Origin: Alphaproteobacteria bacterium
Lineage (GTDB): Bacteria; Pseudomonadota; Alphaproteobacteria; Rs-D84
Direction of reading: 5' to 3'
Assembly: GCA_017535105.1 (NCBI GenBank)
Contig: JAFXUI010000004.1
Span: 35,952-99,951 of the forward strand
DNA length: 64,000 nucleotides
In this document: in pieces, positions 1 to 64,000 of the stretch
Layout: every line of letters starts with the position of its first letter
How positions within the stretch are numbered: position 1 is the first letter of the stretch
Program-made: the position numbers and the translations under genes
The notes under the pieces: generated by a model
The model's input: only the letters and a program-made list of their open reading frames with translations
Database searches by the model: none
What the model was told of the DNA's origin: nothing

Positions 1-107
1 ATGCATCGCTTTCGACAACGCAATTATATACCAAGGTAAATATGGCAGAGATAAGTAATATTTATATGCATGCACATCCGCGCGCGCTGGAGGCAAAAGA
101 CGAATAA
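1..107 (+). CDS. xerC: Tyrosine recombinase XerC/XerD, C-terminal end (partial)
   Basis: Frame starting at base 3 reads ASLSTTQLYTKVNMAEISNIYMHAHPRALEAKDE*. This matches the Xer C-terminal (GH)ASLSTTQxYT...AHPRA motif containing the catalytic Tyr. xerC versus xerD is not certain from this fragment. Confidence 0.8.
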   Translation, partial: ASLSTTQLYTKVNMAEISNIYMHAHPRALEAKDE

Positions 108-130
108 AAAACCGCCCGTTTGGGCGGTTT
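106..130. terminator. Bidirectional intrinsic terminator
   Basis: AAAAAACCGCCC-GTTT-GGGCGGTTT between convergent genes. Confidence 0.8.
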
Positions 131-147
131 AATTTTTTAGTTTTTAT

Positions 148-591
148 TTAGTCTTCCATAACTGGTGCGATTGCATCAACAACAGCCGGTTCTTCGACAG
201 GTGCTGGTTCTTCAACAGGTGCCACTGGTTTGTGGTGACGCATAGCTTTCTTTGCCAAACCCATTTCTTTCTTGGTTACACAACCATCGTGATCGATATC
301 AATCATTGGCAATTCTTCTAACATTTTTGGACATTTGATTGATTCAACAACGGCACAACCATTCGCATCAAATTGTACATGTGGTTTTGCCTTGTGCGGA
401 CATACAGGGCAGAAGAACATGTGACCCAAGAACATACCAATCAATAAACTTGCTGTGAATACACAAGTCAAAATCATATTTCTTTTGCGCTTTGTGCAGT
501 GGCAATATGGATCTGGTAATGGAATCTCTTTCATTACAGGTTTTACAGATGTTTTTTTGATTGTTTTTTTAGTTGTTGTTTTCTTTGGCAT
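148..591 (-). CDS. Hypothetical membrane protein with EF-hand-like loop
   Basis: Lys-rich N-terminus, one hydrophobic helix, DIDHDGCVTKKE EF-hand-like motif, Pro/Glu-rich tail; AGGAAGGA RBS upstream. Confidence 0.7.
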   Translation of the reverse strand: MPKKTTTKKTIKKTSVKPVMKEIPLPDPYCHCTKRKRNMILTCVFTASLLIGMFLGHMFFCPVCPHKAKPHVQFDANGCAVVESIKCPKMLEELPMIDIDHDGCVTKKEMGLAKKAMRHHKPVAPVEEPAPVEEPAVVDAIAPVMED

Positions 592-664
592 ATTTTTCCT
601 TCCTTTGTTTTGATTATGACTTCATTGTAAGCAATATAATTTTTTATGTAAAGAAGAAAAAAAT

Positions 665-694
665 AAAAAGGGTTCCCGATGGGGAACCCAATTT
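665..694 (-). terminator. Intrinsic terminator after hup
   Basis: GGGTTCCC-GATG-GGGAACCC hairpin with A-run on the + strand (U-tail on the - strand). Confidence 0.7.
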
Positions 695-714
695 CACACA
701 ATCGAAAAATCGAT

Positions 715-987
715 TTAGTTCAAAGCTTCTTTCAAAGCTTTACCAGGTTTGAACTTTGGCTGGATAGAAGCTGCAATTTTAATTGTAGCACCAGTTTGTG
801 GGTTGCGGCCTGTTGTAGCTTTGCGTTTTGCAGTTGTAAATGTGCCGAAGCCAACCAAGCGAACGTCGCCTTTCTTCTTCAGAACTTTTGTAACTGTGTT
901 GATGAATGCGTCAACGCTTGCAGCAGCTGTTGCTTTTGTAACGTTGATTTCGTTTGCAATTGCTTCAATCAATTGAGCTTTGTTCAT
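715..987 (-). CDS. hup: DNA-binding protein HU
   Basis: MNKAQLIEAIA...LVGFGTF...GRNPQTG...PKFKPGKALKE; AGGAG RBS. Confidence 0.97.
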   Translation of the reverse strand: MNKAQLIEAIANEINVTKATAAASVDAFINTVTKVLKKKGDVRLVGFGTFTTAKRKATTGRNPQTGATIKIAASIQPKFKPGKALKEALN

Positions 988-1029
988 GTGTTTCTCCTTT
1001 TCATTAAATATTTAATTAAGGTGTGTCCC

Positions 1030-1133
1030 GCAGATAATAGGCAATGTCTTTGAAATCTGTTGTACGGTTTCCGCAGTGTTTAACGTTTGCGCAACTCGAA
1101 AATCTTTTATTTCAAGGACATTGCCTGTCCTGC
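1030..1133. ncRNA. Putative structured RNA or hup leader (long terminal stem)
   Basis: TAGGCAATGTCTTTGAAAT (1038-1056) is the near-perfect inverse of ATTTCAAGGACATTGCCTG (1109-1127); lies between the - strand promoter and hup. Confidence 0.4.
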
Positions 1134-1141
1134 TTGTCCGA

Positions 1142-1170
1142 ATCGTAGAGAATTCCGCCACTCAAGTCAA
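1142..1170 (-). promoter_or_regulatory. Sigma70-type promoter for hup
   Basis: TTGACT-17 nt-TACGAT on the - strand. Confidence 0.65.
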
Positions 1171-1213
1171 GTGTATAATTTCAAAAACGCAAAATTATTG
1201 AAAGTTGACAAAA

Positions 1214-1693
1214 TTAGTGTGCATGGACTGCGTCGGCCTTGACCGCGCGTGCGCCCGCTGTATTTGCGTCACACAGTACCCACTGATCCCCAGCGCCACT
1301 TATGCTTACACGGCGGAAATTGTTTGGTGTGACGATAACCAGCATAATAATAACAATCGCCCAGAAAAACCATTTAGTGAATGTCCAAATGTTCTTGAAA
1401 GATTCACGTTTGAACTTGTCGTCCAGCATATTTTGATATAGCTGCCAGCCCCAACCAAACAACAGCAACACCAATCCAAAAAAGAAGCCGGCGAATATGT
1501 AATTTGTAAATGGACGTAGTGATGTGGCAATTGTTGTCCATGTTGAATCGGCCGATGGACATACATATAAAACCTTGTCAATCATGGATTCTGGAATTTG
1601 TGAAACCGCCGGGTCGCCCAATTGCATATTGAAACTTGCGACAATAACAATCGCCGCCAGTGCAACAACAGAATATAACAACCCTTGTTTCAT
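1214..1693 (-). CDS. Hypothetical membrane protein (N-terminal signal/TM plus two TM helices)
   Basis: Three hydrophobic segments, two Cys; AAGGAA RBS. Confidence 0.7.
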   Translation of the reverse strand: MKQGLLYSVVALAAIVIVASFNMQLGDPAVSQIPESMIDKVLYVCPSADSTWTTIATSLRPFTNYIFAGFFFGLVLLLFGWGWQLYQNMLDDKFKRESFKNIWTFTKWFFWAIVIIMLVIVTPNNFRRVSISGAGDQWVLCDANTAGARAVKADAVHAH

Positions 1694-1806
1694 TTCGATT
1701 CCTTATAGACTTATATTATATCACATTTTGTTAGAATGTTGCAATTTTAGATTGAAAGTGATATTTATTACGACTAAAATTGCAGCAACAAAAAATGGGG
1801 AAATAT

Positions 1807-3882
1807 ATGACATATAATGAAATACGTAAGGCGTTTTTAGATTATTTTGAATCGCATGGACATAAAATTGTGCCGTCTGCATCGTTGATACCAAATGATC
1901 CAACGTTGCTTTTTACAGTCGCGGGTATGGTTCCATGGAAGGGTATATTACAAGGTGTTGAACCGGCGTTTGCACCACGTGTTGCAGACGTACAAAAATG
2001 TATTCGTGCGGGTGGGAAGCATAATGATTTGGAAGATGTTGGTTTTGATGGCCGTCATCATACTTTCTTTGAAATGATGGGTAATTGGTCGTTTGGTGAT
2101 TATTTCAAAGAAGAAGCAATTGCGATGTCGTGGGAATTGTTGACAAAGGTATTTGGTCTGGACCCGAATCGCATTATTGTCACAACGCATGTCAGCGATG
2201 ATGAAGCGACAGCAATTTGGAAAAAGGTTGCTGGTAAAGATGCGATTCGTTTGGGCGATAAAGATAATTGGTGGTCGGCAGGCGATACGGGCCCATGTGG
2301 ACCATGCACCGAAATGCATTATGATTTGGGACCAGATGTGCCGGGTGGTTTGCCAGGTTCGGCCGATGAAGGTGACAGATATTTCGAAATTTGGAATGAC
2401 GTATTTATGCAATTTGACAGGGACGCAAACGGCAATTTAACACCATTACCAAAACAAAATGTTGATACGGGTTCGGGTCTGGAACGTGTGGCATCTATAT
2501 TACAGGGCAAGACAGACAACTATGATACCGATGTGTTTGTTGCGCTGAAAAACGCGGTCAGTGATGTAACGGGGGTACGTGAATCAAAAGATAACGTTAC
2601 TTCGTTCAAGGTTATTACCGACCATTTACGTGCGGTTGGTTTTGCAATTGCCGATGGTGTTATTCCATCAAACAGCGATCGTGGTTATGTGATTCGTAGA
2701 ATCTTGCGCCGTGCGATGCGTCATGGACAAATGTTGGGACATCGTGGTGCGTTGTTATCGAAACTGTATCCGGCATTGGTTACAACAATGGGCGATGCAT
2801 ATCCAGAACTTGCACGCGAAGAAAAACGTGTTGTGGAAATTATTGAAAACGAAGAAAACTCTTTTGCCGACATGTTGCAAAATGGTATGAAATTGTTAGA
2901 TGCAGAATTACCAAAAGTGAACAATGCCATCTTGCCGGGTGATGTTGCGTTTAAGTTATTTGATACTTATGGTTTCCCACTTGATTTAACACAAATGATT
3001 TTGCGTGATAAAAATATTGCGGTTGATGTTGCGGGTTTTGAAAAGTGTATGGCGGAACAAAAAGAACGTTCACGTGCCGATACCAAGGGAACACGTACAT
3101 TATGGGAATCGCAATCATTATCAGCAACAGACGATTCGTCAAAGTATGCACCGGACGCACAATTACAATCAAAAGTGTTGGCGATTTTGCGTAATGGTGA
3201 ATTTGTAGATTCAGCCAATGCGGGTGACGAAGTTGAAGTTGCGCTGGATAAAACAAACTTCTATGGAACCCAGGGTGGCCAGGTCGGTGATGCGGGAACA
3301 ATCTTGCGTGATGGCGCACCCGTTATGAACGTGGCCGAAGCCGCACGTGTTGACGGTGTTGTTATACACAAGGGTACATTGGTTGCGGACATTGCGATTG
3401 GTGATACGGTTACAACACAAATAAACGAATCGATGCGTCAGCAAACTGCACGTGCACATACGGCAACGCATTTATTACAAGCGGCATTACAGCAAGTATT
3501 AAATGATGCTGTCGAACAGCGTGGTTCCAAAGTTTCGCCCGATTCGGTTCGATTCGATTTCAGTTATGGTCGTGCCATGACGGCAGAGGAAAAACAGGCG
3601 GTCGAAGATTTGGTTAATAAATGGATCGCCGCTGATATGCCTGTCAAACACGAAGAGATGTCGTTGGAAGAAGCCAAAGCTCGTGGTGCAATGGCATTAT
3701 TCAGCGAAAAGTATGGCGACACGGTTAAGGTGATTACGGCGGGTGATGTTTCGTGTGAACTGTGTGGTGGAACACATATTTATCACACCGGCGAAATTAT
3801 CAAGGCCAAAGTGAATAAAGAAAAATCTATCAGCAGTGGTATTCGCCGTATAACAATGTCGGTTGGAACATTGGCAGAATAG
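1807..3882 (+). CDS. alaS: Alanine--tRNA ligase (lacks the C-Ala domain)
   Basis: DPTLLFTVAGM, RHHTFFEMMGNWSFGDYFK, GPCGPC, DHLR, editing motifs HTATHLL and ELCGGTH; ATG 1807 follows GGGGA. Confidence 0.97.
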   Translation: MTYNEIRKAFLDYFESHGHKIVPSASLIPNDPTLLFTVAGMVPWKGILQGVEPAFAPRVADVQKCIRAGGKHNDLEDVGFDGRHHTFFEMMGNWSFGDYFKEEAIAMSWELLTKVFGLDPNRIIVTTHVSDDEATAIWKKVAGKDAIRLGDKDNWWSAGDTGPCGPCTEMHYDLGPDVPGGLPGSADEGDRYFEIWNDVFMQFDRDANGNLTPLPKQNVDTGSGLERVASILQGKTDNYDTDVFVALKNAVSDVTGVRESKDNVTSFKVITDHLRAVGFAIADGVIPSNSDRGYVIRRILRRAMRHGQMLGHRGALLSKLYPALVTTMGDAYPELAREEKRVVEIIENEENSFADMLQNGMKLLDAELPKVNNAILPGDVAFKLFDTYGFPLDLTQMILRDKNIAVDVAGFEKCMAEQKERSRADTKGTRTLWESQSLSATDDSSKYAPDAQLQSKVLAILRNGEFVDSANAGDEVEVALDKTNFYGTQGGQVGDAGTILRDGAPVMNVAEAARVDGVVIHKGTLVADIAIGDTVTTQINESMRQQTARAHTATHLLQAALQQVLNDAVEQRGSKVSPDSVRFDFSYGRAMTAEEKQAVEDLVNKWIAADMPVKHEEMSLEEAKARGAMALFSEKYGDTVKVITAGDVSCELCGGTHIYHTGEIIKAKVNKEKSISSGIRRITMSVGTLAE

Positions 3883-3887
3883 GGGAA

Positions 3888-3917
3888 TAAAAACCTGGCG
3901 CGATGCCAGGTTTTTTT
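3888..3917. terminator. Bidirectional intrinsic terminator
   Basis: AAAAACCTGGC-GCGAT-GCCAGGTTTTTT. Confidence 0.8.
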
Positions 3918-4626
3918 ATTTTGTTTTTTGATTTCCAACGCCCAATACATAAGTTTGTATTTTTTCGTTGTTCATTATTTGGTTAACCGCAATTTGTATT
4001 TCAGGGTGCGCATCAAGATGGGCTGATATGACTTCTTGGGCCGCTTCAACAGCCTCGGTATCTATTTGAAAACGACCTTTTGGATCATAAGATAACCCAG
4101 CAACCGCCAGTGCGCGCATATAGTCCAGTTTCTCTTGTGGCAGAGTGTTTACAATTAATGCTGCAGCATGCTTGGCGCGTTGAGCAATTTCTTTTGTACA
4201 ATGTTCTTGTTCAAATATTTTTTTGAAATAGCCCTTTGCTAGTTGTTTCGCTGCGCCTTGGAAATCTTTTGATAAAATTTCGCGACACTCTTCAAAACGG
4301 ATTGACAAGATAAGAAGCAAAAGAATATCAACAATAATCATTGTTGAAAAGGCACGTTTCTTTTCAAGCAGTTTTTGTTGAAGTTGCGTTTTGATTAAAT
4401 CTTTTTTATTTAGTTTTTTAATTTTTAATGTGCCAATGCCGAAATTTGCCCCACCAAGAATTATACCCAAAAGCAGACCAAAGATGAAACCGCTGACCAT
4501 TTTGTCGCGACATAAGATTTGTCGCATGTGAATGTATAAATTGACGGACGTTTTACGACGTTCTTTGGCATAGTTATTAAGTGCTAACTTTTCTTCGTGG
4601 GAAAGATTTTTCTTTTGCTGTGTCAT
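3916..4626 (-). CDS. Hypothetical protein with two TM helices, ending NQKTK
   Basis: 236-aa ORF with two hydrophobic segments; no recognisable family. Confidence 0.7.
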   Translation of the reverse strand: MTQQKKNLSHEEKLALNNYAKERRKTSVNLYIHMRQILCRDKMVSGFIFGLLLGIILGGANFGIGTLKIKKLNKKDLIKTQLQQKLLEKKRAFSTMIIVDILLLLILSIRFEECREILSKDFQGAAKQLAKGYFKKIFEQEHCTKEIAQRAKHAAALIVNTLPQEKLDYMRALAVAGLSYDPKGRFQIDTEAVEAAQEVISAHLDAHPEIQIAVNQIMNNEKIQTYVLGVGNQKTK

Positions 4627-4776
4627 TACTGTATTTTTAACGTGTTACAGCGAGATTAGCAACGTCTGATAAATTTGTCAATGTTTGTGTTTGTGTTTAA
4701 AATGTTACGATTTTTGTTGATTTTGGGGCAAAATTTGATATTATTCAATGGCAGAGAGGTCAATGTTCGTTGAATA

Positions 4777-4804
4777 TTGACAAAAATCCCGATTAGTTTT
4801 TAAT
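4777..4804 (+). promoter_or_regulatory. Sigma70-type promoter for rnj
   Basis: TTGACA-16 nt-TTTAAT. Confidence 0.5.
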
Positions 4805-4912
4805 AGGGGAAAACAGCCCGCCGCCGCAGATTCACTACAGATAAAGAATGTTTTCTTTATTGGCAATGGATTGTGCGGTGGCGAAAATGTAAACATAAAT
4901 AAAGGATTATAT

Positions 4913-6742
4913 ATGGTAAGATTACATAAAAAAACTGCCGCGGAAATCGCTGCAGAAAAAGAAGAAGTTGCAGAAGTTGAATCTGCGAAACGTGTTAAAA
5001 AGTCAAAGAAAATCGCCGATGCGCCAAAGCATGAAAGCGATGAAAATGACGACAAAATTTACTTTATGGCATTGGGCGGATTGGAACACATCGGCCAAAA
5101 TATGTATGTTTATAAATACAAAGGTAAATATTTGGTCGTTGATTGTGGTATGGGTTTCTTGGAAGAAGAAATCGGTGCCGGTGACGTTCAATATTGCGAC
5201 ACCACTTGGTTGGAAAAGCATAAAAAGGACGTTGTTGGTTTTGTTATGACCCATGGTCACGAAGACCACATTGGTGCGTTGAAATTTATTTGGCCAAAAT
5301 TCAAAAAGCCAATTTACTGTACACGTTTCCCGGGTGAAATAATCAAGCAAACTTTTGCGGGTCTGGAAATCGATTTGCGTGAAGGCAAAGACTTAATCAT
5401 CTTTGACCACCATGGCGCAACGTTGGATATCAAACCGTTCGAAGTGGAAACTTTCCACGTTTCGCACAGTATTCCAGAAGCACAGATGTTGATTATCAAA
5501 ACCCCAGCAGGCAAGATTTTACACACGGGTGACTGGACATTTAACGATGGCAACCCGATTGAAGAAACAACCGACTATGCGCGTTTGCGTGAAATTGGGT
5601 CCGATCCGAAATTGTTGGCGTGCGCGTGTGATTCAACCGATGCGGATCGTCAAGCACCACAAATAACCGAACTTCAGGTTCGCGATAGTTTGACTGAAAT
5701 TATGAAAAACGCACCGGGTCGTGTTATCGTGACGGGTTATTCACGCAGTATTGCGCGTATGAAAATGTTTGCCGAAGCAGCACATAATGCGGGTCGTATT
5801 GCGGCAATCAAAGAACGCAGTAATCCAAATCCGGTTCCGTATGTGGGATTGCCAGAATTTCGTGAAATGGGAATCGAAATGGGATATCTGAACGGCGACG
5901 ATGTTTATCTGTTTGACGAAATCAAAGATTTGCCGGCAGAAAAACAGGCAATTTATTTGACGGGTTCCCAGGGTGAACAATTTGCTATGTTGACACGTCT
6001 TTGCCGTGGGCATGTAAAAGAAATGAAATTGATGCCAACGGATACGGTCGTGTTCAGTGCGATTATCATTCCGGGCCGTGAACAAGACGTTTCGTTCTTG
6101 TACAACAAACTGGCACGTATGGGTATTAAAACACATACGATATTTGATACCGATAATATCCACGCCAGTGGTCACGCTGGTCGTCCAGAATACGAACGTT
6201 TCTATGATATGGTTCACCCCCAGGTTTCAATTCCAATGCATGGTGAATACATCACTGAAATGTTGAACGGAAAAATGGCGATGGAACGCGGTGGCGCGAA
6301 ATTTATGATGGTTGTTCATAACGGCGAAATGATTGCTCTGTCGGACGGAAACGAACCGTATGTTGCGGAAACAATCGAAACAGGTATGGTCGTTATGGAG
6401 GGTGAAACCGAACGCAGTGCCGATGACCAAGTTTATAAAAACCGCCGCAAAATCGCGACAAATGGCGCGGTGTTTGTGACATTGCCGGTCGATAAACGTG
6501 GTTTCTTGAAGGGTGTGCCAGAGGTTTCCAGTGCTGGTATTTTCGAAACAGATGAAACTGGATTTATGAAACGCCAGATTCAGATTGAAATTACCAAGGC
6601 GATAAACGACCTGACGAAAACTGAACGCAAGAACCAGGATAACCTGTATCGTGCGGTACAAACTGCATCGAACAAGGTTGTTCGTGCGTCACTGGGGGCG
6701 GATAAAAAGCCACAGTATTGCGTACATTTCGTTCTGAAATAA
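4913..6742 (+). CDS. rnj: Ribonuclease J
   Basis: LGGLEHIGQNM, THGHEDHIG, VSHSIPE, HTGDW, GSQGE, HASGH, PMHGE; ATG 4913 follows AAAGGA. Confidence 0.96.
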   Translation: MVRLHKKTAAEIAAEKEEVAEVESAKRVKKSKKIADAPKHESDENDDKIYFMALGGLEHIGQNMYVYKYKGKYLVVDCGMGFLEEEIGAGDVQYCDTTWLEKHKKDVVGFVMTHGHEDHIGALKFIWPKFKKPIYCTRFPGEIIKQTFAGLEIDLREGKDLIIFDHHGATLDIKPFEVETFHVSHSIPEAQMLIIKTPAGKILHTGDWTFNDGNPIEETTDYARLREIGSDPKLLACACDSTDADRQAPQITELQVRDSLTEIMKNAPGRVIVTGYSRSIARMKMFAEAAHNAGRIAAIKERSNPNPVPYVGLPEFREMGIEMGYLNGDDVYLFDEIKDLPAEKQAIYLTGSQGEQFAMLTRLCRGHVKEMKLMPTDTVVFSAIIIPGREQDVSFLYNKLARMGIKTHTIFDTDNIHASGHAGRPEYERFYDMVHPQVSIPMHGEYITEMLNGKMAMERGGAKFMMVVHNGEMIALSDGNEPYVAETIETGMVVMEGETERSADDQVYKNRRKIATNGAVFVTLPVDKRGFLKGVPEVSSAGIFETDETGFMKRQIQIEITKAINDLTKTERKNQDNLYRAVQTASNKVVRASLGADKKPQYCVHFVLK

Positions 6743-6769
6743 AAACACCGCCCAAACGGGCGGTTTTTT
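6741..6769. terminator. Bidirectional intrinsic terminator
   Basis: ACCGCCC-AAAC-GGGCGGT flanked by A and T runs. Confidence 0.8.
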
Positions 6770-6771
6770 AA

Positions 6772-7323
6772 TTAGAATTTTGCGGTAAAGCGCACGCTCG
6801 CACCATCGGAAGAAAACGACGGCCACATACGAATGTTTTCGTTTACAGGACTGACAAAAGCCCATGTGTAAAGTGCCGATACCGCCGCGCCACCCAAAAC
6901 ATCGTGGGTCCAATGCATACGTGTATGAACACGTGAAAATCCGGTGAACAATGCCAAAGCATATGGGAACAATGATTGTTGCCAACCATAACGGCGATGA
7001 ATAAACATTGGGGCGGAAAAAGCACCGGTTGCATGTCCCGATGGAAAAGATTCGTCATTCAGCCCATTTGGACGCTTTTCGTGAATTATACGCGTTTTGA
7101 TAATTTCGGTTGTTAATTGTGCACTTAACATACTTTCCAAATATTGTGCGGTACCTTCCCAGTCTTTTTCAGTCATTGTCATACCTAATGCCCAACCGTT
7201 CGCTAAAAACATTGCGATATCGCCCAAATCGCCAATAGAACGGCGCGCCCACGCATTGTTTTCCACAGATGCAGCAATAAAAAATGCCGAAATTACAGCA
7301 TAAAAGCGGTTGTTTGCACGCAT
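6772..7323 (-). CDS. PAP2-family phosphatase
   Basis: K-x7-RP, SFPSGH and SRVxxxxHWxxDV motifs; ATG 7323 follows GGGGAG. Confidence 0.9.
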   Translation of the reverse strand: MRANNRFYAVISAFFIAASVENNAWARRSIGDLGDIAMFLANGWALGMTMTEKDWEGTAQYLESMLSAQLTTEIIKTRIIHEKRPNGLNDESFPSGHATGAFSAPMFIHRRYGWQQSLFPYALALFTGFSRVHTRMHWTHDVLGGAAVSALYTWAFVSPVNENIRMWPSFSSDGASVRFTAKF

Positions 7324-7508
7324 AAAAACTCCCCAACGTCTGTAAGACAATTAAAGCATATTAGGAATAATTTCGTCAATCTTAAATTATGGTGTTTTTT
7401 CATTTATTTCTTGATTTATGTGTTTTTTCATCCTAAAATACCGCACGCACGCAAGGGTTTTGTGTGTCAATTTGGTGAAAATAATAAACTAAGCCATAAG
7501 GAAAAAAT

Positions 7509-8537
7509 ATGATTGAAAAGAACTGGATGACACTGATTAAGCCAAAAAAACTTAATGTAGTTGTCGATGAAAATAATCCGAATATTGCAACATTGATTGC
7601 GGAACCATTGGAAAAGGGTTTCGGTTTGACATTGGGTACGGCATTGCGTCGTGTGCTTTTGTCTTCGCTTCAGGGTTGTGCGCCAATCTATATCAAGATT
7701 GATGGTGTTCAACACGAATTTTCCAGCGTACCAGGTTGCCGCGAAGATGTGACTGATATTATCTTGAATTTAAAGGGCGTTTATTTCAAGGCCTTGACCG
7801 AAGGTCAACACAAGGCATACTTGAAAGTCAAAGGTCCGGCTGTCGTTACCGCAGGTATGATTGAAACATCGGGCGGTGTCGAAGTTATGAACAAAGATGT
7901 CGAAATCTGCACATTGGATAAGGGTGCAAGTTTTGATATGGAAATCACACTGGGAACCGGTCGTGGCTATGTACCGGCATCACAAAACGCGGGTGATTTA
8001 CCATTGGGTGTTATTCCAGTTGATTCAATTTATTCGCCGATTTTGAACGTGGCAAGCACTGTTACACAAACACGTGTTGGTCAGTCAACGGACTATGATA
8101 AATTGGAATTGGTTGTTAAAACAAACGGCAGTGTTGCACCAGAAGATGCAATCGCTTTTGCCGCACGTATTTTGACAGATCAATTGGTTGTATTTATCAA
8201 CTTTGAAGATCCGGCACAAATCAATGCACCGGCCGAAGACGAAAAGGCCAAAGACGCATTGCCGTTTGATCCAAAATTGTTAAAGCATGTCGATGAATTG
8301 GAATTGTCTGTTCGTGCAAACAATTGTTTAAAGAACGACAAAATCAATTGGTTGGGCGAATTGGTCCAAAAGACCGAAGCTGACATGTTAAAGACACCAA
8401 ACTTTGGCCGCAAGTCATTGAACGAAATCAAAGTTCAATTGGAAGCCATGGGATTGGGTCTGGGTATGGAAGTACCAGGTTGGCCACCAGAAAATATTGC
8501 GGAATTGGCCAAGAAGTATGAAGACCCATACAAATAA
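7509..8537 (+). CDS. rpoA: RNA polymerase alpha subunit
   Basis: [48 protein letters not shown]. Confidence 0.98.
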
Positions 8538-8552
8538 GAAAGAGGTTTTGGA

Positions 8553-8693
8553 ATGTCCGAAAACAAAAAGTTAAAGCCAGCAAAAAAACCAGCCAAAGAT
8601 GCATTTATCAACGCAACTGATGGTGTTCGTGGTTTGATTGCAGGTATGCTTCGTCCAATTTTTGGTGTTCCAGAACCAAGAAACCAAAGATAA
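8553..8693 (+). CDS. Small 46-aa protein between rpoA and rplQ (not in the ORF track)
   Basis: AGAGG RBS then MSENKKLKPAKKPAKDAFINATDGVRGLIAGMLRPIFGVPEPRNQR*. Confidence 0.6.
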   Translation: MSENKKLKPAKKPAKDAFINATDGVRGLIAGMLRPIFGVPEPRNQR

Positions 8694-8794
8694 AAACAAA
8701 ACCCGCGATACAGGGGCAACTTTGGTTGCGGGTGTCTCAAAAAATCCCTGAACATACAAAGGGCAGGGCTGAAACAAAATAAAGGAGTAGTCAG

Positions 8795-9361
8795 ATGAGA
8801 CATATGAAAGCAGGTCGCACATTTAACCGCGACACAAACGCTCGCAAAGCTTTGTTTATCGGCTTAGCGAAAAACTTAATTGAACGTGAACAAATCAAAA
8901 CGACTTTGCCAAAGGCAAAAGACTTGCGCAGTGTAGTCGAAAAAATGATTACTCGTGCCAAGGTTGACAGTGTTGCAAATCGCCGTTTGATTGCATCTGA
9001 ATTGGGTAATGGTTCGGACGCAACAGTTAAAAAATTGTTCGCGGTTTTGGGCCCACGCTATGCGAAACGCAATGGTGGTTATACACGCGTGTTAAAGGCG
9101 GGCTTCCGTTATGGCGACGCGGCACCAATGGCGATTATTGAATTGGTTGATCGTGACGAAAGTGCAAAGAAATCTGCACCAAAGGCAGTTGCAGCCGAAG
9201 CAAAAGCAGAAGTTGCAACCGAAGAAAATGCCGAAGCGAAAAAAACAGCAGCCAAGAAAGCACCAGCAACCAAAGTTGCAAAAGAAGCCGCACCAAAAGC
9301 GGTCAAGGCAACAGGTGCCAAAAAAGAAGTTGCGGTTAAACGTCGCGCGACTGGAAAATAA
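8795..9361 (+). CDS. rplQ: 50S ribosomal protein L17 with Ala/Lys-rich C-terminal extension
   Basis: MRH...IKTTLPKAK...[10 protein letters not shown]...[13 protein letters not shown]; AAGGAG RBS. Confidence 0.97.
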
Positions 9362-9378
9362 TCTTGGTTAAAGAAAAA

Positions 9379-9406
9379 TAAACGGGGCAATCGCCCCGTT
9401 TTTTTA
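9379..9406 (+). terminator. Intrinsic terminator
   Basis: AAACGGGGC-AATC-GCCCCGTTTTTTT. Confidence 0.85.
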
Positions 9407-9495
9407 TGTCTGTTTTTTGGCACTAAATGCAAAATATTGTTTTTAATATTGCTGATTTTATGATAAAATTAGTAAAACGGGAAAGGGGATTTTGT

Positions 9496-12360
9496 ATGAG
9501 GAAGTTATTCGTTTCTGCATTTTTAATTTGTGGAATTATTGCATGCGCAGATGCTGCGCCACGTGCGGGTGGGGCTTCGGCACGCAGTGGTGGCAGTACG
9601 GCCAGTGCACCAAGTACAACATCGGGTGGTGCAACGGTTGGACGCAGTGCAGTCAAGGCGCGTAGCGCAACACCGGCCGCATCGGTTAAGACAGCGGCAC
9701 CATCGCAAATGACGGTTGCGGCACGCAGTGCAACATCACAGCCAAAGGTTTCGGCGGCGCGTGCGGCAACAACGCAAAAGGTTATTAATTCTGGAACTAA
9801 AATTGCCGGTGCGACAAAAAATACCGCGGTGAATGAAGCATGCCAGGAAAAATATTTCGGCTGTATGGATGCGTTTTGTATGTTGGAAAATACCAACGGT
9901 GGACGTTGCACATGCAGTGACAGAAATGCTGAATTGGACGAAGTTTTATCAGAAATTGAACGTTTGGATCAGCAGTCATATCAAATGGCGACATTTGGTG
10001 TTGAACAAATTGAAATGGGTGAAAATGCCGATGCCGCGATTGCCAAGGCAAATGCAATTGCAGATGATGCGATGGTAAACCTTAGTCGTTCTGAAACATC
10101 AAAAAGAAAAGCGCGTGCAGCACTTGATTTATCAATGTGGGATCACCCAATTGATTTAGATGATGACGATGTGTTTTCGGAATCTTCTTCGTTGAATTAT
10201 GATATTGCTGGCAAGACAGGTGATGCATTACAGAGTGCGGCAAGCAATTTGTGTGTCGCACAAATCCCAGAATGTTCTGCGGATGCGGCAATGTTGCAGT
10301 TGATATATGTACAAAAGATTAAGTCTGATTGTAATGCGTATGAAAACAGTTTAAAGCAACAAAAGAATGCAAGCCAAAACAAATTGTCTGCGGCCCAGAA
10401 AGCATTGCGCGAAGCGGCATTGGAACAAATGCAAAACGCAAACAAATATGATTTGGGTCAGTGTACAGTTCAATTTAAAAAATGTATGCAAACAACTGGT
10501 GGCTGTGGCGAAGATTTTTCGGCATGTGCTTTTGTTTCCGCGATGGACAACACAAACGTGAATAAATCGTCTTCTAAAAAGACAACAAATTATTCTATCC
10601 AGGGTGCTGTTTCGACAATCGACATATCTGCATCAACGTATGATACATTGATGGCGAAAAAGCCATTGTGCGAAGGTATCACGAAATCATGTGCGGCGGT
10701 CGCAGATCAAGTGTGGGATACGTTCCTGCGTGAAATTGCACCAACGATTAAGTCTGCGGAAATTATTGCCGAAGATAATGCACGTCAAAATTGTATTGGT
10801 ACAATCGCGTCCTGTTTCCAAAAGGCATGTAAAGATACAATTGATCCGAATGACCCCGAAGGTTCATACGATATGTGTTTGACACAACCATCGTCAATGT
10901 TGAACGTGTGTAAGATTCCATTGAACGCATGCGGTATTGATGCGACTTCGGTTTCCAAGGCGGAAAAGTCAGACATTTGGAATTTCGTTGTTGCACGTTT
11001 GGCATCAATGCGTGTTGATTCTTGTACCAAGGCGGTTAAATCATGTCTGCAATCCGATGATCGTTGTGGCAAAGATTATGGCAACTGCGTTGGACTTGAT
11101 ATGGACACAATCGTTGCGATGTGCCCAACCGAAAAGTTAGTCGGTTGCCAAGAAAACGGCAAGAAAAAATCTTTATCGGAATTGTCTGATTTGGTAATGG
11201 GTATATTCTTGGATATTGACAACACTATGTTGACCCAATGTCAGAATGCTGTGACGACCAAGATGTTAGAGGTCTGTGGTGCGACCGATACCTGTGCCGC
11301 ATTTGACGACGACGATGTGATTGGTACAGACTCGCTGATGTCATACAAAGACAGCGATGGTAATTATATTATCGAAGGTTTGGTTTCGTTCGGTAATGTA
11401 AAGATAAGCGAAACAACCGATATGTCTAATCCGGACGATGTAAAGTTTGGTCGGTACGAGGTTAATATCGCCGATTACCGTAGCCATTTGAACGATACAA
11501 ATGCGACGGTTCAACGTGTTGTTTCGTCTTTACAGTCTGCGGCGAACAAGATAAATCAAAAGATTGCGATTTTGTCCCAAGATCCACAAATCAAAATGTG
11601 TGTCGAAGGGCGCGATATGTCGCAAATTCGTACACGTGCGGACGGCGCAACAAATCGTACATCGGCACGCTATCCGAACTTGCTGGATTCATCAATCATG
11701 GCAATTATCAATTCCGGTCTGGAACGCGCAAATCAAAACTATACTAAAAAGTATAACAAGTTGGTTGGCGAGGCAATGAATTCACAAGACAGTGAAATGA
11801 AATCGGTATTGTGCGCGGCCATGGCATCGTCAAAACCGTCTTGTGTGGAATATGCCGCAACAGGAAATGGTGGAAGTATTTGTACAAAATATGAAACAAA
11901 TAGTTTTGACAATGTGTTCACAGCAACCGATAAATCGGGTATAAGTGTTGGTTCTGGGGATGCATATGCAACGCGTTATGTGATATCGGGTGCCAGTATG
12001 GAAAAATTGGCATTGGTACAACAGTCGGGACATTCGGAATTTGTCCAGACAGACGACTATGGAAATATGTTGGGTCGTATCGCAATGGCGGCTACATATT
12101 CACCAGCGGACAGAACTTGCACAATAAACACACAATCAACAATGTGTAAAGAAGCAGAATCAGTGATAACGACAGATACAGAAACTAAGTGTGGGTATGG
12201 TGGCGTATCGTTCCTTGGTGGTGGCGGTTGTCGTGGTGCCGGTGGAATCTTGAATATTGGTGGTGGCAGAAAAACAACATCGGTTACGCAAAACTATTAT
12301 GGAACATCGTGTAAAGAGTTTGGTGAGCCGGTTGTAACCACAAATGTAATTGAAATGTAA
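9496..12360 (+). CDS. Secreted Cys-rich protein, CMDxFC family paralog A
   Basis: Signal peptide MRKLFVSAFLICGIIACADA; Ala/Arg/Ser-rich linker; CQEKYFGCMDAFC...GGRCTCS; collinear similarity to 51858..54479. Confidence 0.85.
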   Translation: MRKLFVSAFLICGIIACADAAPRAGGASARSGGSTASAPSTTSGGATVGRSAVKARSATPAASVKTAAPSQMTVAARSATSQPKVSAARAATTQKVINSGTKIAGATKNTAVNEACQEKYFGCMDAFCMLENTNGGRCTCSDRNAELDEVLSEIERLDQQSYQMATFGVEQIEMGENADAAIAKANAIADDAMVNLSRSETSKRKARAALDLSMWDHPIDLDDDDVFSESSSLNYDIAGKTGDALQSAASNLCVAQIPECSADAAMLQLIYVQKIKSDCNAYENSLKQQKNASQNKLSAAQKALREAALEQMQNANKYDLGQCTVQFKKCMQTTGGCGEDFSACAFVSAMDNTNVNKSSSKKTTNYSIQGAVSTIDISASTYDTLMAKKPLCEGITKSCAAVADQVWDTFLREIAPTIKSAEIIAEDNARQNCIGTIASCFQKACKDTIDPNDPEGSYDMCLTQPSSMLNVCKIPLNACGIDATSVSKAEKSDIWNFVVARLASMRVDSCTKAVKSCLQSDDRCGKDYGNCVGLDMDTIVAMCPTEKLVGCQENGKKKSLSELSDLVMGIFLDIDNTMLTQCQNAVTTKMLEVCGATDTCAAFDDDDVIGTDSLMSYKDSDGNYIIEGLVSFGNVKISETTDMSNPDDVKFGRYEVNIADYRSHLNDTNATVQRVVSSLQSAANKINQKIAILSQDPQIKMCVEGRDMSQIRTRADGATNRTSARYPNLLDSSIMAIINSGLERANQNYTKKYNKLVGEAMNSQDSEMKSVLCAAMASSKPSCVEYAATGNGGSICTKYETNSFDNVFTATDKSGISVGSGDAYATRYVISGASMEKLALVQQSGHSEFVQTDDYGNMLGRIAMAATYSPADRTCTINTQSTMCKEAESVITTDTETKCGYGGVSFLGGGGCRGAGGILNIGGGRKTTSVTQNYYGTSCKEFGEPVVTTNVIEM

Positions 12361-12390
12361 AAAAACACCGCCCAATCGGGCGGTGTTTTT
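12361..12390. terminator. Bidirectional intrinsic terminator
   Basis: AAAAACACCGCCC-AATC-GGGCGGTGTTTTT. Confidence 0.85.
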
Positions 12391-13433
12391 TACAACAAAT
12401 CTTTCAAATCTGTTATGACGCTGATGTTGTCGTCGGTCCACGTTGCACGCAGGGTTTCAATATCCATTATGTTTTCGGCGCCCAGGTACAAGACGGCGTG
12501 GACGTTGTGTTTGATTGCGGCATCAACGACCGTTTTAATTGGTGATTTACGTGTTTTGCCGGCGGCAAACCAATTTTCATTGTCGGCAACCCAAAAATCT
12601 GGGTCGGTGTGCGAAACGATTGCAAATTTATCTGTGATAACTACTTCGCCGTCAATGTTGTATGGCACAGATTTAGAATCCAGATATTTCACGACGTCTT
12701 GGACAGTGTCGGACAATTCGCGAATATCAGAAAAGTCTTGGTCGGTTATTTCGGTATCCGTTTCGTCATCATCATCAAAATTTATGTCGGTGAATTGCGG
12801 CATAGAATCAATCATGTTGTCCGTGTCGTCAATATCAAAGTCCGATGGAATTGGAATATCTTCGGGGTCGGGTTGTTCGGGTGTGCTGTTGCGTTCGGGG
12901 GTGGGCGATTTTGTTAAATTGCCCAAATCAAAAGCCGAAGGTTGTGTACGACCAACGTGTTCGCGTGCGCGTACGTATGCAACACGTAATTCACTGGGGA
13001 CTGTTTCTGGGATTGGTTCGGGTTGTTTTTCTTGTACTGGTTCTTCTGCGGGTGCGGCGGTGTTTTCAACCGCAATAGCCGGAGCAGGTGTATCAACCGT
13101 ATTTTCGACCGGCATCGGCGTTTGCTGAAATGCGTTTACAAAAAACGTTTTGATGCGTTCGGGGACCTTGATTGTGAACAATGGTGCCTTGGTTCGCGCA
13201 ATCACAACAGTTGTCGCGATGTACATTGGTACCGCCGCCAAAATCAATATTCCAAATACAAAACCCGGAAATCCATAAAGGTGCGCGTGCATCAGTTGTA
13301 TCCAACGTGTGCGCGAAAATATATTAAAATCAAACATATATTGCATAATTGCCCATGTCGCAATGAAATAGCCAACCGACCACAAAATTGCGTACTTGTT
13401 TGATTTATAAAAATTCACAACCTTATCTAACAT
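12390..13433 (-). CDS. Hypothetical membrane protein (two TM helices, acidic/Pro linker, C-terminal alpha/beta domain)
   Basis: 347-aa ORF; consensus promoter immediately upstream. Confidence 0.75.
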   Translation of the reverse strand: MLDKVVNFYKSNKYAILWSVGYFIATWAIMQYMFDFNIFSRTRWIQLMHAHLYGFPGFVFGILILAAVPMYIATTVVIARTKAPLFTIKVPERIKTFFVNAFQQTPMPVENTVDTPAPAIAVENTAAPAEEPVQEKQPEPIPETVPSELRVAYVRAREHVGRTQPSAFDLGNLTKSPTPERNSTPEQPDPEDIPIPSDFDIDDTDNMIDSMPQFTDINFDDDDETDTEITDQDFSDIRELSDTVQDVVKYLDSKSVPYNIDGEVVITDKFAIVSHTDPDFWVADNENWFAAGKTRKSPIKTVVDAAIKHNVHAVLYLGAENIMDIETLRATWTDDNISVITDLKDLL

Positions 13434-13442
13434 TGTGTCTTA

Positions 13443-13470
13443 ATTATAGACATTTTTACATTTTTGTCAA
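13443..13470 (-). promoter_or_regulatory. Sigma70-type promoter
   Basis: TTGACA-16 nt-TATAAT, 9 nt before the ATG. Confidence 0.7.
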
Positions 13471-13572
13471 TATTTTATTGTTTATAAGAAAATATGCAAT
13501 TTTTTGGTGAAAAAACTTTTTTTAGGGCTTTTTTGTGGTATAATTAAAGTAATGTCACAAGGGGGGATTTTT

Positions 13573-15531
13573 ATGTATAACTTTATGAAAATGCTTGGTG
13601 CATCGTTTGGATGTATGTGTTTGGTTGCCAATGTTTCTGCGGCTCCGGCAACGGCACGGTCGCAAACGGCGCGCATGCCATCGATGGCTGTTTTGACAAC
13701 AAGTGCCATGGGAAATATGGCGGCTGATGTCGTCCAAGAGCAAGCACCAACACCAGTTACCCCTGATGTGAAGCCTGATGATAAGCCCGATGTGAAGCCA
13801 GAATGTGCCGATGGTGGTGTTCGTAATTCTGAATATACGGTTGATAACTGTATGAACGAAATTTTGGCGTGTATCAACAATGGTGCGCTGGCGGGTGGCT
13901 TGAACGATTTGTTTAATGAAGATATGCGTAACGCGATTGTGAACGGCATGGGTCTTTGCTCGGTCCAGGTTGAAAAATGTATGGTTTCGGTGCGTCGCGA
14001 TTGCAAGCCGGTATATCGCGCAATGGCGGATGTTTGGGTGGACTTTAATTCGCGCAAGGTCCAGCCGGAATATTACAACTTTGTTTTGCGTAAAACTGGT
14101 TTGACCCCGAACCAAGCGGAAAACACATGTATGTTGTTGGATAAAAACACATACGGTCCGTCTTTTGCGGCGGTCGCAAACAGTGGCGCAACAACAAACG
14201 AATATAATAAAAATGTCGGTGCCTATAATGGTCAACAGGGCAACGTGTTGATTAAATCTAACCCGATGGGTGCGACGGTGAACAATGGCAACCTGGGGGT
14301 TGATGGTCAACGTGGTCACTATGCGCGTTGGGACGCGACAACGGCGACCTGCTATCTGCGCGTGGCGGCATATAATAAAGATGAACAGATTAAAAACAGT
14401 TGGTTGTTTGGCGCGCTGGGTGATGACCAGTTAGCAGAAGTTTGGCGTCCAGCCGGCGACACGTTCAGTTGTAATAAAGACCTGTTCGGATTTTCATTGC
14501 TGAACGATACAAGTACTGCGGCGGTTGTTGGTGTCGGTGGTGGCACGTTGGTTGGTGCGGGTATTGGTGCGGTTTCTGGCCATGGCAGACGCGCATTTGA
14601 TTGCAGCAACGCAAGTGCATTAAAAGAATTGAATAAACAAATCGAAAAGAATGGTTCGTCTGTGATGGTATTAAACAGATATGTCCCAGAAGACAGCAGA
14701 TTGACCGGTTCGGTTGTTGACGAAGCACAATGTCGCGCGATTGTTGACCTGTACGTAAAATACGGTTCAATCAAAGACGATATGGCGGCATATGGTAAAG
14801 AAATGTTAGTATGTGCGGTGGACGGCGAAGTGTCGGGTGACGATGTATCTAACTACTGCGCGGCATTTAAGTTGAAAGCATCAGAATGTGAAGAATATGC
14901 CAAGGATAACGCAGAGTGGGGCGTGAAAGAGATATCTTGCTCAGAAGAATGCGAAAGTTGCACATATTATTCATTAAGAGACCCGAATAGTTTGGCCAAC
15001 AACCTGAAATGTGACAAGGCCGATCGCAGTTGTGCCACGAAAGAACAGACCCTGGCGGAATTGGCCGAATTGCGTGGTGTGTTTGATGGTTTGACCATAT
15101 TAAATGGTGAAAAATCAACAGTCGGCAGAAATGCTGGCATTGGTGCGGCGATTGGTGCCAGTACTGGTGGTGTCGCAACAGCAATAACCGCATTTGTTGA
15201 AAAGAATAACATCAGTTGCCGTGTTGGTGACGGTCTGAATACAGTTGCGTTTGGTAAATCGCATTCAATTGACACATTGAAAGATTTTTATGTGAAATGG
15301 AATTTGCGTTTGCCAGATACAGTTTCGCCAACGTCAACCGCGGTTGATTGTAAATCGTGGAAATTGGCGTGCGCACAATACACAGATTTGAATCAGTGTA
15401 AATCAGTTGCGCTGAATTATAAGCCAGATGTCAACGGCACGATAACATTGGTACGTTCAGCATGCAGTGTTTCTGGCAGCGTATGTATTGAAAACGAAGT
15501 TGTCGCTAAATCGTACGGCGCATGCGAGTAA
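13573..15531 (+). CDS. Secreted Cys-rich protein with two glycine-zipper segments
   Basis: Signal peptide; VGVGGGTLVGAGIGAVSG and AGIGAAIGASTGGVATA; AGDTFSCxxxxFG module shared with 17800..21270. Confidence 0.85.
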   Translation: MYNFMKMLGASFGCMCLVANVSAAPATARSQTARMPSMAVLTTSAMGNMAADVVQEQAPTPVTPDVKPDDKPDVKPECADGGVRNSEYTVDNCMNEILACINNGALAGGLNDLFNEDMRNAIVNGMGLCSVQVEKCMVSVRRDCKPVYRAMADVWVDFNSRKVQPEYYNFVLRKTGLTPNQAENTCMLLDKNTYGPSFAAVANSGATTNEYNKNVGAYNGQQGNVLIKSNPMGATVNNGNLGVDGQRGHYARWDATTATCYLRVAAYNKDEQIKNSWLFGALGDDQLAEVWRPAGDTFSCNKDLFGFSLLNDTSTAAVVGVGGGTLVGAGIGAVSGHGRRAFDCSNASALKELNKQIEKNGSSVMVLNRYVPEDSRLTGSVVDEAQCRAIVDLYVKYGSIKDDMAAYGKEMLVCAVDGEVSGDDVSNYCAAFKLKASECEEYAKDNAEWGVKEISCSEECESCTYYSLRDPNSLANNLKCDKADRSCATKEQTLAELAELRGVFDGLTILNGEKSTVGRNAGIGAAIGASTGGVATAITAFVEKNNISCRVGDGLNTVAFGKSHSIDTLKDFYVKWNLRLPDTVSPTSTAVDCKSWKLACAQYTDLNQCKSVALNYKPDVNGTITLVRSACSVSGSVCIENEVVAKSYGACE

Positions 15532-15542
15532 GGCAAAAGTTT

Positions 15543-15630
15543 CTTTAGGTGTGTCCCTAAAGGTCGCACTCTGGGTTCCCACGTTATTCCTTGTCGCGTG
15601 GGGTTAACGGCCCAGGGTGTTTTTTTTATT
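15543..15630 (+). terminator. Compound hairpins ending in a terminator-like U-tail
   Basis: CTTTAGG/CCTAAAG stem, then CACTCTGGG...CCCAGGGTG enclosing CCCACG/CGTGGG, followed by a T-run. Confidence 0.55.
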
Positions 15631-15713
15631 TTTTTTCTTAGTGCAAACGCTTTGTGTTTTTTATCATTCCTTGTGCATGCAGGGATAGGGGCTGTATCGT
15701 CATACGTATTTTT

Positions 15714-15813
15714 GTCATTGCGAACGCAGTGAAGCAATCCAAGTGAATATGCCGCCGCGCCAATGACGAGTGCTTTATTATTACTGGATCGCTACGCTTA
15801 TGCTCGCGATGAT
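15714..15813. repeat. REP/RPE-like palindromic element
   Basis: GTCATTGCGAACGCAGTGAAGCAATCCA...TGGATCGCTACGCTTATGCTCGCGATGA, matching the GTCATTGCGAG...CTCGCAATGAC class of alphaproteobacterial palindromic repeats. Confidence 0.7.
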
Positions 15814-15875
15814 AAGATAAGGGAACGTCTTGGTTATAATGCTTAAAAAATCACCCCGCAACTGCGGGGCGGGTT

Positions 15876-17783
15876 TTAGATTTTGTTATTATTTATTTGG
15901 TCTAACGTTTCTTGGAATACAGTGGCACCACCTGCATCGGTACCATTAATTAAACGTATCGTTTCTTCTGTAACTTCTGTTTGGCTGTATGAGCATTTTA
16001 GCGATACTTTAACACGACGGCATGGTGGATAGTTGGTTTCACCAATCAGATTGTCGCCTTCTGTTTTGTTGAAACATGCTTCGTTGCCTGTACCTGTCAT
16101 ATATCCTGCGCGGCAACTGCATTGGTTTTCACCATGCCCGATTGGTTTTAAGCCATCATCAAGCTTGAATATTGTATCCGCTTTTTTATCTATTGTACTT
16201 TTCATAAAATTATATACTTCTGTGGCACGTTCTTCGGATAGTGTTTGGTTTCTCTTATCTGTTCCAACCGGGTCTGTATATCCTTCAACCCCAGTGATAA
16301 CACATTCTTTATATGCCTTAGAATCATCTATTGTATTGATAAAATCGGTAAGGATTTTTTTTGCTTCGTCTACAAGTACTGATTCATTGATTTCGAACAT
16401 TGCGCCACTGTCCAAATTGGCTTCGCCAGTTATTGTTATTGCTTCGCGATTGTGGAATATGTCTTCCTGTGGTTCGTCTGGTGCGCCACAAATACCGTTA
16501 TTGACTCTTTTTGGTTGTTGGCATTGGCATGATGTGATGCCATCTTGTGTCACAGGATCAAAACCATCTGAACATGTTGGTTTACATCCATTTCTTTCTT
16601 CAATATGTAAATGTTCAGTGTCAGTTTTATCTATGCCTTCCAGTGAACAACCTTGATGATTATTTACTGGGACACATTTGTTTTGATACCATGCTTCATC
16701 GTCATTTTGACATTTACAACCAGAGCCAGTTTCATCGGCAATACGTCCACCAGTGCAAGTTTCGCATTTGTTTTCTTTGTCGTTAAAGTATTGGTGGTTG
16801 TCAGTACATTTACAATGTGGGTATGTACCAGATGCATTACTTGGGCAAACCGCTGTTTGTTGGGGCAGGCTGTTTATTTGCTGTTCCAAGTTTTCAAGTG
16901 GTTCGATTTTGTCGGTACGTTTTTTGTTGGGGTTGTTGACGGTGGTATTAGCCAGGGCAGAGCCAATTGCGCCCGCGCCGGCGACAATTATACCGGTCTG
17001 TAATTTTTCAGCAGTGGCATTTTTTTGTGCCGCCCATGCCGCAGCATCCGCGCCACCCAATAACAATGCTCGTGCCACAGAAGCGTACGAACCCGCAACA
17101 ATGCCGGTTCCGACATCGTCATATAAACCTGTTTCGGCCTTGTCCCATACAACTTCGGATTCAATACCGGGTTTTATACCCAATGCCTCTTTACGTACTT
17201 TAAGATCGTTGGACAAAGTCGCATATTGCGCATACAGGTTAAACAGTTCGTTTCCGCCCGGCAATTCAATATTTGTTTTGCCACCCGCGACCGCTGGATA
17301 ATTACCATATTCGCAACGAAAGGTATTTATGTATGCACCCATTTCGTTTTCAATATTACGGTCGGCGTTTTGTTCAGACAATGCTTCGCCAATCATCATA
17401 CCACCAATACCGGTGACACCAATTCCCGCCGCACCAATAAGTTTGTTTTTCAATGATGTTTCGTTTTCGTGCGCCGCATCGGAATTCGCCTGTAATTGTT
17501 GCAAATCTTGATTGTTTGACCCATTGCCGTTGCTATCATTGTCTTCATCATTGTCTGACGTGTCGGATTTCTGGGTGGTGTTTTGTTGTGGTTGTGCCGG
17601 TGGTGTATAGTTTATAGTTTCTGGAATATTAGCAGGAACATCTTTTATTTGTAAACGTGTGGGCGCTGGCGCTTCGGCAACAACATTTATTTCTTCCAAG
17701 TCTTCTCCTTCATAGGTTGCGTCTTCGGCAAATGCCGGTGCCACAAAAGCAAACAACAAAAATGTAATCAGTGTTCTTTTCAC
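15876..17783 (-). CDS. Secreted protein with glycine zippers, Cys-rich repeats and C-terminal OmpA-like peptidoglycan-binding domain
   Basis: Signal peptide (GTG start); IGAAGIGVTGIGGMMIG; EGYTDPVG...NQTLSEERA...GHGE...CRRV. Confidence 0.85.
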   Translation of the reverse strand: MKRTLITFLLFAFVAPAFAEDATYEGEDLEEINVVAEAPAPTRLQIKDVPANIPETINYTPPAQPQQNTTQKSDTSDNDEDNDSNGNGSNNQDLQQLQANSDAAHENETSLKNKLIGAAGIGVTGIGGMMIGEALSEQNADRNIENEMGAYINTFRCEYGNYPAVAGGKTNIELPGGNELFNLYAQYATLSNDLKVRKEALGIKPGIESEVVWDKAETGLYDDVGTGIVAGSYASVARALLLGGADAAAWAAQKNATAEKLQTGIIVAGAGAIGSALANTTVNNPNKKRTDKIEPLENLEQQINSLPQQTAVCPSNASGTYPHCKCTDNHQYFNDKENKCETCTGGRIADETGSGCKCQNDDEAWYQNKCVPVNNHQGCSLEGIDKTDTEHLHIEERNGCKPTCSDGFDPVTQDGITSCQCQQPKRVNNGICGAPDEPQEDIFHNREAITITGEANLDSGAMFEINESVLVDEAKKILTDFINTIDDSKAYKECVITGVEGYTDPVGTDKRNQTLSEERATEVYNFMKSTIDKKADTIFKLDDGLKPIGHGENQCSCRAGYMTGTGNEACFNKTEGDNLIGETNYPPCRRVKVSLKCSYSQTEVTEETIRLINGTDAGGATVFQETLDQINNNKI

Positions 17784-17799
17784 GGCGTTATTTTATTAG

Positions 17800-20700
17800 T
17801 TATTGGCACTTGTTGTTAATCCATTGTTTTCTTTCCGCACAGACACATCTTGGTTCTGGCTGTTCATACCATCCGCCATTTGGATCATCATCGCAATATT
17901 GTTTTTGTAACATTTCCCATTGGGTTGCATTTTGGCATTTACCATTTTTATCTGGACCGAACAAACCTTTCTTTTCACAATTACAGGTTTGTGTTTTCAA
18001 TTCCCATTCGCCATTGCATGCCTTTTTCAATTTTTCCAGTTCTTGTCGTTGGGCTTGGACTTCTTCTATGGGTGGGCAATTCCAATCGGCATCGGGTTCC
18101 ACACTACCATAACAATCACAGAATTCATCAGTATGCCCTTTATTCACAACATGTCCATTTGATGTTTCACAGTTTTCGTATCTTTGTTTTTGTGAATCGG
18201 TAAATATGCATTTATTGTCTGTCCATTGTTTTCCATCCATACAGCGACAAATCGGTTCCGGAACAGTACTCCATTTACCACCTTCTTTTTCACAGAGTTC
18301 TTGCTGTTGTTGTAATTTCTGTTGTTTTTGCTGTTCTGCTTGTTTTTCTGCCTTGACAGTGGCTTTTGTTTCTTGTTTTGTTGCACGTGATTCCTTGCAC
18401 TTGTTGGTAAACTTGGCCAGTTCATAACCGTATTCACATTCAGTAATATCACATTTCGTCACTTTGCCAGATTTATCTTGCTGTTTTACAGTTCCATTGA
18501 CAGCGTGTTCATATCCCAAGTCTTTAAGTTCTTGGGTTGTACAGTTAGTACGTACGGCTTTTGGACAATAACCGTCTTCGCCTGCAATTTCGGTACGTTC
18601 GTTGTTGCAATAACATTCATCATTAATCAATTGTCCATCAACACAGGCACGTTGTGCAGTTGGTTTTTCCGCCCTTGAAGTTGTTTTTTGTTTTGGACAT
18701 TTGCCATTTTCGTCGGGGAACACATCATTACCCGGACATATGCATTCGGTATTAGTGCTGTTCATACGACCATTGGAAGAAGTGCAGTTGGCAACATACT
18801 TTGGTGTAGCGTTGCAATAACCGTCTTTATCTGCGACCTTGGTACGTTCGTTGTTGCAATAACATTCATCATTAATCAACTGACCGTCAACACAAGCACG
18901 TTGTGCAGTTGGTTTTTCCGCCCTTGAAGTTGTTTTTTGTTTTGGACAATTACCGTTCTTGTCTGGGAATACATCGTTGCCCGGACAGATACATTCGGTG
19001 TTAGTGCTGTTCATACGACCATTGGAAGAGATGCAGTTGGCAACATACTTTGGTGTAGCGTTGCAATAACCGTCTTTATCTGCGACCTTGGTACGTTCGT
19101 TGTTGCAATAACATTCATCATTAATCAACTGACCGTCAACACAAGCACGTTGTGCGGTTGGTTTTTCTGCCCTTGAAGTTGTTTTTTGTTTTGGACATTT
19201 GCCATTTTCGTCGGGGAACACATCATTACCCGGACATATGCATTCGGTGTTAGTGCTGTTCATACGACCATTGGAAGAAGTGCAGTTCGCTATGTATTGC
19301 TGATTTCTTTTTTCCTGTCGATTGTTTGCACGCATAACGGCATTATCACTTGGGCATTTACCATTGCTGCCAACAGTGCCACCGTTGTGGCATGTACATG
19401 TGTCGGTATTGTAATCCCAATCGCCTTTTGTTTCGTTACAGTTGTCAATCTTATCTTGAGCTTCTTTAGATTCCTTATCTTTATATACGCATTTGTCATC
19501 TTCAAGTTGTGTGCCAGGTTTTTCGCAATGACATTCTTTGTTATCGTACCATGTACCGCCGGCACCTCTTTGTAAGCATTTTGTTCTGCGTTGTTCAAGT
19601 TCTTGCTCTTGCTGTTTTATGTCACGTGCCTCTTGTCGTACGGCTTTATTTACTTCGCGTTTTGTTGGACAAGTGCCATCTTGGGCTGCGTTGCCGTTTT
19701 CACAATTGCAAGATTTATTATTATTGGTCAAAGTGCCCTTAGAATCACGACAGTTCTTGGCAAACTGCATGCCGTCACGAACAACACATACGTTGTCTTT
19801 TGTTTCAAGATATATATCTTCTGAACAATCACACGCTTCGTTTTGCCATCTTCCGCCACTTTGTTTGCAAGCCTTTTCGATGTTTTTTGCTTCTTTTCTG
19901 GCGTCACGAGCGGTTTGTCTTTCTTCTTTTCTTTCTTGACGTGCTTCTTGCCTTTCTGCTTTTTTGGCGGCTTTTTCTTCGGAATCGTCTTCGACACATT
20001 CATTGCGGAAACTGCTCCATTTCATGCCATCTTTAGCTTCGCATAATTCCTTGTCAGCCTTTTGTCTGTCAATTGCACGGTCGATCGCGCCAGATGTCAA
20101 CGCGCCAACCGCCATGCCAACACCAGACCCCAGCATCGCAGATGATGCCGATGATTGTGCGCGGGTTGTGCGATATGCATTTTCCATATATGTTGTGACA
20201 TCAACACCAAACCACGCAGGCGTACAATCAAACGTGTTGCCGGCATACACTTTTTTAGACGAATATAATGTGGAATCGCCACCCGCCAAGAAATTCACCG
20301 TATAGACGCAATCCAATGAACGATCGTCCAGCATCGCACCAAGGCGCGCACAGGTGCTGCGCATTTGGTCGCGCATTGTGTATAATTTCTTTTCGTCGGT
20401 GGATATTTGTTTTTCCGCGGTCTGACGCAGAGTGCCAAAGACACTCATTGTGCGAGATGCCAAACCGCTGTCCATTGCGCTACACTGTTTTGCGATTGAA
20501 CCGCATTTGGAAATTGCGTTATCACCCGCCGATTTACCCAAACATTTGGAATAGGTTGCACCGCATTGATTTACGATGCACGCATCATAGTTTTTACCAC
20601 AGTCAATTATGTCATTAAAGGACTGTAATTTAATTGCGGACACGCGGTCGGCCTTTATTTCCGCAGTGAAAGCCTTGTATTCATCAGCATCGCATTTTGT

Positions 20701-21270
20701 GTTGCGACGGCAAGAGTCAAGTTTCGTGCCGAACATTGTGTCGGTGTCAGATGCGCATTTGCTGAAATTCTTGCCACATTTGTCGGTCATACATGCACGC
20801 AGGTCAGCATCGCAAGCGTTTGATGTGTTTGCCGAACGTTTTGTTGCCACCGTATTGCCCGCCGCGTCCAATGCCGCACGTTGCGCGCGTACCATATCCG
20901 CCAATGCAGTGTCAGACGAAGATGTTCCCGATGACATTGCATCACCCAGCGATGATGAAAACTGTAACGACTTGTTTTCAACAACAATGGGTTCATCGTT
21001 ATTTTCTTCTTCGACATATTCTTCGGCAACATACTCATCAATATCGTCATCGGAATCTTCCACCACCGGTTCCGGTTCAGCGGTTGTTGTGGTTGCCGGT
21101 GTTGTCGTTTGTGTCGTGGTGGTTGTTGATGTTGTGTTGGAATTCACCGATATTGTTGGTGCGCGCGATATTGATGCACGCGAAGAACGAGAAACAACCG
21201 CCGCCGCATCAGCGTTCATTACACTGAATACATATAATATAATGATAAAGAGTTCGTTTCGTATCTTCAT
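17800..21270 (-). CDS. Large secreted Cys-rich protein with glycine zipper and tandem Cys-rich repeats
   Basis: Signal peptide from ATG 21270 (ATGA overlap with upstream stop); CDADLRACMTDKCGKNFSKC module; LGSGVGMAVGALTSG; many CxxxGGxW...CxC units. Confidence 0.85.
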   Translation of the reverse strand: MKIRNELFIIILYVFSVMNADAAAVVSRSSRASISRAPTISVNSNTTSTTTTTQTTTPATTTTAEPEPVVEDSDDDIDEYVAEEYVEEENNDEPIVVENKSLQFSSSLGDAMSSGTSSSDTALADMVRAQRAALDAAGNTVATKRSANTSNACDADLRACMTDKCGKNFSKCASDTDTMFGTKLDSCRRNTKCDADEYKAFTAEIKADRVSAIKLQSFNDIIDCGKNYDACIVNQCGATYSKCLGKSAGDNAISKCGSIAKQCSAMDSGLASRTMSVFGTLRQTAEKQISTDEKKLYTMRDQMRSTCARLGAMLDDRSLDCVYTVNFLAGGDSTLYSSKKVYAGNTFDCTPAWFGVDVTTYMENAYRTTRAQSSASSAMLGSGVGMAVGALTSGAIDRAIDRQKADKELCEAKDGMKWSSFRNECVEDDSEEKAAKKAERQEARQERKEERQTARDARKEAKNIEKACKQSGGRWQNEACDCSEDIYLETKDNVCVVRDGMQFAKNCRDSKGTLTNNNKSCNCENGNAAQDGTCPTKREVNKAVRQEARDIKQQEQELEQRRTKCLQRGAGGTWYDNKECHCEKPGTQLEDDKCVYKDKESKEAQDKIDNCNETKGDWDYNTDTCTCHNGGTVGSNGKCPSDNAVMRANNRQEKRNQQYIANCTSSNGRMNSTNTECICPGNDVFPDENGKCPKQKTTSRAEKPTAQRACVDGQLINDECYCNNERTKVADKDGYCNATPKYVANCISSNGRMNSTNTECICPGNDVFPDKNGNCPKQKTTSRAEKPTAQRACVDGQLINDECYCNNERTKVADKDGYCNATPKYVANCTSSNGRMNSTNTECICPGNDVFPDENGKCPKQKTTSRAEKPTAQRACVDGQLINDECYCNNERTEIAGEDGYCPKAVRTNCTTQELKDLGYEHAVNGTVKQQDKSGKVTKCDITECEYGYELAKFTNKCKESRATKQETKATVKAEKQAEQQKQQKLQQQQELCEKEGGKWSTVPEPICRCMDGKQWTDNKCIFTDSQKQRYENCETSNGHVVNKGHTDEFCDCYGSVEPDADWNCPPIEEVQAQRQELEKLKKACNGEWELKTQTCNCEKKGLFGPDKNGKCQNATQWEMLQKQYCDDDPNGGWYEQPEPRCVCAERKQWINNKCQ
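18562..19292 (-). repeat. About three tandem copies of a 249-bp (83-aa) repeat
   Basis: NC(T/I)SSNGRMNSTNTECICPGNDVFPD...CVDGQLINDECYCNNERT occurs three times; equivalent positions at 18688, 18937 and 19186 are 249 bp apart. Confidence 0.95.
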
Positions 21271-22130
21271 TTTATCGTTGCACATGCGGTGTCATAATAT
21301 TTACATAACTGGGTTGCCATTGATTTTTCGTCAGCGTGGCCAGCGCCACAATTGTTTGGCATACGTTCGTTACATATCTTGGATATACACGCATCACGGC
21401 CGGAATTGTTTGCGCACAATGCGTATGCCGAATTTTCACGGGTCTTGCGTGCGTCCTGGTACGATTTGGCAATGCCGTCAATCATCGCCGCGCTGTTTTT
21501 AATGGCAGAGTCGCGTGATGCCACCAATTCCGCACGAATGTCGGACGCGTATTGATCACAGCCGGTTATTTCGGCCGCACATGCGGAAAAGAACTTGTTA
21601 AAATCGGCATCGGTTTCGCACGCGCCAAAATCGTCACCGCACCGTTTGTCGCCGATAACACAGTTAGAAATCTCAGAAGAGCAGGTTGTTTTGGTTTTTG
21701 TTTTTTTAATATTGTCCTTTAATACAGACATTTGTGCACTGATGCCGGCGGCGGTACACGACTGTTCAATCAACTTGTCGTATGTATCGGTGACGTCATC
21801 GGGTGTACAGCCCGCAACCATTTCAACACATTTTGTTGTTGCCCAGACATAGCGTGCGCCCGGGTCGGTGGGTGCCTTTTTCAAATCTTTGTCCGAAATA
21901 TTGTATTTTGCCGCCGCGCCAACCGATACAGATTTCATAGCATTCTTGGTCGGTGGGGTTCCAGCATCAGCCGTGCCGCAATATTGGCACCGAGCCGCCG
22001 GATTTGACGATAAATTTATCGCACAGGCAGAGTCCAGACAGCGCGATAAATTCGCGCGTGAACACGCAGAATGTGCCAAATTTGGCACAAAAACAGAAAT
22101 TACCGCTAAAAATAACAGGTTTCTACGCAT
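21267..22130 (-). CDS. Secreted Cys-rich protein, short divergent member of the CMDxFC family
   Basis: Signal peptide MRRNLLFLAVISVFVPNLAHS; CSRANLSRCLDSAC; YDKLIEQSC; CSSEISNCVIGDKRCGDDFGAC. Confidence 0.8.
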   Translation of the reverse strand: MRRNLLFLAVISVFVPNLAHSACSRANLSRCLDSACAINLSSNPAARCQYCGTADAGTPPTKNAMKSVSVGAAAKYNISDKDLKKAPTDPGARYVWATTKCVEMVAGCTPDDVTDTYDKLIEQSCTAAGISAQMSVLKDNIKKTKTKTTCSSEISNCVIGDKRCGDDFGACETDADFNKFFSACAAEITGCDQYASDIRAELVASRDSAIKNSAAMIDGIAKSYQDARKTRENSAYALCANNSGRDACISKICNERMPNNCGAGHADEKSMATQLCKYYDTACATIK

Positions 22131-22213
22131 TTCTCTCTTATGAATATAAATTATAGCAAAAAATGCGGTTTTATGCAAAGGGAAAAAGAATTGTAATTTT
22201 TTCATTTTTACAC

Positions 22214-22241
22214 TTGACAATAAAACGTTTTTGTCTATAAT
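22214..22241 (+). promoter_or_regulatory. Sigma70-type promoter
   Basis: TTGACA-16 nt-TATAAT. Confidence 0.7.
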
Positions 22242-22276
22242 AAGGGCAGAAATAACCACAGAAAAGGGATAAAGAG

Positions 22277-22963
22277 ATGGCTATATCTAAACAGAATAAA
22301 CATTTGTTGGCAATGCTTGGAACCGGCGCGTTGGCGTTGGGGTTGGCGGTTTTTGCCTTTATCAGAAATGGTAATGCAAATAGTGCCAAAAGAGATGCTG
22401 AAAGGGCTAAAACGGAACTTATCGATAGTTATAAAGAAAAAGCCGCTTTGCGTAAAGATTCAATCGCAACTCATGATACTTTGTGTTTGGTTCGTAATGA
22501 AAATGACAGTTTGCGCACAGTTATCATAGAAAAAGACAGCGTTATTGCTGATCGTGATACCGCGATTGCTGTGTTGGGCAGGGAATTAAAAGATTGCGAA
22601 GAAAATAAAAAGCCAGTGGCTAAAAAACCGGCTCAAACAAAAAAGCCAGCGGCAAAACCAGTTGAAAAGAAACCGGAAGTTAAAAAGCCAGAAGCAAAAA
22701 AACCAGAAGCAAAAAAACCGGAAGCAAAAAAACCAGAAGAAAAGAAACCAGAAGTAAAACAACCGGTTTGTGACAAAAAGCCAGTGGCACCAGTGCATGT
22801 TGATTTTAACGATGATTCACACGACAATGTTGTCAATGTGAATAATGGTATCGTTATTAACAACAACTATAATGCGGTTGTCGATACTATCAAGGCAGCA
22901 CAAAAGAAAGTTCAATATTCTGTGGGTAAAGCCTATACAGGAAGAACTGTTCGTTGCCAGTAA
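22277..22963 (+). CDS. Membrane-anchored coiled-coil protein with KKPE(A/V) repeats
   Basis: N-terminal TM helix, coiled coil, pentapeptide repeats, Asn/Val-rich tail; own promoter and terminator. Confidence 0.8.
   Translation: MAISKQNKHLLAMLGTGALALGLAVFAFIRNGNANSAKRDAERAKTELIDSYKEKAALRKDSIATHDTLCLVRNENDSLRTVIIEKDSVIADRDTAIAVLGRELKDCEENKKPVAKKPAQTKKPAAKPVEKKPEVKKPEAKKPEAKKPEAKKPEEKKPEVKQPVCDKKPVAPVHVDFNDDSHDNVVNVNNGIVINNNYNAVVDTIKAAQKKVQYSVGKAYTGRTVRCQ
22665..22760 (+). repeat. 15-bp tandem repeat encoding KKPE(A/V/E)
   Basis: AAAAAACCAGAAGCA-type units repeated about six times. Confidence 0.85.
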
Positions 22964-22983
22964 TTTTATGTGTGTACTGAATA

Positions 22984-23018
22984 AAACAGGGCCTTTGTAA
23001 AAAAGGCCTTGTTTTTTT
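22984..23018 (+). terminator. Intrinsic terminator
   Basis: AAACAGGGCCTTT...AAAGGCCTTGTTTTTTT. Confidence 0.75.
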
Positions 23019-23091
23019 GTTTTGCTGTCATTTTTTTGCTAGACACAATCGCGAGATTTATGATAACATTTATTTATACAGAGAGAATTGT

Positions 23092-26000
23092 ATGAAGTTT
23101 ATCAGAATTTTCTTGGTCGCTTTATTCTTTATGCCGGCAGTATCGCATGCGGCATCAAATGAATTTACCGTTGCAGCGCAATTGTTGGCGGCGGCGAAAA
23201 ATGCCGATATTCAACAGGTCCAGGCTCTTATCAATGCCGGTGCGGACGTGAATTATACGGACAGCACGGGTTTGTCGATTGTTTGTACCGCGTTGATGAA
23301 TAACGATGTGCGTGCGGCGCAAATCTTACAGATGTATGGCGCAGACGCGTCAAAGTGCGACCGCCAAATCAAACAATTTAATAACCGAACAAAGCCAAAA
23401 GAGAGTGGTGGGCTGTTCGGCGGACTATCTTCTGCCCAAAGCATTACATTGACGGCGGCGGGTGCCGCCGTTATTGTTGCTGGGCTGTACTTTTTAACCG
23501 ATTGGTTGGATCCGGGTAATGCAAATGACCCGTCTTCGTCAAATGGTGGTTCACACGGCAGTGGCAGTGGCGGTGGTACATCGGGGTCCGAGGGCACACT
23601 GGCATTCACATTGCCAGATGGTCCGGCATCATTGGCGGCGGACTATAATTACACTGATGCGCTGAATTTTTTCAGTACGGATACTACAGAAGCGCCAATA
23701 TATCGCGAAAATTATGAATTGATGACCAATGGCTATCGTCAAAATTATTTGCTTATGATGCATGGTTATTCACCAATGGCACGCGGATATATGGGCATGC
23801 AGACGTTGCGCAATTTATCAACATATGCGCCGTTGAATATTTCGGGAAATAATATCGGATTGGACAGTTTGTTGGGTGGTAAGCCGATAAATGTTGCGCT
23901 GGTTACCACAAACGGTATTGATGTGACGGCAAATGGTGGTGATTCTTCGTTGCAAAATAAGTTTATGTTGTGGACAACGTTGAATAATGACGGAACGGGA
24001 ACAAATGGCGCAAGTAACGATATGTTGTCCAGCAAATATTACAACAATGAAATTATACGTGGTGCGGACAATGAATCTTTGGCAGACGACAGTGTTGCCG
24101 AAGAAGTCGCTTTGATTTCTACATTTGATTTGTCGGGCTTTGGTTCGGCAATTGAAAATACATCAGCGACCGCGGATGATAATTTGATTGCAAAGGTTGT
24201 TGGTGGTTCGGATACTGGTTTCACAACGGCGGACTATGTTGGTTTTATGCCAAATGGTCAGTTAACGATATTCCGTACCGGTGGTGGCACGGGTGCGGGT
24301 GGTGCAATTGATTATTATAATTACAAGGCGTTAAATTTGGCGGCGAGTTTAACAACAATAGAGAGTGCAGGGCGCATGACACCGACTGTTTTGGCAAATG
24401 CGTCTGTGATTTCGCCGTTGCATAATAAGTTGGTTGAAACAATTGATTATGTGCGCAGTTTTCCTGCATTACAGCAAGAGTCTTTATTCGCATCATTGGT
24501 TGATAAATATTATGACGTAAATACTACGGACGGTTTGGCAGATACAGATGCATTGCCCAGTACGGACGCAATAAGTTTCCTGTCACGTTTGGGTTCATCG
24601 TATGCGCCGATAACAGTTTTCGCAACGGGGGCAAACGAAATAACTGCGGCCGAATTTCAATATCGTGGTGGCGAAACACTAAAGGCGACATTTGAAAATG
24701 CGGTGCCATTATTATACCCGAACAGTGAACATTTATTTATGTCGGTTGTCGGTGTTGTGCTGGGGTCAGATGGGACCAGTGGCGTTGATAGTGTTTCAAG
24801 TTATTCGCCGGCGGGAAAATACTATGTAACACAATGGCAAAACACAAATGGAACACCAGATGACACAAGTGATGATACATACTATCGCGGTCGTGTTTGT
24901 GGTGTTGCAGGGACGGGAACAAGTACGGTTGACCCATGGTGCTTTGCATCGGCGGGTGTGACCGATGAATTGGCGGTGGCAAGCGCGGCGGGTGCGGCCG
25001 GCGCGTTACAATCGGCGTTTTCATACATGACCCCGCGTCAGTTGTATACGTTGATGGCGTTAACTGCGGATGGTGCATATCTGAAGGTGTCAGATGAAGG
25101 GTCGGCATATAATGATATATCACTGACGACTTATTTACAAAATATGTATGTTTTGCCAGCGGACTATCAGTTGCGCGTTGACGGTGGCGAAAGTTATCTG
25201 AAAGTATTTAAGGAAGTGTTCGGTTATGGTATGATAAACCTGGAACGTGCAACGACACCGGGTAAAAAGATTTACTATTATGGTGGTTCGGCAACCAATC
25301 CAGATATTGTTTCGACCGCGGGCAATGCGTATGCACGCGCGGCAAGCAAAACAGCATTTCGTTCTTCGGTGGCATTGCCAATGCGTGCGGCAACCATAAC
25401 AACATCGGCGTATGATGTGTTGGAAAGTTTTGATGGTTCAATGTCGTTGCCACGTTTGTGGGAAACGTCTTTTGCAATTGGCAACAGCGATAAACGCGGT
25501 TTGTATATGGGTGATGTGTTGGGTGAACTGAAAACACGTCGTGATAATGCAACCGATACCAAAATTGGAAATATGTCGTTCCGTTTGGCGCGTTCGGAAC
25601 GTGCGTACAATGACAATATGGGTGGCCTGGACGAATTGCGTTTGGGATTTGATAATGGTGCGTTTCATATGTCGGCGGATTATCAGCATCATTTGACAGA
25701 CGGGGCATCGCGTTTTTCGGGGCTGGCTAATCCTGTGTTAAACTTGGCATCAAATGTGTTGACAACCAACTTTGCATATGATTTTGGTAATTGGACATTT
25801 GGTGCGCGCGCATTTTCGGGTGCGATAACAGACGATGGTTTGTTGGAAAATGACCCGACATTATCGGCGCAATATATGCCGGCAACATTGGGTTTTGTAA
25901 ATGGTGCGGGGGCAAGTGCCAGTTGGCAAAATGATAAGTTTGGTATAACAACATCGTTCGGCTTTATGCATGAAACAAATACATTGTTGGGCGCACAAAT

Positions 26001-26505
26001 GGACGGCTTGTTGGGGCTGGGCGCGGGTGACACACAATATGTCGATGCCGAATTGCGTTATGCGCCAATGGAAAATGTTTCGTTAAAGTTGCGTGGAACG
26101 TATGCACATACAGAAACATCTGCGAACGGTCTGTTTATAACCGATGTTTCGGCGATTGAATCAAATGCGGTTGCGTTTGGTGCCGACATTGGTAATTTCA
26201 GTTTCGCAATTGCGCGTCCGTTGGCGGCATATAACGGTGGGATAAAATACGCATATGCGAACTATGCGATTATTGACAATGACAACGGTTCGTATGGCAT
26301 AGACGTCACAGATTCTGGAATCAGAACCTTGCGGTTTGGTTCCGATAAACGAGAATTGCGTTTTTCGGGCGAATATCGTCATAACTTTGGTGAGTTTACT
26401 GACGGTGCGTTCGGGTTTATCTATCGCGTAAATCCAAACAATACTGATGAATTTGGCAATGAATCAATATTTATGCTGAAAATGACCCATCGTTTGGGTA
26501 TTTAA
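23092..26505 (+). CDS. Ankyrin plus degenerate subtilase (S8)-like passenger plus C-terminal beta-barrel outer-membrane protein
   Basis: Signal peptide; LLAAAKNADIQQVQALINAGADVN ankyrin; CGVA...WCF, AAGALQSAFSYMT..QL..LMALTAD and FGYGMINLERATTP resemble S8 autotransporters; amphipathic beta-strand C-terminus. Confidence 0.7.
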   Translation: MKFIRIFLVALFFMPAVSHAASNEFTVAAQLLAAAKNADIQQVQALINAGADVNYTDSTGLSIVCTALMNNDVRAAQILQMYGADASKCDRQIKQFNNRTKPKESGGLFGGLSSAQSITLTAAGAAVIVAGLYFLTDWLDPGNANDPSSSNGGSHGSGSGGGTSGSEGTLAFTLPDGPASLAADYNYTDALNFFSTDTTEAPIYRENYELMTNGYRQNYLLMMHGYSPMARGYMGMQTLRNLSTYAPLNISGNNIGLDSLLGGKPINVALVTTNGIDVTANGGDSSLQNKFMLWTTLNNDGTGTNGASNDMLSSKYYNNEIIRGADNESLADDSVAEEVALISTFDLSGFGSAIENTSATADDNLIAKVVGGSDTGFTTADYVGFMPNGQLTIFRTGGGTGAGGAIDYYNYKALNLAASLTTIESAGRMTPTVLANASVISPLHNKLVETIDYVRSFPALQQESLFASLVDKYYDVNTTDGLADTDALPSTDAISFLSRLGSSYAPITVFATGANEITAAEFQYRGGETLKATFENAVPLLYPNSEHLFMSVVGVVLGSDGTSGVDSVSSYSPAGKYYVTQWQNTNGTPDDTSDDTYYRGRVCGVAGTGTSTVDPWCFASAGVTDELAVASAAGAAGALQSAFSYMTPRQLYTLMALTADGAYLKVSDEGSAYNDISLTTYLQNMYVLPADYQLRVDGGESYLKVFKEVFGYGMINLERATTPGKKIYYYGGSATNPDIVSTAGNAYARAASKTAFRSSVALPMRAATITTSAYDVLESFDGSMSLPRLWETSFAIGNSDKRGLYMGDVLGELKTRRDNATDTKIGNMSFRLARSERAYNDNMGGLDELRLGFDNGAFHMSADYQHHLTDGASRFSGLANPVLNLASNVLTTNFAYDFGNWTFGARAFSGAITDDGLLENDPTLSAQYMPATLGFVNGAGASASWQNDKFGITTSFGFMHETNTLLGAQMDGLLGLGAGDTQYVDAELRYAPMENVSLKLRGTYAHTETSANGLFITDVSAIESNAVAFGADIGNFSFAIARPLAAYNGGIKYAYANYAIIDNDNGSYGIDVTDSGIRTLRFGSDKRELRFSGEYRHNFGEFTDGAFGFIYRVNPNNTDEFGNESIFMLKMTHRLGI

Positions 26506-26509
26506 TATC

Positions 26510-26537
26510 TTGACAACTTATATTTTTTGTCTATAAT
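26510..26537 (+). promoter_or_regulatory. Sigma70-type promoter
   Basis: TTGACA-16 nt-TATAAT. Confidence 0.7.
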
Positions 26538-26568
26538 TTCTCCGAGTAATATAAACAGGGCATAATTT

Positions 26569-27003
26569 ATGAAAATCATAGAGCGGATGAAAAATATTTT
26601 TGCAAAGCCGGAATTGTTGCCGGAAGGTTTTGTGCGTGACCCAGAATACGATATGGTATTTTGGTATGATACTTTTGGTAGTGCGCCCAATATTGTAAGG
26701 GCAAGAAACGGTCGTCAATATGTTTATTTTGAAGATGTTGATCCAGAAAAATTAGATATTGCTCGTAAAATGGGCTTTCGGTTGCGCAGTCATAAAAGCC
26801 GCAAATATACACCAGCAAAACGCATCTATCGTGCATTGATTACTCGTGATTTGTCGGACGATGCTTTGACATTCTTGTGGAGAATGAATGGGTTGATGTC
26901 TTTGTCGGCGCTCGATTTGCGAACAGAAAGCAATAAACATAACAAGGATTCAAAATATCAGAAATATATTGCGGTATACAAATCAAATCAAAAGACAAAA
27001 TAA
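26569..27003 (+). CDS. Hypothetical basic protein ending NQKTK
   Basis: 144-aa ORF with own promoter and terminator. Confidence 0.7.
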   Translation: MKIIERMKNIFAKPELLPEGFVRDPEYDMVFWYDTFGSAPNIVRARNGRQYVYFEDVDPEKLDIARKMGFRLRSHKSRKYTPAKRIYRALITRDLSDDALTFLWRMNGLMSLSALDLRTESNKHNKDSKYQKYIAVYKSNQKTK

Positions 27004-27032
27004 AAAACCGCCCAAATGGGCGGTTCTTTTTT
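27002..27032. terminator. Bidirectional intrinsic terminator
   Basis: AAAAAACCGCCC-AAAT-GGGCGGTTCTTTTT. Confidence 0.8.
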
Positions 27033-28110
27033 ATTTCACACGTATCGGAATAATTGTTTGGTCTTTGATAGCATCCAGTGGCGCATATTGAAAACGAACA
27101 CTGGCAAAATCAATGTCGTTCATATCTATGGAGCGCACTGTGCGATTATACATTGTGTGATAGTACACAATTTTATTGCCCAAATCGGTCGCGATTGTCC
27201 ACTGGGTCGCGGACGGCATATTGTTTGTTGCCTTGCCAGAATCAAATTCAACACTCAAAGGAACGTCCAAATTGTTCAACAAGTGAAAAGCCTTCATTAC
27301 CGCGTCATAGCCGTTTGGTTGTTGAATTGAATAATTACTTAACAATGCTGCACGCACAAATCGTGATGGTGGTGTAAAGTCGCCGGGCAGCCCCAACATA
27401 CCACTGTCGGAACCATACGCGCGCAGGGTGATGTTGCCAACTTTCTTTGGCTCTGAGGTTCCAGGTTTCAGATTGATATAATTGTTTAGGTTCATTACGT
27501 GCCACGGATAGTTCGGTGAATTTGCAATTGCACCAACAACGCTGTCGTAAAAATGCGCCGCGCCATCAACAAATTCCAAAATCACTTGTTTGCCGGTTGC
27601 ATCGGTTATGCGCCAGTGTACCGTTGACGCCGATGGATCAACATTTGTGACGGTTATGTATTTGATTGCTTCTTGGATTTCATCGATTGTGGCAAAGCGC
27701 GATAACATCCATGCGACTAACTCGAAATCAGCAATACTGTCAGATTTTCTGGTGGGGTTGTATGTCGGGTATTTGCCATAGTCCGGGAAATAAAACAGCC
27801 CGGCGGAAAGACCCGCTTCATTCGTGCCGTCGATTACAAAGTCTGGCGTTTGTACCGCAATGCCGACATAGCCATATACGGATGTGAATTTTAATCCGTC
27901 CATTTTACCGCCCGGGGTCAATGATGTCTGGGTATGGCCACGTGGCGCGATAACGTACATGCTGTTCATTTCGTCACCATGCCAATCAACAGTTCGCGCA
28001 ACAATCGTATCGCCATCGCGCGCGTGCAGTGTCAGCCCCGTACATGCGTGACCGTGATTTACGATTCCAAGTATCCCCGCAAGAGTAATTGCAAATAGTT
28101 TTATATTCAT
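27031..28110 (-). CDS. Choloylglycine hydrolase / penicillin V acylase family Ntn-hydrolase, exported
   Basis: Signal peptide then nucleophile CTG; ARTVDW, DGTNEAGL, NSP, GLPGDFTPPSRFVRA. Confidence 0.92.
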   Translation of the reverse strand: MNIKLFAITLAGILGIVNHGHACTGLTLHARDGDTIVARTVDWHGDEMNSMYVIAPRGHTQTSLTPGGKMDGLKFTSVYGYVGIAVQTPDFVIDGTNEAGLSAGLFYFPDYGKYPTYNPTRKSDSIADFELVAWMLSRFATIDEIQEAIKYITVTNVDPSASTVHWRITDATGKQVILEFVDGAAHFYDSVVGAIANSPNYPWHVMNLNNYINLKPGTSEPKKVGNITLRAYGSDSGMLGLPGDFTPPSRFVRAALLSNYSIQQPNGYDAVMKAFHLLNNLDVPLSVEFDSGKATNNMPSATQWTIATDLGNKIVYYHTMYNRTVRSIDMNDIDFASVRFQYAPLDAIKDQTIIPIRVK

Positions 28111-28225
28111 TTTGTTCCCCCCGTTTTATGTTTATATTATGTTGTTTTTGCGTGCGAATATGCCACAGGAACAAAAGCAAAATCCGTTGTTTGTTTTCCC
28201 ATTTTTTTGTGATAGAATAGGGGGC

Positions 28226-28762
28226 ATGAACATACCAATCGAAGACATTTACGAATTTCACCGCGTGCGTACCGCATGCCATATCGAATGTATGAATTAC
28301 TTTGCGGGGCTGTTAGGTTATCATTTTCCAGAACACGATAATGACAAGGGAATTGAGCCAATGCGCACCGGATACGCATATAAAAACTATGCGAAATATC
28401 ACCCCGATTATAATTTGCCCGATAACTATGAAGAACTGGCAAAGATTGCGATTTCAACACATCACGAACACGCATCGCACCACGTTGATTTTTATGGCGG
28501 TGACGTTTCCAAGATTCCAGATGTTCACGTAATGGAAATGGTTGCCGATTGGGCAAGTGCGAATTTCGAGCAATTATACGTCTTGCGCGATTGCCCGTAT
28601 AATACGGTTTTGGAGTGGTTTAACGCGGTGATGGGAAACAAGAATTGGTCGCAAGCCCAATTGAATATGATTCATACGGCGATGAAAACCATAGAAGAAA
28701 AAATGGACCAAGAAGCCGTAATGAAAATCTGGGAACCCACGCTTGCGATAAGCGCACTGTGA
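28226..28762 (+). CDS. DUF5662-like HD-related protein
   Basis: H...HDxDK...HHxxxxHH...EMVADW pattern. Confidence 0.7.
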   Translation: MNIPIEDIYEFHRVRTACHIECMNYFAGLLGYHFPEHDNDKGIEPMRTGYAYKNYAKYHPDYNLPDNYEELAKIAISTHHEHASHHVDFYGGDVSKIPDVHVMEMVADWASANFEQLYVLRDCPYNTVLEWFNAVMGNKNWSQAQLNMIHTAMKTIEEKMDQEAVMKIWEPTLAISAL

Positions 28763-28811
28763 TTTTTATTTGCAAATTGTAAAAAGGTAGATATAATACA
28801 AGGGCACGTCT

Positions 28812-28885
28812 TGGGGCATAGTTTAATGGTAGAACATCGGACTCTGACTCCGCTAGTGTTGGTTCGAATCCAGCTGCCCCAACCA
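28812..28885 (+). tRNA. tRNA-Gln (anticodon CTG)
   Basis: TGGGGCA/TGCCCCA acceptor stem, CTCTGAC anticodon loop, GGTTCGAATCC T-arm, encoded CCA; TTGCAA/TATAAT promoter upstream. Confidence 0.96.
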
Positions 28886-29053
28886 AGATAAAATCAAAAT
28901 GTCCCAGCGGGGCATTTTTATTTTATCAGGGGCAGCTGGATACGCCAGAGCGAAGCGCATGGCGAATACGCAGATGAACAATTAGGAAAATCATAAAAAT
29001 GGAGTTGTTTAATACGAGTTTTTATAGATTTTGATTATTGTTTATCAAGGAAT

Positions 29054-29068
29054 CAGCTGCCCCAACCA
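29054..29068 (+). repeat. Direct repeat of the tRNA-Gln 3' end (att-like)
   Basis: CAGCTGCCCCAACCA is identical to 28871-28885. Confidence 0.8.
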
Positions 29069-29095
29069 AAAATTCAACCGCCGTTTCAGGCGGTT

Positions 29096-29818
29096 TTATT
29101 TTTTTACTGGGTGGGTGTTTTTGTATATTGTCCACAGATTTTCAAAACTGGCTTTATCGATGTTGGGGTCGGGTACGATTTGTAAAGAGTCCCAGTCAAT
29201 TACACTTATTACGTTATATTTGTTGTCTAATAATAAATTGCTGGCATTCAAGTCCAAGTGTGCCAGAACCGATTTTTTTGTTATACGTGGGTGCGCGGGC
29301 AACTTGTCTTGTAAGCCATATAAAAAACGCGTATTGTCGGGAATCGACTTAACCGGAATCGACTGCATATCGTCAATCATTTTTATAACCGCCGATTTGA
29401 TTTTCTTTTCGTGCTTTAATATTTGGACAACGTCCATATCGCGCAAATCGACACCGGGCAATTTATCCGCCACATACATCGGAATATGTTTTGCGACAAA
29501 AACGTTCGGTATATTCACAGACAAATGTGGTCGTACCAAATTCATTAGAAATTGGAAATTGTTTAGTCGTTCAATTGATACGTCACGAAAGACTTTTACA
29601 TAATAACGATTATTCACAACACATGTCATACGATTGACACTGACCTGGCGCACGAAACGAATTGTTTTTGCGCGCACGCCGTATGTTTTGCGAATAAACC
29701 GCGCGATTGGAATATAGAAAAAGAATACATTTATCGCACCACGAACACGGCGGCGACGTTTGCGTCCCGGAATAATGAACGATATAAATGTTCCGATAAA
29801 AAACGGTATTCTGTACAT
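29096..29818 (-). CDS. APH/choline-kinase-like phosphotransferase
   Basis: YYVKV, HLDLNASNLLLD, VIDWD. Confidence 0.8.
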   Translation of the reverse strand: MYRIPFFIGTFISFIIPGRKRRRRVRGAINVFFFYIPIARFIRKTYGVRAKTIRFVRQVSVNRMTCVVNNRYYVKVFRDVSIERLNNFQFLMNLVRPHLSVNIPNVFVAKHIPMYVADKLPGVDLRDMDVVQILKHEKKIKSAVIKMIDDMQSIPVKSIPDNTRFLYGLQDKLPAHPRITKKSVLAHLDLNASNLLLDNKYNVISVIDWDSLQIVPDPNIDKASFENLWTIYKNTHPVKK

Positions 29819-29946
29819 TTTTGACTTTCGTTTTCGGTATTATAGCACAGGTAAATAAAAAATATAAAGCAATATTGTTATTTGCTTTTTTGTTTGGTTT
29901 AGGCTAATCTTCATATACAGATTATAAAAAGACACAGGGGGAATTT

Positions 29947-30861
29947 ATGTATAAATATGGATTTTTTCGGCGTGTTGCATCAAGCGTTGCGGGGTGCTTT
30001 GGTCGTTCGCGTCCGCAAAGACGACTGAATCGCGATCTTATTCGTTATCACGGTTTGATTGCTACTGTGGGTCAAACAAAAATTCCACGTCAAAAATATC
30101 CGACAAAAATTCCAATGGCGTTTTGCTTTGATGCGCGTGGCGCAAAAATGGCGGCGGTGACGATGAAGTCGTTGCTGATGGCATCGGACGGTCGTTGCGA
30201 TTATGATATTTATTGCGTGATTGGCGAAGATGTTGATAAGTCCGTGTGTGATATGGTACGCGGTGTCGCGAAACCATATAAATCATCGGTGCATTTTGTT
30301 CATGGCAACCACGACTTTGATGAATCAAAACGGCGTAAGTGGCCAATTGCGATGTGGTATCGTTTGATGTTGCCAAAGTTGTTACCAAATGTTTCGCGTA
30401 TTATCTATGCCGATATGGATATGATATTCTTTAACGACTTGATTGATATTTATGAATATGATTTGGGTAAAAATGTAATTGCGGCGGTTCCAACGCGCCC
30501 GGACAATTATATCAATTCCGGATTTTTGTTGATGGACTTGGATAAAATCCGCAAGGAAAAAATTTATGAAAAATGGATTCGCGCATCGCAAGAAAACGAT
30601 TATTACAACCCCGACCAAGACGTGTTGAATTACACGTTACAGGGTCGAATTGCGTTTTTGCCGTTGCGCTATAACTTCCAGATTTCACATGGGTCGCGTA
30701 TATTCAAATTGTATTCCAAAACACAAATTGACGATTTAAAACATAATCTGGTTTGTTTACATTATTCCGACTATGTAAAACCATGGAGTAATGGCGTTCG
30801 TCCGGTGTTTTCGGAATATTGGTGGAATGTTGCACGGCAAACGGGGCTTTATAAAGACTAA
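29947..30861 (+). CDS. Glycosyltransferase family 8
   Basis: WYRLMLPKLLP, IIYADMD, YINSGFLLMDL, DQDVLN, LHY...KPW. Confidence 0.93.
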   Translation: MYKYGFFRRVASSVAGCFGRSRPQRRLNRDLIRYHGLIATVGQTKIPRQKYPTKIPMAFCFDARGAKMAAVTMKSLLMASDGRCDYDIYCVIGEDVDKSVCDMVRGVAKPYKSSVHFVHGNHDFDESKRRKWPIAMWYRLMLPKLLPNVSRIIYADMDMIFFNDLIDIYEYDLGKNVIAAVPTRPDNYINSGFLLMDLDKIRKEKIYEKWIRASQENDYYNPDQDVLNYTLQGRIAFLPLRYNFQISHGSRIFKLYSKTQIDDLKHNLVCLHYSDYVKPWSNGVRPVFSEYWWNVARQTGLYKD

Positions 30862-30901
30862 TGGTTGCGCGGGTGTAAAAAAAGTCATAGAATAAAACAT
30901 T

Positions 30902-31651
30902 ATGTTACATTTTATATCTAATATTATTTGCTTTGTTATTCCGAACAAAAAACTTCGGGATAAAGTGCGCGTGATGATTCGTTATCCGCGTGTGTTTGGT
31001 TATGTTCGCTTTGTGCGGAATTATGCTCGTAATATGAAGAAGCGCGATATACAAACACGGGTGGGGCGGGGCTGTAAAAACTTTGTCGTGTTGTTAAACG
31101 ATAAATATGTGTTTAAGTTCCCGTTGATGTCGGACGGTGTTGCGGTTGCGCAACGTGAAAAGCGCATAACTGATGCGTTGCGCCCGATTTCACCAATTAA
31201 AATTCCAGATATGAAAATAATGACACACAATGGAATTGCGGTTCGCCGTTATGAATTTGCACATGGAACATTGTTGTCCGATGTTGAGCCACGTGTGTTT
31301 GCCGTGCATCGTGATAAAATCGCAAAACAAATTGCAAAAATGATTTATACAATCGGTGAATCTGACCCGGAATCAATTCGCGATTTAAAACCAACGCCAA
31401 ATGCAAAGCCAGATTATCTGTATGGCTGGTTCCAGGGCGATATTTGGCAAAACTTTATGTTGGACGATGATTTTAATATAACATATTTTATTGATTGGGA
31501 AGATACCGCGTTTCAAAGTTTTCTGCCGGCGTTATATGTCGCAACGCGTACCTGGGAAAAGCGCGGATACGCGTATATGGGGGTCAGTGTTATGGCCGAA
31601 TATTCCAAACTGTATTTCAAAAATCACAAGCGGGCAAAAAGCAATGCGTAG
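30902..31651 (+). CDS. APH-like phosphotransferase
   Basis: GRGCKN, YVFKFP, QGDIWQNFMLD, FIDWED. Confidence 0.8.
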   Translation: MLHFISNIICFVIPNKKLRDKVRVMIRYPRVFGYVRFVRNYARNMKKRDIQTRVGRGCKNFVVLLNDKYVFKFPLMSDGVAVAQREKRITDALRPISPIKIPDMKIMTHNGIAVRRYEFAHGTLLSDVEPRVFAVHRDKIAKQIAKMIYTIGESDPESIRDLKPTPNAKPDYLYGWFQGDIWQNFMLDDDFNITYFIDWEDTAFQSFLPALYVATRTWEKRGYAYMGVSVMAEYSKLYFKNHKRAKSNA

Positions 31652-32348
31652 GGTTTTAGCAAATATCATTTCTGGTTTGATTCCGGGGCGCAGAAATCGT
31701 CATTATGTTCGTGCGCGCCTTAAAACACCGATTCATAAATACATTCGGTTCGTTAAAAAGTTTTCTGCGTTGCGTCACCCAAAAGTGCGAAAAGTATTCG
31801 GTTATCGCTGTGCGAATTTTGTTGTGATACTGGATAATAAATATGTTTTCAAGTTCCCGATTCGTAATGATGGTCGCGTGGTGTCGGAACGCGAAAAGCG
31901 CATAACCGATGCGTTGCGTCCAATATCGCCAATTAAAATTCCAAAAATGGAAATCTTTGATTGCGATGGTGTTGCTGTGCGCCGCTATGAATACATTGCG
32001 GGCGTGGGATATCATGCGCTGGACGAACAAACGCAAATGAAATATGCGGATAAAATAGCAAAACAAATCGCAAAGTTTTTGTATGTCACGGGTGGTGCGG
32101 ATCCGGTTGAAATTCGTGATTTGAAGACGGTGCGTTCTGAACGCGCACGGGTAATGCACGGTTGGAATATATGTGATTTGTGGGAAAACATAATATTGGA
32201 CCCAAAGACAATGGACGTTAGTGCGGTCATTGATTGGGAGGGTGCAAAGTTCTGTGACTTTCATACACTGTTCACGCAGGGGCGGCGTAATACGATTTGC
32301 CAAACACCGCTTTTGCGTGAGTATTTGAAATATTATATCAAGAAATAA
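31644..32348 (+). CDS. APH-like phosphotransferase (paralog of 30902..31651)
   Basis: YVFKFP, REKRITDALRPISPIKIP identical to the neighbour, CDLWENIILD, VIDWEG; ATG 31644 overlaps the previous gene. Confidence 0.8.
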   Translation: MRRVLANIISGLIPGRRNRHYVRARLKTPIHKYIRFVKKFSALRHPKVRKVFGYRCANFVVILDNKYVFKFPIRNDGRVVSEREKRITDALRPISPIKIPKMEIFDCDGVAVRRYEYIAGVGYHALDEQTQMKYADKIAKQIAKFLYVTGGADPVEIRDLKTVRSERARVMHGWNICDLWENIILDPKTMDVSAVIDWEGAKFCDFHTLFTQGRRNTICQTPLLREYLKYYIKK

Positions 32349-32397
32349 GTTTCCTTATTTATATAACAAAAAATAACCATTGTTATGAAGCGCTCCA

Positions 32398-32434
32398 GTG
32401 TTGTCATACTGGTCTTTCGCTGGTATGACAACAC
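32398..32434. repeat. Short REP-like hairpin
   Basis: GTGTTGTCATAC...GTATGACAACAC perfect 12-bp inverted repeat with the same GTCATAC/GTATGAC ends as the 55404/56013 elements. Confidence 0.6.
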
Positions 32435-32569
32435 CTTTATCGTGATGATAAAAAGGAAAGTTTTCATAATGCGCAAATAAATTCAAAAAATAAAAAATTT
32501 TTAGTTGATTTATAAAAATGATTTACTAGAATCTTAATTACTAAAAGGAAAAAGAAAAGGAGAGCTTTC

Positions 32570-35500
32570 ATGTCTATTACCACCAAAATACTGTCAAATT
32601 CTTTAATCGGCTTGGTTTCCGTATTGCCTGCATTGCTTGTTATGCCGGCGGTTGCTGGTGATCCGTATATGGCTGGTGACGCGTTTGTGTTCGGCGATAT
32701 CGTTGTGGACGGAACAAATGGCACATTGATTGATAATATGGCGATGGGTGGTCGTCGTATGACGGGTGATGGTGTACACAATGGATATAATAATGTGTTT
32801 CCTAATTACAGTATGTATGGCAGTTCAATTGAGGTTCAGACACCAACATCGGGAACAAATCTTTTGTATGTTGGACCAGTGTCTTTGACGCTTGGTGATT
32901 TGGGTGAAAAGGCTTTCAGATATAATTTCCAAAAGAACGATAACGATATTGATATGGCAGCCACTGGCGGTATTGTATGGAACGAAGAAATTGGTAATGG
33001 TACAGACGGACAGTTGTTGGCTAAGGTTGCCTCTGTGACGGAAGATTTGGTGGCCGCGGGTCAATCTGTTGGTGGTGTATATCTGTATTCGCGTAAGGGC
33101 GATGGCAGTAAATCTGGTACATTGTCATTGGCAAAAACAAATGCACAAATTGATGGTGCGACAGTAAACGCAAAATCAATTTCTGTTGCCGGAAATTCAA
33201 AGGTTGATATCGTAAAACAAGATACAAGTGTACTTAACACGGCGGAAAGATTTTATACGTCGGCTGGCGATATTGCAAATGCCTCTGGCATTACAACATT
33301 AAGCGCGACAGACACAATCAATATTGATGGTTCGCAAGTGAATGTTGGTGCGGGCACAACATTGGCATTGAATTCTGGTAATGATGCCGAAGACGGTACG
33401 ACATTCCAAAATCTTGCCAGTGATACAGGTGCGTTGTCTGTCATAGATGGTTCTGTGACAACAAGTGGTAAATCATTAGTGTTTGCGGATAATACATCGT
33501 CATCACATGGTGCGGGGCTTTATTATAAAACTACGGCAAGTGGTGTAGCTTCGTCAGTCGTGTTGAATTCTGATTCAGTAACGTTCAGCAATAATACATC
33601 AGATTATTCTGCCAGCAGTGGCGGTGCATTGTTTAATTCTGGTGGTGATGTTTCGATTCTGGGTGATACAAGTACGTTTACGGAAAACAAAACCTTGGGA
33701 ACAGGATCAAAGTTGTACAAGCGTGGTGGTGGTGCGATTGCCAACCAGTCTTATGAATCTGAAGCCGCTGCAAATAAGGTCGGTTTGAATGCCACAATGG
33801 TTATTGGCGATGCCAACAGCGTGAATTCATTTACCAGCAACACTTCGTCTATGAACGGTGGTGCGATTATGAATCGTGCAGTTGATACCGATGGCGATGC
33901 ATCATTGACAATCAATGGAACAACAGCCTTTACTGGAAATTCCGCAGCAGGAAAGGGTGGTGCAATTTATAATATGCGCGAGTTGTTGACGTTTGAACCA
34001 GGTGAACACGTTGCGGATGTCACAATCAATGGTGTGTCAAATTTCGCAAATAATACAGCTGGTCAAACTGGAGGTGCTATTTATAACTCTGGTAATATGA
34101 CAATAGCTAATTCAACATTTACTGGAAACAGAACGACATCTATAAACTTTGCGACTGATGCAGAAGACCCGACAAATGATCCAGCACAAGGTGGCGCTAT
34201 CTATAATTCTGGAAGTGATGTTGTTTGGGAATGGGACTCTGATGCTAAATTCTCATACAATGGTGTGTTGAATATTTCTAATACGAATTTTGGTCTTAAA
34301 GAAGACGTGGCATCTGGAAACCAATCTTTACAAGGTGGTGCGATTGCTAATGCCAGAGCTAACGGTTTAGATGGTGAGGTGACTTTAACCAATACAAACT
34401 TCTATAATAACAAGGCATATGCCGATACAGATGACTCTGATGGGTATACGTCATCTTTGGGTGGTGCTATATGGAATCAGGGTGTTATGACCATCAATGG
34501 TGATACAGAATTTAAGGGTAATACAGCCGAAGGTTATAATGTAGAAGGTGGTGCGATTTACAATAGTGGCACATTAACTATTAATGATATGGCTGTATTT
34601 GATTCCAACACTGCTACAGATATAAATTCTGGTAATGGCGCGTACGGTGGTGCCATATCAAATGCTTATAACAAGAGTATTACATTCAAAGATGAGGTAA
34701 CATTTACAAACAATAAAGCACTGAGTAGCGCTGATAAAGGAACACAGGGTGGTGCTATTTATAATGCTGACGATGCAACTGTGACATTTGAAAAAGCTGC
34801 ATTATTCAGTGGTAATGAAGCAACCTATGGTGGTGCATTGTTTAATGATGATGGCGCAACTATAAATTTAATAGATGCTTCGTTTACAAATAATACTGCA
34901 GGTGATGAAGGTGGTGCAATATTCCAGATATTTGGTACAACAAACATCAATGCAGTTGATAGTGATGTTTTGTTCAGTGGTAATACGGCAAATGGTGTCG
35001 CAAATGATATCACTAACTATGGTGGTACAATAAATCTTGATGCGGCTGCTGGGCGCACAATTTCGATGAACGGCGGTATAACGGGTCATTCGTCTTTGGC
35101 TGGCATGAGCGAGATTAATATTGTTGGCACAGGAACGGTTGAAACGTCGACAATCAAAAATCAGACTGTTGCGGTTGACGCTGGTGAATTGCACTTGGTC
35201 AATGGTGCGGCTGATGGTTCGAACTTGTTGGGTTCAACAATCACGGTTGCAGATGGTGCAACAATCAACACGATTGATAACCTGATTAACGATTATACTG
35301 GTGTGATTACTCTGAATGACGGTGCGCGTGTCAAAGGTGAATTGAACTTTATCGACGGAACCGCCGACAGATACAGTGGTGACAGTGGTACAATATATTA
35401 CCAAGTTGCAAAATTGCTTGGCAATATCGGTTCTGGAACGAAAACAATTCAGATTGCCGAAGCTGGTTCAACAATTGATGTTGCTGGGGCGTCTGCATTA

Positions 35501-38407
35501 TTCAACACAGATACAGGTATGACATTGGCAAGTTCGGGTAATGCCGATGGTAAATTGAGTGTCACAGGTATTGCTGGTGGTATTACAAGCGCAGTCGAGG
35601 CAACTGAAAATTATAACAATGTTCAGTATGATATGACGGCTAATGATGCTATTACTACTGCGCAAACCGTTCACCAAGATATGGTTATGAATGGTGCGGG
35701 TACTGAATCGACAGATCCAAAGTTGGCAATCAATCAGGACTTGACTGTTGGTGACGGTTCGACAGACAAACCAACAGCCGAAATCAATGAAATGAACATT
35801 GATATTGCTTCGGATAAAAAGTTGACTGTTGAACAGGGTGCAACGATGGCACTTAATGATTCCAATGTAATTGGTGATGGCGCTATCCTTAACAAGTTGG
35901 GTGCTACAACCAAGGTTAAAAACTCAACAATTGATGTTGATGTTAATACCGCTGGTACGTGGGAATCTGACCCAACGATTTATTCGGGAACGGTCAACAA
36001 CACTGGTATTGCTTCGTTCGATGAAGATACATTTACATCTACTGGTGTGTTGAATAATACGGGCAGCGCGTTCTTGATGCGTGGTGTTACGTTTGATAAC
36101 GGTGCAACAATCACTGGCAATGGCACAACAACATTGACGGCGGGGTTGACACACTTTGACGACACAACGGGCACGTCAAACGAAAACACTATTTCGTTGG
36201 CGCGTGGTGCAACATTTGATGGTAAATTGGCAAATGCTTTGACCGGTGTGTTGGATACACGTAATGGTGGTATCGACACTGGTTTGGGTACTGTCACCGG
36301 TGGCAAGGTTTATGTTGATGCTGATTATGTTGCGAACAAGATAGATTCGTTTGCCGGTGCGACAACCCTTGATAAAATCAACCTTATCAATTCTGAATAT
36401 GGCACGGCAGAAACGGCTAATTTAGATTTGGGTGGCGCTTCATTGGCATCGGGCGCCAAATTCTCGGGCGGGTATTATACAGCGATGACTGACAATGGTG
36501 ATGGCACAGTTACATTCAGCGATAAATTGCTGAATACATCTGGCTTTTACTCCAAGTTGGGTTCATGGGTCGATGGCAATAATATCAAGCAAAGTTCAAG
36601 TATGGACCATGCCGCAGACGGAACGACATATATGAGTGTCGGTCAGGCGCTGACAGCGTTGGATAATGCGATTGGTGACAGATTGTACGTAACAAATGGT
36701 GGTTATGCTGGCACATTGTTATCAGACAGCCAATCTGTTGCAGCATCGATATTGGCAATTGCTAACCAGACAGACGTGAACACAACCGATATTGCGGGTA
36801 AGCAAGCGCAATTGATGAACAATGCTGGAACACCGGCGGCAATCAGTTCGACAGTGTTAACGTCAATCAATATGACACCTGCATCTGCATCTGATACTGC
36901 GCTGGTCACAGAAAAGGCGATAAGCACAGCGTTGAGTACAAAGTTGGATACAGCAACGGCGTTGACAACGTATGCGGCTTTGGCAAATGATAATACGTTT
37001 GTTGGTTCACAATCGATTGTGAACAACAAGGATTCTGTGGGTGTTGGAACAACAGCATTCACTGTTTCTGCAATGGATACCGATGCGGCAAATGGTGGTA
37101 CAAATGCTTCTGCGGCGACATTCACTGTGAATTCACAAGGTGTATCGGTCTTTGGTGGTTTCACAACGGACACATTGGCAACCACGGGTGATGCAACAGT
37201 TGGTGGCAATTTGACAACAACTGGTAACGCAACAGTACATGGCAATGCGACAATCGATGGAACATTGACCGCCGGTCAAACAACGATTTCCAAAGTTGCG
37301 GCTGACGACAGTGCGACAACAGCAATGACTGTGACAGCCGGCAATACCGAAGCCACTCACACATTGATTGTTTCAACAGCAGGTGTCACGGTTGACGGCA
37401 ACGCGGTGTTGACCAGTGCAAGTGAATTGGGGACGGGCAACATTGCCGATGATGCGGTTACATTAGACAAGATTGCTGATGCAGCGATGACTTCATCTGC
37501 GGTTGCTGCAAACAGCACAGGCACCAAGTTGGTGAACGAATCATCTTTGGCGGCCACACGTCAAGCAATCGACAGCGATGCAAATGCTGTCTTGGGTGGT
37601 GTGTATAACATTGATGGAACAACCAAGGCGGTATCTTATGACGCGTCTGCGTTGAACAGCAATTTGTATAAAGCCAATGGCTCTGGTGATGCTTCGGCAA
37701 ACTTGACAAGTGCTATGAACAACATGGCGACAAATGTCCAAGCAATTACCGGTGGTTCTATGTCGAACACAGGTACAGTTGTGACAGACTATGCAAGCAA
37801 CAACTATGTGGCTGATAACACATCTTTGGTCACAGCGGTTGGTGCGTTGGATACAGCAGTCAAAGCAAATGCTAATACAATTGGTGACGTAGATTATTCA
37901 GACGAAGCAGCAGTCGCGGGTTCGTTCCTGTCGGTTGGTGGTACAGGTACAACAACCGTACGTGGTGCCTTAGATGTTTTGGATACTGCGGTCAGCACAC
38001 ACGAAACAACGTTGGGTAATATGAATGCGTTGACTGGCGCACATGTCACAAGTGGTGCTTCGGTTGCATCGAACCTTGACCAATTAAGTTTGGCAATTGA
38101 CGCGGCGACAACAACCGCAGTGAACCAAGCGGCGACATATACCGACCAACGTATCGAATCCATTGACAAGAACTTGTCAGCGGGTGTCGCAGGTGCAGTT
38201 GCGTTGTCTTCGGTCGCGGTGTCGGGTGTTGAACGTGGCGAAGTATCGGTTGGCGCAGGTTATGGTTACTTTAACGGTCAATCGGCGGCAGCATTTGGTG
38301 CGGCAATGGGATTGTCGAACCGCTGGTCCGTCAATGCGGGTGCCGGTATATCTAATTCAGATGTATCGTTCCGCGCCGGTACAAACTATAAGTTCAAATT
38401 GTTCTAA
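32570..38407 (+). CDS. Trimeric autotransporter adhesin with Pmp-like GGA(I/L)/FxxN passenger repeats
   Basis: Extended signal peptide; many GGAI and FxxN motifs; ALxALD stalk motifs; YadA-type anchor AGVAGAVAL...GYGYFNGQSAAAFG...YKFKLF. Confidence 0.9.
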   Translation: MSITTKILSNSLIGLVSVLPALLVMPAVAGDPYMAGDAFVFGDIVVDGTNGTLIDNMAMGGRRMTGDGVHNGYNNVFPNYSMYGSSIEVQTPTSGTNLLYVGPVSLTLGDLGEKAFRYNFQKNDNDIDMAATGGIVWNEEIGNGTDGQLLAKVASVTEDLVAAGQSVGGVYLYSRKGDGSKSGTLSLAKTNAQIDGATVNAKSISVAGNSKVDIVKQDTSVLNTAERFYTSAGDIANASGITTLSATDTINIDGSQVNVGAGTTLALNSGNDAEDGTTFQNLASDTGALSVIDGSVTTSGKSLVFADNTSSSHGAGLYYKTTASGVASSVVLNSDSVTFSNNTSDYSASSGGALFNSGGDVSILGDTSTFTENKTLGTGSKLYKRGGGAIANQSYESEAAANKVGLNATMVIGDANSVNSFTSNTSSMNGGAIMNRAVDTDGDASLTINGTTAFTGNSAAGKGGAIYNMRELLTFEPGEHVADVTINGVSNFANNTAGQTGGAIYNSGNMTIANSTFTGNRTTSINFATDAEDPTNDPAQGGAIYNSGSDVVWEWDSDAKFSYNGVLNISNTNFGLKEDVASGNQSLQGGAIANARANGLDGEVTLTNTNFYNNKAYADTDDSDGYTSSLGGAIWNQGVMTINGDTEFKGNTAEGYNVEGGAIYNSGTLTINDMAVFDSNTATDINSGNGAYGGAISNAYNKSITFKDEVTFTNNKALSSADKGTQGGAIYNADDATVTFEKAALFSGNEATYGGALFNDDGATINLIDASFTNNTAGDEGGAIFQIFGTTNINAVDSDVLFSGNTANGVANDITNYGGTINLDAAAGRTISMNGGITGHSSLAGMSEINIVGTGTVETSTIKNQTVAVDAGELHLVNGAADGSNLLGSTITVADGATINTIDNLINDYTGVITLNDGARVKGELNFIDGTADRYSGDSGTIYYQVAKLLGNIGSGTKTIQIAEAGSTIDVAGASALFNTDTGMTLASSGNADGKLSVTGIAGGITSAVEATENYNNVQYDMTANDAITTAQTVHQDMVMNGAGTESTDPKLAINQDLTVGDGSTDKPTAEINEMNIDIASDKKLTVEQGATMALNDSNVIGDGAILNKLGATTKVKNSTIDVDVNTAGTWESDPTIYSGTVNNTGIASFDEDTFTSTGVLNNTGSAFLMRGVTFDNGATITGNGTTTLTAGLTHFDDTTGTSNENTISLARGATFDGKLANALTGVLDTRNGGIDTGLGTVTGGKVYVDADYVANKIDSFAGATTLDKINLINSEYGTAETANLDLGGASLASGAKFSGGYYTAMTDNGDGTVTFSDKLLNTSGFYSKLGSWVDGNNIKQSSSMDHAADGTTYMSVGQALTALDNAIGDRLYVTNGGYAGTLLSDSQSVAASILAIANQTDVNTTDIAGKQAQLMNNAGTPAAISSTVLTSINMTPASASDTALVTEKAISTALSTKLDTATALTTYAALANDNTFVGSQSIVNNKDSVGVGTTAFTVSAMDTDAANGGTNASAATFTVNSQGVSVFGGFTTDTLATTGDATVGGNLTTTGNATVHGNATIDGTLTAGQTTISKVAADDSATTAMTVTAGNTEATHTLIVSTAGVTVDGNAVLTSASELGTGNIADDAVTLDKIADAAMTSSAVAANSTGTKLVNESSLAATRQAIDSDANAVLGGVYNIDGTTKAVSYDASALNSNLYKANGSGDASANLTSAMNNMATNVQAITGGSMSNTGTVVTDYASNNYVADNTSLVTAVGALDTAVKANANTIGDVDYSDEAAVAGSFLSVGGTGTTTVRGALDVLDTAVSTHETTLGNMNALTGAHVTSGASVASNLDQLSLAIDAATTTAVNQAATYTDQRIESIDKNLSAGVAGAVALSSVAVSGVERGEVSVGAGYGYFNGQSAAAFGAAMGLSNRWSVNAGAGISNSDVSFRAGTNYKFKLF

Positions 38408-38419
38408 GGAACTTAGAAA

Positions 38420-38451
38420 TAAAAACGCCGCCCAAGTGGGCGGTGTTTTTT
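38420..38451. terminator. Bidirectional intrinsic terminator
   Basis: AAAAACGCCGCCC-AAGT-GGGCGGTGTTTTTT. Confidence 0.85.
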
Positions 38452-38465
38452 ATATTCTTTTTTTA

Positions 38466-39566
38466 TTATGCGGCTTGTTTCATATCGCGTTTAATGTCGC
38501 GGACGTATTTACGTAATTCATCAATTGGAACCAATGTGCCATCGCGCTTTTGTGCCGACCAATAATCCCAACCATTAAAACTGACGCAATTTTGTATGCG
38601 GGCCGCCATAACGTGAATTGATGCCTTGCCATACAGGGTGTGTACCAATTGCCCATCATGTGAAATCATAACGCGATCGCCACGTGGCCCAACCAACGTT
38701 TGTCCGACATATAATAATCCCGCGTCAATAAGTTCACGGAACGCAACACGTGGTTCGGCACGTTTGGGCGCGGAAACCTCTATATCCGACAAATCAATTG
38801 GGGTGACATTCGCAACGCGTTCACGTGCCGCAGACACGTATGATTCTTCGCGGTCAATGGCGATAAAGTTGCGGCCCAATTCACGTGCCGCCGCCGCCGT
38901 TGTTCCCGAACCAACAAATGGGTCCAAAATAATATCGCCGGGCTTGGTCGATGCCAAAATTACACGGCGCAATAAATCCAGTGGCTTTTGTGTATTGTGT
39001 AAACTTTTACCATTGGCATCTTTGATACGTTCTTCGCCCAGACAGATATTGATACCCCAATCAGAACGCATTTGTTTGCCGCCGTTTAACTTCTTCATCG
39101 TTTCGTAATTAAACGTATATTTGCCAGTCTTACGCGGGGTCGCCCAAATAAGCGTTTCGTGGGCATTTGTGAATCGGGTGCCACGGAAGTTTGGCATCGG
39201 GTTTGTTTTTACCCAAACAATGTCGTTCAATATCCAAAAACCAAGATCTTGTAAGATTGCGCCAATGCGGAAAATATTATGATAACTGCCGATTGTCCAA
39301 AAAGAACCGTCGGGCTTTAATACGCGTTTACATTCTGCGACCCAACGGCGTGTAAATTCATCATATTCTTTGGAATCTGCGAAAGAATCCCATTCGTCAC
39401 GAACAGCACGTGCCGCGGTTTGATCTTCGGGTCGATAAAGCGTTTTTGCGCCCAATTGTAAATTATATGGCGAGTCCGCAAATACCGCGTCAACCGATGC
39501 GTCCGGTATGCCACGCATAACGTCAATACAGTCACCCGATAAAATCTTATTCAGGTATTTATCCAT
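38466..39566 (-). CDS. ccrM: Cell-cycle-regulated adenine methyltransferase (GANTC)
   Basis: ADSPYNLQL, GSYHNIFRIG, NPMPNFRGTRFTNAHETLIW, QMRSDW, HNTQKP, DPFVGSGTT, C-terminal SIH...NGWDYW domain. Confidence 0.93.
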   Translation of the reverse strand: MDKYLNKILSGDCIDVMRGIPDASVDAVFADSPYNLQLGAKTLYRPEDQTAARAVRDEWDSFADSKEYDEFTRRWVAECKRVLKPDGSFWTIGSYHNIFRIGAILQDLGFWILNDIVWVKTNPMPNFRGTRFTNAHETLIWATPRKTGKYTFNYETMKKLNGGKQMRSDWGINICLGEERIKDANGKSLHNTQKPLDLLRRVILASTKPGDIILDPFVGSGTTAAAARELGRNFIAIDREESYVSAARERVANVTPIDLSDIEVSAPKRAEPRVAFRELIDAGLLYVGQTLVGPRGDRVMISHDGQLVHTLYGKASIHVMAARIQNCVSFNGWDYWSAQKRDGTLVPIDELRKYVRDIKRDMKQAA

Positions 39567-39744
39567 TCTCTCGCGTCTTTTAACACATATATTTTATCAT
39601 ATTTCGTGGTAATTAAAAAGCGGAGTGCAAGGGGAGAAATGAAAATAAAACTCTTGATTTTTATAAAAAATGCATTTTTTCGGGGGGCTTTTTTTATAAA
39701 TTATGCTTGCGCGCAGTGCTTTTGATTGCTACTGTTATATAATC

Positions 39745-40245
39745 ATGAGATGCCCATATTGTAATTCTAGTGATAGTCGTGTTGCGGACTCGCGCCCAGA
39801 CATAGGAGACGCGGTTATCCGCCGTCGTCGCGTTTGTAACCAGTGCGGCGCAAAATTCACAACGGTTGAACGTGTACAAATGCGCGATTTGACGGTGCGC
39901 AAGAACAGTGGAAAACTTGAACCGTTCGATCGTGAAAAGTTGGCGCGCAGTATTAAATTGGCATGTCGCAATCGTGATGTTGGTGATGACCAGATTGATA
40001 AATTGGTGACATCGATTCATCGCCGCTTGGAAACAGAAACCGCGGACGATATTGTACCCAGCAGTTTGGTCGGCCAAATGGTTTCCGATTCGTTGCTGAA
40101 CCTGGACCCAATTGCGTTTGTGCGCTTTGTTTCGGTGTATCGTAAGTTTTCAAAAATATCTGACTTTAAGAAGATTATTGACCAAATACCAGAGGATGAT
40201 GAGGGAGCAGTGGTCTGTAAGTTACCGAAAACCTCACTGTTTTGA
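39745..40245 (+). CDS. nrdR: Transcriptional repressor NrdR
   Basis: MRCPYC...DSR...RRRRVCNQCGAKFTTVE plus ATP cone, AFVRFVSVYR. Confidence 0.96.
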   Translation: MRCPYCNSSDSRVADSRPDIGDAVIRRRRVCNQCGAKFTTVERVQMRDLTVRKNSGKLEPFDREKLARSIKLACRNRDVGDDQIDKLVTSIHRRLETETADDIVPSSLVGQMVSDSLLNLDPIAFVRFVSVYRKFSKISDFKKIIDQIPEDDEGAVVCKLPKTSLF

Positions 40246-40246
40246 T

Positions 40247-41959
40247 ATGAAAAAAATCATTGGGATTTTTGTCGCAATGTTTTTGCCTTTTGCTGCGTAT
40301 GCGTCGGGGACGTTGGACGTTTTGTCCGATGCAGATGCAAGTTTATACACACAAATCTTTATCTTGCAAGATAACGAAAAAATAGATACGGCAATAAAAT
40401 TACAAAAACAGTTACAAGATAATTTGCTGTTGAACGAAGTTTTATATCAACGTTATACGTCCAAGACATATCATACCAAAGGGGCCGAGGTCGTTGATTG
40501 GATGAATAAATACTATGATATGCCGGGCGCGGACCGTATGTCCAAATTGGCGAATATCAAAAAAGTGACTGTGCGCAAACCCGCGTTGCCAAGTTCAATT
40601 TCGGGCAGTGAATCAATTGAAACCGCACAATCGGAAACGTGGACCGCAAAGCAATATTCGGGCAGTGTTGATAAAAAAGTTTCGCAATTTAAAAAAGCGA
40701 TTCGCAGTGGCAGTACAAAGGCCGCACGTCAGATTTTGGAAGATAATTCGTTTAAGAAAAAATTGACCGAATCAGATTATGGCCGCTTGGCTGGGCGTTT
40801 GTCTTATATCTATTACACAAATGGCGAATATGAATTGGCAAAAAAGTGGGGTTTTGTTTCATCAGACGCAAAGTCCGAATATGGTTTGTGGACAATGGGC
40901 TTGATTTATTTCAAGGAAGAAAAATACGCCGAAAGTCAAAAATATTTTTCACGTATTCTTGATTTGCACCAGATAAATAATGCACGCAAGACTGAGGCTG
41001 CTTTCTGGGCGGGGCGTGCGGCGGACGCAAATGGTGAAAGAAGCGAAGCAAAAAAATTCTGGAAAATTTCGGCGGCACACCCAATGGCGTTTTATGGCGC
41101 GTTATCTGCAACTATGTTGGGTGATACACCGGAATATGAATTTTTTGAACAAGATTGTACCGATGAAGATATCGATGAATTGCGCGGTTTAAAATACGGC
41201 AAGAAAGCATTGGCATTGCTTCAGGTTGGAAACAAGGACAGAGCAGAGCAATACTTGAAATATTTAATTACATCGCGTGCATCGGACCGCACATTACACG
41301 CGGTAAATTCGGTTGCAACGGCATATGGTTTGCCACGTGTGTCGATTCAAGCGTCCAGTGTAATTCGCGACCGCGGTATTTTGGAAATTGATGATGATAT
41401 TATTTATTCGGCGCAATATCCGTTGCCCGATTGGGAACCAATGGGCGGTTGGTCAATTGACCGTGCGTTGTTGTTGGCAATTACAAAACAAGAAAGTGGG
41501 TTTAAGGCTTCGGCTAAATCGGGGGCGGGCGCAAATGGTTTAATGCAAATTATGCCCAGTACCGCAAAGCGTGTCGCACGTCGCAACAATGTGAAAATGT
41601 CTGACATCGATATGTCAAAGCCCGAGCATAATATGTTCCTGGGACAACAATATATTGTTGATTTGTTGTCGCACCCGAATATCCAAAACAACATTATCAA
41701 AATGTTGGTTGCGTATAATGCGGGTATGGGGAACCTTGTAAAATTTGAAAAGACGTTCAAGACGTCCGACCCGTTATTGTACATTGAAAGTTTTCCGGCA
41801 TATGAAACACGTAATTATATTAAACGTGTAATGTCTAATTTGTGGCTGTATCGTGCGAAATTAAATCAGCCGTTATCGTCTATGGAAGATTTGGCAGGGG
41901 GGCAATGGCCGCTGTATAACAGCGAAGATGAATATGTCCAAAACCGTTTGTCAATATAA
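40247..41959 (+). CDS. Soluble lytic transglycosylase (Slt-type)
   Basis: Signal peptide; AITKQESGF, GANGLMQIMP, AYNAG, ETRNYIKRV. Confidence 0.92.
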   Translation: MKKIIGIFVAMFLPFAAYASGTLDVLSDADASLYTQIFILQDNEKIDTAIKLQKQLQDNLLLNEVLYQRYTSKTYHTKGAEVVDWMNKYYDMPGADRMSKLANIKKVTVRKPALPSSISGSESIETAQSETWTAKQYSGSVDKKVSQFKKAIRSGSTKAARQILEDNSFKKKLTESDYGRLAGRLSYIYYTNGEYELAKKWGFVSSDAKSEYGLWTMGLIYFKEEKYAESQKYFSRILDLHQINNARKTEAAFWAGRAADANGERSEAKKFWKISAAHPMAFYGALSATMLGDTPEYEFFEQDCTDEDIDELRGLKYGKKALALLQVGNKDRAEQYLKYLITSRASDRTLHAVNSVATAYGLPRVSIQASSVIRDRGILEIDDDIIYSAQYPLPDWEPMGGWSIDRALLLAITKQESGFKASAKSGAGANGLMQIMPSTAKRVARRNNVKMSDIDMSKPEHNMFLGQQYIVDLLSHPNIQNNIIKMLVAYNAGMGNLVKFEKTFKTSDPLLYIESFPAYETRNYIKRVMSNLWLYRAKLNQPLSSMEDLAGGQWPLYNSEDEYVQNRLSI

Positions 41960-42579
41960 TGAAAGTAAATCCAGATTTTTCGTTGGAAATTGCACATGGC
42001 GGAATAATCGCCGGTGTCGATGAGGCGGGGCGCGGTCCATTGTGCGGGCCAGTGGTGGCGGCGGCGGTCGTGTTCCCAAGTTTTGATATGGATATTCCGG
42101 TTGTTATTCGCGATTCAAAACAGTTAAGTCCGCATCAACGTGCGGTGGCGTACGATTGGATTGTCGCAAACACAACATGGGCGGTGGGGCAATGCAGTCC
42201 CGCGGAAATAGATGAATTAAATATTTTGTGGGCATCGATGCGGGCGATGGAACGCGCGGTGGCGGGTTTGTCGCGCGCACCAGAATATTGTTTAATTGAT
42301 GGTAATCGGGTTCCAAAAAACCTTATCGGCGAATCGGTGGTTAAGGGGGACGCAAAGTCGTTATCGATTGCGGCGGCGTCCATAATTGCCAAAGAAACGC
42401 GTGATAAACTTATGCACGATTTGGCGGAAAAATACCCGCAATATGACTGGGATAAAAATGCGGGATATCCAACAAAATCACATTTACAGGCAATCGAAAA
42501 ATATGGTATAAATGAACATTATAGAAAGAGTTATGGCCCGGTAAAAGAAAGGATAAAAAATGAAACTTCGCACGATTGA
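41959..42579 (+). CDS. rnhB: Ribonuclease HII
   Basis: GVDEAGRGPLCGPVVAAAV, DSKQL, IDGN, KGDAKSLSIAAASIIAK. Confidence 0.97.
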   Translation: MKVNPDFSLEIAHGGIIAGVDEAGRGPLCGPVVAAAVVFPSFDMDIPVVIRDSKQLSPHQRAVAYDWIVANTTWAVGQCSPAEIDELNILWASMRAMERAVAGLSRAPEYCLIDGNRVPKNLIGESVVKGDAKSLSIAAASIIAKETRDKLMHDLAEKYPQYDWDKNAGYPTKSHLQAIEKYGINEHYRKSYGPVKERIKNETSHD

Positions 42580-43726
42580 TAATTTAGATGTTCGTGGCAA
42601 GTATGTATTGTTGCGTGATGATTTTAATGTGCAAATTGTTGATGGAAAAATCACAGATGCTTTCCGTATTGAACAGAGTATGCCGACAATAAACGCGCTT
42701 AAAAACGCGGGCGCGCGAATCGCAATTGTCGCACACCTTGGGCGGCCAAAGGGTACGCGGAATATGGAATACACATTAAAGCCAGTTGCGGAATATATGG
42801 GTGTTCCGCTGATTCCCGATTGCTTGGATAAATCGTTTTTGTCCGATATGAAAGACGGTGATGTTGTGCTGTTGGAAAACGTGCGCTTTTATTCGGGCGA
42901 AGAAGAAAACGATTCGGAATTTGCGAAAAAATTGGCGGACGGTTTTGATTTGTTTGTGAATGATGCGTTTGCGGTGTCGCATCGTGCGCACGCATCAACG
43001 GTTGGTGTTACAGAATTTTTGCCATCGTATGCTGGAAAATTATTGGCATCTGAAATTGAACAATTAAGTGCGGTTATGGAAAATCCGGCACGTCCATTGG
43101 TTGCGATTGTTGCGGGTTCCAAAGTTTCAACAAAAATTGGTGTGTTGAAAGCGTTGGCGCGTTTGGCGGATAAACTGATTATTGGTGGTGCATTGGGAAC
43201 AACGTTTGACTATGCCACTGGCGCACACGTTGGAAACTCTCTTTATGAACCAGACCAAAAAGATACTGCGCTGGAAATTATGGAATATGCGCGTGCAAAT
43301 AATTGCGAAGTGTTTATCCCACTGGACAAGGGGGTTGGTCCCGAATTTTCGCGTGATGCCACGCGTGTGGATAAAACATTTGATGAAATAACAGACGATG
43401 ATGTTATTTTGGACGCGGGCGCATTGACAACCGCGCGTGATGTTGATGTGATTAAATCGGCGGCAACGGTGATTTGGAACGGAACAGTTGGTATGGCGGA
43501 ATGGATGCCGACATGGTCGGTGGGGTCTTTTGCGCTGGCACGTGCGATTGCCGAAGAAACACGCAACGGAAAAATGAAAAGTATTGTCGGTGGTGGCGAC
43601 ACGGTTGCCGCGCTTGAAGCGTGCGGGGTCAAAGACGACATTTCGTATGTTTCCACCGGTGGTGGCGCGTTTCTGGAATTTATCGAAGGGCGCGATTTAC
43701 CCGGAATTTCGGCCCTGGCGGAATAA
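42560..43726 (+). CDS. pgk: Phosphoglycerate kinase
   Basis: RDDFNV, HLGRPKG, LLENVRF, NDAFAVSHRAHAS, GGGDT, STGGGAFLEFIEG. Confidence 0.98.
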   Translation: MKLRTIDNLDVRGKYVLLRDDFNVQIVDGKITDAFRIEQSMPTINALKNAGARIAIVAHLGRPKGTRNMEYTLKPVAEYMGVPLIPDCLDKSFLSDMKDGDVVLLENVRFYSGEEENDSEFAKKLADGFDLFVNDAFAVSHRAHASTVGVTEFLPSYAGKLLASEIEQLSAVMENPARPLVAIVAGSKVSTKIGVLKALARLADKLIIGGALGTTFDYATGAHVGNSLYEPDQKDTALEIMEYARANNCEVFIPLDKGVGPEFSRDATRVDKTFDEITDDDVILDAGALTTARDVDVIKSAATVIWNGTVGMAEWMPTWSVGSFALARAIAEETRNGKMKSIVGGGDTVAALEACGVKDDISYVSTGGGAFLEFIEGRDLPGISALAE

Positions 43727-43861
43727 ATTTTAGCATTTTTTAATGGGATATCTTGTAAAATCGGGAAAATTCCCTATATTTTGTGTACAAAACGCTATGA
43801 AAATTCGCGAATCGGGTTTTTATATGGTATAATAGACAAATGTTAACATAGAGGTTTTGGT

Positions 43862-44443
43862 ATGGCATTGATACCTATGGTTATCGAAGAATCACCACGC
43901 GGTGAGCGTTCGTTCGACATTTATTCAAGACTGCTGCGCGATCGTATTATTATGGTCGGTGGCGAAATTGAACCAAATATGGCAAACAGTATTGTTGCCC
44001 AATTATTGTTTTTGGAATCTGAAAATCCAAACGCTGATATTTCAATGTACATAAATTCACCAGGCGGTGATGTTTCGGCCGGGTGGGCGATTATGGACAC
44101 TATGCAGTATATCAAGGCACCGGTTTCAACAATCGGTATGGGCTTGGTTGCGTCAATGGGTTCGGTTTTGTTGGCTGCGGGTGAAAAGGGTAAACGTTTC
44201 GTTTTGCCAAATACCCAGGTTATGATTCATCAACCAATGGCTGGTGCCCAGGGCCAGATTACCGATATGGAAATTCAATTAAATCAATTCCAAAAGAATA
44301 AAAAATCTTTGGTCAAACAAATGGCAGAATTTACCGGCCGTAAAGAAAAAGAAGTCTTTGACGCGATGGAACGCGATAATTGGATGACTCCGGCTGAGGC
44401 TAAAGAGTTCGGTTTGATTGATAATGTTTTGGTAAGAAAATAG
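43862..44443 (+). CDS. clpP: Clp protease proteolytic subunit
   Basis: [28 protein letters not shown]. Confidence 0.98.
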
Positions 44444-44465
44444 TTTTCTTCGTGGGGTGTAGGAA

Positions 44466-45734
44466 ATGAGTGACGATAAAACAAAAGATACAAACACAAA
44501 CGCAGATAATCAACAGTTCTGCAGTTTCTGTGGCAAGGCCGTGTATGAAGTGAAAAAACTGGTCAGCGGTCGTGGCGTTTGTATTTGTGATGAATGTATC
44601 GCATTGTGTAACGATATTATGACCGATGAACGTGTTGATGAAATACACAAAGACGCGGCCAAGTTGCCGACACCACACCAAATCTATAATTTCTTGAACG
44701 ACTATATTATTGGTCAAGATGACGCGAAACGTTCATTGTCGGTGGCGGTGTATAATCACTATAAACGTCACAGCGTTTCTGCATCGACCAAGGTTGAAAT
44801 CCAAAAATCAAACGTGTTGCTGATTGGGTCCACAGGTACGGGTAAAACATTGTTTGCGCAAACGTTGGCGCGTATTTTAGATGTGCCGTTTGCAATTGCC
44901 GATGCAACCACTTTGACCGAAGCGGGCTATGTTGGTGATGACGTTGAAAGTGTTTTGACACGTTTATTACAAAATGCGAATTTTGATGTTGAACGTGCGC
45001 AACGCGGAATTATTTATCTGGACGAAATCGATAAAATTGCACGTAAGTCGGAAAACCCTTCGTTGACGCGTGACGTTTCTGGCGAAGGTGTACAACAGGC
45101 TTTATTGAAATTGGTTGAAGGTACCGTTGCGAATGTTCCAGCCGGTGGGGCGGGGCGTAAGCATCCGGGTGAAGCGACCGTTCAATTAGATACAAGCAAG
45201 ATTTTATTTATCTGTGGTGGTGCGTTTGATGGTCTGAACAAGATTATTGCGAATCGTACAAACGAACGCCGCGGTATTGGTTTCGGCGCAAATGTCGAAT
45301 CAAAAGAAGCGCGCGAATCCAAGAATTATTTACACGATGTTCAACCAGCAGACCTGGTGAAGTTTGGAATTATTCCAGAATTAGTTGGTCGTTTGCCGGT
45401 GATAACAACATTGCAAGATTTAGATGAAGATGCGTTGGTAAAGATTTTAACCGAACCGAAAAATGCTATCGTTAAACAGTTCGTTGCGATGATGGAAATG
45501 GACGGTGTGAAATTAAATATCAAAGAAGATGCGTTACGTGAAATTGCGAAAGTGGCGGTGGAACGTAAAACGGGTGCACGTGGTTTGCGTGGAATTTTGG
45601 AAAAGATTTTGTTGCAACCAATGTTTGATGCGCCAGATAAAGACGGATTAAAAGAAATCGTCATTGATAAAAATGTTGTCGCGGGCAAAAAGGCACCAAT
45701 GGAAATATTTGCTGATGCTAAAAAAGCGGCATAA
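44466..45734 (+). CDS. clpX: Clp protease ATP-binding subunit ClpX
   Basis: CSFCGK zinc finger, [20 protein letters not shown] loop, GARGLR. Confidence 0.98.
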
Positions 45735-45745
45735 TAATATAAAAC

Positions 45746-45777
45746 AAAAACACCCGCCGTTTTGGCGGGTGTTTTTT
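45746..45777. terminator. Bidirectional intrinsic terminator
   Basis: AAAAACACCCGCC-GTTTT-GGCGGGTGTTTTTT. Confidence 0.85.
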
Positions 45778-45788
45778 ATTGAATTTTT

Positions 45789-46520
45789 TTAGTTGTTGTT
45801 CAACACGATGTTATTTGCGGCACGCGCATTTTGTGCGGCGGTCACCAATGTTTGAAAATAATTATTTGCCTGGGTGTCGGTGATGTATTCCGAATCGGAA
45901 TTATCGTCCCAATCGGTCGCGCCATTTAAGACAATCAATGTAGCATTGTCACTATTACACTGGATAGCATATTCAGATGAGTTATAACGTTTGCCATAGC
46001 ATTTGCCATTTAATACATCAACATATCCGCGTTCCGCTAAATCAGAACAATGTTGAGTTGTCGTGGTAAATACACCGTTTTCAACAATGTTGTCTTCGTT
46101 CACATCTTCAATTGCGCCATTACACCAGACCTTTACATAACTGCCATTCACAGAAACCATTGCACCGTTAGATTTTGTTTTGCGGGCACCAAAGCAATCA
46201 CCATTCAATTTTGCCAAATCAAAATCTTGGGAATTTACAACGCTTGTGTTTGCAATGTCGTTGCGTTCAAGTGCAACGCGTTCATCAATGTTTGGATCTT
46301 TTACCGCGTCCGGACAAACATACTTTTTTCCCCAACAATATGATGTTGCGTCCCAACTGCCAGAATCAGATGTGTTATAAAAATAACCAATGCCCATATT
46401 GGAATAACATGTAGCGGGACTGGGGTAGCAAATATTGTCATATTTCCACCATGGCGTTGCAGCATTTGCACCACCAAATAACAACAAAGAAACAACAGAA
46501 AATAAAAACGTTCTTGTCAT
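45789..46520 (-). CDS. Secreted Cys-rich hypothetical protein
   Basis: Signal peptide MTRTFLFSVVSLLLFGGANA; multiple Cys; downstream of CMDxFC paralog B. Confidence 0.75.
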   Translation of the reverse strand: MTRTFLFSVVSLLLFGGANAATPWWKYDNICYPSPATCYSNMGIGYFYNTSDSGSWDATSYCWGKKYVCPDAVKDPNIDERVALERNDIANTSVVNSQDFDLAKLNGDCFGARKTKSNGAMVSVNGSYVKVWCNGAIEDVNEDNIVENGVFTTTTQHCSDLAERGYVDVLNGKCYGKRYNSSEYAIQCNSDNATLIVLNGATDWDDNSDSEYITDTQANNYFQTLVTAAQNARAANNIVLNNN

Positions 46521-46600
46521 ATTCTTTTTCTCGCTTCCTTTTATTTTATCAGAAATCCGCCCCCCAGGCAAGTTATGATTGTTCAATATTACAGATATGC

Positions 46601-49225
46601 CTAGTTGCCGCTTTGTTCAGAAGATGTGATTGTCGTTGTGTTGCCGTAATAGTTTGCTGCCGCGGTTGGATCTGCACAATACCCCCATTTTTTGTTTGCA
46701 CCAGTTTCGTTATAGAAACGTGGCCATATTGTAAGATTACTTGCAGATGTGTTTTGGTTTTGTTGTGTTGTTTCCTGGTACGGTGTTGCAACCCAATAGC
46801 CGCCCAAACGTTCGCACTCTGTTTTAAGAGATGCCGACATTTCAGAACGAACAGAATCCATTGTTGTATTGACGGCCTGTAATACTTCGTCTGATATGGG
46901 TGTTGACGTGCCGTCGATGACAGAATCTGTTTCAGATGGACGCATACATGTTTGCATTGCATAACGTGTGACAGACTGGTACAAACTGCCTACGTAATCG
47001 GAGCAGGTATCGTCCATTGTTTTGGATATTGGGCAATACCCATTACCAGGACATGTTGCCCCAGCTGGACATGGCAAACAAGCGTTGCCGACACTGGGGC
47101 CAGCCCCGCAAGCATTGCCTTGCATTTGCGCCAGTTCGCCTGTTGCGTAAAAATCTGTGCAGCCTTCCCGTCCTGGTAAATCACAGTCAGACAGGTAAGA
47201 ATTTTGATAGCATTCGATATACTTTACAGCATAGCCAGTCGTTTGCAATGGACGTGCGTTTTCGTTTTCATAAACGTTACATACATAACCAGATCGTACA
47301 TCTTTGGAGTATTTTGCATCAGCTGCGTGGATGGCACTGCCATACGATAATTGTTGACGTCTGTTGACGGGCTGGTTCTGACACTGCCAGATTGTTGCGT
47401 ATTGGCGTTCGCCCGGTGCATACACACGACATGCGTATGGATATAAATGCAGGGTATCGTTGGATGGTACAGCGCACATGGTGTGTACATAGTCTTTCAG
47501 TGTGTTAAGGCAGTCTTGGGAAATCTTTTGACTGGTTATATCGTGCAACATTGTATCAATCAGTTGTTGCATACCAGCAGTACCACCGCCGTACAAGTTG
47601 CTGCATGTGGAAAGTTTTTCACGACACAATTGTTCTGATAATTCTAATTGCGAACCCAACAAAAGTTGTTCTTTGGTGTTGGTAAAATCACGCAAAGATG
47701 CGGTTTGGGAATCATAACATTTGTTCACAACATCTAAACATTCGTCTTTGACTTGGCGAATACGAGTATGTTGCCCCTGGTATATTTCGGTGATTGACTG
47801 GCGCATAAATTCGTCCCAGACTTCGTCCGCCAAATCTTGACAGGTCGAAAGACTACCTTCGGCAAAGACACGCATACGATTTAGTTCCGCAACCAGCATA
47901 CGATTTGTTTGATTGGTCAATACGTCACCAGACAAAGATACCATCTTTTCCAATTGATAAAAGTTAGATGAATATATCGGTTCACCAGTAACCTTGTTCA
48001 AGTACAAGCCCGATATGTCAAGACAATGTACATAGTCGCTACCGCATGCCGTATCGGCGGTAACATCCGCGCGTACCTTGGCTACACAGTCGTTAATGGA
48101 TGTTGAATTATGTGCATTGTAATTTTCAAGACGAGCTGTTTGCATTTGGCGTTCTGTTTCACGTATGGTGCCTTGGGTATTGTTTTTCTGTTTATCAAGT
48201 GTGTTTGCCAATAATGAGCAATCATTTTCGATATACATAGCATAGGCAGAGATTACCATGTTAAACGTTGAGGCGTTTCCGCACTGGTCAGATACCAAAT
48301 CTGCACATTGAGAATGAACCGCGTTGTACAATGCTTCGCCAGTCAGGTTCGCAAGATTTACACCCGATGCCAAATCAGTGGTTGCCCAAATTGCATTTAT
48401 GTCGCCCGCGATATCCAATGTTCCAGATGTGGACAGCGAACGTGCTTTTGTGCTTGCCAACACTGTACTGATTCCTTCAAGTTGTTGCGCAGAATTAGAT
48501 GTGTCTTTGCTAGTTGTGGCAGCATATTCCCCACGGGACGCTGTTACCATGGCGTTTACTTCGGCGGCGGTTTTTGGTATGGCTTCGATATTCAGATCTT
48601 GGAAATCCTGAATTTGATCAGCGGCATCGCTTAGCGCAAGTTGTTTCTTTTTGATTTCGGTTAAGCGCGATGAGCAAATACAACGGCGATAAGTATCGTT
48701 TGCGGTGGCACAAAACTGATCCATACACGTAAAGTATGCGTCGTGGCAAGAATTATATCCCGCACTGTATGATTGAGTCATTGCGCCAGCGCGCGCCATA
48801 TTTGTTTTTGCGCCTGTTGTTGCGGCGCGTGATACGTTGGTTTTTGAGGTGGACTTGGTTGCGCTGCGCGTTCCAGATGTACCCGATTTTTTTACCGTTG
48901 TTTGTGTAGTTGTGCCAGGACGTGTAGTGGTTATGCGTTGTGTTGTTGTGCGCGATATTGTTTGTGGGGCAGGTTTTCGCGATACAGTTGCGCGTTGCAC
49001 ACTGTCGTTTGAACGTGTTGTTACATTACGTGTTGTTGTGGTACCCGAATTACGTGTGGTGTTTGTTACTGCGTTACCACGTGATGCAGTACTGCGGGTT
49101 TGGGATTGTGCCACAACGACAGTGTTATTGCCTCGTGCGTTGGTTTTTGTTGTAGCACGAGCAGCAGCATCGGCGCCGCCGATGCACAAGAACCATACCG
49201 CTAAAAAGGGCAGTATTCTTCTCAT
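46601..49225 (-). CDS. Secreted Cys-rich protein, CMDxFC family paralog B
   Basis: Signal peptide; Thr/Arg/Ser-rich linker; CHDAYFTCMDQFC...RRCICS; GEALY, YIENDC, CGSDYVHC. Confidence 0.85.
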   Translation of the reverse strand: MRRILPFLAVWFLCIGGADAAARATTKTNARGNNTVVVAQSQTRSTASRGNAVTNTTRNSGTTTTRNVTTRSNDSVQRATVSRKPAPQTISRTTTQRITTTRPGTTTQTTVKKSGTSGTRSATKSTSKTNVSRAATTGAKTNMARAGAMTQSYSAGYNSCHDAYFTCMDQFCATANDTYRRCICSSRLTEIKKKQLALSDAADQIQDFQDLNIEAIPKTAAEVNAMVTASRGEYAATTSKDTSNSAQQLEGISTVLASTKARSLSTSGTLDIAGDINAIWATTDLASGVNLANLTGEALYNAVHSQCADLVSDQCGNASTFNMVISAYAMYIENDCSLLANTLDKQKNNTQGTIRETERQMQTARLENYNAHNSTSINDCVAKVRADVTADTACGSDYVHCLDISGLYLNKVTGEPIYSSNFYQLEKMVSLSGDVLTNQTNRMLVAELNRMRVFAEGSLSTCQDLADEVWDEFMRQSITEIYQGQHTRIRQVKDECLDVVNKCYDSQTASLRDFTNTKEQLLLGSQLELSEQLCREKLSTCSNLYGGGTAGMQQLIDTMLHDITSQKISQDCLNTLKDYVHTMCAVPSNDTLHLYPYACRVYAPGERQYATIWQCQNQPVNRRQQLSYGSAIHAADAKYSKDVRSGYVCNVYENENARPLQTTGYAVKYIECYQNSYLSDCDLPGREGCTDFYATGELAQMQGNACGAGPSVGNACLPCPAGATCPGNGYCPISKTMDDTCSDYVGSLYQSVTRYAMQTCMRPSETDSVIDGTSTPISDEVLQAVNTTMDSVRSEMSASLKTECERLGGYWVATPYQETTQQNQNTSASNLTIWPRFYNETGANKKWGYCADPTAAANYYGNTTTITSSEQSGN

Positions 49226-49325
49226 CCTTACTTTCTGATAAAAATGTTAGCAAAAAAGATTATTTTGGGGCAAGTGCTATTTACGTAAAAAAATAAAAAA
49301 ATCCGCATTTTTTGCGGACTATTTT

Positions 49326-49574
49326 TTATGCATGATTTTGGTCGGTTGGCGCGTGACTTCGTTCAACGAAAGTTATGCGTCCTTTGTCCAAATCATATGG
49401 TGTCATTTCGACATTAACGTGTTCACCAACATTGACCCAAATGCGGTTTTTACGCATCTTGCCACATACTGTTGCCAGAATTTCGTGTCCGTTTTCGAGT
49501 TTTACGCGAAACATAGTGTTCGGTAACTTGTCTTCGACAACACCACTGAATGTAATTACATCATCTTTTGCCAT
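49326..49574 (-). CDS. infA: Translation initiation factor IF-1
   Basis: MAKDDVI...[14 protein letters not shown]...GKMRKN...PYDLDKGRI. Confidence 0.97.
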
Positions 49575-49717
49575 ATTTTGCCTTTATGTATTTTCAGATT
49601 TTTTATGGCAGATATGATATTGCGATGAACAAAAAATTGCAAGATTTTTTTAATGCCGCTTGCACGTGGGGGTAATATATGATAAAATTAAACATAATAA
49701 TGTAGGGGTGTGCCAAT

Positions 49718-51829
49718 ATGAAAATCAGGATTTTTGCCTTGTTGTTTTGCATCGTGCCGGCGGTTGCGGGTGCGATTTCTGTGCAAACTAAAAATACGCA
49801 AGCGGGGGTAAGTCGTGTGTCGATGGCGGTGGCGCCAAGTGCCGGCATTAAAAGTGTGAAAATTGCCGAAGATGCTGTTGCGCCGGAAACGTTTACGTTA
49901 ACAATGGGTGGAAATGAACACGTTGTAACCCCAACAACAAATAAACCAAAAAAATCTGGTGATTGTCGCAAAAGTTATAGAGCGTGTATGGACGAGTTTT
50001 GTTTGTTGGACGAAAGTGAGGGCGAACGTTGCGCGTGTTCATCAAACATCAACAAATCAAAAAGTTTGATAAAAGAAATTCAAGATATCCAAGCAGAAGC
50101 GGATAAGTTGTATACCGAAGGTGTCGAACGTGAACAGCTGGGGGCCAAGGCCAGATTGGTGTTCGGTGAATCTGAATCTGCGAAAAAAGCATCACGTGCA
50201 TCGGGTTTAAGTTTTACACAATGGTTAAACGGTGATGACGAAGATGGTTTGTCTGCGGACGACGATATTGGTGATGGATTGTACGCGATGGCGGCGGAAT
50301 ATTGTGCCGATGAACTGGACGCGTGTGGTGACAAGGCAGATATGGAAGAAATGTTATATGGTCGTCAAATTGTCGCAGATTGCAAGGCGTTTGATTCATA
50401 CTTGGTTGATCAAAAGGCAAACGCGTTGGCAAATAAACGTACGGCTGAATCTGCGGTGCGCAAAGCGCGTTTGGAAATGTTGGACACAACAAACAAATAC
50501 AATCGTGGCGAATGTTTGTTGGCATATCGTGCGTGTATTTCGGACAAGGGTGGTTGTGGTTCTAACTTTGAGAATTGTTTAGATGCGGATTTGTTATCAC
50601 GTCGTGCAAATGCGTGTGAAAACGTGTTGGATCAATGTATGGCGGTGCGTAATGATGTTCTGTCTGATTGGGAGATGGAGGCAGAAAGCATCTTGGTTGA
50701 TGCGACAAAATATGCCGATAAATATGCGCGTCAGACTTGTTTGGCACGAATCCAAGACTGTTTGGAAATTGGCTGTTCGACCGAAACGAATTCGGCGTGT
50801 TTAACGAACGTCAATGTTGCGGCGGGTGTGTGTCCGGTGATTGATGAATGTAACGAAATGATTCCGGGTATCAAGTCGGTTGTGAACGACAAATTGGGTT
50901 ATTTGCGGACTCAGTTTTGCCAGAACGATGTTGATAAATGTTTGCGTAATAAATGCGGTGAAAACTTTACTGCGCCAGAATGTGTTGGCAAAAAGACATC
51001 TGAAATTACGGCATTGTGTCCACAAACAATGTTCCCATCGTGTAAGAACGAAAATCAATTTGACATAATTGTCCAAGCGGCTTTGTTGCAGATGGACTAT
51101 CAAATGATGCAGGGTTGCTTGAATCATTTTGGCGAAGAATTGGGCAAGGTTTGTGGTACGGATATGGCGTGCTTGCCATCTGATTCAACGGTTGAATCAT
51201 TAAAGAAGTTACCAAATTCAGAGGCGAAAATGATAGCGTTGCGTCAAACGGTGCGTGATAATGCGTCCGCGGCGGTTGATGAATTCTTTAAGCAGTTTGA
51301 AAAAGATATTACGGTTGCGGCATGTCGCGACAGTCAAAAACCGGCGGGTCGCAGAAGTTTGGGCGACAGTGTGTTTAACAGTGCAAAGTTAATCGCTCAT
51401 ATCAGTGCGGAAAATCGTGCGTTGCGTGCGTTGGAATCAAAAATTGCAGAATTGTCGCGTGAACAAGATATCGAAACCGCGCGCCAAGCATGCTTGACAA
51501 CGTACAAGGTTGAAAAGAAAGAAACAGGAAAGAAGAATTACAGTTATATCCGCAGTGTTTCGTTCGAACCAGACCTGCGTAATTGCCACGTGTGCCGTAT
51601 GCAACAAGTTTGCGAAACGGGTGGCGAAACCAAAGCAACATCGGCGTTGAAATCGGCGGCGGGTGGTTTGTCGGCGGGTGCTGCGGCGGGTACGATGGTG
51701 AATCCGGGTTGGGGTACAGTCATCGGTGGCGTTGTTGGTGCGGTTGGTGCCGGCGTTATGGGTGCGGTATCTGGCGGCGAAGAAGAATTCTGTCAAGAAA
51801 TTGAATCTTGCGAAGATGTAAATATGTAA
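49718..51829 (+). CDS. Secreted Cys-rich protein, CMDxFC family paralog C, with C-terminal glycine zipper
   Basis: Signal peptide; CRKSYRACMDEFC...RCACS; NKYNRGEC; AAGGLSAGAAAGTMVNPGWGTVIGGVVGAVGAG. Confidence 0.85.
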   Translation: MKIRIFALLFCIVPAVAGAISVQTKNTQAGVSRVSMAVAPSAGIKSVKIAEDAVAPETFTLTMGGNEHVVTPTTNKPKKSGDCRKSYRACMDEFCLLDESEGERCACSSNINKSKSLIKEIQDIQAEADKLYTEGVEREQLGAKARLVFGESESAKKASRASGLSFTQWLNGDDEDGLSADDDIGDGLYAMAAEYCADELDACGDKADMEEMLYGRQIVADCKAFDSYLVDQKANALANKRTAESAVRKARLEMLDTTNKYNRGECLLAYRACISDKGGCGSNFENCLDADLLSRRANACENVLDQCMAVRNDVLSDWEMEAESILVDATKYADKYARQTCLARIQDCLEIGCSTETNSACLTNVNVAAGVCPVIDECNEMIPGIKSVVNDKLGYLRTQFCQNDVDKCLRNKCGENFTAPECVGKKTSEITALCPQTMFPSCKNENQFDIIVQAALLQMDYQMMQGCLNHFGEELGKVCGTDMACLPSDSTVESLKKLPNSEAKMIALRQTVRDNASAAVDEFFKQFEKDITVAACRDSQKPAGRRSLGDSVFNSAKLIAHISAENRALRALESKIAELSREQDIETARQACLTTYKVEKKETGKKNYSYIRSVSFEPDLRNCHVCRMQQVCETGGETKATSALKSAAGGLSAGAAAGTMVNPGWGTVIGGVVGAVGAGVMGAVSGGEEEFCQEIESCEDVNM

Positions 51830-51857
51830 GTTTTTCAGAGTACAGGGGAGAGAAAAA

Positions 51858-54479
51858 ATGATGTCACGTGCATTATTCGTTGTTATTATTGGCGCGTTGT
51901 GTGCGGGTGGTGCAGATGCCGCGGTTGCGAAAAAGCAATCGGCAATACAAAATGGCACCACTATTCGTGCGCGGGTTGAGGCCAAGGGTGTTTATAACCA
52001 AGAATGCTATGATGCATATTATGGTTGTATGGATCAATTCTGTATTGCTGAAAATGAAAATGGTGGCAGTTGTTCGTGCAGTGATAAAAATGCCGAATAT
52101 GAAAGTCAGTTGGCGGATATCCAAAAGATTTTGAATGAAGCAAATCGTATCAGCACCGAAGAAGTTGAAAAGATTCAAGCGGGCGCAAATGCCGACATTA
52201 TATTTAATGGCACACGTCAATATGACGAATATGGAAACATTGTGTCAGTTGATGCGCAAAATAAATCTGCGCAACAATCAAAAGAAAAAAAACGTGCCGA
52301 TTTGTTGTCGTTGTGGGACAGCAACTTTGATGACGAAGACGAAATCGACACAATAGCAGATAAAACTGGCAACGCATTGTTCAGTGCGGCACATAATTTA
52401 TGTGTTGCACAAATGGACGATGCGTGTGATAAAGACATAAACTTTTTACACCAGGTTTATGCCCGCCAAATTACATCCGACTGTAAAGCGTTTGAAAACA
52501 GTATTGCAAAACAAAAATCAAATGCCGATTTGGCACTGGCAAATGCCAAGGCCGATGTACGCAGTGCGTTGCGTGACAGTCTGAACGAGGCGAATAAGTA
52601 CGATTTGGGTCAGTGTATGGTTGAGTTTAAGAAATGTATGTTGACCGAAGACGCCTGTGGTAAAGATTGGACGAATTGTGTATCCACTGTTGCGTCCACG
52701 AACATGCAAAACAATGCGGCGGTCAGTACCGCCAAAACCAAGGCGGCAACGGTTGCTACATATGATATTACCGCACCAACAATGGAAATTTTATCAACCA
52801 AACGTACAATTTGTGAACGTGTGTTGAACAGTTGTGTTGCGGTGCGTGATATGGTTTGGCCGGCATTTTTGAAAGAAGCCGCACCAACAATTCGTTTGGC
52901 GGAAAGCAATGCGGAATCTAAATTCCGTCAGTCTTGTTTGTCCACCATTTCAAGTTGTATCCAAAAAGCGTGTAAAGATGATATAGCGGGCAAGGGTGTT
53001 GCAACAATGGACGCGTGTTTATCACGTCCGGATATGGCGCGCAGTTTTTGTAAGGTTGAAATAGACCCATGTGAACGTATGGAACCGCTGATTTGGGGTT
53101 ATGTGACGGATAAGTTGGCAGCAATGCGTGTTGACGCGTGTACCGAAGAAGTCAAAGCATGCTTTACCGACGACAACCGTTGTGGCGCAGACTTTTCTAA
53201 ATGTATCGGTATGGATTACAACTATATCCACGACATTTGCCCGATTGACAAGTTAGTGGTGTGCAAGGCGAACAACCCGAAATTCAGTATGACAGATTTG
53301 GATTCTATGTTGATGGGATTGTATCTGAATATAGACAATTCGGCACTGGAAACATGTCAGAATTTGGCGGAAGCCAAGATGTTGGAAATCTGTGGTTCAA
53401 CAACCGATTGTAATAAGTTTGCCGCAGACGAAACAATGGGTACGGGCAGTTTGCAGTATCAAAAAGATGGTGCAATTCATAGATTGACTGGTATGATTTC
53501 GTTCGGCAAGGTAAATGTTGGAATGGATAAAGAAAACGCAGGTTTGATTGATATACAAGATTATGTAAATTTCTTGTCCGAGGCAAAAGTTGTGCCACGG
53601 GAATATGGTGCGGTTGCAGATACTGTATTATATGAATTGGAAAACATACAAGGAACAATAAATCGTGTTATTACGATGATTGAGCAAGATCCGGAAATTC
53701 AATTCTGTGTAAATGGACGCGATTTAAGTCAGATAAATGGTAAATCTGGTTCCAAGACAACAGGTCGTTTTCCAAACCTGTTAAACCAAGTAAAAATGCA
53801 AATTGCAATTGCGGCATTGCGTCAGGCACAAGATAATTATAATAAAAAATATAACGAATACTTGGGCAAGGCAATGGATGGCGCAACAATTGATATGGCG
53901 AATTTAATGTGCAATAAGTTGCCGGCAGCGAATGGTACGGCTGCAGGTATTTCTGCCCCGGAATTGAATACAAGTGTTATTCCAATGGGTGCGTTGGTTG
54001 CAGAATTTGGTGGGGTGTCAAATTCGTCTTTAGCAGCAGGCGGGACCCACTCTTCACAAAGGTTGGGCGGTGCACGTATGTCCACAGCCAGTGGGGCTGC
54101 AGCGGGTGGTTCCGATGGTGGTGAAACAAGCACAATTACAAGTGGTGTGATTTCATCTGGTCTTTCCAAGTTCCAGGCGATGGGCGGAAAATTTGCAATG
54201 TCGTTTAATCCTAATCCAACGGCGATGATAGCGGATGCAACAGTGAAGGCGGTTGTTGCATTAGCCTCTGATACATATTCGTCCGAATTTGATGGAGGAA
54301 CTCGTGAAATGTGGTCAACATTTAACCGCGATACTCGTGTGTGTCATGTGTGTACATCAACTGTTACACAAGATTGCCATAATACTGGCAGTCGCGGATT
54401 CCTTGGACTTTGGGATTCTCGTGGTGTTTCTTGCACATCAAATGAACCGGTTGAAAAATGTGAAGATATACAAATGTAA
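51858..54479 (+). CDS. Secreted Cys-rich protein, CMDxFC family paralog D
   Basis: Signal peptide; CYDAYYGCMDQFC...SCSCS; ANKYDLGQC, LAxMRVDxC and DPxIxxCVxGRD shared with paralog A. Confidence 0.85.
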   Translation: MMSRALFVVIIGALCAGGADAAVAKKQSAIQNGTTIRARVEAKGVYNQECYDAYYGCMDQFCIAENENGGSCSCSDKNAEYESQLADIQKILNEANRISTEEVEKIQAGANADIIFNGTRQYDEYGNIVSVDAQNKSAQQSKEKKRADLLSLWDSNFDDEDEIDTIADKTGNALFSAAHNLCVAQMDDACDKDINFLHQVYARQITSDCKAFENSIAKQKSNADLALANAKADVRSALRDSLNEANKYDLGQCMVEFKKCMLTEDACGKDWTNCVSTVASTNMQNNAAVSTAKTKAATVATYDITAPTMEILSTKRTICERVLNSCVAVRDMVWPAFLKEAAPTIRLAESNAESKFRQSCLSTISSCIQKACKDDIAGKGVATMDACLSRPDMARSFCKVEIDPCERMEPLIWGYVTDKLAAMRVDACTEEVKACFTDDNRCGADFSKCIGMDYNYIHDICPIDKLVVCKANNPKFSMTDLDSMLMGLYLNIDNSALETCQNLAEAKMLEICGSTTDCNKFAADETMGTGSLQYQKDGAIHRLTGMISFGKVNVGMDKENAGLIDIQDYVNFLSEAKVVPREYGAVADTVLYELENIQGTINRVITMIEQDPEIQFCVNGRDLSQINGKSGSKTTGRFPNLLNQVKMQIAIAALRQAQDNYNKKYNEYLGKAMDGATIDMANLMCNKLPAANGTAAGISAPELNTSVIPMGALVAEFGGVSNSSLAAGGTHSSQRLGGARMSTASGAAAGGSDGGETSTITSGVISSGLSKFQAMGGKFAMSFNPNPTAMIADATVKAVVALASDTYSSEFDGGTREMWSTFNRDTRVCHVCTSTVTQDCHNTGSRGFLGLWDSRGVSCTSNEPVEKCEDIQM

Positions 54480-54491
54480 TAGGCGCGAAAA

Positions 54492-55379
54492 ATGAACCCG
54501 AACGAGATTATTGAAAACACAACCGAGATTTTACAGAATCCAAAAGAATTATTAAATGTTGAGGTGTCCAGTATAGATGCCGCTATACAATCGCTGATTC
54601 AGTCGGCGATTGATTTCGGTATCAAAATGCTGGTTGCAATTTTAATCTTTTGTGCGGGGATGTGGCTTGCCAATCGTATTACGCGTTCATTAAAGGCTAT
54701 TATGGAACGCCGTAAATTTGACCCGTCATTAAAATCTTTCTTGGCGTCTTTTGTAAATATCGTATTGAAAGTATTTGTGTTCATTATCGTACTTACCACC
54801 GTTGGTGTACAAATGACGTCCATTGTTGCGGTGTTGGGCGCGGCATCATTGGCGGTTGGTTTGGCACTTCAGGGGACATTACAAAACTTTGCAGGCGGAA
54901 TAATTATTTTAATGCTTAAACCGTTTCGGGTCGGGGACGCAATTGAAACCGCCAGTGGCAAGGTTGGTGTAGTTAAAAAAATTATGATGTTCACAACCGA
55001 ACTTCATACGTTTGATAACCAGGTTCTGTTTTTGCCGAATGGTGCGTTGGCAAACGGAATTATTACTAATATGTCCAAAGAGGGTGACCGCCGTACCGAT
55101 ATGAACATAAGTATTTCGTATGGTGACGATGTTGATGTCGCGCGCAAGGCGATATTGGAAGTGCTGAAAAAAGACAAGCGTATCATGAATAAACCAGAGC
55201 CGATTGTGTATGTGTCAAACTTGGGCGACAGTGCGGTTGTTTTGTCGGTGCGTTTTTGGACGTCATATGATGATATGTTTGCGACACGTGGCGATGTGTT
55301 GGAAAAGTTATATGTGGCTTTGCCAAAAAAGAAAATTCATTTCCCATATCCACAAATGGATGTTCACGTGAAAAAATAA
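54492..55379 (+). CDS. mscS: Small-conductance mechanosensitive channel
   Basis: LGAASLAVGLALQGTLQNFAGG, KPFRVGD, PNG, FPYPQ. Confidence 0.93.
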   Translation: MNPNEIIENTTEILQNPKELLNVEVSSIDAAIQSLIQSAIDFGIKMLVAILIFCAGMWLANRITRSLKAIMERRKFDPSLKSFLASFVNIVLKVFVFIIVLTTVGVQMTSIVAVLGAASLAVGLALQGTLQNFAGGIIILMLKPFRVGDAIETASGKVGVVKKIMMFTTELHTFDNQVLFLPNGALANGIITNMSKEGDRRTDMNISISYGDDVDVARKAILEVLKKDKRIMNKPEPIVYVSNLGDSAVVLSVRFWTSYDDMFATRGDVLEKLYVALPKKKIHFPYPQMDVHVKK

Positions 55380-55403
55380 TTTGCCCGCGTTCGCGGTTTT
55401 TTT

Positions 55404-55511
55404 GTCATTCCCGCGCAGGCGGGAATCTATTGCCACGCAGTGCCCACATGTTCGCCGAACAATCGGCGAATTGCCTGCGACGCATTGGATACCCACCTTC
55501 GTGGGTATGAC
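55404..55511 (+). repeat. REP/RPE/dRS3-like palindromic element, copy 1
   Basis: GTCATTCCCGCGCAGGCGGGAATC...GATACCCACCTTCGTGGGTATGAC. Confidence 0.85.
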
Positions 55512-55602
55512 AAAGTTGTTTTCCTTTCGTTCCTAGTCATTTTTATTGTGTGGGGTGGTATAATTGTTGTGGCGGATGTAACAATAAACAATGGGGGAAA
55601 AT

Positions 55603-55965
55603 ATGAAGAAAATATCAATCTTGGTAATCGCGTGTGCCGCCATATCGGGCGCGGCAAATGCAGCAATGAACGGCGGTATGGGGCAGGGCGGTTTCGCCGG
55701 TGGCGAAAACGTCATTTTGACAGTAGACCAGGTCAAAAATATGAACGATAACTCAAAGGTATGGGTAGAAGGTGTAATCTTGCAGAAAAATGGTGATGAA
55801 ACCTATATGTTCCAAGATTCAACTGGGACAATTATGGTTGAAATAGACGATGACGCATGGCACGGATTGGTCGTTGGTCCAACCGACACCGTCCGTATCT
55901 TTGGCGAAGTTGACCATGGTTTATTCACAACCGAAATAGATATAGATTACATTGAAAAGTTGTAA
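55603..55965 (+). CDS. YgiW/YdeI-family periplasmic OB-fold (BOF) protein
   Basis: Signal peptide; GGF, DxxxVxVEGxI, YMFQDSTGTIMVEIDDD, VRIFGEVD. Confidence 0.9.
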   Translation: MKKISILVIACAAISGAANAAMNGGMGQGGFAGGENVILTVDQVKNMNDNSKVWVEGVILQKNGDETYMFQDSTGTIMVEIDDDAWHGLVVGPTDTVRIFGEVDHGLFTTEIDIDYIEKL

Positions 55966-56012
55966 AAGAAAACGCCCAAGCGGGCGTTTCTTGTTGAATA
56001 TTATACTAATTT

Positions 56013-56109
56013 GTCATACCCACGAAGGTGGGTATCCAATGCGCCGCAGGCAATTCGGTGAACGTGTGGACACTGCGTGGCAATAGATTCCCGCCTGCGC
56101 GGGAATGAC
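56013..56109 (-). repeat. REP/RPE/dRS3-like palindromic element, copy 2 (inverted)
   Basis: Reverse complement matches 55404-55511 apart from about four substitutions and an 11-nt indel. Confidence 0.85.
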
Positions 56110-56118
56110 ATTTGATTT

Positions 56119-57189
56119 TTATCTGTTTGTCAGTTTCAATTCAATGCGGCGATTCTTTTGTAAATCGGCCGGGGAGTTACCCAATTCAACTGGGAACAAT
56201 TCGCCAAAGCCACTGGGCAGTAAACGACGTTTTGATACACCGTTGTTGGACAATTCATTTGCAACCGCGGTTGCGCGCAATAATGACAACTGCATATTGT
56301 TGCGATATGCGCGTGTTCCCGGTATGACCGCCTTTTTGTCGGTATGACCGTCAACACGAACAATCCAGTCTATGTTTGATGGAATCTTGTTCTCAAAATC
56401 TTTAATCACGTTGGCGATTAAGCGTAATTGGTTTTTACCATCTGCCGACAGAGTGTACGAACCACTGGGGAACAAAATGTCGCTTGAAATAATAAAGCGG
56501 TCACCATCGGCTTGTAATGTTGTGCGGTTACCCAACGCTTCCTTTATCGCGCGATAGAATTCTGATTGATACTGGGCCACCTTGTTCAATTCGGCAACCT
56601 TGTCCGCCAACGCCTTGTTCAGACGATTTGACATTTCAACATACTGAATTTCCTGGGCGCGTGATTTTTCTTCGGCGGCATCCAGGGCGGCCTGTAATTT
56701 CGCGATTTGTTCCGCCAATTCCGCACGTTGCGATGACATTTCATCGTGCAGGGCCGCGCGTTCGCGTTCCAGATTGGTAATTTGTTCCTTGGTCATATTC
56801 GCCATATTTAATTGTTCGGTCAATTCGTTGACTTGTGCCTCATACGCGTTGACAAGGTCTTGGATACTTAAATCAGTTTCATTTAATTCGTTGATAAGTT
56901 CCGCATTGTCGTTGCCCAATGTTTCCAATTCGTTACGCGCCGCAATAAGCAGTTGTTTTGCCTCTTGCTCATCAGCGCGCATTTGGTCAATGGTCAAAGC
57001 CTGTTCGGCATTTGTCGCCTTTAACTCAGCAACAGTTTTTGCGCCACTTTTCTTGTTAAACACACTTGTCGTGGTCCACAAAAATACGAACATAATAAGT
57101 AAAAATATAAGTATAATCACCAAATTAGAAAACAAGTCCACAAATCCGGGCCATGTACTTGTATTCTCGCGATAACGAACGTTCATCAT
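56119..57189 (-). CDS. MotB/OmpA-family protein with long coiled coil
   Basis: WPGFVD TM motif, coiled coil, DILFPSGS, VDGHTD, LSLLRA, GFGE, NRRIELKL. Confidence 0.88.
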   Translation of the reverse strand: MMNVRYRENTSTWPGFVDLFSNLVIILIFLLIMFVFLWTTTSVFNKKSGAKTVAELKATNAEQALTIDQMRADEQEAKQLLIAARNELETLGNDNAELINELNETDLSIQDLVNAYEAQVNELTEQLNMANMTKEQITNLERERAALHDEMSSQRAELAEQIAKLQAALDAAEEKSRAQEIQYVEMSNRLNKALADKVAELNKVAQYQSEFYRAIKEALGNRTTLQADGDRFIISSDILFPSGSYTLSADGKNQLRLIANVIKDFENKIPSNIDWIVRVDGHTDKKAVIPGTRAYRNNMQLSLLRATAVANELSNNGVSKRRLLPSGFGELFPVELGNSPADLQKNRRIELKLTNR

Positions 57190-57216
57190 GGTGTTTTTCT
57201 CCCTCTGTTTTTTATT

Positions 57217-57981
57217 TTATTCCCAACGCGAAACCGTTTTATCAAATCGCTGGACGGTTTTGTTTAATGCGCGTGCCGCCGAACCGATTTGCGCCATTGT
57301 CACATCCGGTGTTGCGGTATGCGTATGCGCCGCAAAGTAATCTTCGACGTCGTGCAAGATTGAATTTTGGACCAATTGAACCTGAATCCCCAAAAAGCCG
57401 ACAATCAAACTGCCGCCCAGGCCCAATATCGAACTGGTAAATGCGGTTGCCATACCCGCCAATGGTCGTGCCAGACCCGACTGCATTGATTCCAGTACCA
57501 TTTCATCCGCCATATTCAGACCGCCAATGATGTCGGCAAAACCGCCAACCGTCAGAAGCAAGCCCCAAAATGTACCCAACAACCCCAAGAATACCAACAA
57601 ATTAGTCACATAACGCACCGATTCCCGGTCGTCTTCGAACCGTAACAAAATCATATCCAATATGTTTTGCAGTGCCGATGCCGAAATGCGTGTCGGACGT
57701 GGCGACAACATTTGCGCAACCGGACGCAACACACGCGGGGGCAGGTCGGCATTACGCTTGCCATTACGATATTCGTACAGCCAGCGATATTCGGGCAACA
57801 ACCGGAACATCTTTACAAAACACAGTCCGATACCGAACAACGTTGTGCCAATAATAATGCCGTTCAGCCAGATATTCGCCGTTGCAATCTGCATAAATGG
57901 GTCGAAAAACAGCACCAGTCCCGCAATCATCAGGGCCACAAAAAGCGTCATCCGGTTAAGGTTCAAGTGAAATGTGTTCAA
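57217..57981 (-). CDS. MotA/TolQ/ExbB-family proton-channel protein
   Basis: LVFLGLLGTFWGL and GMATAFTSSILGL motifs; adjacent to the MotB-like gene; start codon uncertain. Confidence 0.85.
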   Translation of the reverse strand: MNTFHLNLNRMTLFVALMIAGLVLFFDPFMQIATANIWLNGIIIGTTLFGIGLCFVKMFRLLPEYRWLYEYRNGKRNADLPPRVLRPVAQMLSPRPTRISASALQNILDMILLRFEDDRESVRYVTNLLVFLGLLGTFWGLLLTVGGFADIIGGLNMADEMVLESMQSGLARPLAGMATAFTSSILGLGGSLIVGFLGIQVQLVQNSILHDVEDYFAAHTHTATPDVTMAQIGSAARALNKTVQRFDKTVSRWE

Positions 57982-58133
57982 CTGTAATCCCTCTTAATAC
58001 TAAAAAGGGTAGTAAAATTTTTACGGGCAAGTCAATACGAAAAAACTTGATTTTGTTAAAAAAATGGGCATAATGGACAACGTTCCTGCTGGCAGCATGG
58101 GGTTGTCGGCTGATATAAACCAAAGGAAATAAA

Positions 58134-58472
58134 ATGGCTTATTATGAAAGCGTCTTGGTTTTCCGCCAGGACTTGACCGAACCGCAGGTCAAAGAAAAAG
58201 CGGCTAAATTTACAGAAATTATCAAAGAACTGGGTGGCGATGTTAAATCTTCAGAGTTCTGGGGATTGAAAAATTTGGCATACGTTATTCGTAAAAACCG
58301 CAAGGCTCACTATGTCATGTTGAACATTGAATTGCCGGGTGCCCAGATCGCAGAATTGGAACGTCGTTCCCGCATTGACGAAGACGTTATCCGTTTCTTG
58401 AATGTACGTGTGGACGAATTGGCAACAACGCCGTCCGTAATGATGAAAAAGAATACAGAGGAGGCAGAATAA
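58134..58472 (+). CDS. rpsF: 30S ribosomal protein S6
   Basis: [26 protein letters not shown]. Confidence 0.97.
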
Positions 58473-58699
58473 TGGCAGTTCGTGCAGCAATTTATCGTAA
58501 AAAATCAAACCCATTAAAGGGCAAGGTTATTGACTATAAAGATGTGAAAATGTTGTCACACTATATCACAGAACGTGGTAAGATTGTGCCAAGTCGCATC
58601 AGCGGTGTTTCCCAGAAAGATCAACGTGCTTTGGCAACCGCCATTAAGCGTGCGCGTCATTTGGGTTTAATGCCGTTCGTAAGAAATAATTTGGGTTAA
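58472..58699 (+). CDS. rpsR: 30S ribosomal protein S18
   Basis: [25 protein letters not shown]. Confidence 0.97.
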
Positions 58700-58729
58700 A
58701 CCCTAACTTGAAACAAAGGACAGATTAAA

Positions 58730-59350
58730 ATGAAAGTTATTTTGACAGAAAAAATCACAAAATTAGGTAATATCGGCGATACAGTTGAAGTAAAAACTGG
58801 TTTCGCACGTAACTTCTTGTTGCCAATGGGCAAGGCTATGCGCTGGACACGTGAAAATATCGCGTTGTTCGAAGCCAAAAAAGCCGAATTGGTTGCACGC
58901 GAAGCAGCGGCCAAGAAAACAGCAGAATCTTATGTTGATGCGGTAAAGTCTGCGAAGTTGTATATGATTCGCCAGGCGGGTGATACCGGTCAATTGTATG
59001 GTTCGGTTTCTTCACGTGATATCGCACGCACTTTGAAAGAAGTTGCAAATGTTACCGTCACATCGGCCCAGGTTTTGTTGGGTTCGCCAATCAAATCGAT
59101 TGGTGCATTTGACACACAAATCGCTTTGCACCCAGACGTTATCGTTCCGGTCAAGATTTATGTTGCTCAAACCCAAGACGAAATCGAAGCATTGGTTGCT
59201 GGTAAGGTTTTGACTTTCGGTACCAAGAAAGTTGAAGAAGAACCAGCCGAAGAAAAAACTGAAGAAGCAAAAGCCGAAGAAAAACCTGCGGAAGAAAAGC
59301 CAGCAGAAGAAGCAGCGGCAGAAGCAGAATCAGAAGCCAAGGCTGAATAA
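58730..59350 (+). CDS. rplI: 50S ribosomal protein L9
   Basis: MKVIL...LGNIGD.VEVKTGFARNFLLP, LYGSV, LHPDV; acidic tail. Confidence 0.97.
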   Translation: MKVILTEKITKLGNIGDTVEVKTGFARNFLLPMGKAMRWTRENIALFEAKKAELVAREAAAKKTAESYVDAVKSAKLYMIRQAGDTGQLYGSVSSRDIARTLKEVANVTVTSAQVLLGSPIKSIGAFDTQIALHPDVIVPVKIYVAQTQDEIEALVAGKVLTFGTKKVEEEPAEEKTEEAKAEEKPAEEKPAEEAAAEAESEAKAE

Positions 59351-59373
59351 GATTGGTTGTTTGGTTAGACACA

Positions 59374-59402
59374 GAGTCCCACGTTATCGTGGGACTTTTT
59401 TT
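59374..59402 (+). terminator. Intrinsic terminator
   Basis: AGTCCCACG-TTAT-CGTGGGACTTTTTT. Confidence 0.85.
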
Positions 59403-59441
59403 GTCGCATATATTTTATGGGTGCGCTATAATCGGTTTGAT

Positions 59442-60095
59442 ATGAAATTAGAATCAACGGGTATTTTAATTGGGTTGCAACCAATCAACGAACGCGATTC
59501 GGTGGGGCATATTTTTACGCGCGATTTTGGAATGCTGCACGGTGTTATGCGTGGTGCGGTTGTTGCGCGAAAAAATAAACCATTGGTGGCACAGGTTGGG
59601 GCGGTTTCATGGAATGCGCGCCTGGATTCGCAACTGGGGGCGTTTCATTGGGAATCGACCGAAAACTTATCGGCGTCGTTGATGAATAATATGCGTGCGC
59701 TGGCGTGTATGAATGCGGCATTTGCGTTGTTGGATACATTGTTGCCCGAACGCGAGCCGTATATGAATTTGTATGATTCGACAATTACGTTGTTGCGCGA
59801 TTTGGGTGGCGATGATTCAATGGAAAAATATCAGAATTGGGAAATAGGATTGTTGGGCGAATTGGGGTATGCGCTGGATTTGTCGCGTTGTTCGGGTTGC
59901 GGTTGTACCAACAATTTGAATTATTTGTCACCAAAAACGGGGCGGGCGGTGTGCGATGACTGTGCGGCCCCATATATAAATAAGTTGTATAAATTGCCGA
60001 TAAACCTGGATACAACAATGCGTTTTATATCGGGCATTTGTGCACAACAGGGGACGACCATTCCGCCGGCACGACTGTATTTATCACGTATGTAA
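59442..60095 (+). CDS. recO: DNA repair protein RecO
   Basis: WNARLDSQLG, LPEREP, LLGELGYALDLSRCSGCG, SPKTGRAVC. Confidence 0.92.
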   Translation: MKLESTGILIGLQPINERDSVGHIFTRDFGMLHGVMRGAVVARKNKPLVAQVGAVSWNARLDSQLGAFHWESTENLSASLMNNMRALACMNAAFALLDTLLPEREPYMNLYDSTITLLRDLGGDDSMEKYQNWEIGLLGELGYALDLSRCSGCGCTNNLNYLSPKTGRAVCDDCAAPYINKLYKLPINLDTTMRFISGICAQQGTTIPPARLYLSRM

Positions 60096-60184
60096 ATTTT
60101 TTTCATAAAAGTAATATTTATTCCTTGCGAAAACGAAATTTTTTGTCTATGGTAAAACACGTTCAATAAGCAAAGGAGAAAACA

Positions 60185-61009
60185 ATGACTTGGACAATAC
60201 TGATCTTGTTATTGGCAATTGCGTTGTTCTTGTTCGGCGGTATGCTGATTAAGGCTGATGCAAAGAAACCAACAATGGGTCTTATGATTTGTAAAAAATC
60301 AATCAAATTGGTTGCTATTGTTTTGATTGCTGGCTGTGTCACACGCTTGTACACACCATACTATCTTACAAATGTCAACCCTGTTATCGTGAAAGATATG
60401 ATAACTGCTATGCAGGCGCAAGAACAGGTTGAAAAGAACAAAGCCGTTCGTGCATACGTTCGTTCAAACGCAGCAAAGATGATGGCTGATGCCCCAATTT
60501 TGGGTAATCGTGATGCCAAGAAAACAATCTTTGTTTGGACAGACTTCAGCTGCCCATTCTGCCGCCGTGTTCATGGCGAATTGGCACGTGTTTTGGATGA
60601 ACGTGACGATGTTCGCGTAGTTATCAAGAACTTCTCGATTCACGGCGCATTGTCCGATGGTCCAGCAAAGGCTGCAATTGCTGCAAAAATGCAAGATGCA
60701 GACAAAGCTGCTGTTTTTGTTGACATGATGATGACACGTGACTTTTACAGCCAAGAAGATATGAAAGATCAATCGAAATTGGCGGGCAAGGTCGAAGCAA
60801 ACATCATGAAGATGGCAAAAGAAGCTGGTTTGGATACAGACAAGCTGAAAGCCGACATGAAGAACGAAATTGTTTCTCGTGAATTGGCAAATGTTCGTGA
60901 TTTGGCACAACGTTTTGAAATCAACGGTACACCATTCTTGGTTATCGGTGACGAAGCGTTCCCAGGTGCAATTCCATATGAACAAATCATGAAAGCATTG
61001 GATAAATAA
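60185..61009 (+). CDS. Membrane-anchored DsbA/Com1-like thiol-disulfide oxidoreductase
   Basis: Two N-terminal TM helices; DFSCPFC active site; INGTP cis-Pro; PGA. Confidence 0.9.
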   Translation: MTWTILILLLAIALFLFGGMLIKADAKKPTMGLMICKKSIKLVAIVLIAGCVTRLYTPYYLTNVNPVIVKDMITAMQAQEQVEKNKAVRAYVRSNAAKMMADAPILGNRDAKKTIFVWTDFSCPFCRRVHGELARVLDERDDVRVVIKNFSIHGALSDGPAKAAIAAKMQDADKAAVFVDMMMTRDFYSQEDMKDQSKLAGKVEANIMKMAKEAGLDTDKLKADMKNEIVSRELANVRDLAQRFEINGTPFLVIGDEAFPGAIPYEQIMKALDK

Positions 61010-61028
61010 TTGTTCAATGTCGGAAATT

Positions 61029-61058
61029 AAAAACCACCGCAATCGCGGTGGTTTTTTT
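61029..61058 (+). terminator. Intrinsic terminator
   Basis: AAAAACCACCGC-AATC-GCGGTGGTTTTTTT. Confidence 0.85.
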
Positions 61059-61289
61059 GTACGGTACAGAGTGTTATTCCAAATGACATCCGCCATTGCG
61101 GGCAAAGAGAGCAATCGTAAATAACAGTTGCAAAAAGTGTTTGTTTTTGATGATGACAGATTTGAACGTTTTTATAATTGACAAAGTGCCAAGATGCTTA
61201 TTAAAATCACTGCAGGAAGGTGTAAAAATCTAGTCATCCCCAGATTTGATGAACGCTGGGCGTCGGACTTTTGGGGAAAGGGGAATAAA

Positions 61290-63101
61290 ATGAATCGGAA
61301 TAAAAGCCGTTTTTTGACGCTTGTTTTTTCATGTTTCTTTGCGATGTTTATGGTTGGTAATGCATTTGCTATCAAGTGCAGCACAGGTCAGTATGTGAGT
61401 CCTAGTGGTCATTATTGCCTATCATGTGACATGGCTGGCCCCTCGGGTTCATATACATGTAATAACAATTATACTGTTTCATGTAAAGAGGGTTATGTCT
61501 GGACGTCCAGCCGTATTTATTATCACTATAGCAGTGGCTCTTTAGAAGCAACATATTGTTGCCCGCCGGCAGACGTATATCAGGATATTGCTGGGTACAG
61601 CCGCTGTTTATCCCAATGGTCTAATTATGGTGGCGACTACAAGCAGGGTACAGAGTACGACAATGGCGCAACGGTTGTTAATCATGAGTATACATGTCCG
61701 TCGGGGTATACGCGCGTAATGAAACCATTTGTCGGGTGGGGTGATAGTGGGGGTGGTTCTGGAAAAGCGAAGTATTATAATAATATTCCGCAATATGCAT
61801 GCTGTTTAAACGAACATACATATTTGGGCCCGGACGGTACAACCAAGTTCTGTGCCGATGATAAAACAAATTTGTATTCGTCTCGTGACGAAAGAATAGC
61901 ATTTATTGAAGAAAAATCAGATGGCACCAAAGAGTTCAAGTGTCTTGCAACTGGGTGGACGAACTATGGCAATCGTAACTTTCGTGCGGCAATAATGAAT
62001 CGTGACCACATTGACACGCCAAACGCTCGGTCGTATTGGGCTTGTCAGTCAGTTTTGTATTACAGCAATCAACCCTGTTCAAGTTCCTACTCGCCACCGG
62101 AAATTAGCTGTGGCGGTAGTGACGGTTTTACAGTAAGTTGTTACAATCCGATAACGGACGAAAGTTCTGGCAAGGTGACAGGTTATAACAATAACAAATC
62201 GGGATATCCAATGGATGGTACCTCGTACCGGGGATGCGAAGTAGATGTGGCGGTATCGGGTAAAACGGGTTGTAAAGATAACAAAGTTATATATCGTTAT
62301 GATTTAAGCACAAGTGGCAGTTATGCACCAAGTTCTATTAATTATACCAGTACGGGATATGATACGGTGATGGGCACATTTTTTGATTCTTCCTATGCAG
62401 AAACAGCGGATTGGGTGCTGAAAGAGCGCATATTTTCTGCGCAACCGGGATATTACATGAGCGGACTGGATACGTGTGCACAATGTGATGACAAGACTTA
62501 TTCTAAGGGTGGTAATGTCAGAAGTTGTAAACAATGTCCATATTATGGTGGACATACATGGTTGATAGAAGACTTGACTTCAGATACAGAGGGGGAATTT
62601 ATTGCATATCCAGAAAGGTTGTTTGTTGGTGCCTTGGACGGTGGTACCCAGGTAGATGACAATAACAATCAATCTTGCAAGTTTCCCGCAGACAATATCA
62701 CAAGAATTGGCGGAACGTACACAAATCAACGATGTACATTTGACGATACTGGCGCAACGTACAATGTCGAATTACCTTTTTATTCGGGAGATAACTGTTC
62801 TTGTGAATATGTCTATGACTATAATGGATATTCTGGCTGTAAGGCACTTTTTGTTAGGGGATTAGAAGAAAAGATGGATGAGGTATGTCGTGAAGGTGGA
62901 GAAGATGAATGTGGGCTTCGTTTTTACGATGAAGGACATTGGCCGTTATACTATAATGCCACTAGTCTTGGTGCATCTGATGATCCTAGTGACCTTGAAT
63001 TCACAACGCTGTATGATGCCCAAATGTTTGTTCGTGATGTTGTGGAAGAGTTTGGTGTGCCAATTGGGTGCTTGAGTTTTAGTATTGAATATGCCCAATA
63101 A
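61290..63101 (+). CDS. Secreted Cys/Tyr/Gly-rich surface protein
   Basis: Signal peptide ending NAFA; CxxGY units; AQPGYY...CAQC..KTYS......CKQCP (GCC2/ephrin-receptor-like). Confidence 0.8.
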   Translation: MNRNKSRFLTLVFSCFFAMFMVGNAFAIKCSTGQYVSPSGHYCLSCDMAGPSGSYTCNNNYTVSCKEGYVWTSSRIYYHYSSGSLEATYCCPPADVYQDIAGYSRCLSQWSNYGGDYKQGTEYDNGATVVNHEYTCPSGYTRVMKPFVGWGDSGGGSGKAKYYNNIPQYACCLNEHTYLGPDGTTKFCADDKTNLYSSRDERIAFIEEKSDGTKEFKCLATGWTNYGNRNFRAAIMNRDHIDTPNARSYWACQSVLYYSNQPCSSSYSPPEISCGGSDGFTVSCYNPITDESSGKVTGYNNNKSGYPMDGTSYRGCEVDVAVSGKTGCKDNKVIYRYDLSTSGSYAPSSINYTSTGYDTVMGTFFDSSYAETADWVLKERIFSAQPGYYMSGLDTCAQCDDKTYSKGGNVRSCKQCPYYGGHTWLIEDLTSDTEGEFIAYPERLFVGALDGGTQVDDNNNQSCKFPADNITRIGGTYTNQRCTFDDTGATYNVELPFYSGDNCSCEYVYDYNGYSGCKALFVRGLEEKMDEVCREGGEDECGLRFYDEGHWPLYYNATSLGASDDPSDLEFTTLYDAQMFVRDVVEEFGVPIGCLSFSIEYAQ

Positions 63102-63165
63102 AACCCATCGGCCCAGTTGGAAGCACAGGGTGTTTTTGTATATGAATTTAGGATACTTTGTGGTT

Positions 63166-63894
63166 TTACATTACAAAGTCTTCGCCCAGATAGACCTTTT
63201 TAACCATTTCGTCGTTGATGATTTCTTTGGTGGTGCCTTGCTTTAATATTTTTCCATCGTGCAAGACGTAACTGCGGTCGGTAATCCCCAACGTTTCGCG
63301 AACATTGTGGTCGGTGATAATCACGCCCAAACCGCGATTTTTTAATTGCGACACCAGCGAACGAATTTCATTAACAGCAATTGGGTCAATTCCGGCAAAT
63401 GGTTCGTCCAACAAAATAAACTTTGGGTCGTTTGCCAACGCGCGCGCAATTTCCACACGGCGCCGTTCACCACCCGACAATGCCGTTGCCGGACTGTTCC
63501 GCAGTGATGATATAGCAAATTCTTCCAATAACGCATCTAACTTTTGTTTGCGTTTTTTCTTGTCCGGTTCAACAACTTCCAAAATCGACATAATGTTTTG
63601 TTCAACCGTCATGCCACGGAAAACACTGTTTTCCTGGGGTAAATAACCAATGTGCAAACGGGCACGCTGATAGAACGGCAGATGGGTAATATCCTGGGAA
63701 TTCAAAAATATTTGTCCGCCGGTGGCATTTAACTGGCCCGTTATACAATAGAACGCGGTTGTTTTTCCCGCACCGTTTGGCCCAAGCAAGCCGACCGATT
63801 CGCCCTGGCGTGCGTACATTGATATGTCACGCAGAACCATGCGTTTGCCATACGACTTTGATAAATGTTCAACACGTAATTCAGATTGCTTCAT
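63166..63894 (-). CDS. lptB: LPS export ABC ATPase LptB
   Basis: GPNGAGKTT, GYLPQE, LSGGERRRVEIARAL, LDEPFAGIDP, TDHNVRETL, VYLGEDF. Confidence 0.97.
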   Translation of the reverse strand: MKQSELRVEHLSKSYGKRMVLRDISMYARQGESVGLLGPNGAGKTTAFYCITGQLNATGGQIFLNSQDITHLPFYQRARLHIGYLPQENSVFRGMTVEQNIMSILEVVEPDKKKRKQKLDALLEEFAISSLRNSPATALSGGERRRVEIARALANDPKFILLDEPFAGIDPIAVNEIRSLVSQLKNRGLGVIITDHNVRETLGITDRSYVLHDGKILKQGTTKEIINDEMVKKVYLGEDFVM

Positions 63895-64000
63895 AGTTTT
63901 ATCACCAATTCATCTGTTAATATTTTGTCGTTTGTTGTTGAATCAACATGTACGTTTCCCGTCAGCGTAATAGAACGCTTTTGTATGTCATAACGGCCCG
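63891..64000 (-). CDS. LptA/LptC-like beta-jellyroll protein, C-terminal end (partial)
   Basis: GRYDIQKRSITLTGNVHVDSTTNDKILTDELVIKL*; ATGA overlap with lptB. Confidence 0.65.
   Translation of the reverse strand, partial: GRYDIQKRSITLTGNVHVDSTTNDKILTDELVIKL

What the first reader, a model, noticed from the sequence alone, without database searches (positions are those of the whole stretch)
51500..54479. Shared C-terminal beta-hairpin presenting a Gly/hydrophobic insert and ending in (I/V)-x-M
Seen: paralogs A, C and D end with [FY]xxxxRxC (YSPADRTC, FEPDLRNC, FNRDTRVC), then a variable Gly-rich hydrophobic insert (GGVSFLGGGGCRGAGGILNIGGG; AAGGLSAGAAAG...GWGTVIGGVVGAVGAG; GSRGFLGLW), then a returning strand ending NVIEM, EDVNM or EDIQM. 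Established: Gly-rich hydrophobic loops clamped by disulfides occur in fusion loops and pore-forming hairpins, and GxxxG zippers occur in bacteriocin-like peptides. Inference: these tips are the membrane-inserting parts of the complex.
Basis: partly seen in the sequence, partly recalled or inferred. Interest (0 to 1): 0.75.

Follow-up and report, generated by a model that had tools for sequence, protein, structure and literature searches.

The report
Disulfide-clamped C-terminal hairpin with hydrophobic tip
Three large exported, cysteine-rich proteins of a tiny-genome gut bacterium end in the same small disulfide-stapled beta-hairpin. Its tip carries a conserved greasy, glycine-rich loop that most likely grips a membrane, and the protein family has not been described in print.

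Summary
Paralogs A (9427-12360), C (49718-51829) and D (51858-54479) all end in [FY]-x4-R-x-C, a Gly/hydrophobic insert, and a last strand ending (I/V)-x-M. AlphaFold models of C and D place the insert at the tip of a long beta-hairpin. The cysteines sit in register for two cross-strand disulfides.

The module is conserved well beyond chance. 118 of 120 D-like and 103 of 107 A-like homologs end in M. The C-type tail is single-copy in 169 of 171 sampled genomes of the bacterium's family. The organism is Candidatus Enterousia (order Rs-D84), with a 0.87 Mb genome.

The membrane reading is only partly supported:
- C's tip is a strongly conserved, TM-like glycine-zipper hairpin.
- More distant relatives carry two clearly TM-like segments at the same site.
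- D's tip is a 12-residue basic-flanked G-F-L-G loop.
- A's tip is replaced by polar loops in 24 of 103 homologs.
- Nothing shows a complex, beyond C and D forming a conserved operon.

The Met is kept even where the chain continues past it, so it is probably structural, not a terminal signal.

This scan had already found the family, and the C/D module, on other genomes. My confidence in the membrane-anchor reading is about 0.5.

The parts
49718..51829 (+). Paralog C, 703 aa. It has a signal peptide, a Cys-rich helical body, and the C-terminal module with a glycine-zipper tip.
   Evidence: ORF. AlphaFold model with mean pLDDT 74.3. 66 distinct C-like orthologs sit directly upstream of D-like genes.
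51542..51622 (+). C module, outgoing strands: beta1 is residues 609-617 and beta2 is residues 622-635. The stretch includes the [FY]-x4-R-x-C and C-H-x-C motifs, with Cys 623, 626 and 632.
   Evidence: DSSP strands with pLDDT 81-90. C50, C53 and C59 of the tail alignment are invariant.
51656..51775 (+). C tip, residues 647-686. Two Gly/Ala-rich hydrophobic segments are joined by a P-G-W-G turn, forming a glycine-zipper hairpin.
   Evidence: pLDDT is below 50 with no secondary structure. Kyte-Doolittle reaches 1.76 over 19 residues. G76, G91, W92, G93, I96, G97 and G101 are invariant in 61 tails. Pfam glycine-zipper hits are below cut-off.
51782..51826 (+). C returning strand, residues 689-703, with Cys 692 and 698, ending V-N-M.
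   Evidence: DSSP strand 689-702 with pLDDT 86. The pairs 632+692 and 626+698 have equal residue-number sums, so the cysteines face each other across the hairpin. This is an inference.
51858..54479 (+). Paralog D, 873 aa. It starts 28 nt after C and has the same architecture, with a short tip.
   Evidence: ORF. Model with mean pLDDT 78.7. More than 1500 homologs.
54042..54266 (+). D residues 729-803: a Gly/Ala/Ser-rich, indel-rich linker before the module.
   Evidence: pLDDT is below 50 for 729-766 and 787-803. The stretch is absent or different in many orthologs.
54276..54386 (+). D module, outgoing strands, residues 807-843, with Cys 829, 832 and 840.
   Evidence: DSSP strands 807-811, 814-823 and 828-843 with pLDDT 83-87. 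The Cys are invariant.
54387..54422 (+). D tip, residues 844-855: a basic-flanked hydrophobic loop with core G-F-L-G-[IL]-[GW].
   Evidence: A loop in the model with pLDDT about 71. Among 132 tips of 18 residues, counts are G 126, F 122, L 117, G 132, I/L 130 and G/W 129.
54423..54476 (+). D returning strand, residues 856-873, with Cys 859 and 868, ending I-Q-M.
   Evidence: DSSP strands 856-861 and 865-872 with pLDDT 72-90. C859, C868, D870, I871 and M873 are invariant.
9427..12360 (+). Paralog A, 977 aa as an ORF. The probable start is at 9496. It lies outside the finding's coordinates.
12097..12357 (+). A module, residues 891-977. It runs from [FY]-x4-R-x-C, through a Cys-closed Gly-rich tip (about residues 922-949, bases 12190-12273), to the last strand from Cys 962, ending I-E-M.
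   Evidence: Motif positions. All 103 A-like proteins ending in M fit the scaffold pattern, and 79 of the 103 keep the two tip Cys. No structure model was made.

Best explanation
A, C and D are Sec-exported, disulfide-rich, mostly helical proteins of a family restricted to the order Rs-D84 (Candidatus Enterousia and relatives). Each ends in a small beta module in which two long antiparallel strands are stapled by cross-strand disulfides. The loop between the strands is a cassette site that evolution has filled with different hydrophobic elements.

In C the cassette is a conserved glycine-zipper helical hairpin that embeds in a membrane and anchors the protein. In more distant relatives it is two full TM-like segments. 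In D and most A-like proteins it has shrunk to a short hydrophobic, glycine-rich loop. That loop at most dips into a membrane surface, or docks on an anchored partner.

The conserved (I/V)-x-M closes the last strand as a structural feature and is not a C-terminal sorting signal.

Shown: the motifs, their conservation, the hairpin in the models of C and D, the TM-like hydropathy, and the shared insertion site.

Inferred: the disulfide pairing, actual membrane insertion, which membrane is involved, and any cooperation between C and D.
For: - The hairpin with the insert at its tip appears in two independent models.
- Cys positions are in register across the strands: C 632/692 and 626/698, D 840/859 and 832/868 (read).
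- A DsbA gene lies in the window at 60185-61009.
- The tail Cys columns are at least 90% conserved in an 82-sequence alignment that spans A-, C- and D-like proteins.
- C and D tails are related in a profile-profile comparison (76% probability, E 2.2e-5).
- The C tip is as conserved as its scaffold. It is present once per genome in 169 of 171 sampled genomes of the family.
- The C tip is the only TM-like segment of C apart from the signal peptide.
- Glycine-zipper families were hit in 30 to 43 of 61 C tails, with best E 8.4e-5. Two orthologous fragments carry precomputed PF13488 or PF13441.
- 22 of 141 family representatives have a TM-like segment in the last 220 residues, and 0 of 141 have one in the body.
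- P0218, P0219, P0221, P0257 and P0260 keep the same outgoing-strand motif and the same last strand. Between them they hold 150-250 residues with two TM-like segments.
- The D tip core is nearly invariant and is flanked by Lys/Arg.
- Met is retained in 13 representatives where 1-30 further residues follow it. It is replaced by F, L or Y in 16 others.
Against: - No experiment, and no structure of the tip itself. AlphaFold leaves C's insert unmodelled.
- The Pfam glycine-zipper hits are all below the curated cut-offs. For the window's C the score is 14.6 bits against 28.9.
- D's and A's tips are not TM-like.
- 24 of 103 A-like proteins have polar or charged tips, so membrane contact cannot be the common function of the module.
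- The A tail is only weakly related to the D and C tails in tail-only profile comparisons (13% and 0.6% probability).
- The long Ala/Thr/Gly-rich linkers of the two-segment forms show no clear positive-inside pattern (read), so their topology is open.
- Glycine zippers also mediate helix packing outside membranes.
Confidence: 0.5

Rival explanations
1. The tips are protein-protein contact sites. The glycine zipper of C and the hydrophobic loops of D and A pack against each other or against other envelope proteins. They would build a disulfide-stiffened lattice in the periplasm or on the surface, with no lipid insertion.
For: C and D are a conserved operon (69 tandem pairs, median gap 21 nt), and both are core genes. 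Small-residue zippers are a general helix-packing device (established knowledge). The genome holds at least 12 paralogs of the family, which fits a structural assembly. The polar tips in 24 of 103 A-like proteins fit a variable interface better than lipid contact.
Against: TM-like hydropathy is confined to the tail region across the family, in 22 of 141 representatives against 0 of 141 for the body. Some relatives reach Kyte-Doolittle 2.3-3.1, which is hard to keep soluble. No interface has been shown.
Confidence: 0.25
2. The module is a targeting or quality-control tag. The last strand ending hydrophobic-x-hydrophobic would be read by a PDZ protease or chaperone, or by the outer-membrane insertion machinery, and the inserts would be spacers.
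For: The ending fits a hydrophobic-x-hydrophobic carboxy-terminal pattern. 46 of 141 representatives end in M, F, L or Y after the same Cys pattern. The genome encodes PDZ-domain proteins and BamA.
Against: Met is kept in 13 representatives where 1-30 residues follow it. 13 of 69 C-like proteins do not end in M, and most of these replace it with V and add about 12 residues. Positions -5 and -7 are acidic or Cys, not hydrophobic. The inserts themselves are under strong constraint.
Confidence: 0.08
3. The inserts are low-complexity loops without a specific role, and the resemblance among A, C and D is only shared ancestry of the tail.
For: Gly/Ala/Ser-rich, indel-rich stretches are common in these proteins, for example D 729-803. 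A-type tips vary.
Against: The C tip has seven invariant and about 15 nearly invariant positions in 61 species-level orthologs. The D tip core is 89-100% conserved in 132 sequences.
Confidence: 0.04

Closest known systems
Glycine-zipper membrane hairpins (Pfam Gly-zipper_Omp PF13488, Gly-zipper_YMGG PF13441, Rick_17kDa_Anti / 'glycine zipper 2TM' PF05433; SlyB-type outer-membrane lipoproteins, recalled)
   Same: About 40 residues form two Gly/Ala-rich hydrophobic segments with G-x3-G spacing and a tight turn. Weak profile matches appear in many C orthologs, and two orthologous fragments carry these Pfam labels.
   Different: Here the element is inserted into the tip of a disulfide-stapled beta-hairpin at the C-terminus of a 700-aa helical protein. 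It does not follow a lipobox. Scores stay under Pfam's cut-offs. D and A lack it.
Disulfide-stabilised hydrophobic 'fusion loops' at beta-hairpin tips of class II viral fusion proteins and HAP2 (recalled, not tested by sequence)
   Same: A short Gly-plus-aromatic/aliphatic loop is held at the end of a long disulfide-clamped hairpin and flanked by polar or basic residues. This matches the D tip.
   Different: The body is all-helical with no beta-sandwich domains. Foldseek gave no match at E of 0.001 or better, either to solved structures or to viral models. There is no evidence of trimerisation or of fusion.
C-terminal beta-signal of outer-membrane barrel proteins, and hydrophobic-x-hydrophobic PDZ ligands
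   Same: The last strand ends hydrophobic-x-(M/F/L/Y), often with Q at the penultimate position.
   Different: There is no barrel and no alternating hydrophobic pattern upstream. The Met is kept when it is not terminal.
Cysteine-rich envelope proteins of Chlamydia (OmcB/OmcA). This is the comparison made by earlier notes of this scan, and it is recalled.
   Same: Exported, Cys-rich, multi-paralog envelope proteins of a small-genome diderm. A Pmp-repeat autotransporter lies in the same window.
   Different: No sequence-family match for A-D in Pfam or NCBIfam. The fold is helical. The C-terminal module has no counterpart that I know of.

Membership tests
Pfam glycine-zipper families (PF13488, PF13441, PF05433) | Score at or above the curated gathering cut-off | tested here: not met
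   For the window's C tail, PF13441 scores 14.6 bits against a cut-off of 28.9 (E 0.028). Across 61 tails the best E is 8.4e-5 for PF13488. PF13488 hits 30 members, PF13441 hits 33 and PF05433 hits 6, all at E of 1 or less.
Pfam glycine-zipper families (PF13488, PF13441, PF05433) | Two hydrophobic Gly/Ala-rich segments with repeated G-x3-G and a short turn, about 40-45 residues | tested here: met
   C residues 647-686. Invariant Gly and Trp positions.
SlyB/Pcp-type glycine-zipper lipoproteins | N-terminal lipobox directly preceding the zipper | tested here: not met
   C has an A-x-A type signal peptide, and its zipper lies at residues 647-686 of 703.
Outer-membrane protein beta-signal | Terminal aromatic residue with hydrophobic residues at -3, -5, -7 and -9, at the end of a beta-barrel | tested here: not met
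   The terminal residue is M, and positions -5 and -7 are acidic or Cys in C and D. No barrel appears in the models. Met persists when internal.
Class II fusion proteins / HAP2 | Three-domain beta-rich ectodomain with the loop at the tip of domain II | tested here: inconclusive
   The models are helical except for the small tail sheet. Foldseek gave no match at E of 0.001 or better in the PDB or viral libraries. The tail was not searched on its own.
Beta-barrel pore-forming toxins (Gly-rich stem hairpin) | Two amphipathic arms of about 10 or more alternating residues that can span a bilayer | tested here: not met
   The hydrophobic runs in the A tip are 4-5 residues per arm. The D tip is 12 residues in all.
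Rs-D84 cysteine-rich helical envelope family (unnamed; this scan's earlier notes) | Signal peptide plus the N-terminal Cys signature and the ordered Cys ladder along a helical body | tested here: met
   The signature is present in A-D and in 12 ORFs of the genome. 978 clusters match at 50% identity. Matches occur in 198 of 201 genomes of the order and 4 of 401 of the class, all four in this order.

The most novel reading that the evidence does not exclude
The module is not a self-anchor but an attack or attachment device. Enterousia is thought to live off other cells. On this reading it displays these disulfide-stiffened helical proteins on its surface, and their clamped hydrophobic tips (the D-type loop and the C-type zipper) insert into a partner cell's membrane. 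That would form or stabilise the intercellular junction through which the bacterium feeds. It would be a bacterial analogue of fusion-loop proteins, built on an unrelated fold.
Probability: 0.1. Interest if true: 0.85.

Novelty: new variant of a known kind. Interest (0 to 1): 0.55.

Why it matters
Rs-D84 bacteria are widespread in ruminant, horse, bird and human guts. They have genomes under 1 Mb, lack respiration and standard nutrient transporters, and are thought to depend on other cells (PMC12306168; abstract and passages read). In this genome the 12 family ORFs found sum to about 9,500 aa, which by my arithmetic is about 3% of the 0.87 Mb genome. The family has no Pfam, NCBIfam or PDB relative.

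The C-terminal module is the only part of these proteins that points to a physical location, namely a membrane. It therefore gives a concrete handle for working out where they sit and what they build. The design itself is also unusual: a disulfide-stapled hairpin whose tip has been swapped between a short loop, a glycine-zipper hairpin and two TM-like segments. I know of no described precedent for it.

Tried and rejected
- **Family scans.** Pfam and NCBIfam scans of the whole proteins gave nothing significant.
- **Fold searches.** Foldseek of the D model against the PDB and viral libraries gave 0 matches at E of 0.001 or better. VIA-align of the C model against 48,161 chains gave only generic helical-bundle rows with Z of 8.9 or less, which is within the stated noise for helical models. 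The tail was barely tested. The ESM Atlas gave no usable hit.
- **Complex prediction.** C 600-703 with D 800-873 returned no answer (score 0.02 against a mark of 0.32, controls not run). This is no evidence either way.
- **RNA runs.** None was listed for 49600-54600.
- **Promoter and terminator scans.** Over 49200-55500 the counts were not above shuffles, 18 against 14.0±3.6 and 11 against 8.1±3.0.
- **Stand-alone copies of the C tail.** A search among proteins of 54-174 aa found only 63-96% identical pieces, mostly from short contigs. I read these as gene fragments.
- **A's tail in the genus.** A single-sequence search found it in 11 of 31 genomes. The query is too weak to count absence.
- **Structure job.** The first alignment was too large and was replaced by an 82-row alignment.
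- **Rejected idea: lipoproteins.** Only A has a lipobox-like I-I-A-C before the cleavage region, and D orthologs have no conserved Cys there.
- **Rejected idea: a free carboxylate on the final Met is essential.**
- **Literature.** 'Enterousia' returned 16 papers, none on these proteins judging by title or abstract. 'Rs-D84' plus 'cysteine-rich' returned 0 papers. Subscription journals and reference 17 of PMC12306168 were not seen.

Full report
**What is there.** The window encodes four large paralogs with signal peptides and 34-41 cysteines each:
- A, 9427-12360 (+)
- B, 46601-49225 (-)
- C, 49718-51829 (+)
- D, 51858-54479 (+)

C's and D's tails lie inside the finding's coordinates. A's lies at 12097-12360. 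B ends differently and does not carry the module. Pfam and NCBIfam give no significant family for any of the four.

**Organism and family.** The window is part of an 869,733-base genome in six contigs, estimated 96% complete. Record titles of related loci name Candidatus Enterousia. PMC12306168 (abstract and passages read) places Enterousia in the uncultured order Rs-D84. It describes reduced genomes, fermentation only, no standard nutrient transporters, and a probable obligate symbiont or parasite lifestyle.

The family is large and order-specific.
- A profile of A-D finds 978 clusters at 50% identity with E of 0.001 or better.
- It finds matches in 198 of 201 sampled genomes of the order.
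- In a class-wide sample it finds matches in 4 of 401 genomes, all of this order.
- The window's own genome has 12 ORFs with the N-terminal Cys signature. Only A, C and D end in M.

**Is the C-terminal pattern more than chance?** Yes.
- In 33 D orthologs the five tail Cys, F822, R824, R827, D870, I871 and the last Met are invariant.
- 118 of 120 listed D homologs and 103 of 107 A homologs end in M.
- 35 of the best 150 family representatives end in M, and 34 of these have I/V/L/F at position -3.
- The background in this genome is 21 of 589 ORFs of 200 aa or more ending in M, three of them A, C and D.

**Structure.** AlphaFold with family alignments gives a mostly helical body and a small C-terminal sheet for both modelled proteins.
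- D (mean pLDDT 78.7): strands 807-811, 814-823, 828-843, 856-861 and 865-872, with loop 844-855 between them at pLDDT about 71.
- C (mean pLDDT 74.3): strands 609-617, 622-635 and 689-702 at pLDDT 81-90. Residues 647-686 are below 50 with no secondary structure.

So the insert sits at the tip of a long hairpin in both models. The Cys positions are in register across the hairpin: C 632/692 and 626/698, D 840/859 and 832/868. This predicts two cross-strand disulfides. It is an inference from the models, made plausible by a DsbA gene at 60185-61009. Each tail has five Cys, so the fifth probably ties the module to the body. A was not modelled. No fold search gave a meaningful match.

**Are the three tails the same module?**
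- C and D tails match in a profile-profile comparison over the outgoing strands (76% probability, E 2.2e-5).
- A against D is weak (13%, E 0.0022), and A against C is weaker (0.6%). Both align in the same register.
- In an 82-sequence alignment spanning the subfamilies, the columns of C829, C840 and C859 are at least 90% conserved.

I accept positional homology for all three, with less certainty for A.

**The tips.**

C type:
- The insert is as conserved as its scaffold. In 61 tails G76, G91, W92, G93, I96, G97 and G101 are invariant and about 15 more positions are nearly so.
- It is the only TM-like stretch of C besides the signal peptide (Kyte-Doolittle 1.76 over 19 residues).
- It gives sub-threshold hits to membrane glycine-zipper families: C19orf12 in 43 of 61 tails, P22_gp7 in 42, Bacteriocin_IIc in 38, Gly-zipper_YMGG in 33, Gly-zipper_Omp in 30 (best E 8.4e-5) and Rick_17kDa_Anti in 6.
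- The C-type tail occurs once per genome in 169 of 171 sampled genomes of the family and in 1 of 29 genomes of the order's other families.

D type:
- The tip is short. Among 132 tips of 18 residues the core reads G (126), F (122), L (117), G (132), I/L (130), G/W (129), flanked by Lys/Arg.
- It is not TM-like.

A type:
- All 103 proteins ending in M fit the scaffold.
- 79 keep a Cys-closed, Gly-rich tip with short hydrophobic runs. 24 have no tip Cys and mostly polar or charged inserts.

**Comparative evidence for a membrane role.**
- Among 141 representatives of 600 aa or more, 22 have a TM-like segment (Kyte-Doolittle 1.7 or higher over 19 residues) in the last 220 residues. None has one in the body.
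- Five distant members (P0218, P0219, P0221, P0257, P0260) keep the outgoing-strand motif and the last strand with its Cys pair and I-x-M. Between them they carry 150-250 residues with two TM-like segments and an Ala/Thr/Gly-rich linker.

The hairpin tip is therefore a site where membrane-type segments have repeatedly been placed. It applies to C and these relatives, not directly to D and A.

**The terminal Met.**
- By a pattern search, 30 of the 141 representatives end in M, 12 in F, 3 in L and 1 in Y after the same Cys pattern. 13 keep I-x-M but continue for 1-30 residues.
- Among 69 C-D tandem pairs, 13 C-like proteins do not end in M. Most of these replace it with V and add about 12 residues.

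The Met side chain, not a free carboxylate, is therefore what is conserved. I read it as the hydrophobic cap of the last strand. This weakens readings as a PDZ ligand or a barrel-type beta-signal.

**Context.**
- C and D form a conserved operon. There are 69 tandem pairs among 80 related loci, with a median gap of 21 nt, and both genes end in M in 54 pairs.
- The genome encodes BamA, LpxC, PDZ proteins, a secretin and two TolC-like proteins. It is therefore a diderm, and neither a periplasmic nor a surface location can be excluded.

**Verdict.**
- The module is a disulfide-clamped hairpin with a cassette tip.
- In C the tip is very probably a glycine-zipper membrane hairpin.
- In D and A it is at most a peripheral hydrophobic loop.
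- A 'complex' is not shown.

Earlier notes of this scan had already described the family and the C/D module on other genomes. New here are:
- the A-type member;
- the quantified tip conservation;
- the two-segment relatives at the same insertion site;
- the behaviour of the Met;
- the taxonomic spread of the C-type tail.

I found no paper describing these proteins in the two searches made.

Noticed in passing
window 13504-15531 (+): A 675-aa Cys-rich exported protein with no Pfam match. It carries two further glycine-zipper-like hydrophobic stretches, so such segments recur in other envelope proteins of this genome.
   Followed up: partly
window 15876-17783 (-): A 635-aa OmpA-domain protein with Gly-rich hydrophobic stretches and EGF-like Cys repeats.
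   Followed up: no
window 32570-38407 (+): A 1945-aa protein with Chlamydia Pmp repeats (E 6e-27) and a YadA-like membrane anchor. It is a trimeric-autotransporter-type adhesin in a 0.87 Mb genome.
   Followed up: no
window 23017-26505 (+): A 1162-aa protein with an ankyrin-repeat match, which may be a host- or partner-directed factor.
   Followed up: no
loci L011, L012, L019, L034, L041, L047, L048, L050, L058 (C-like genes): A subgroup of C-like proteins replaces the final Met by Val or Ile and adds an acidic extension of about 12 residues. It is a natural variant with which to test the role of the terminus.
   Followed up: partly
window 9496-9830 and 48800-49160: After the signal peptide, A and B carry basic Ser/Thr/Ala/Arg-rich low-complexity linkers of about 100 to 130 residues with short repeated units. 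C and D have much shorter ones.
   Followed up: no
window 27031-28110 (-): A choloylglycine (bile-salt) hydrolase family gene (E 1e-58), which fits a gut habitat.
   Followed up: no
window 45789-46586 (-): A 265-aa exported Cys-rich ORF directly downstream of B, with no Pfam or NCBIfam match.
   Followed up: no
family representatives P0206, P0221: These carry uncharged Ala/Thr/Gly/Ser tracts of 60-150 residues between the two hydrophobic segments of the tail insert. Their nature and topology are unexplained.
   Followed up: no
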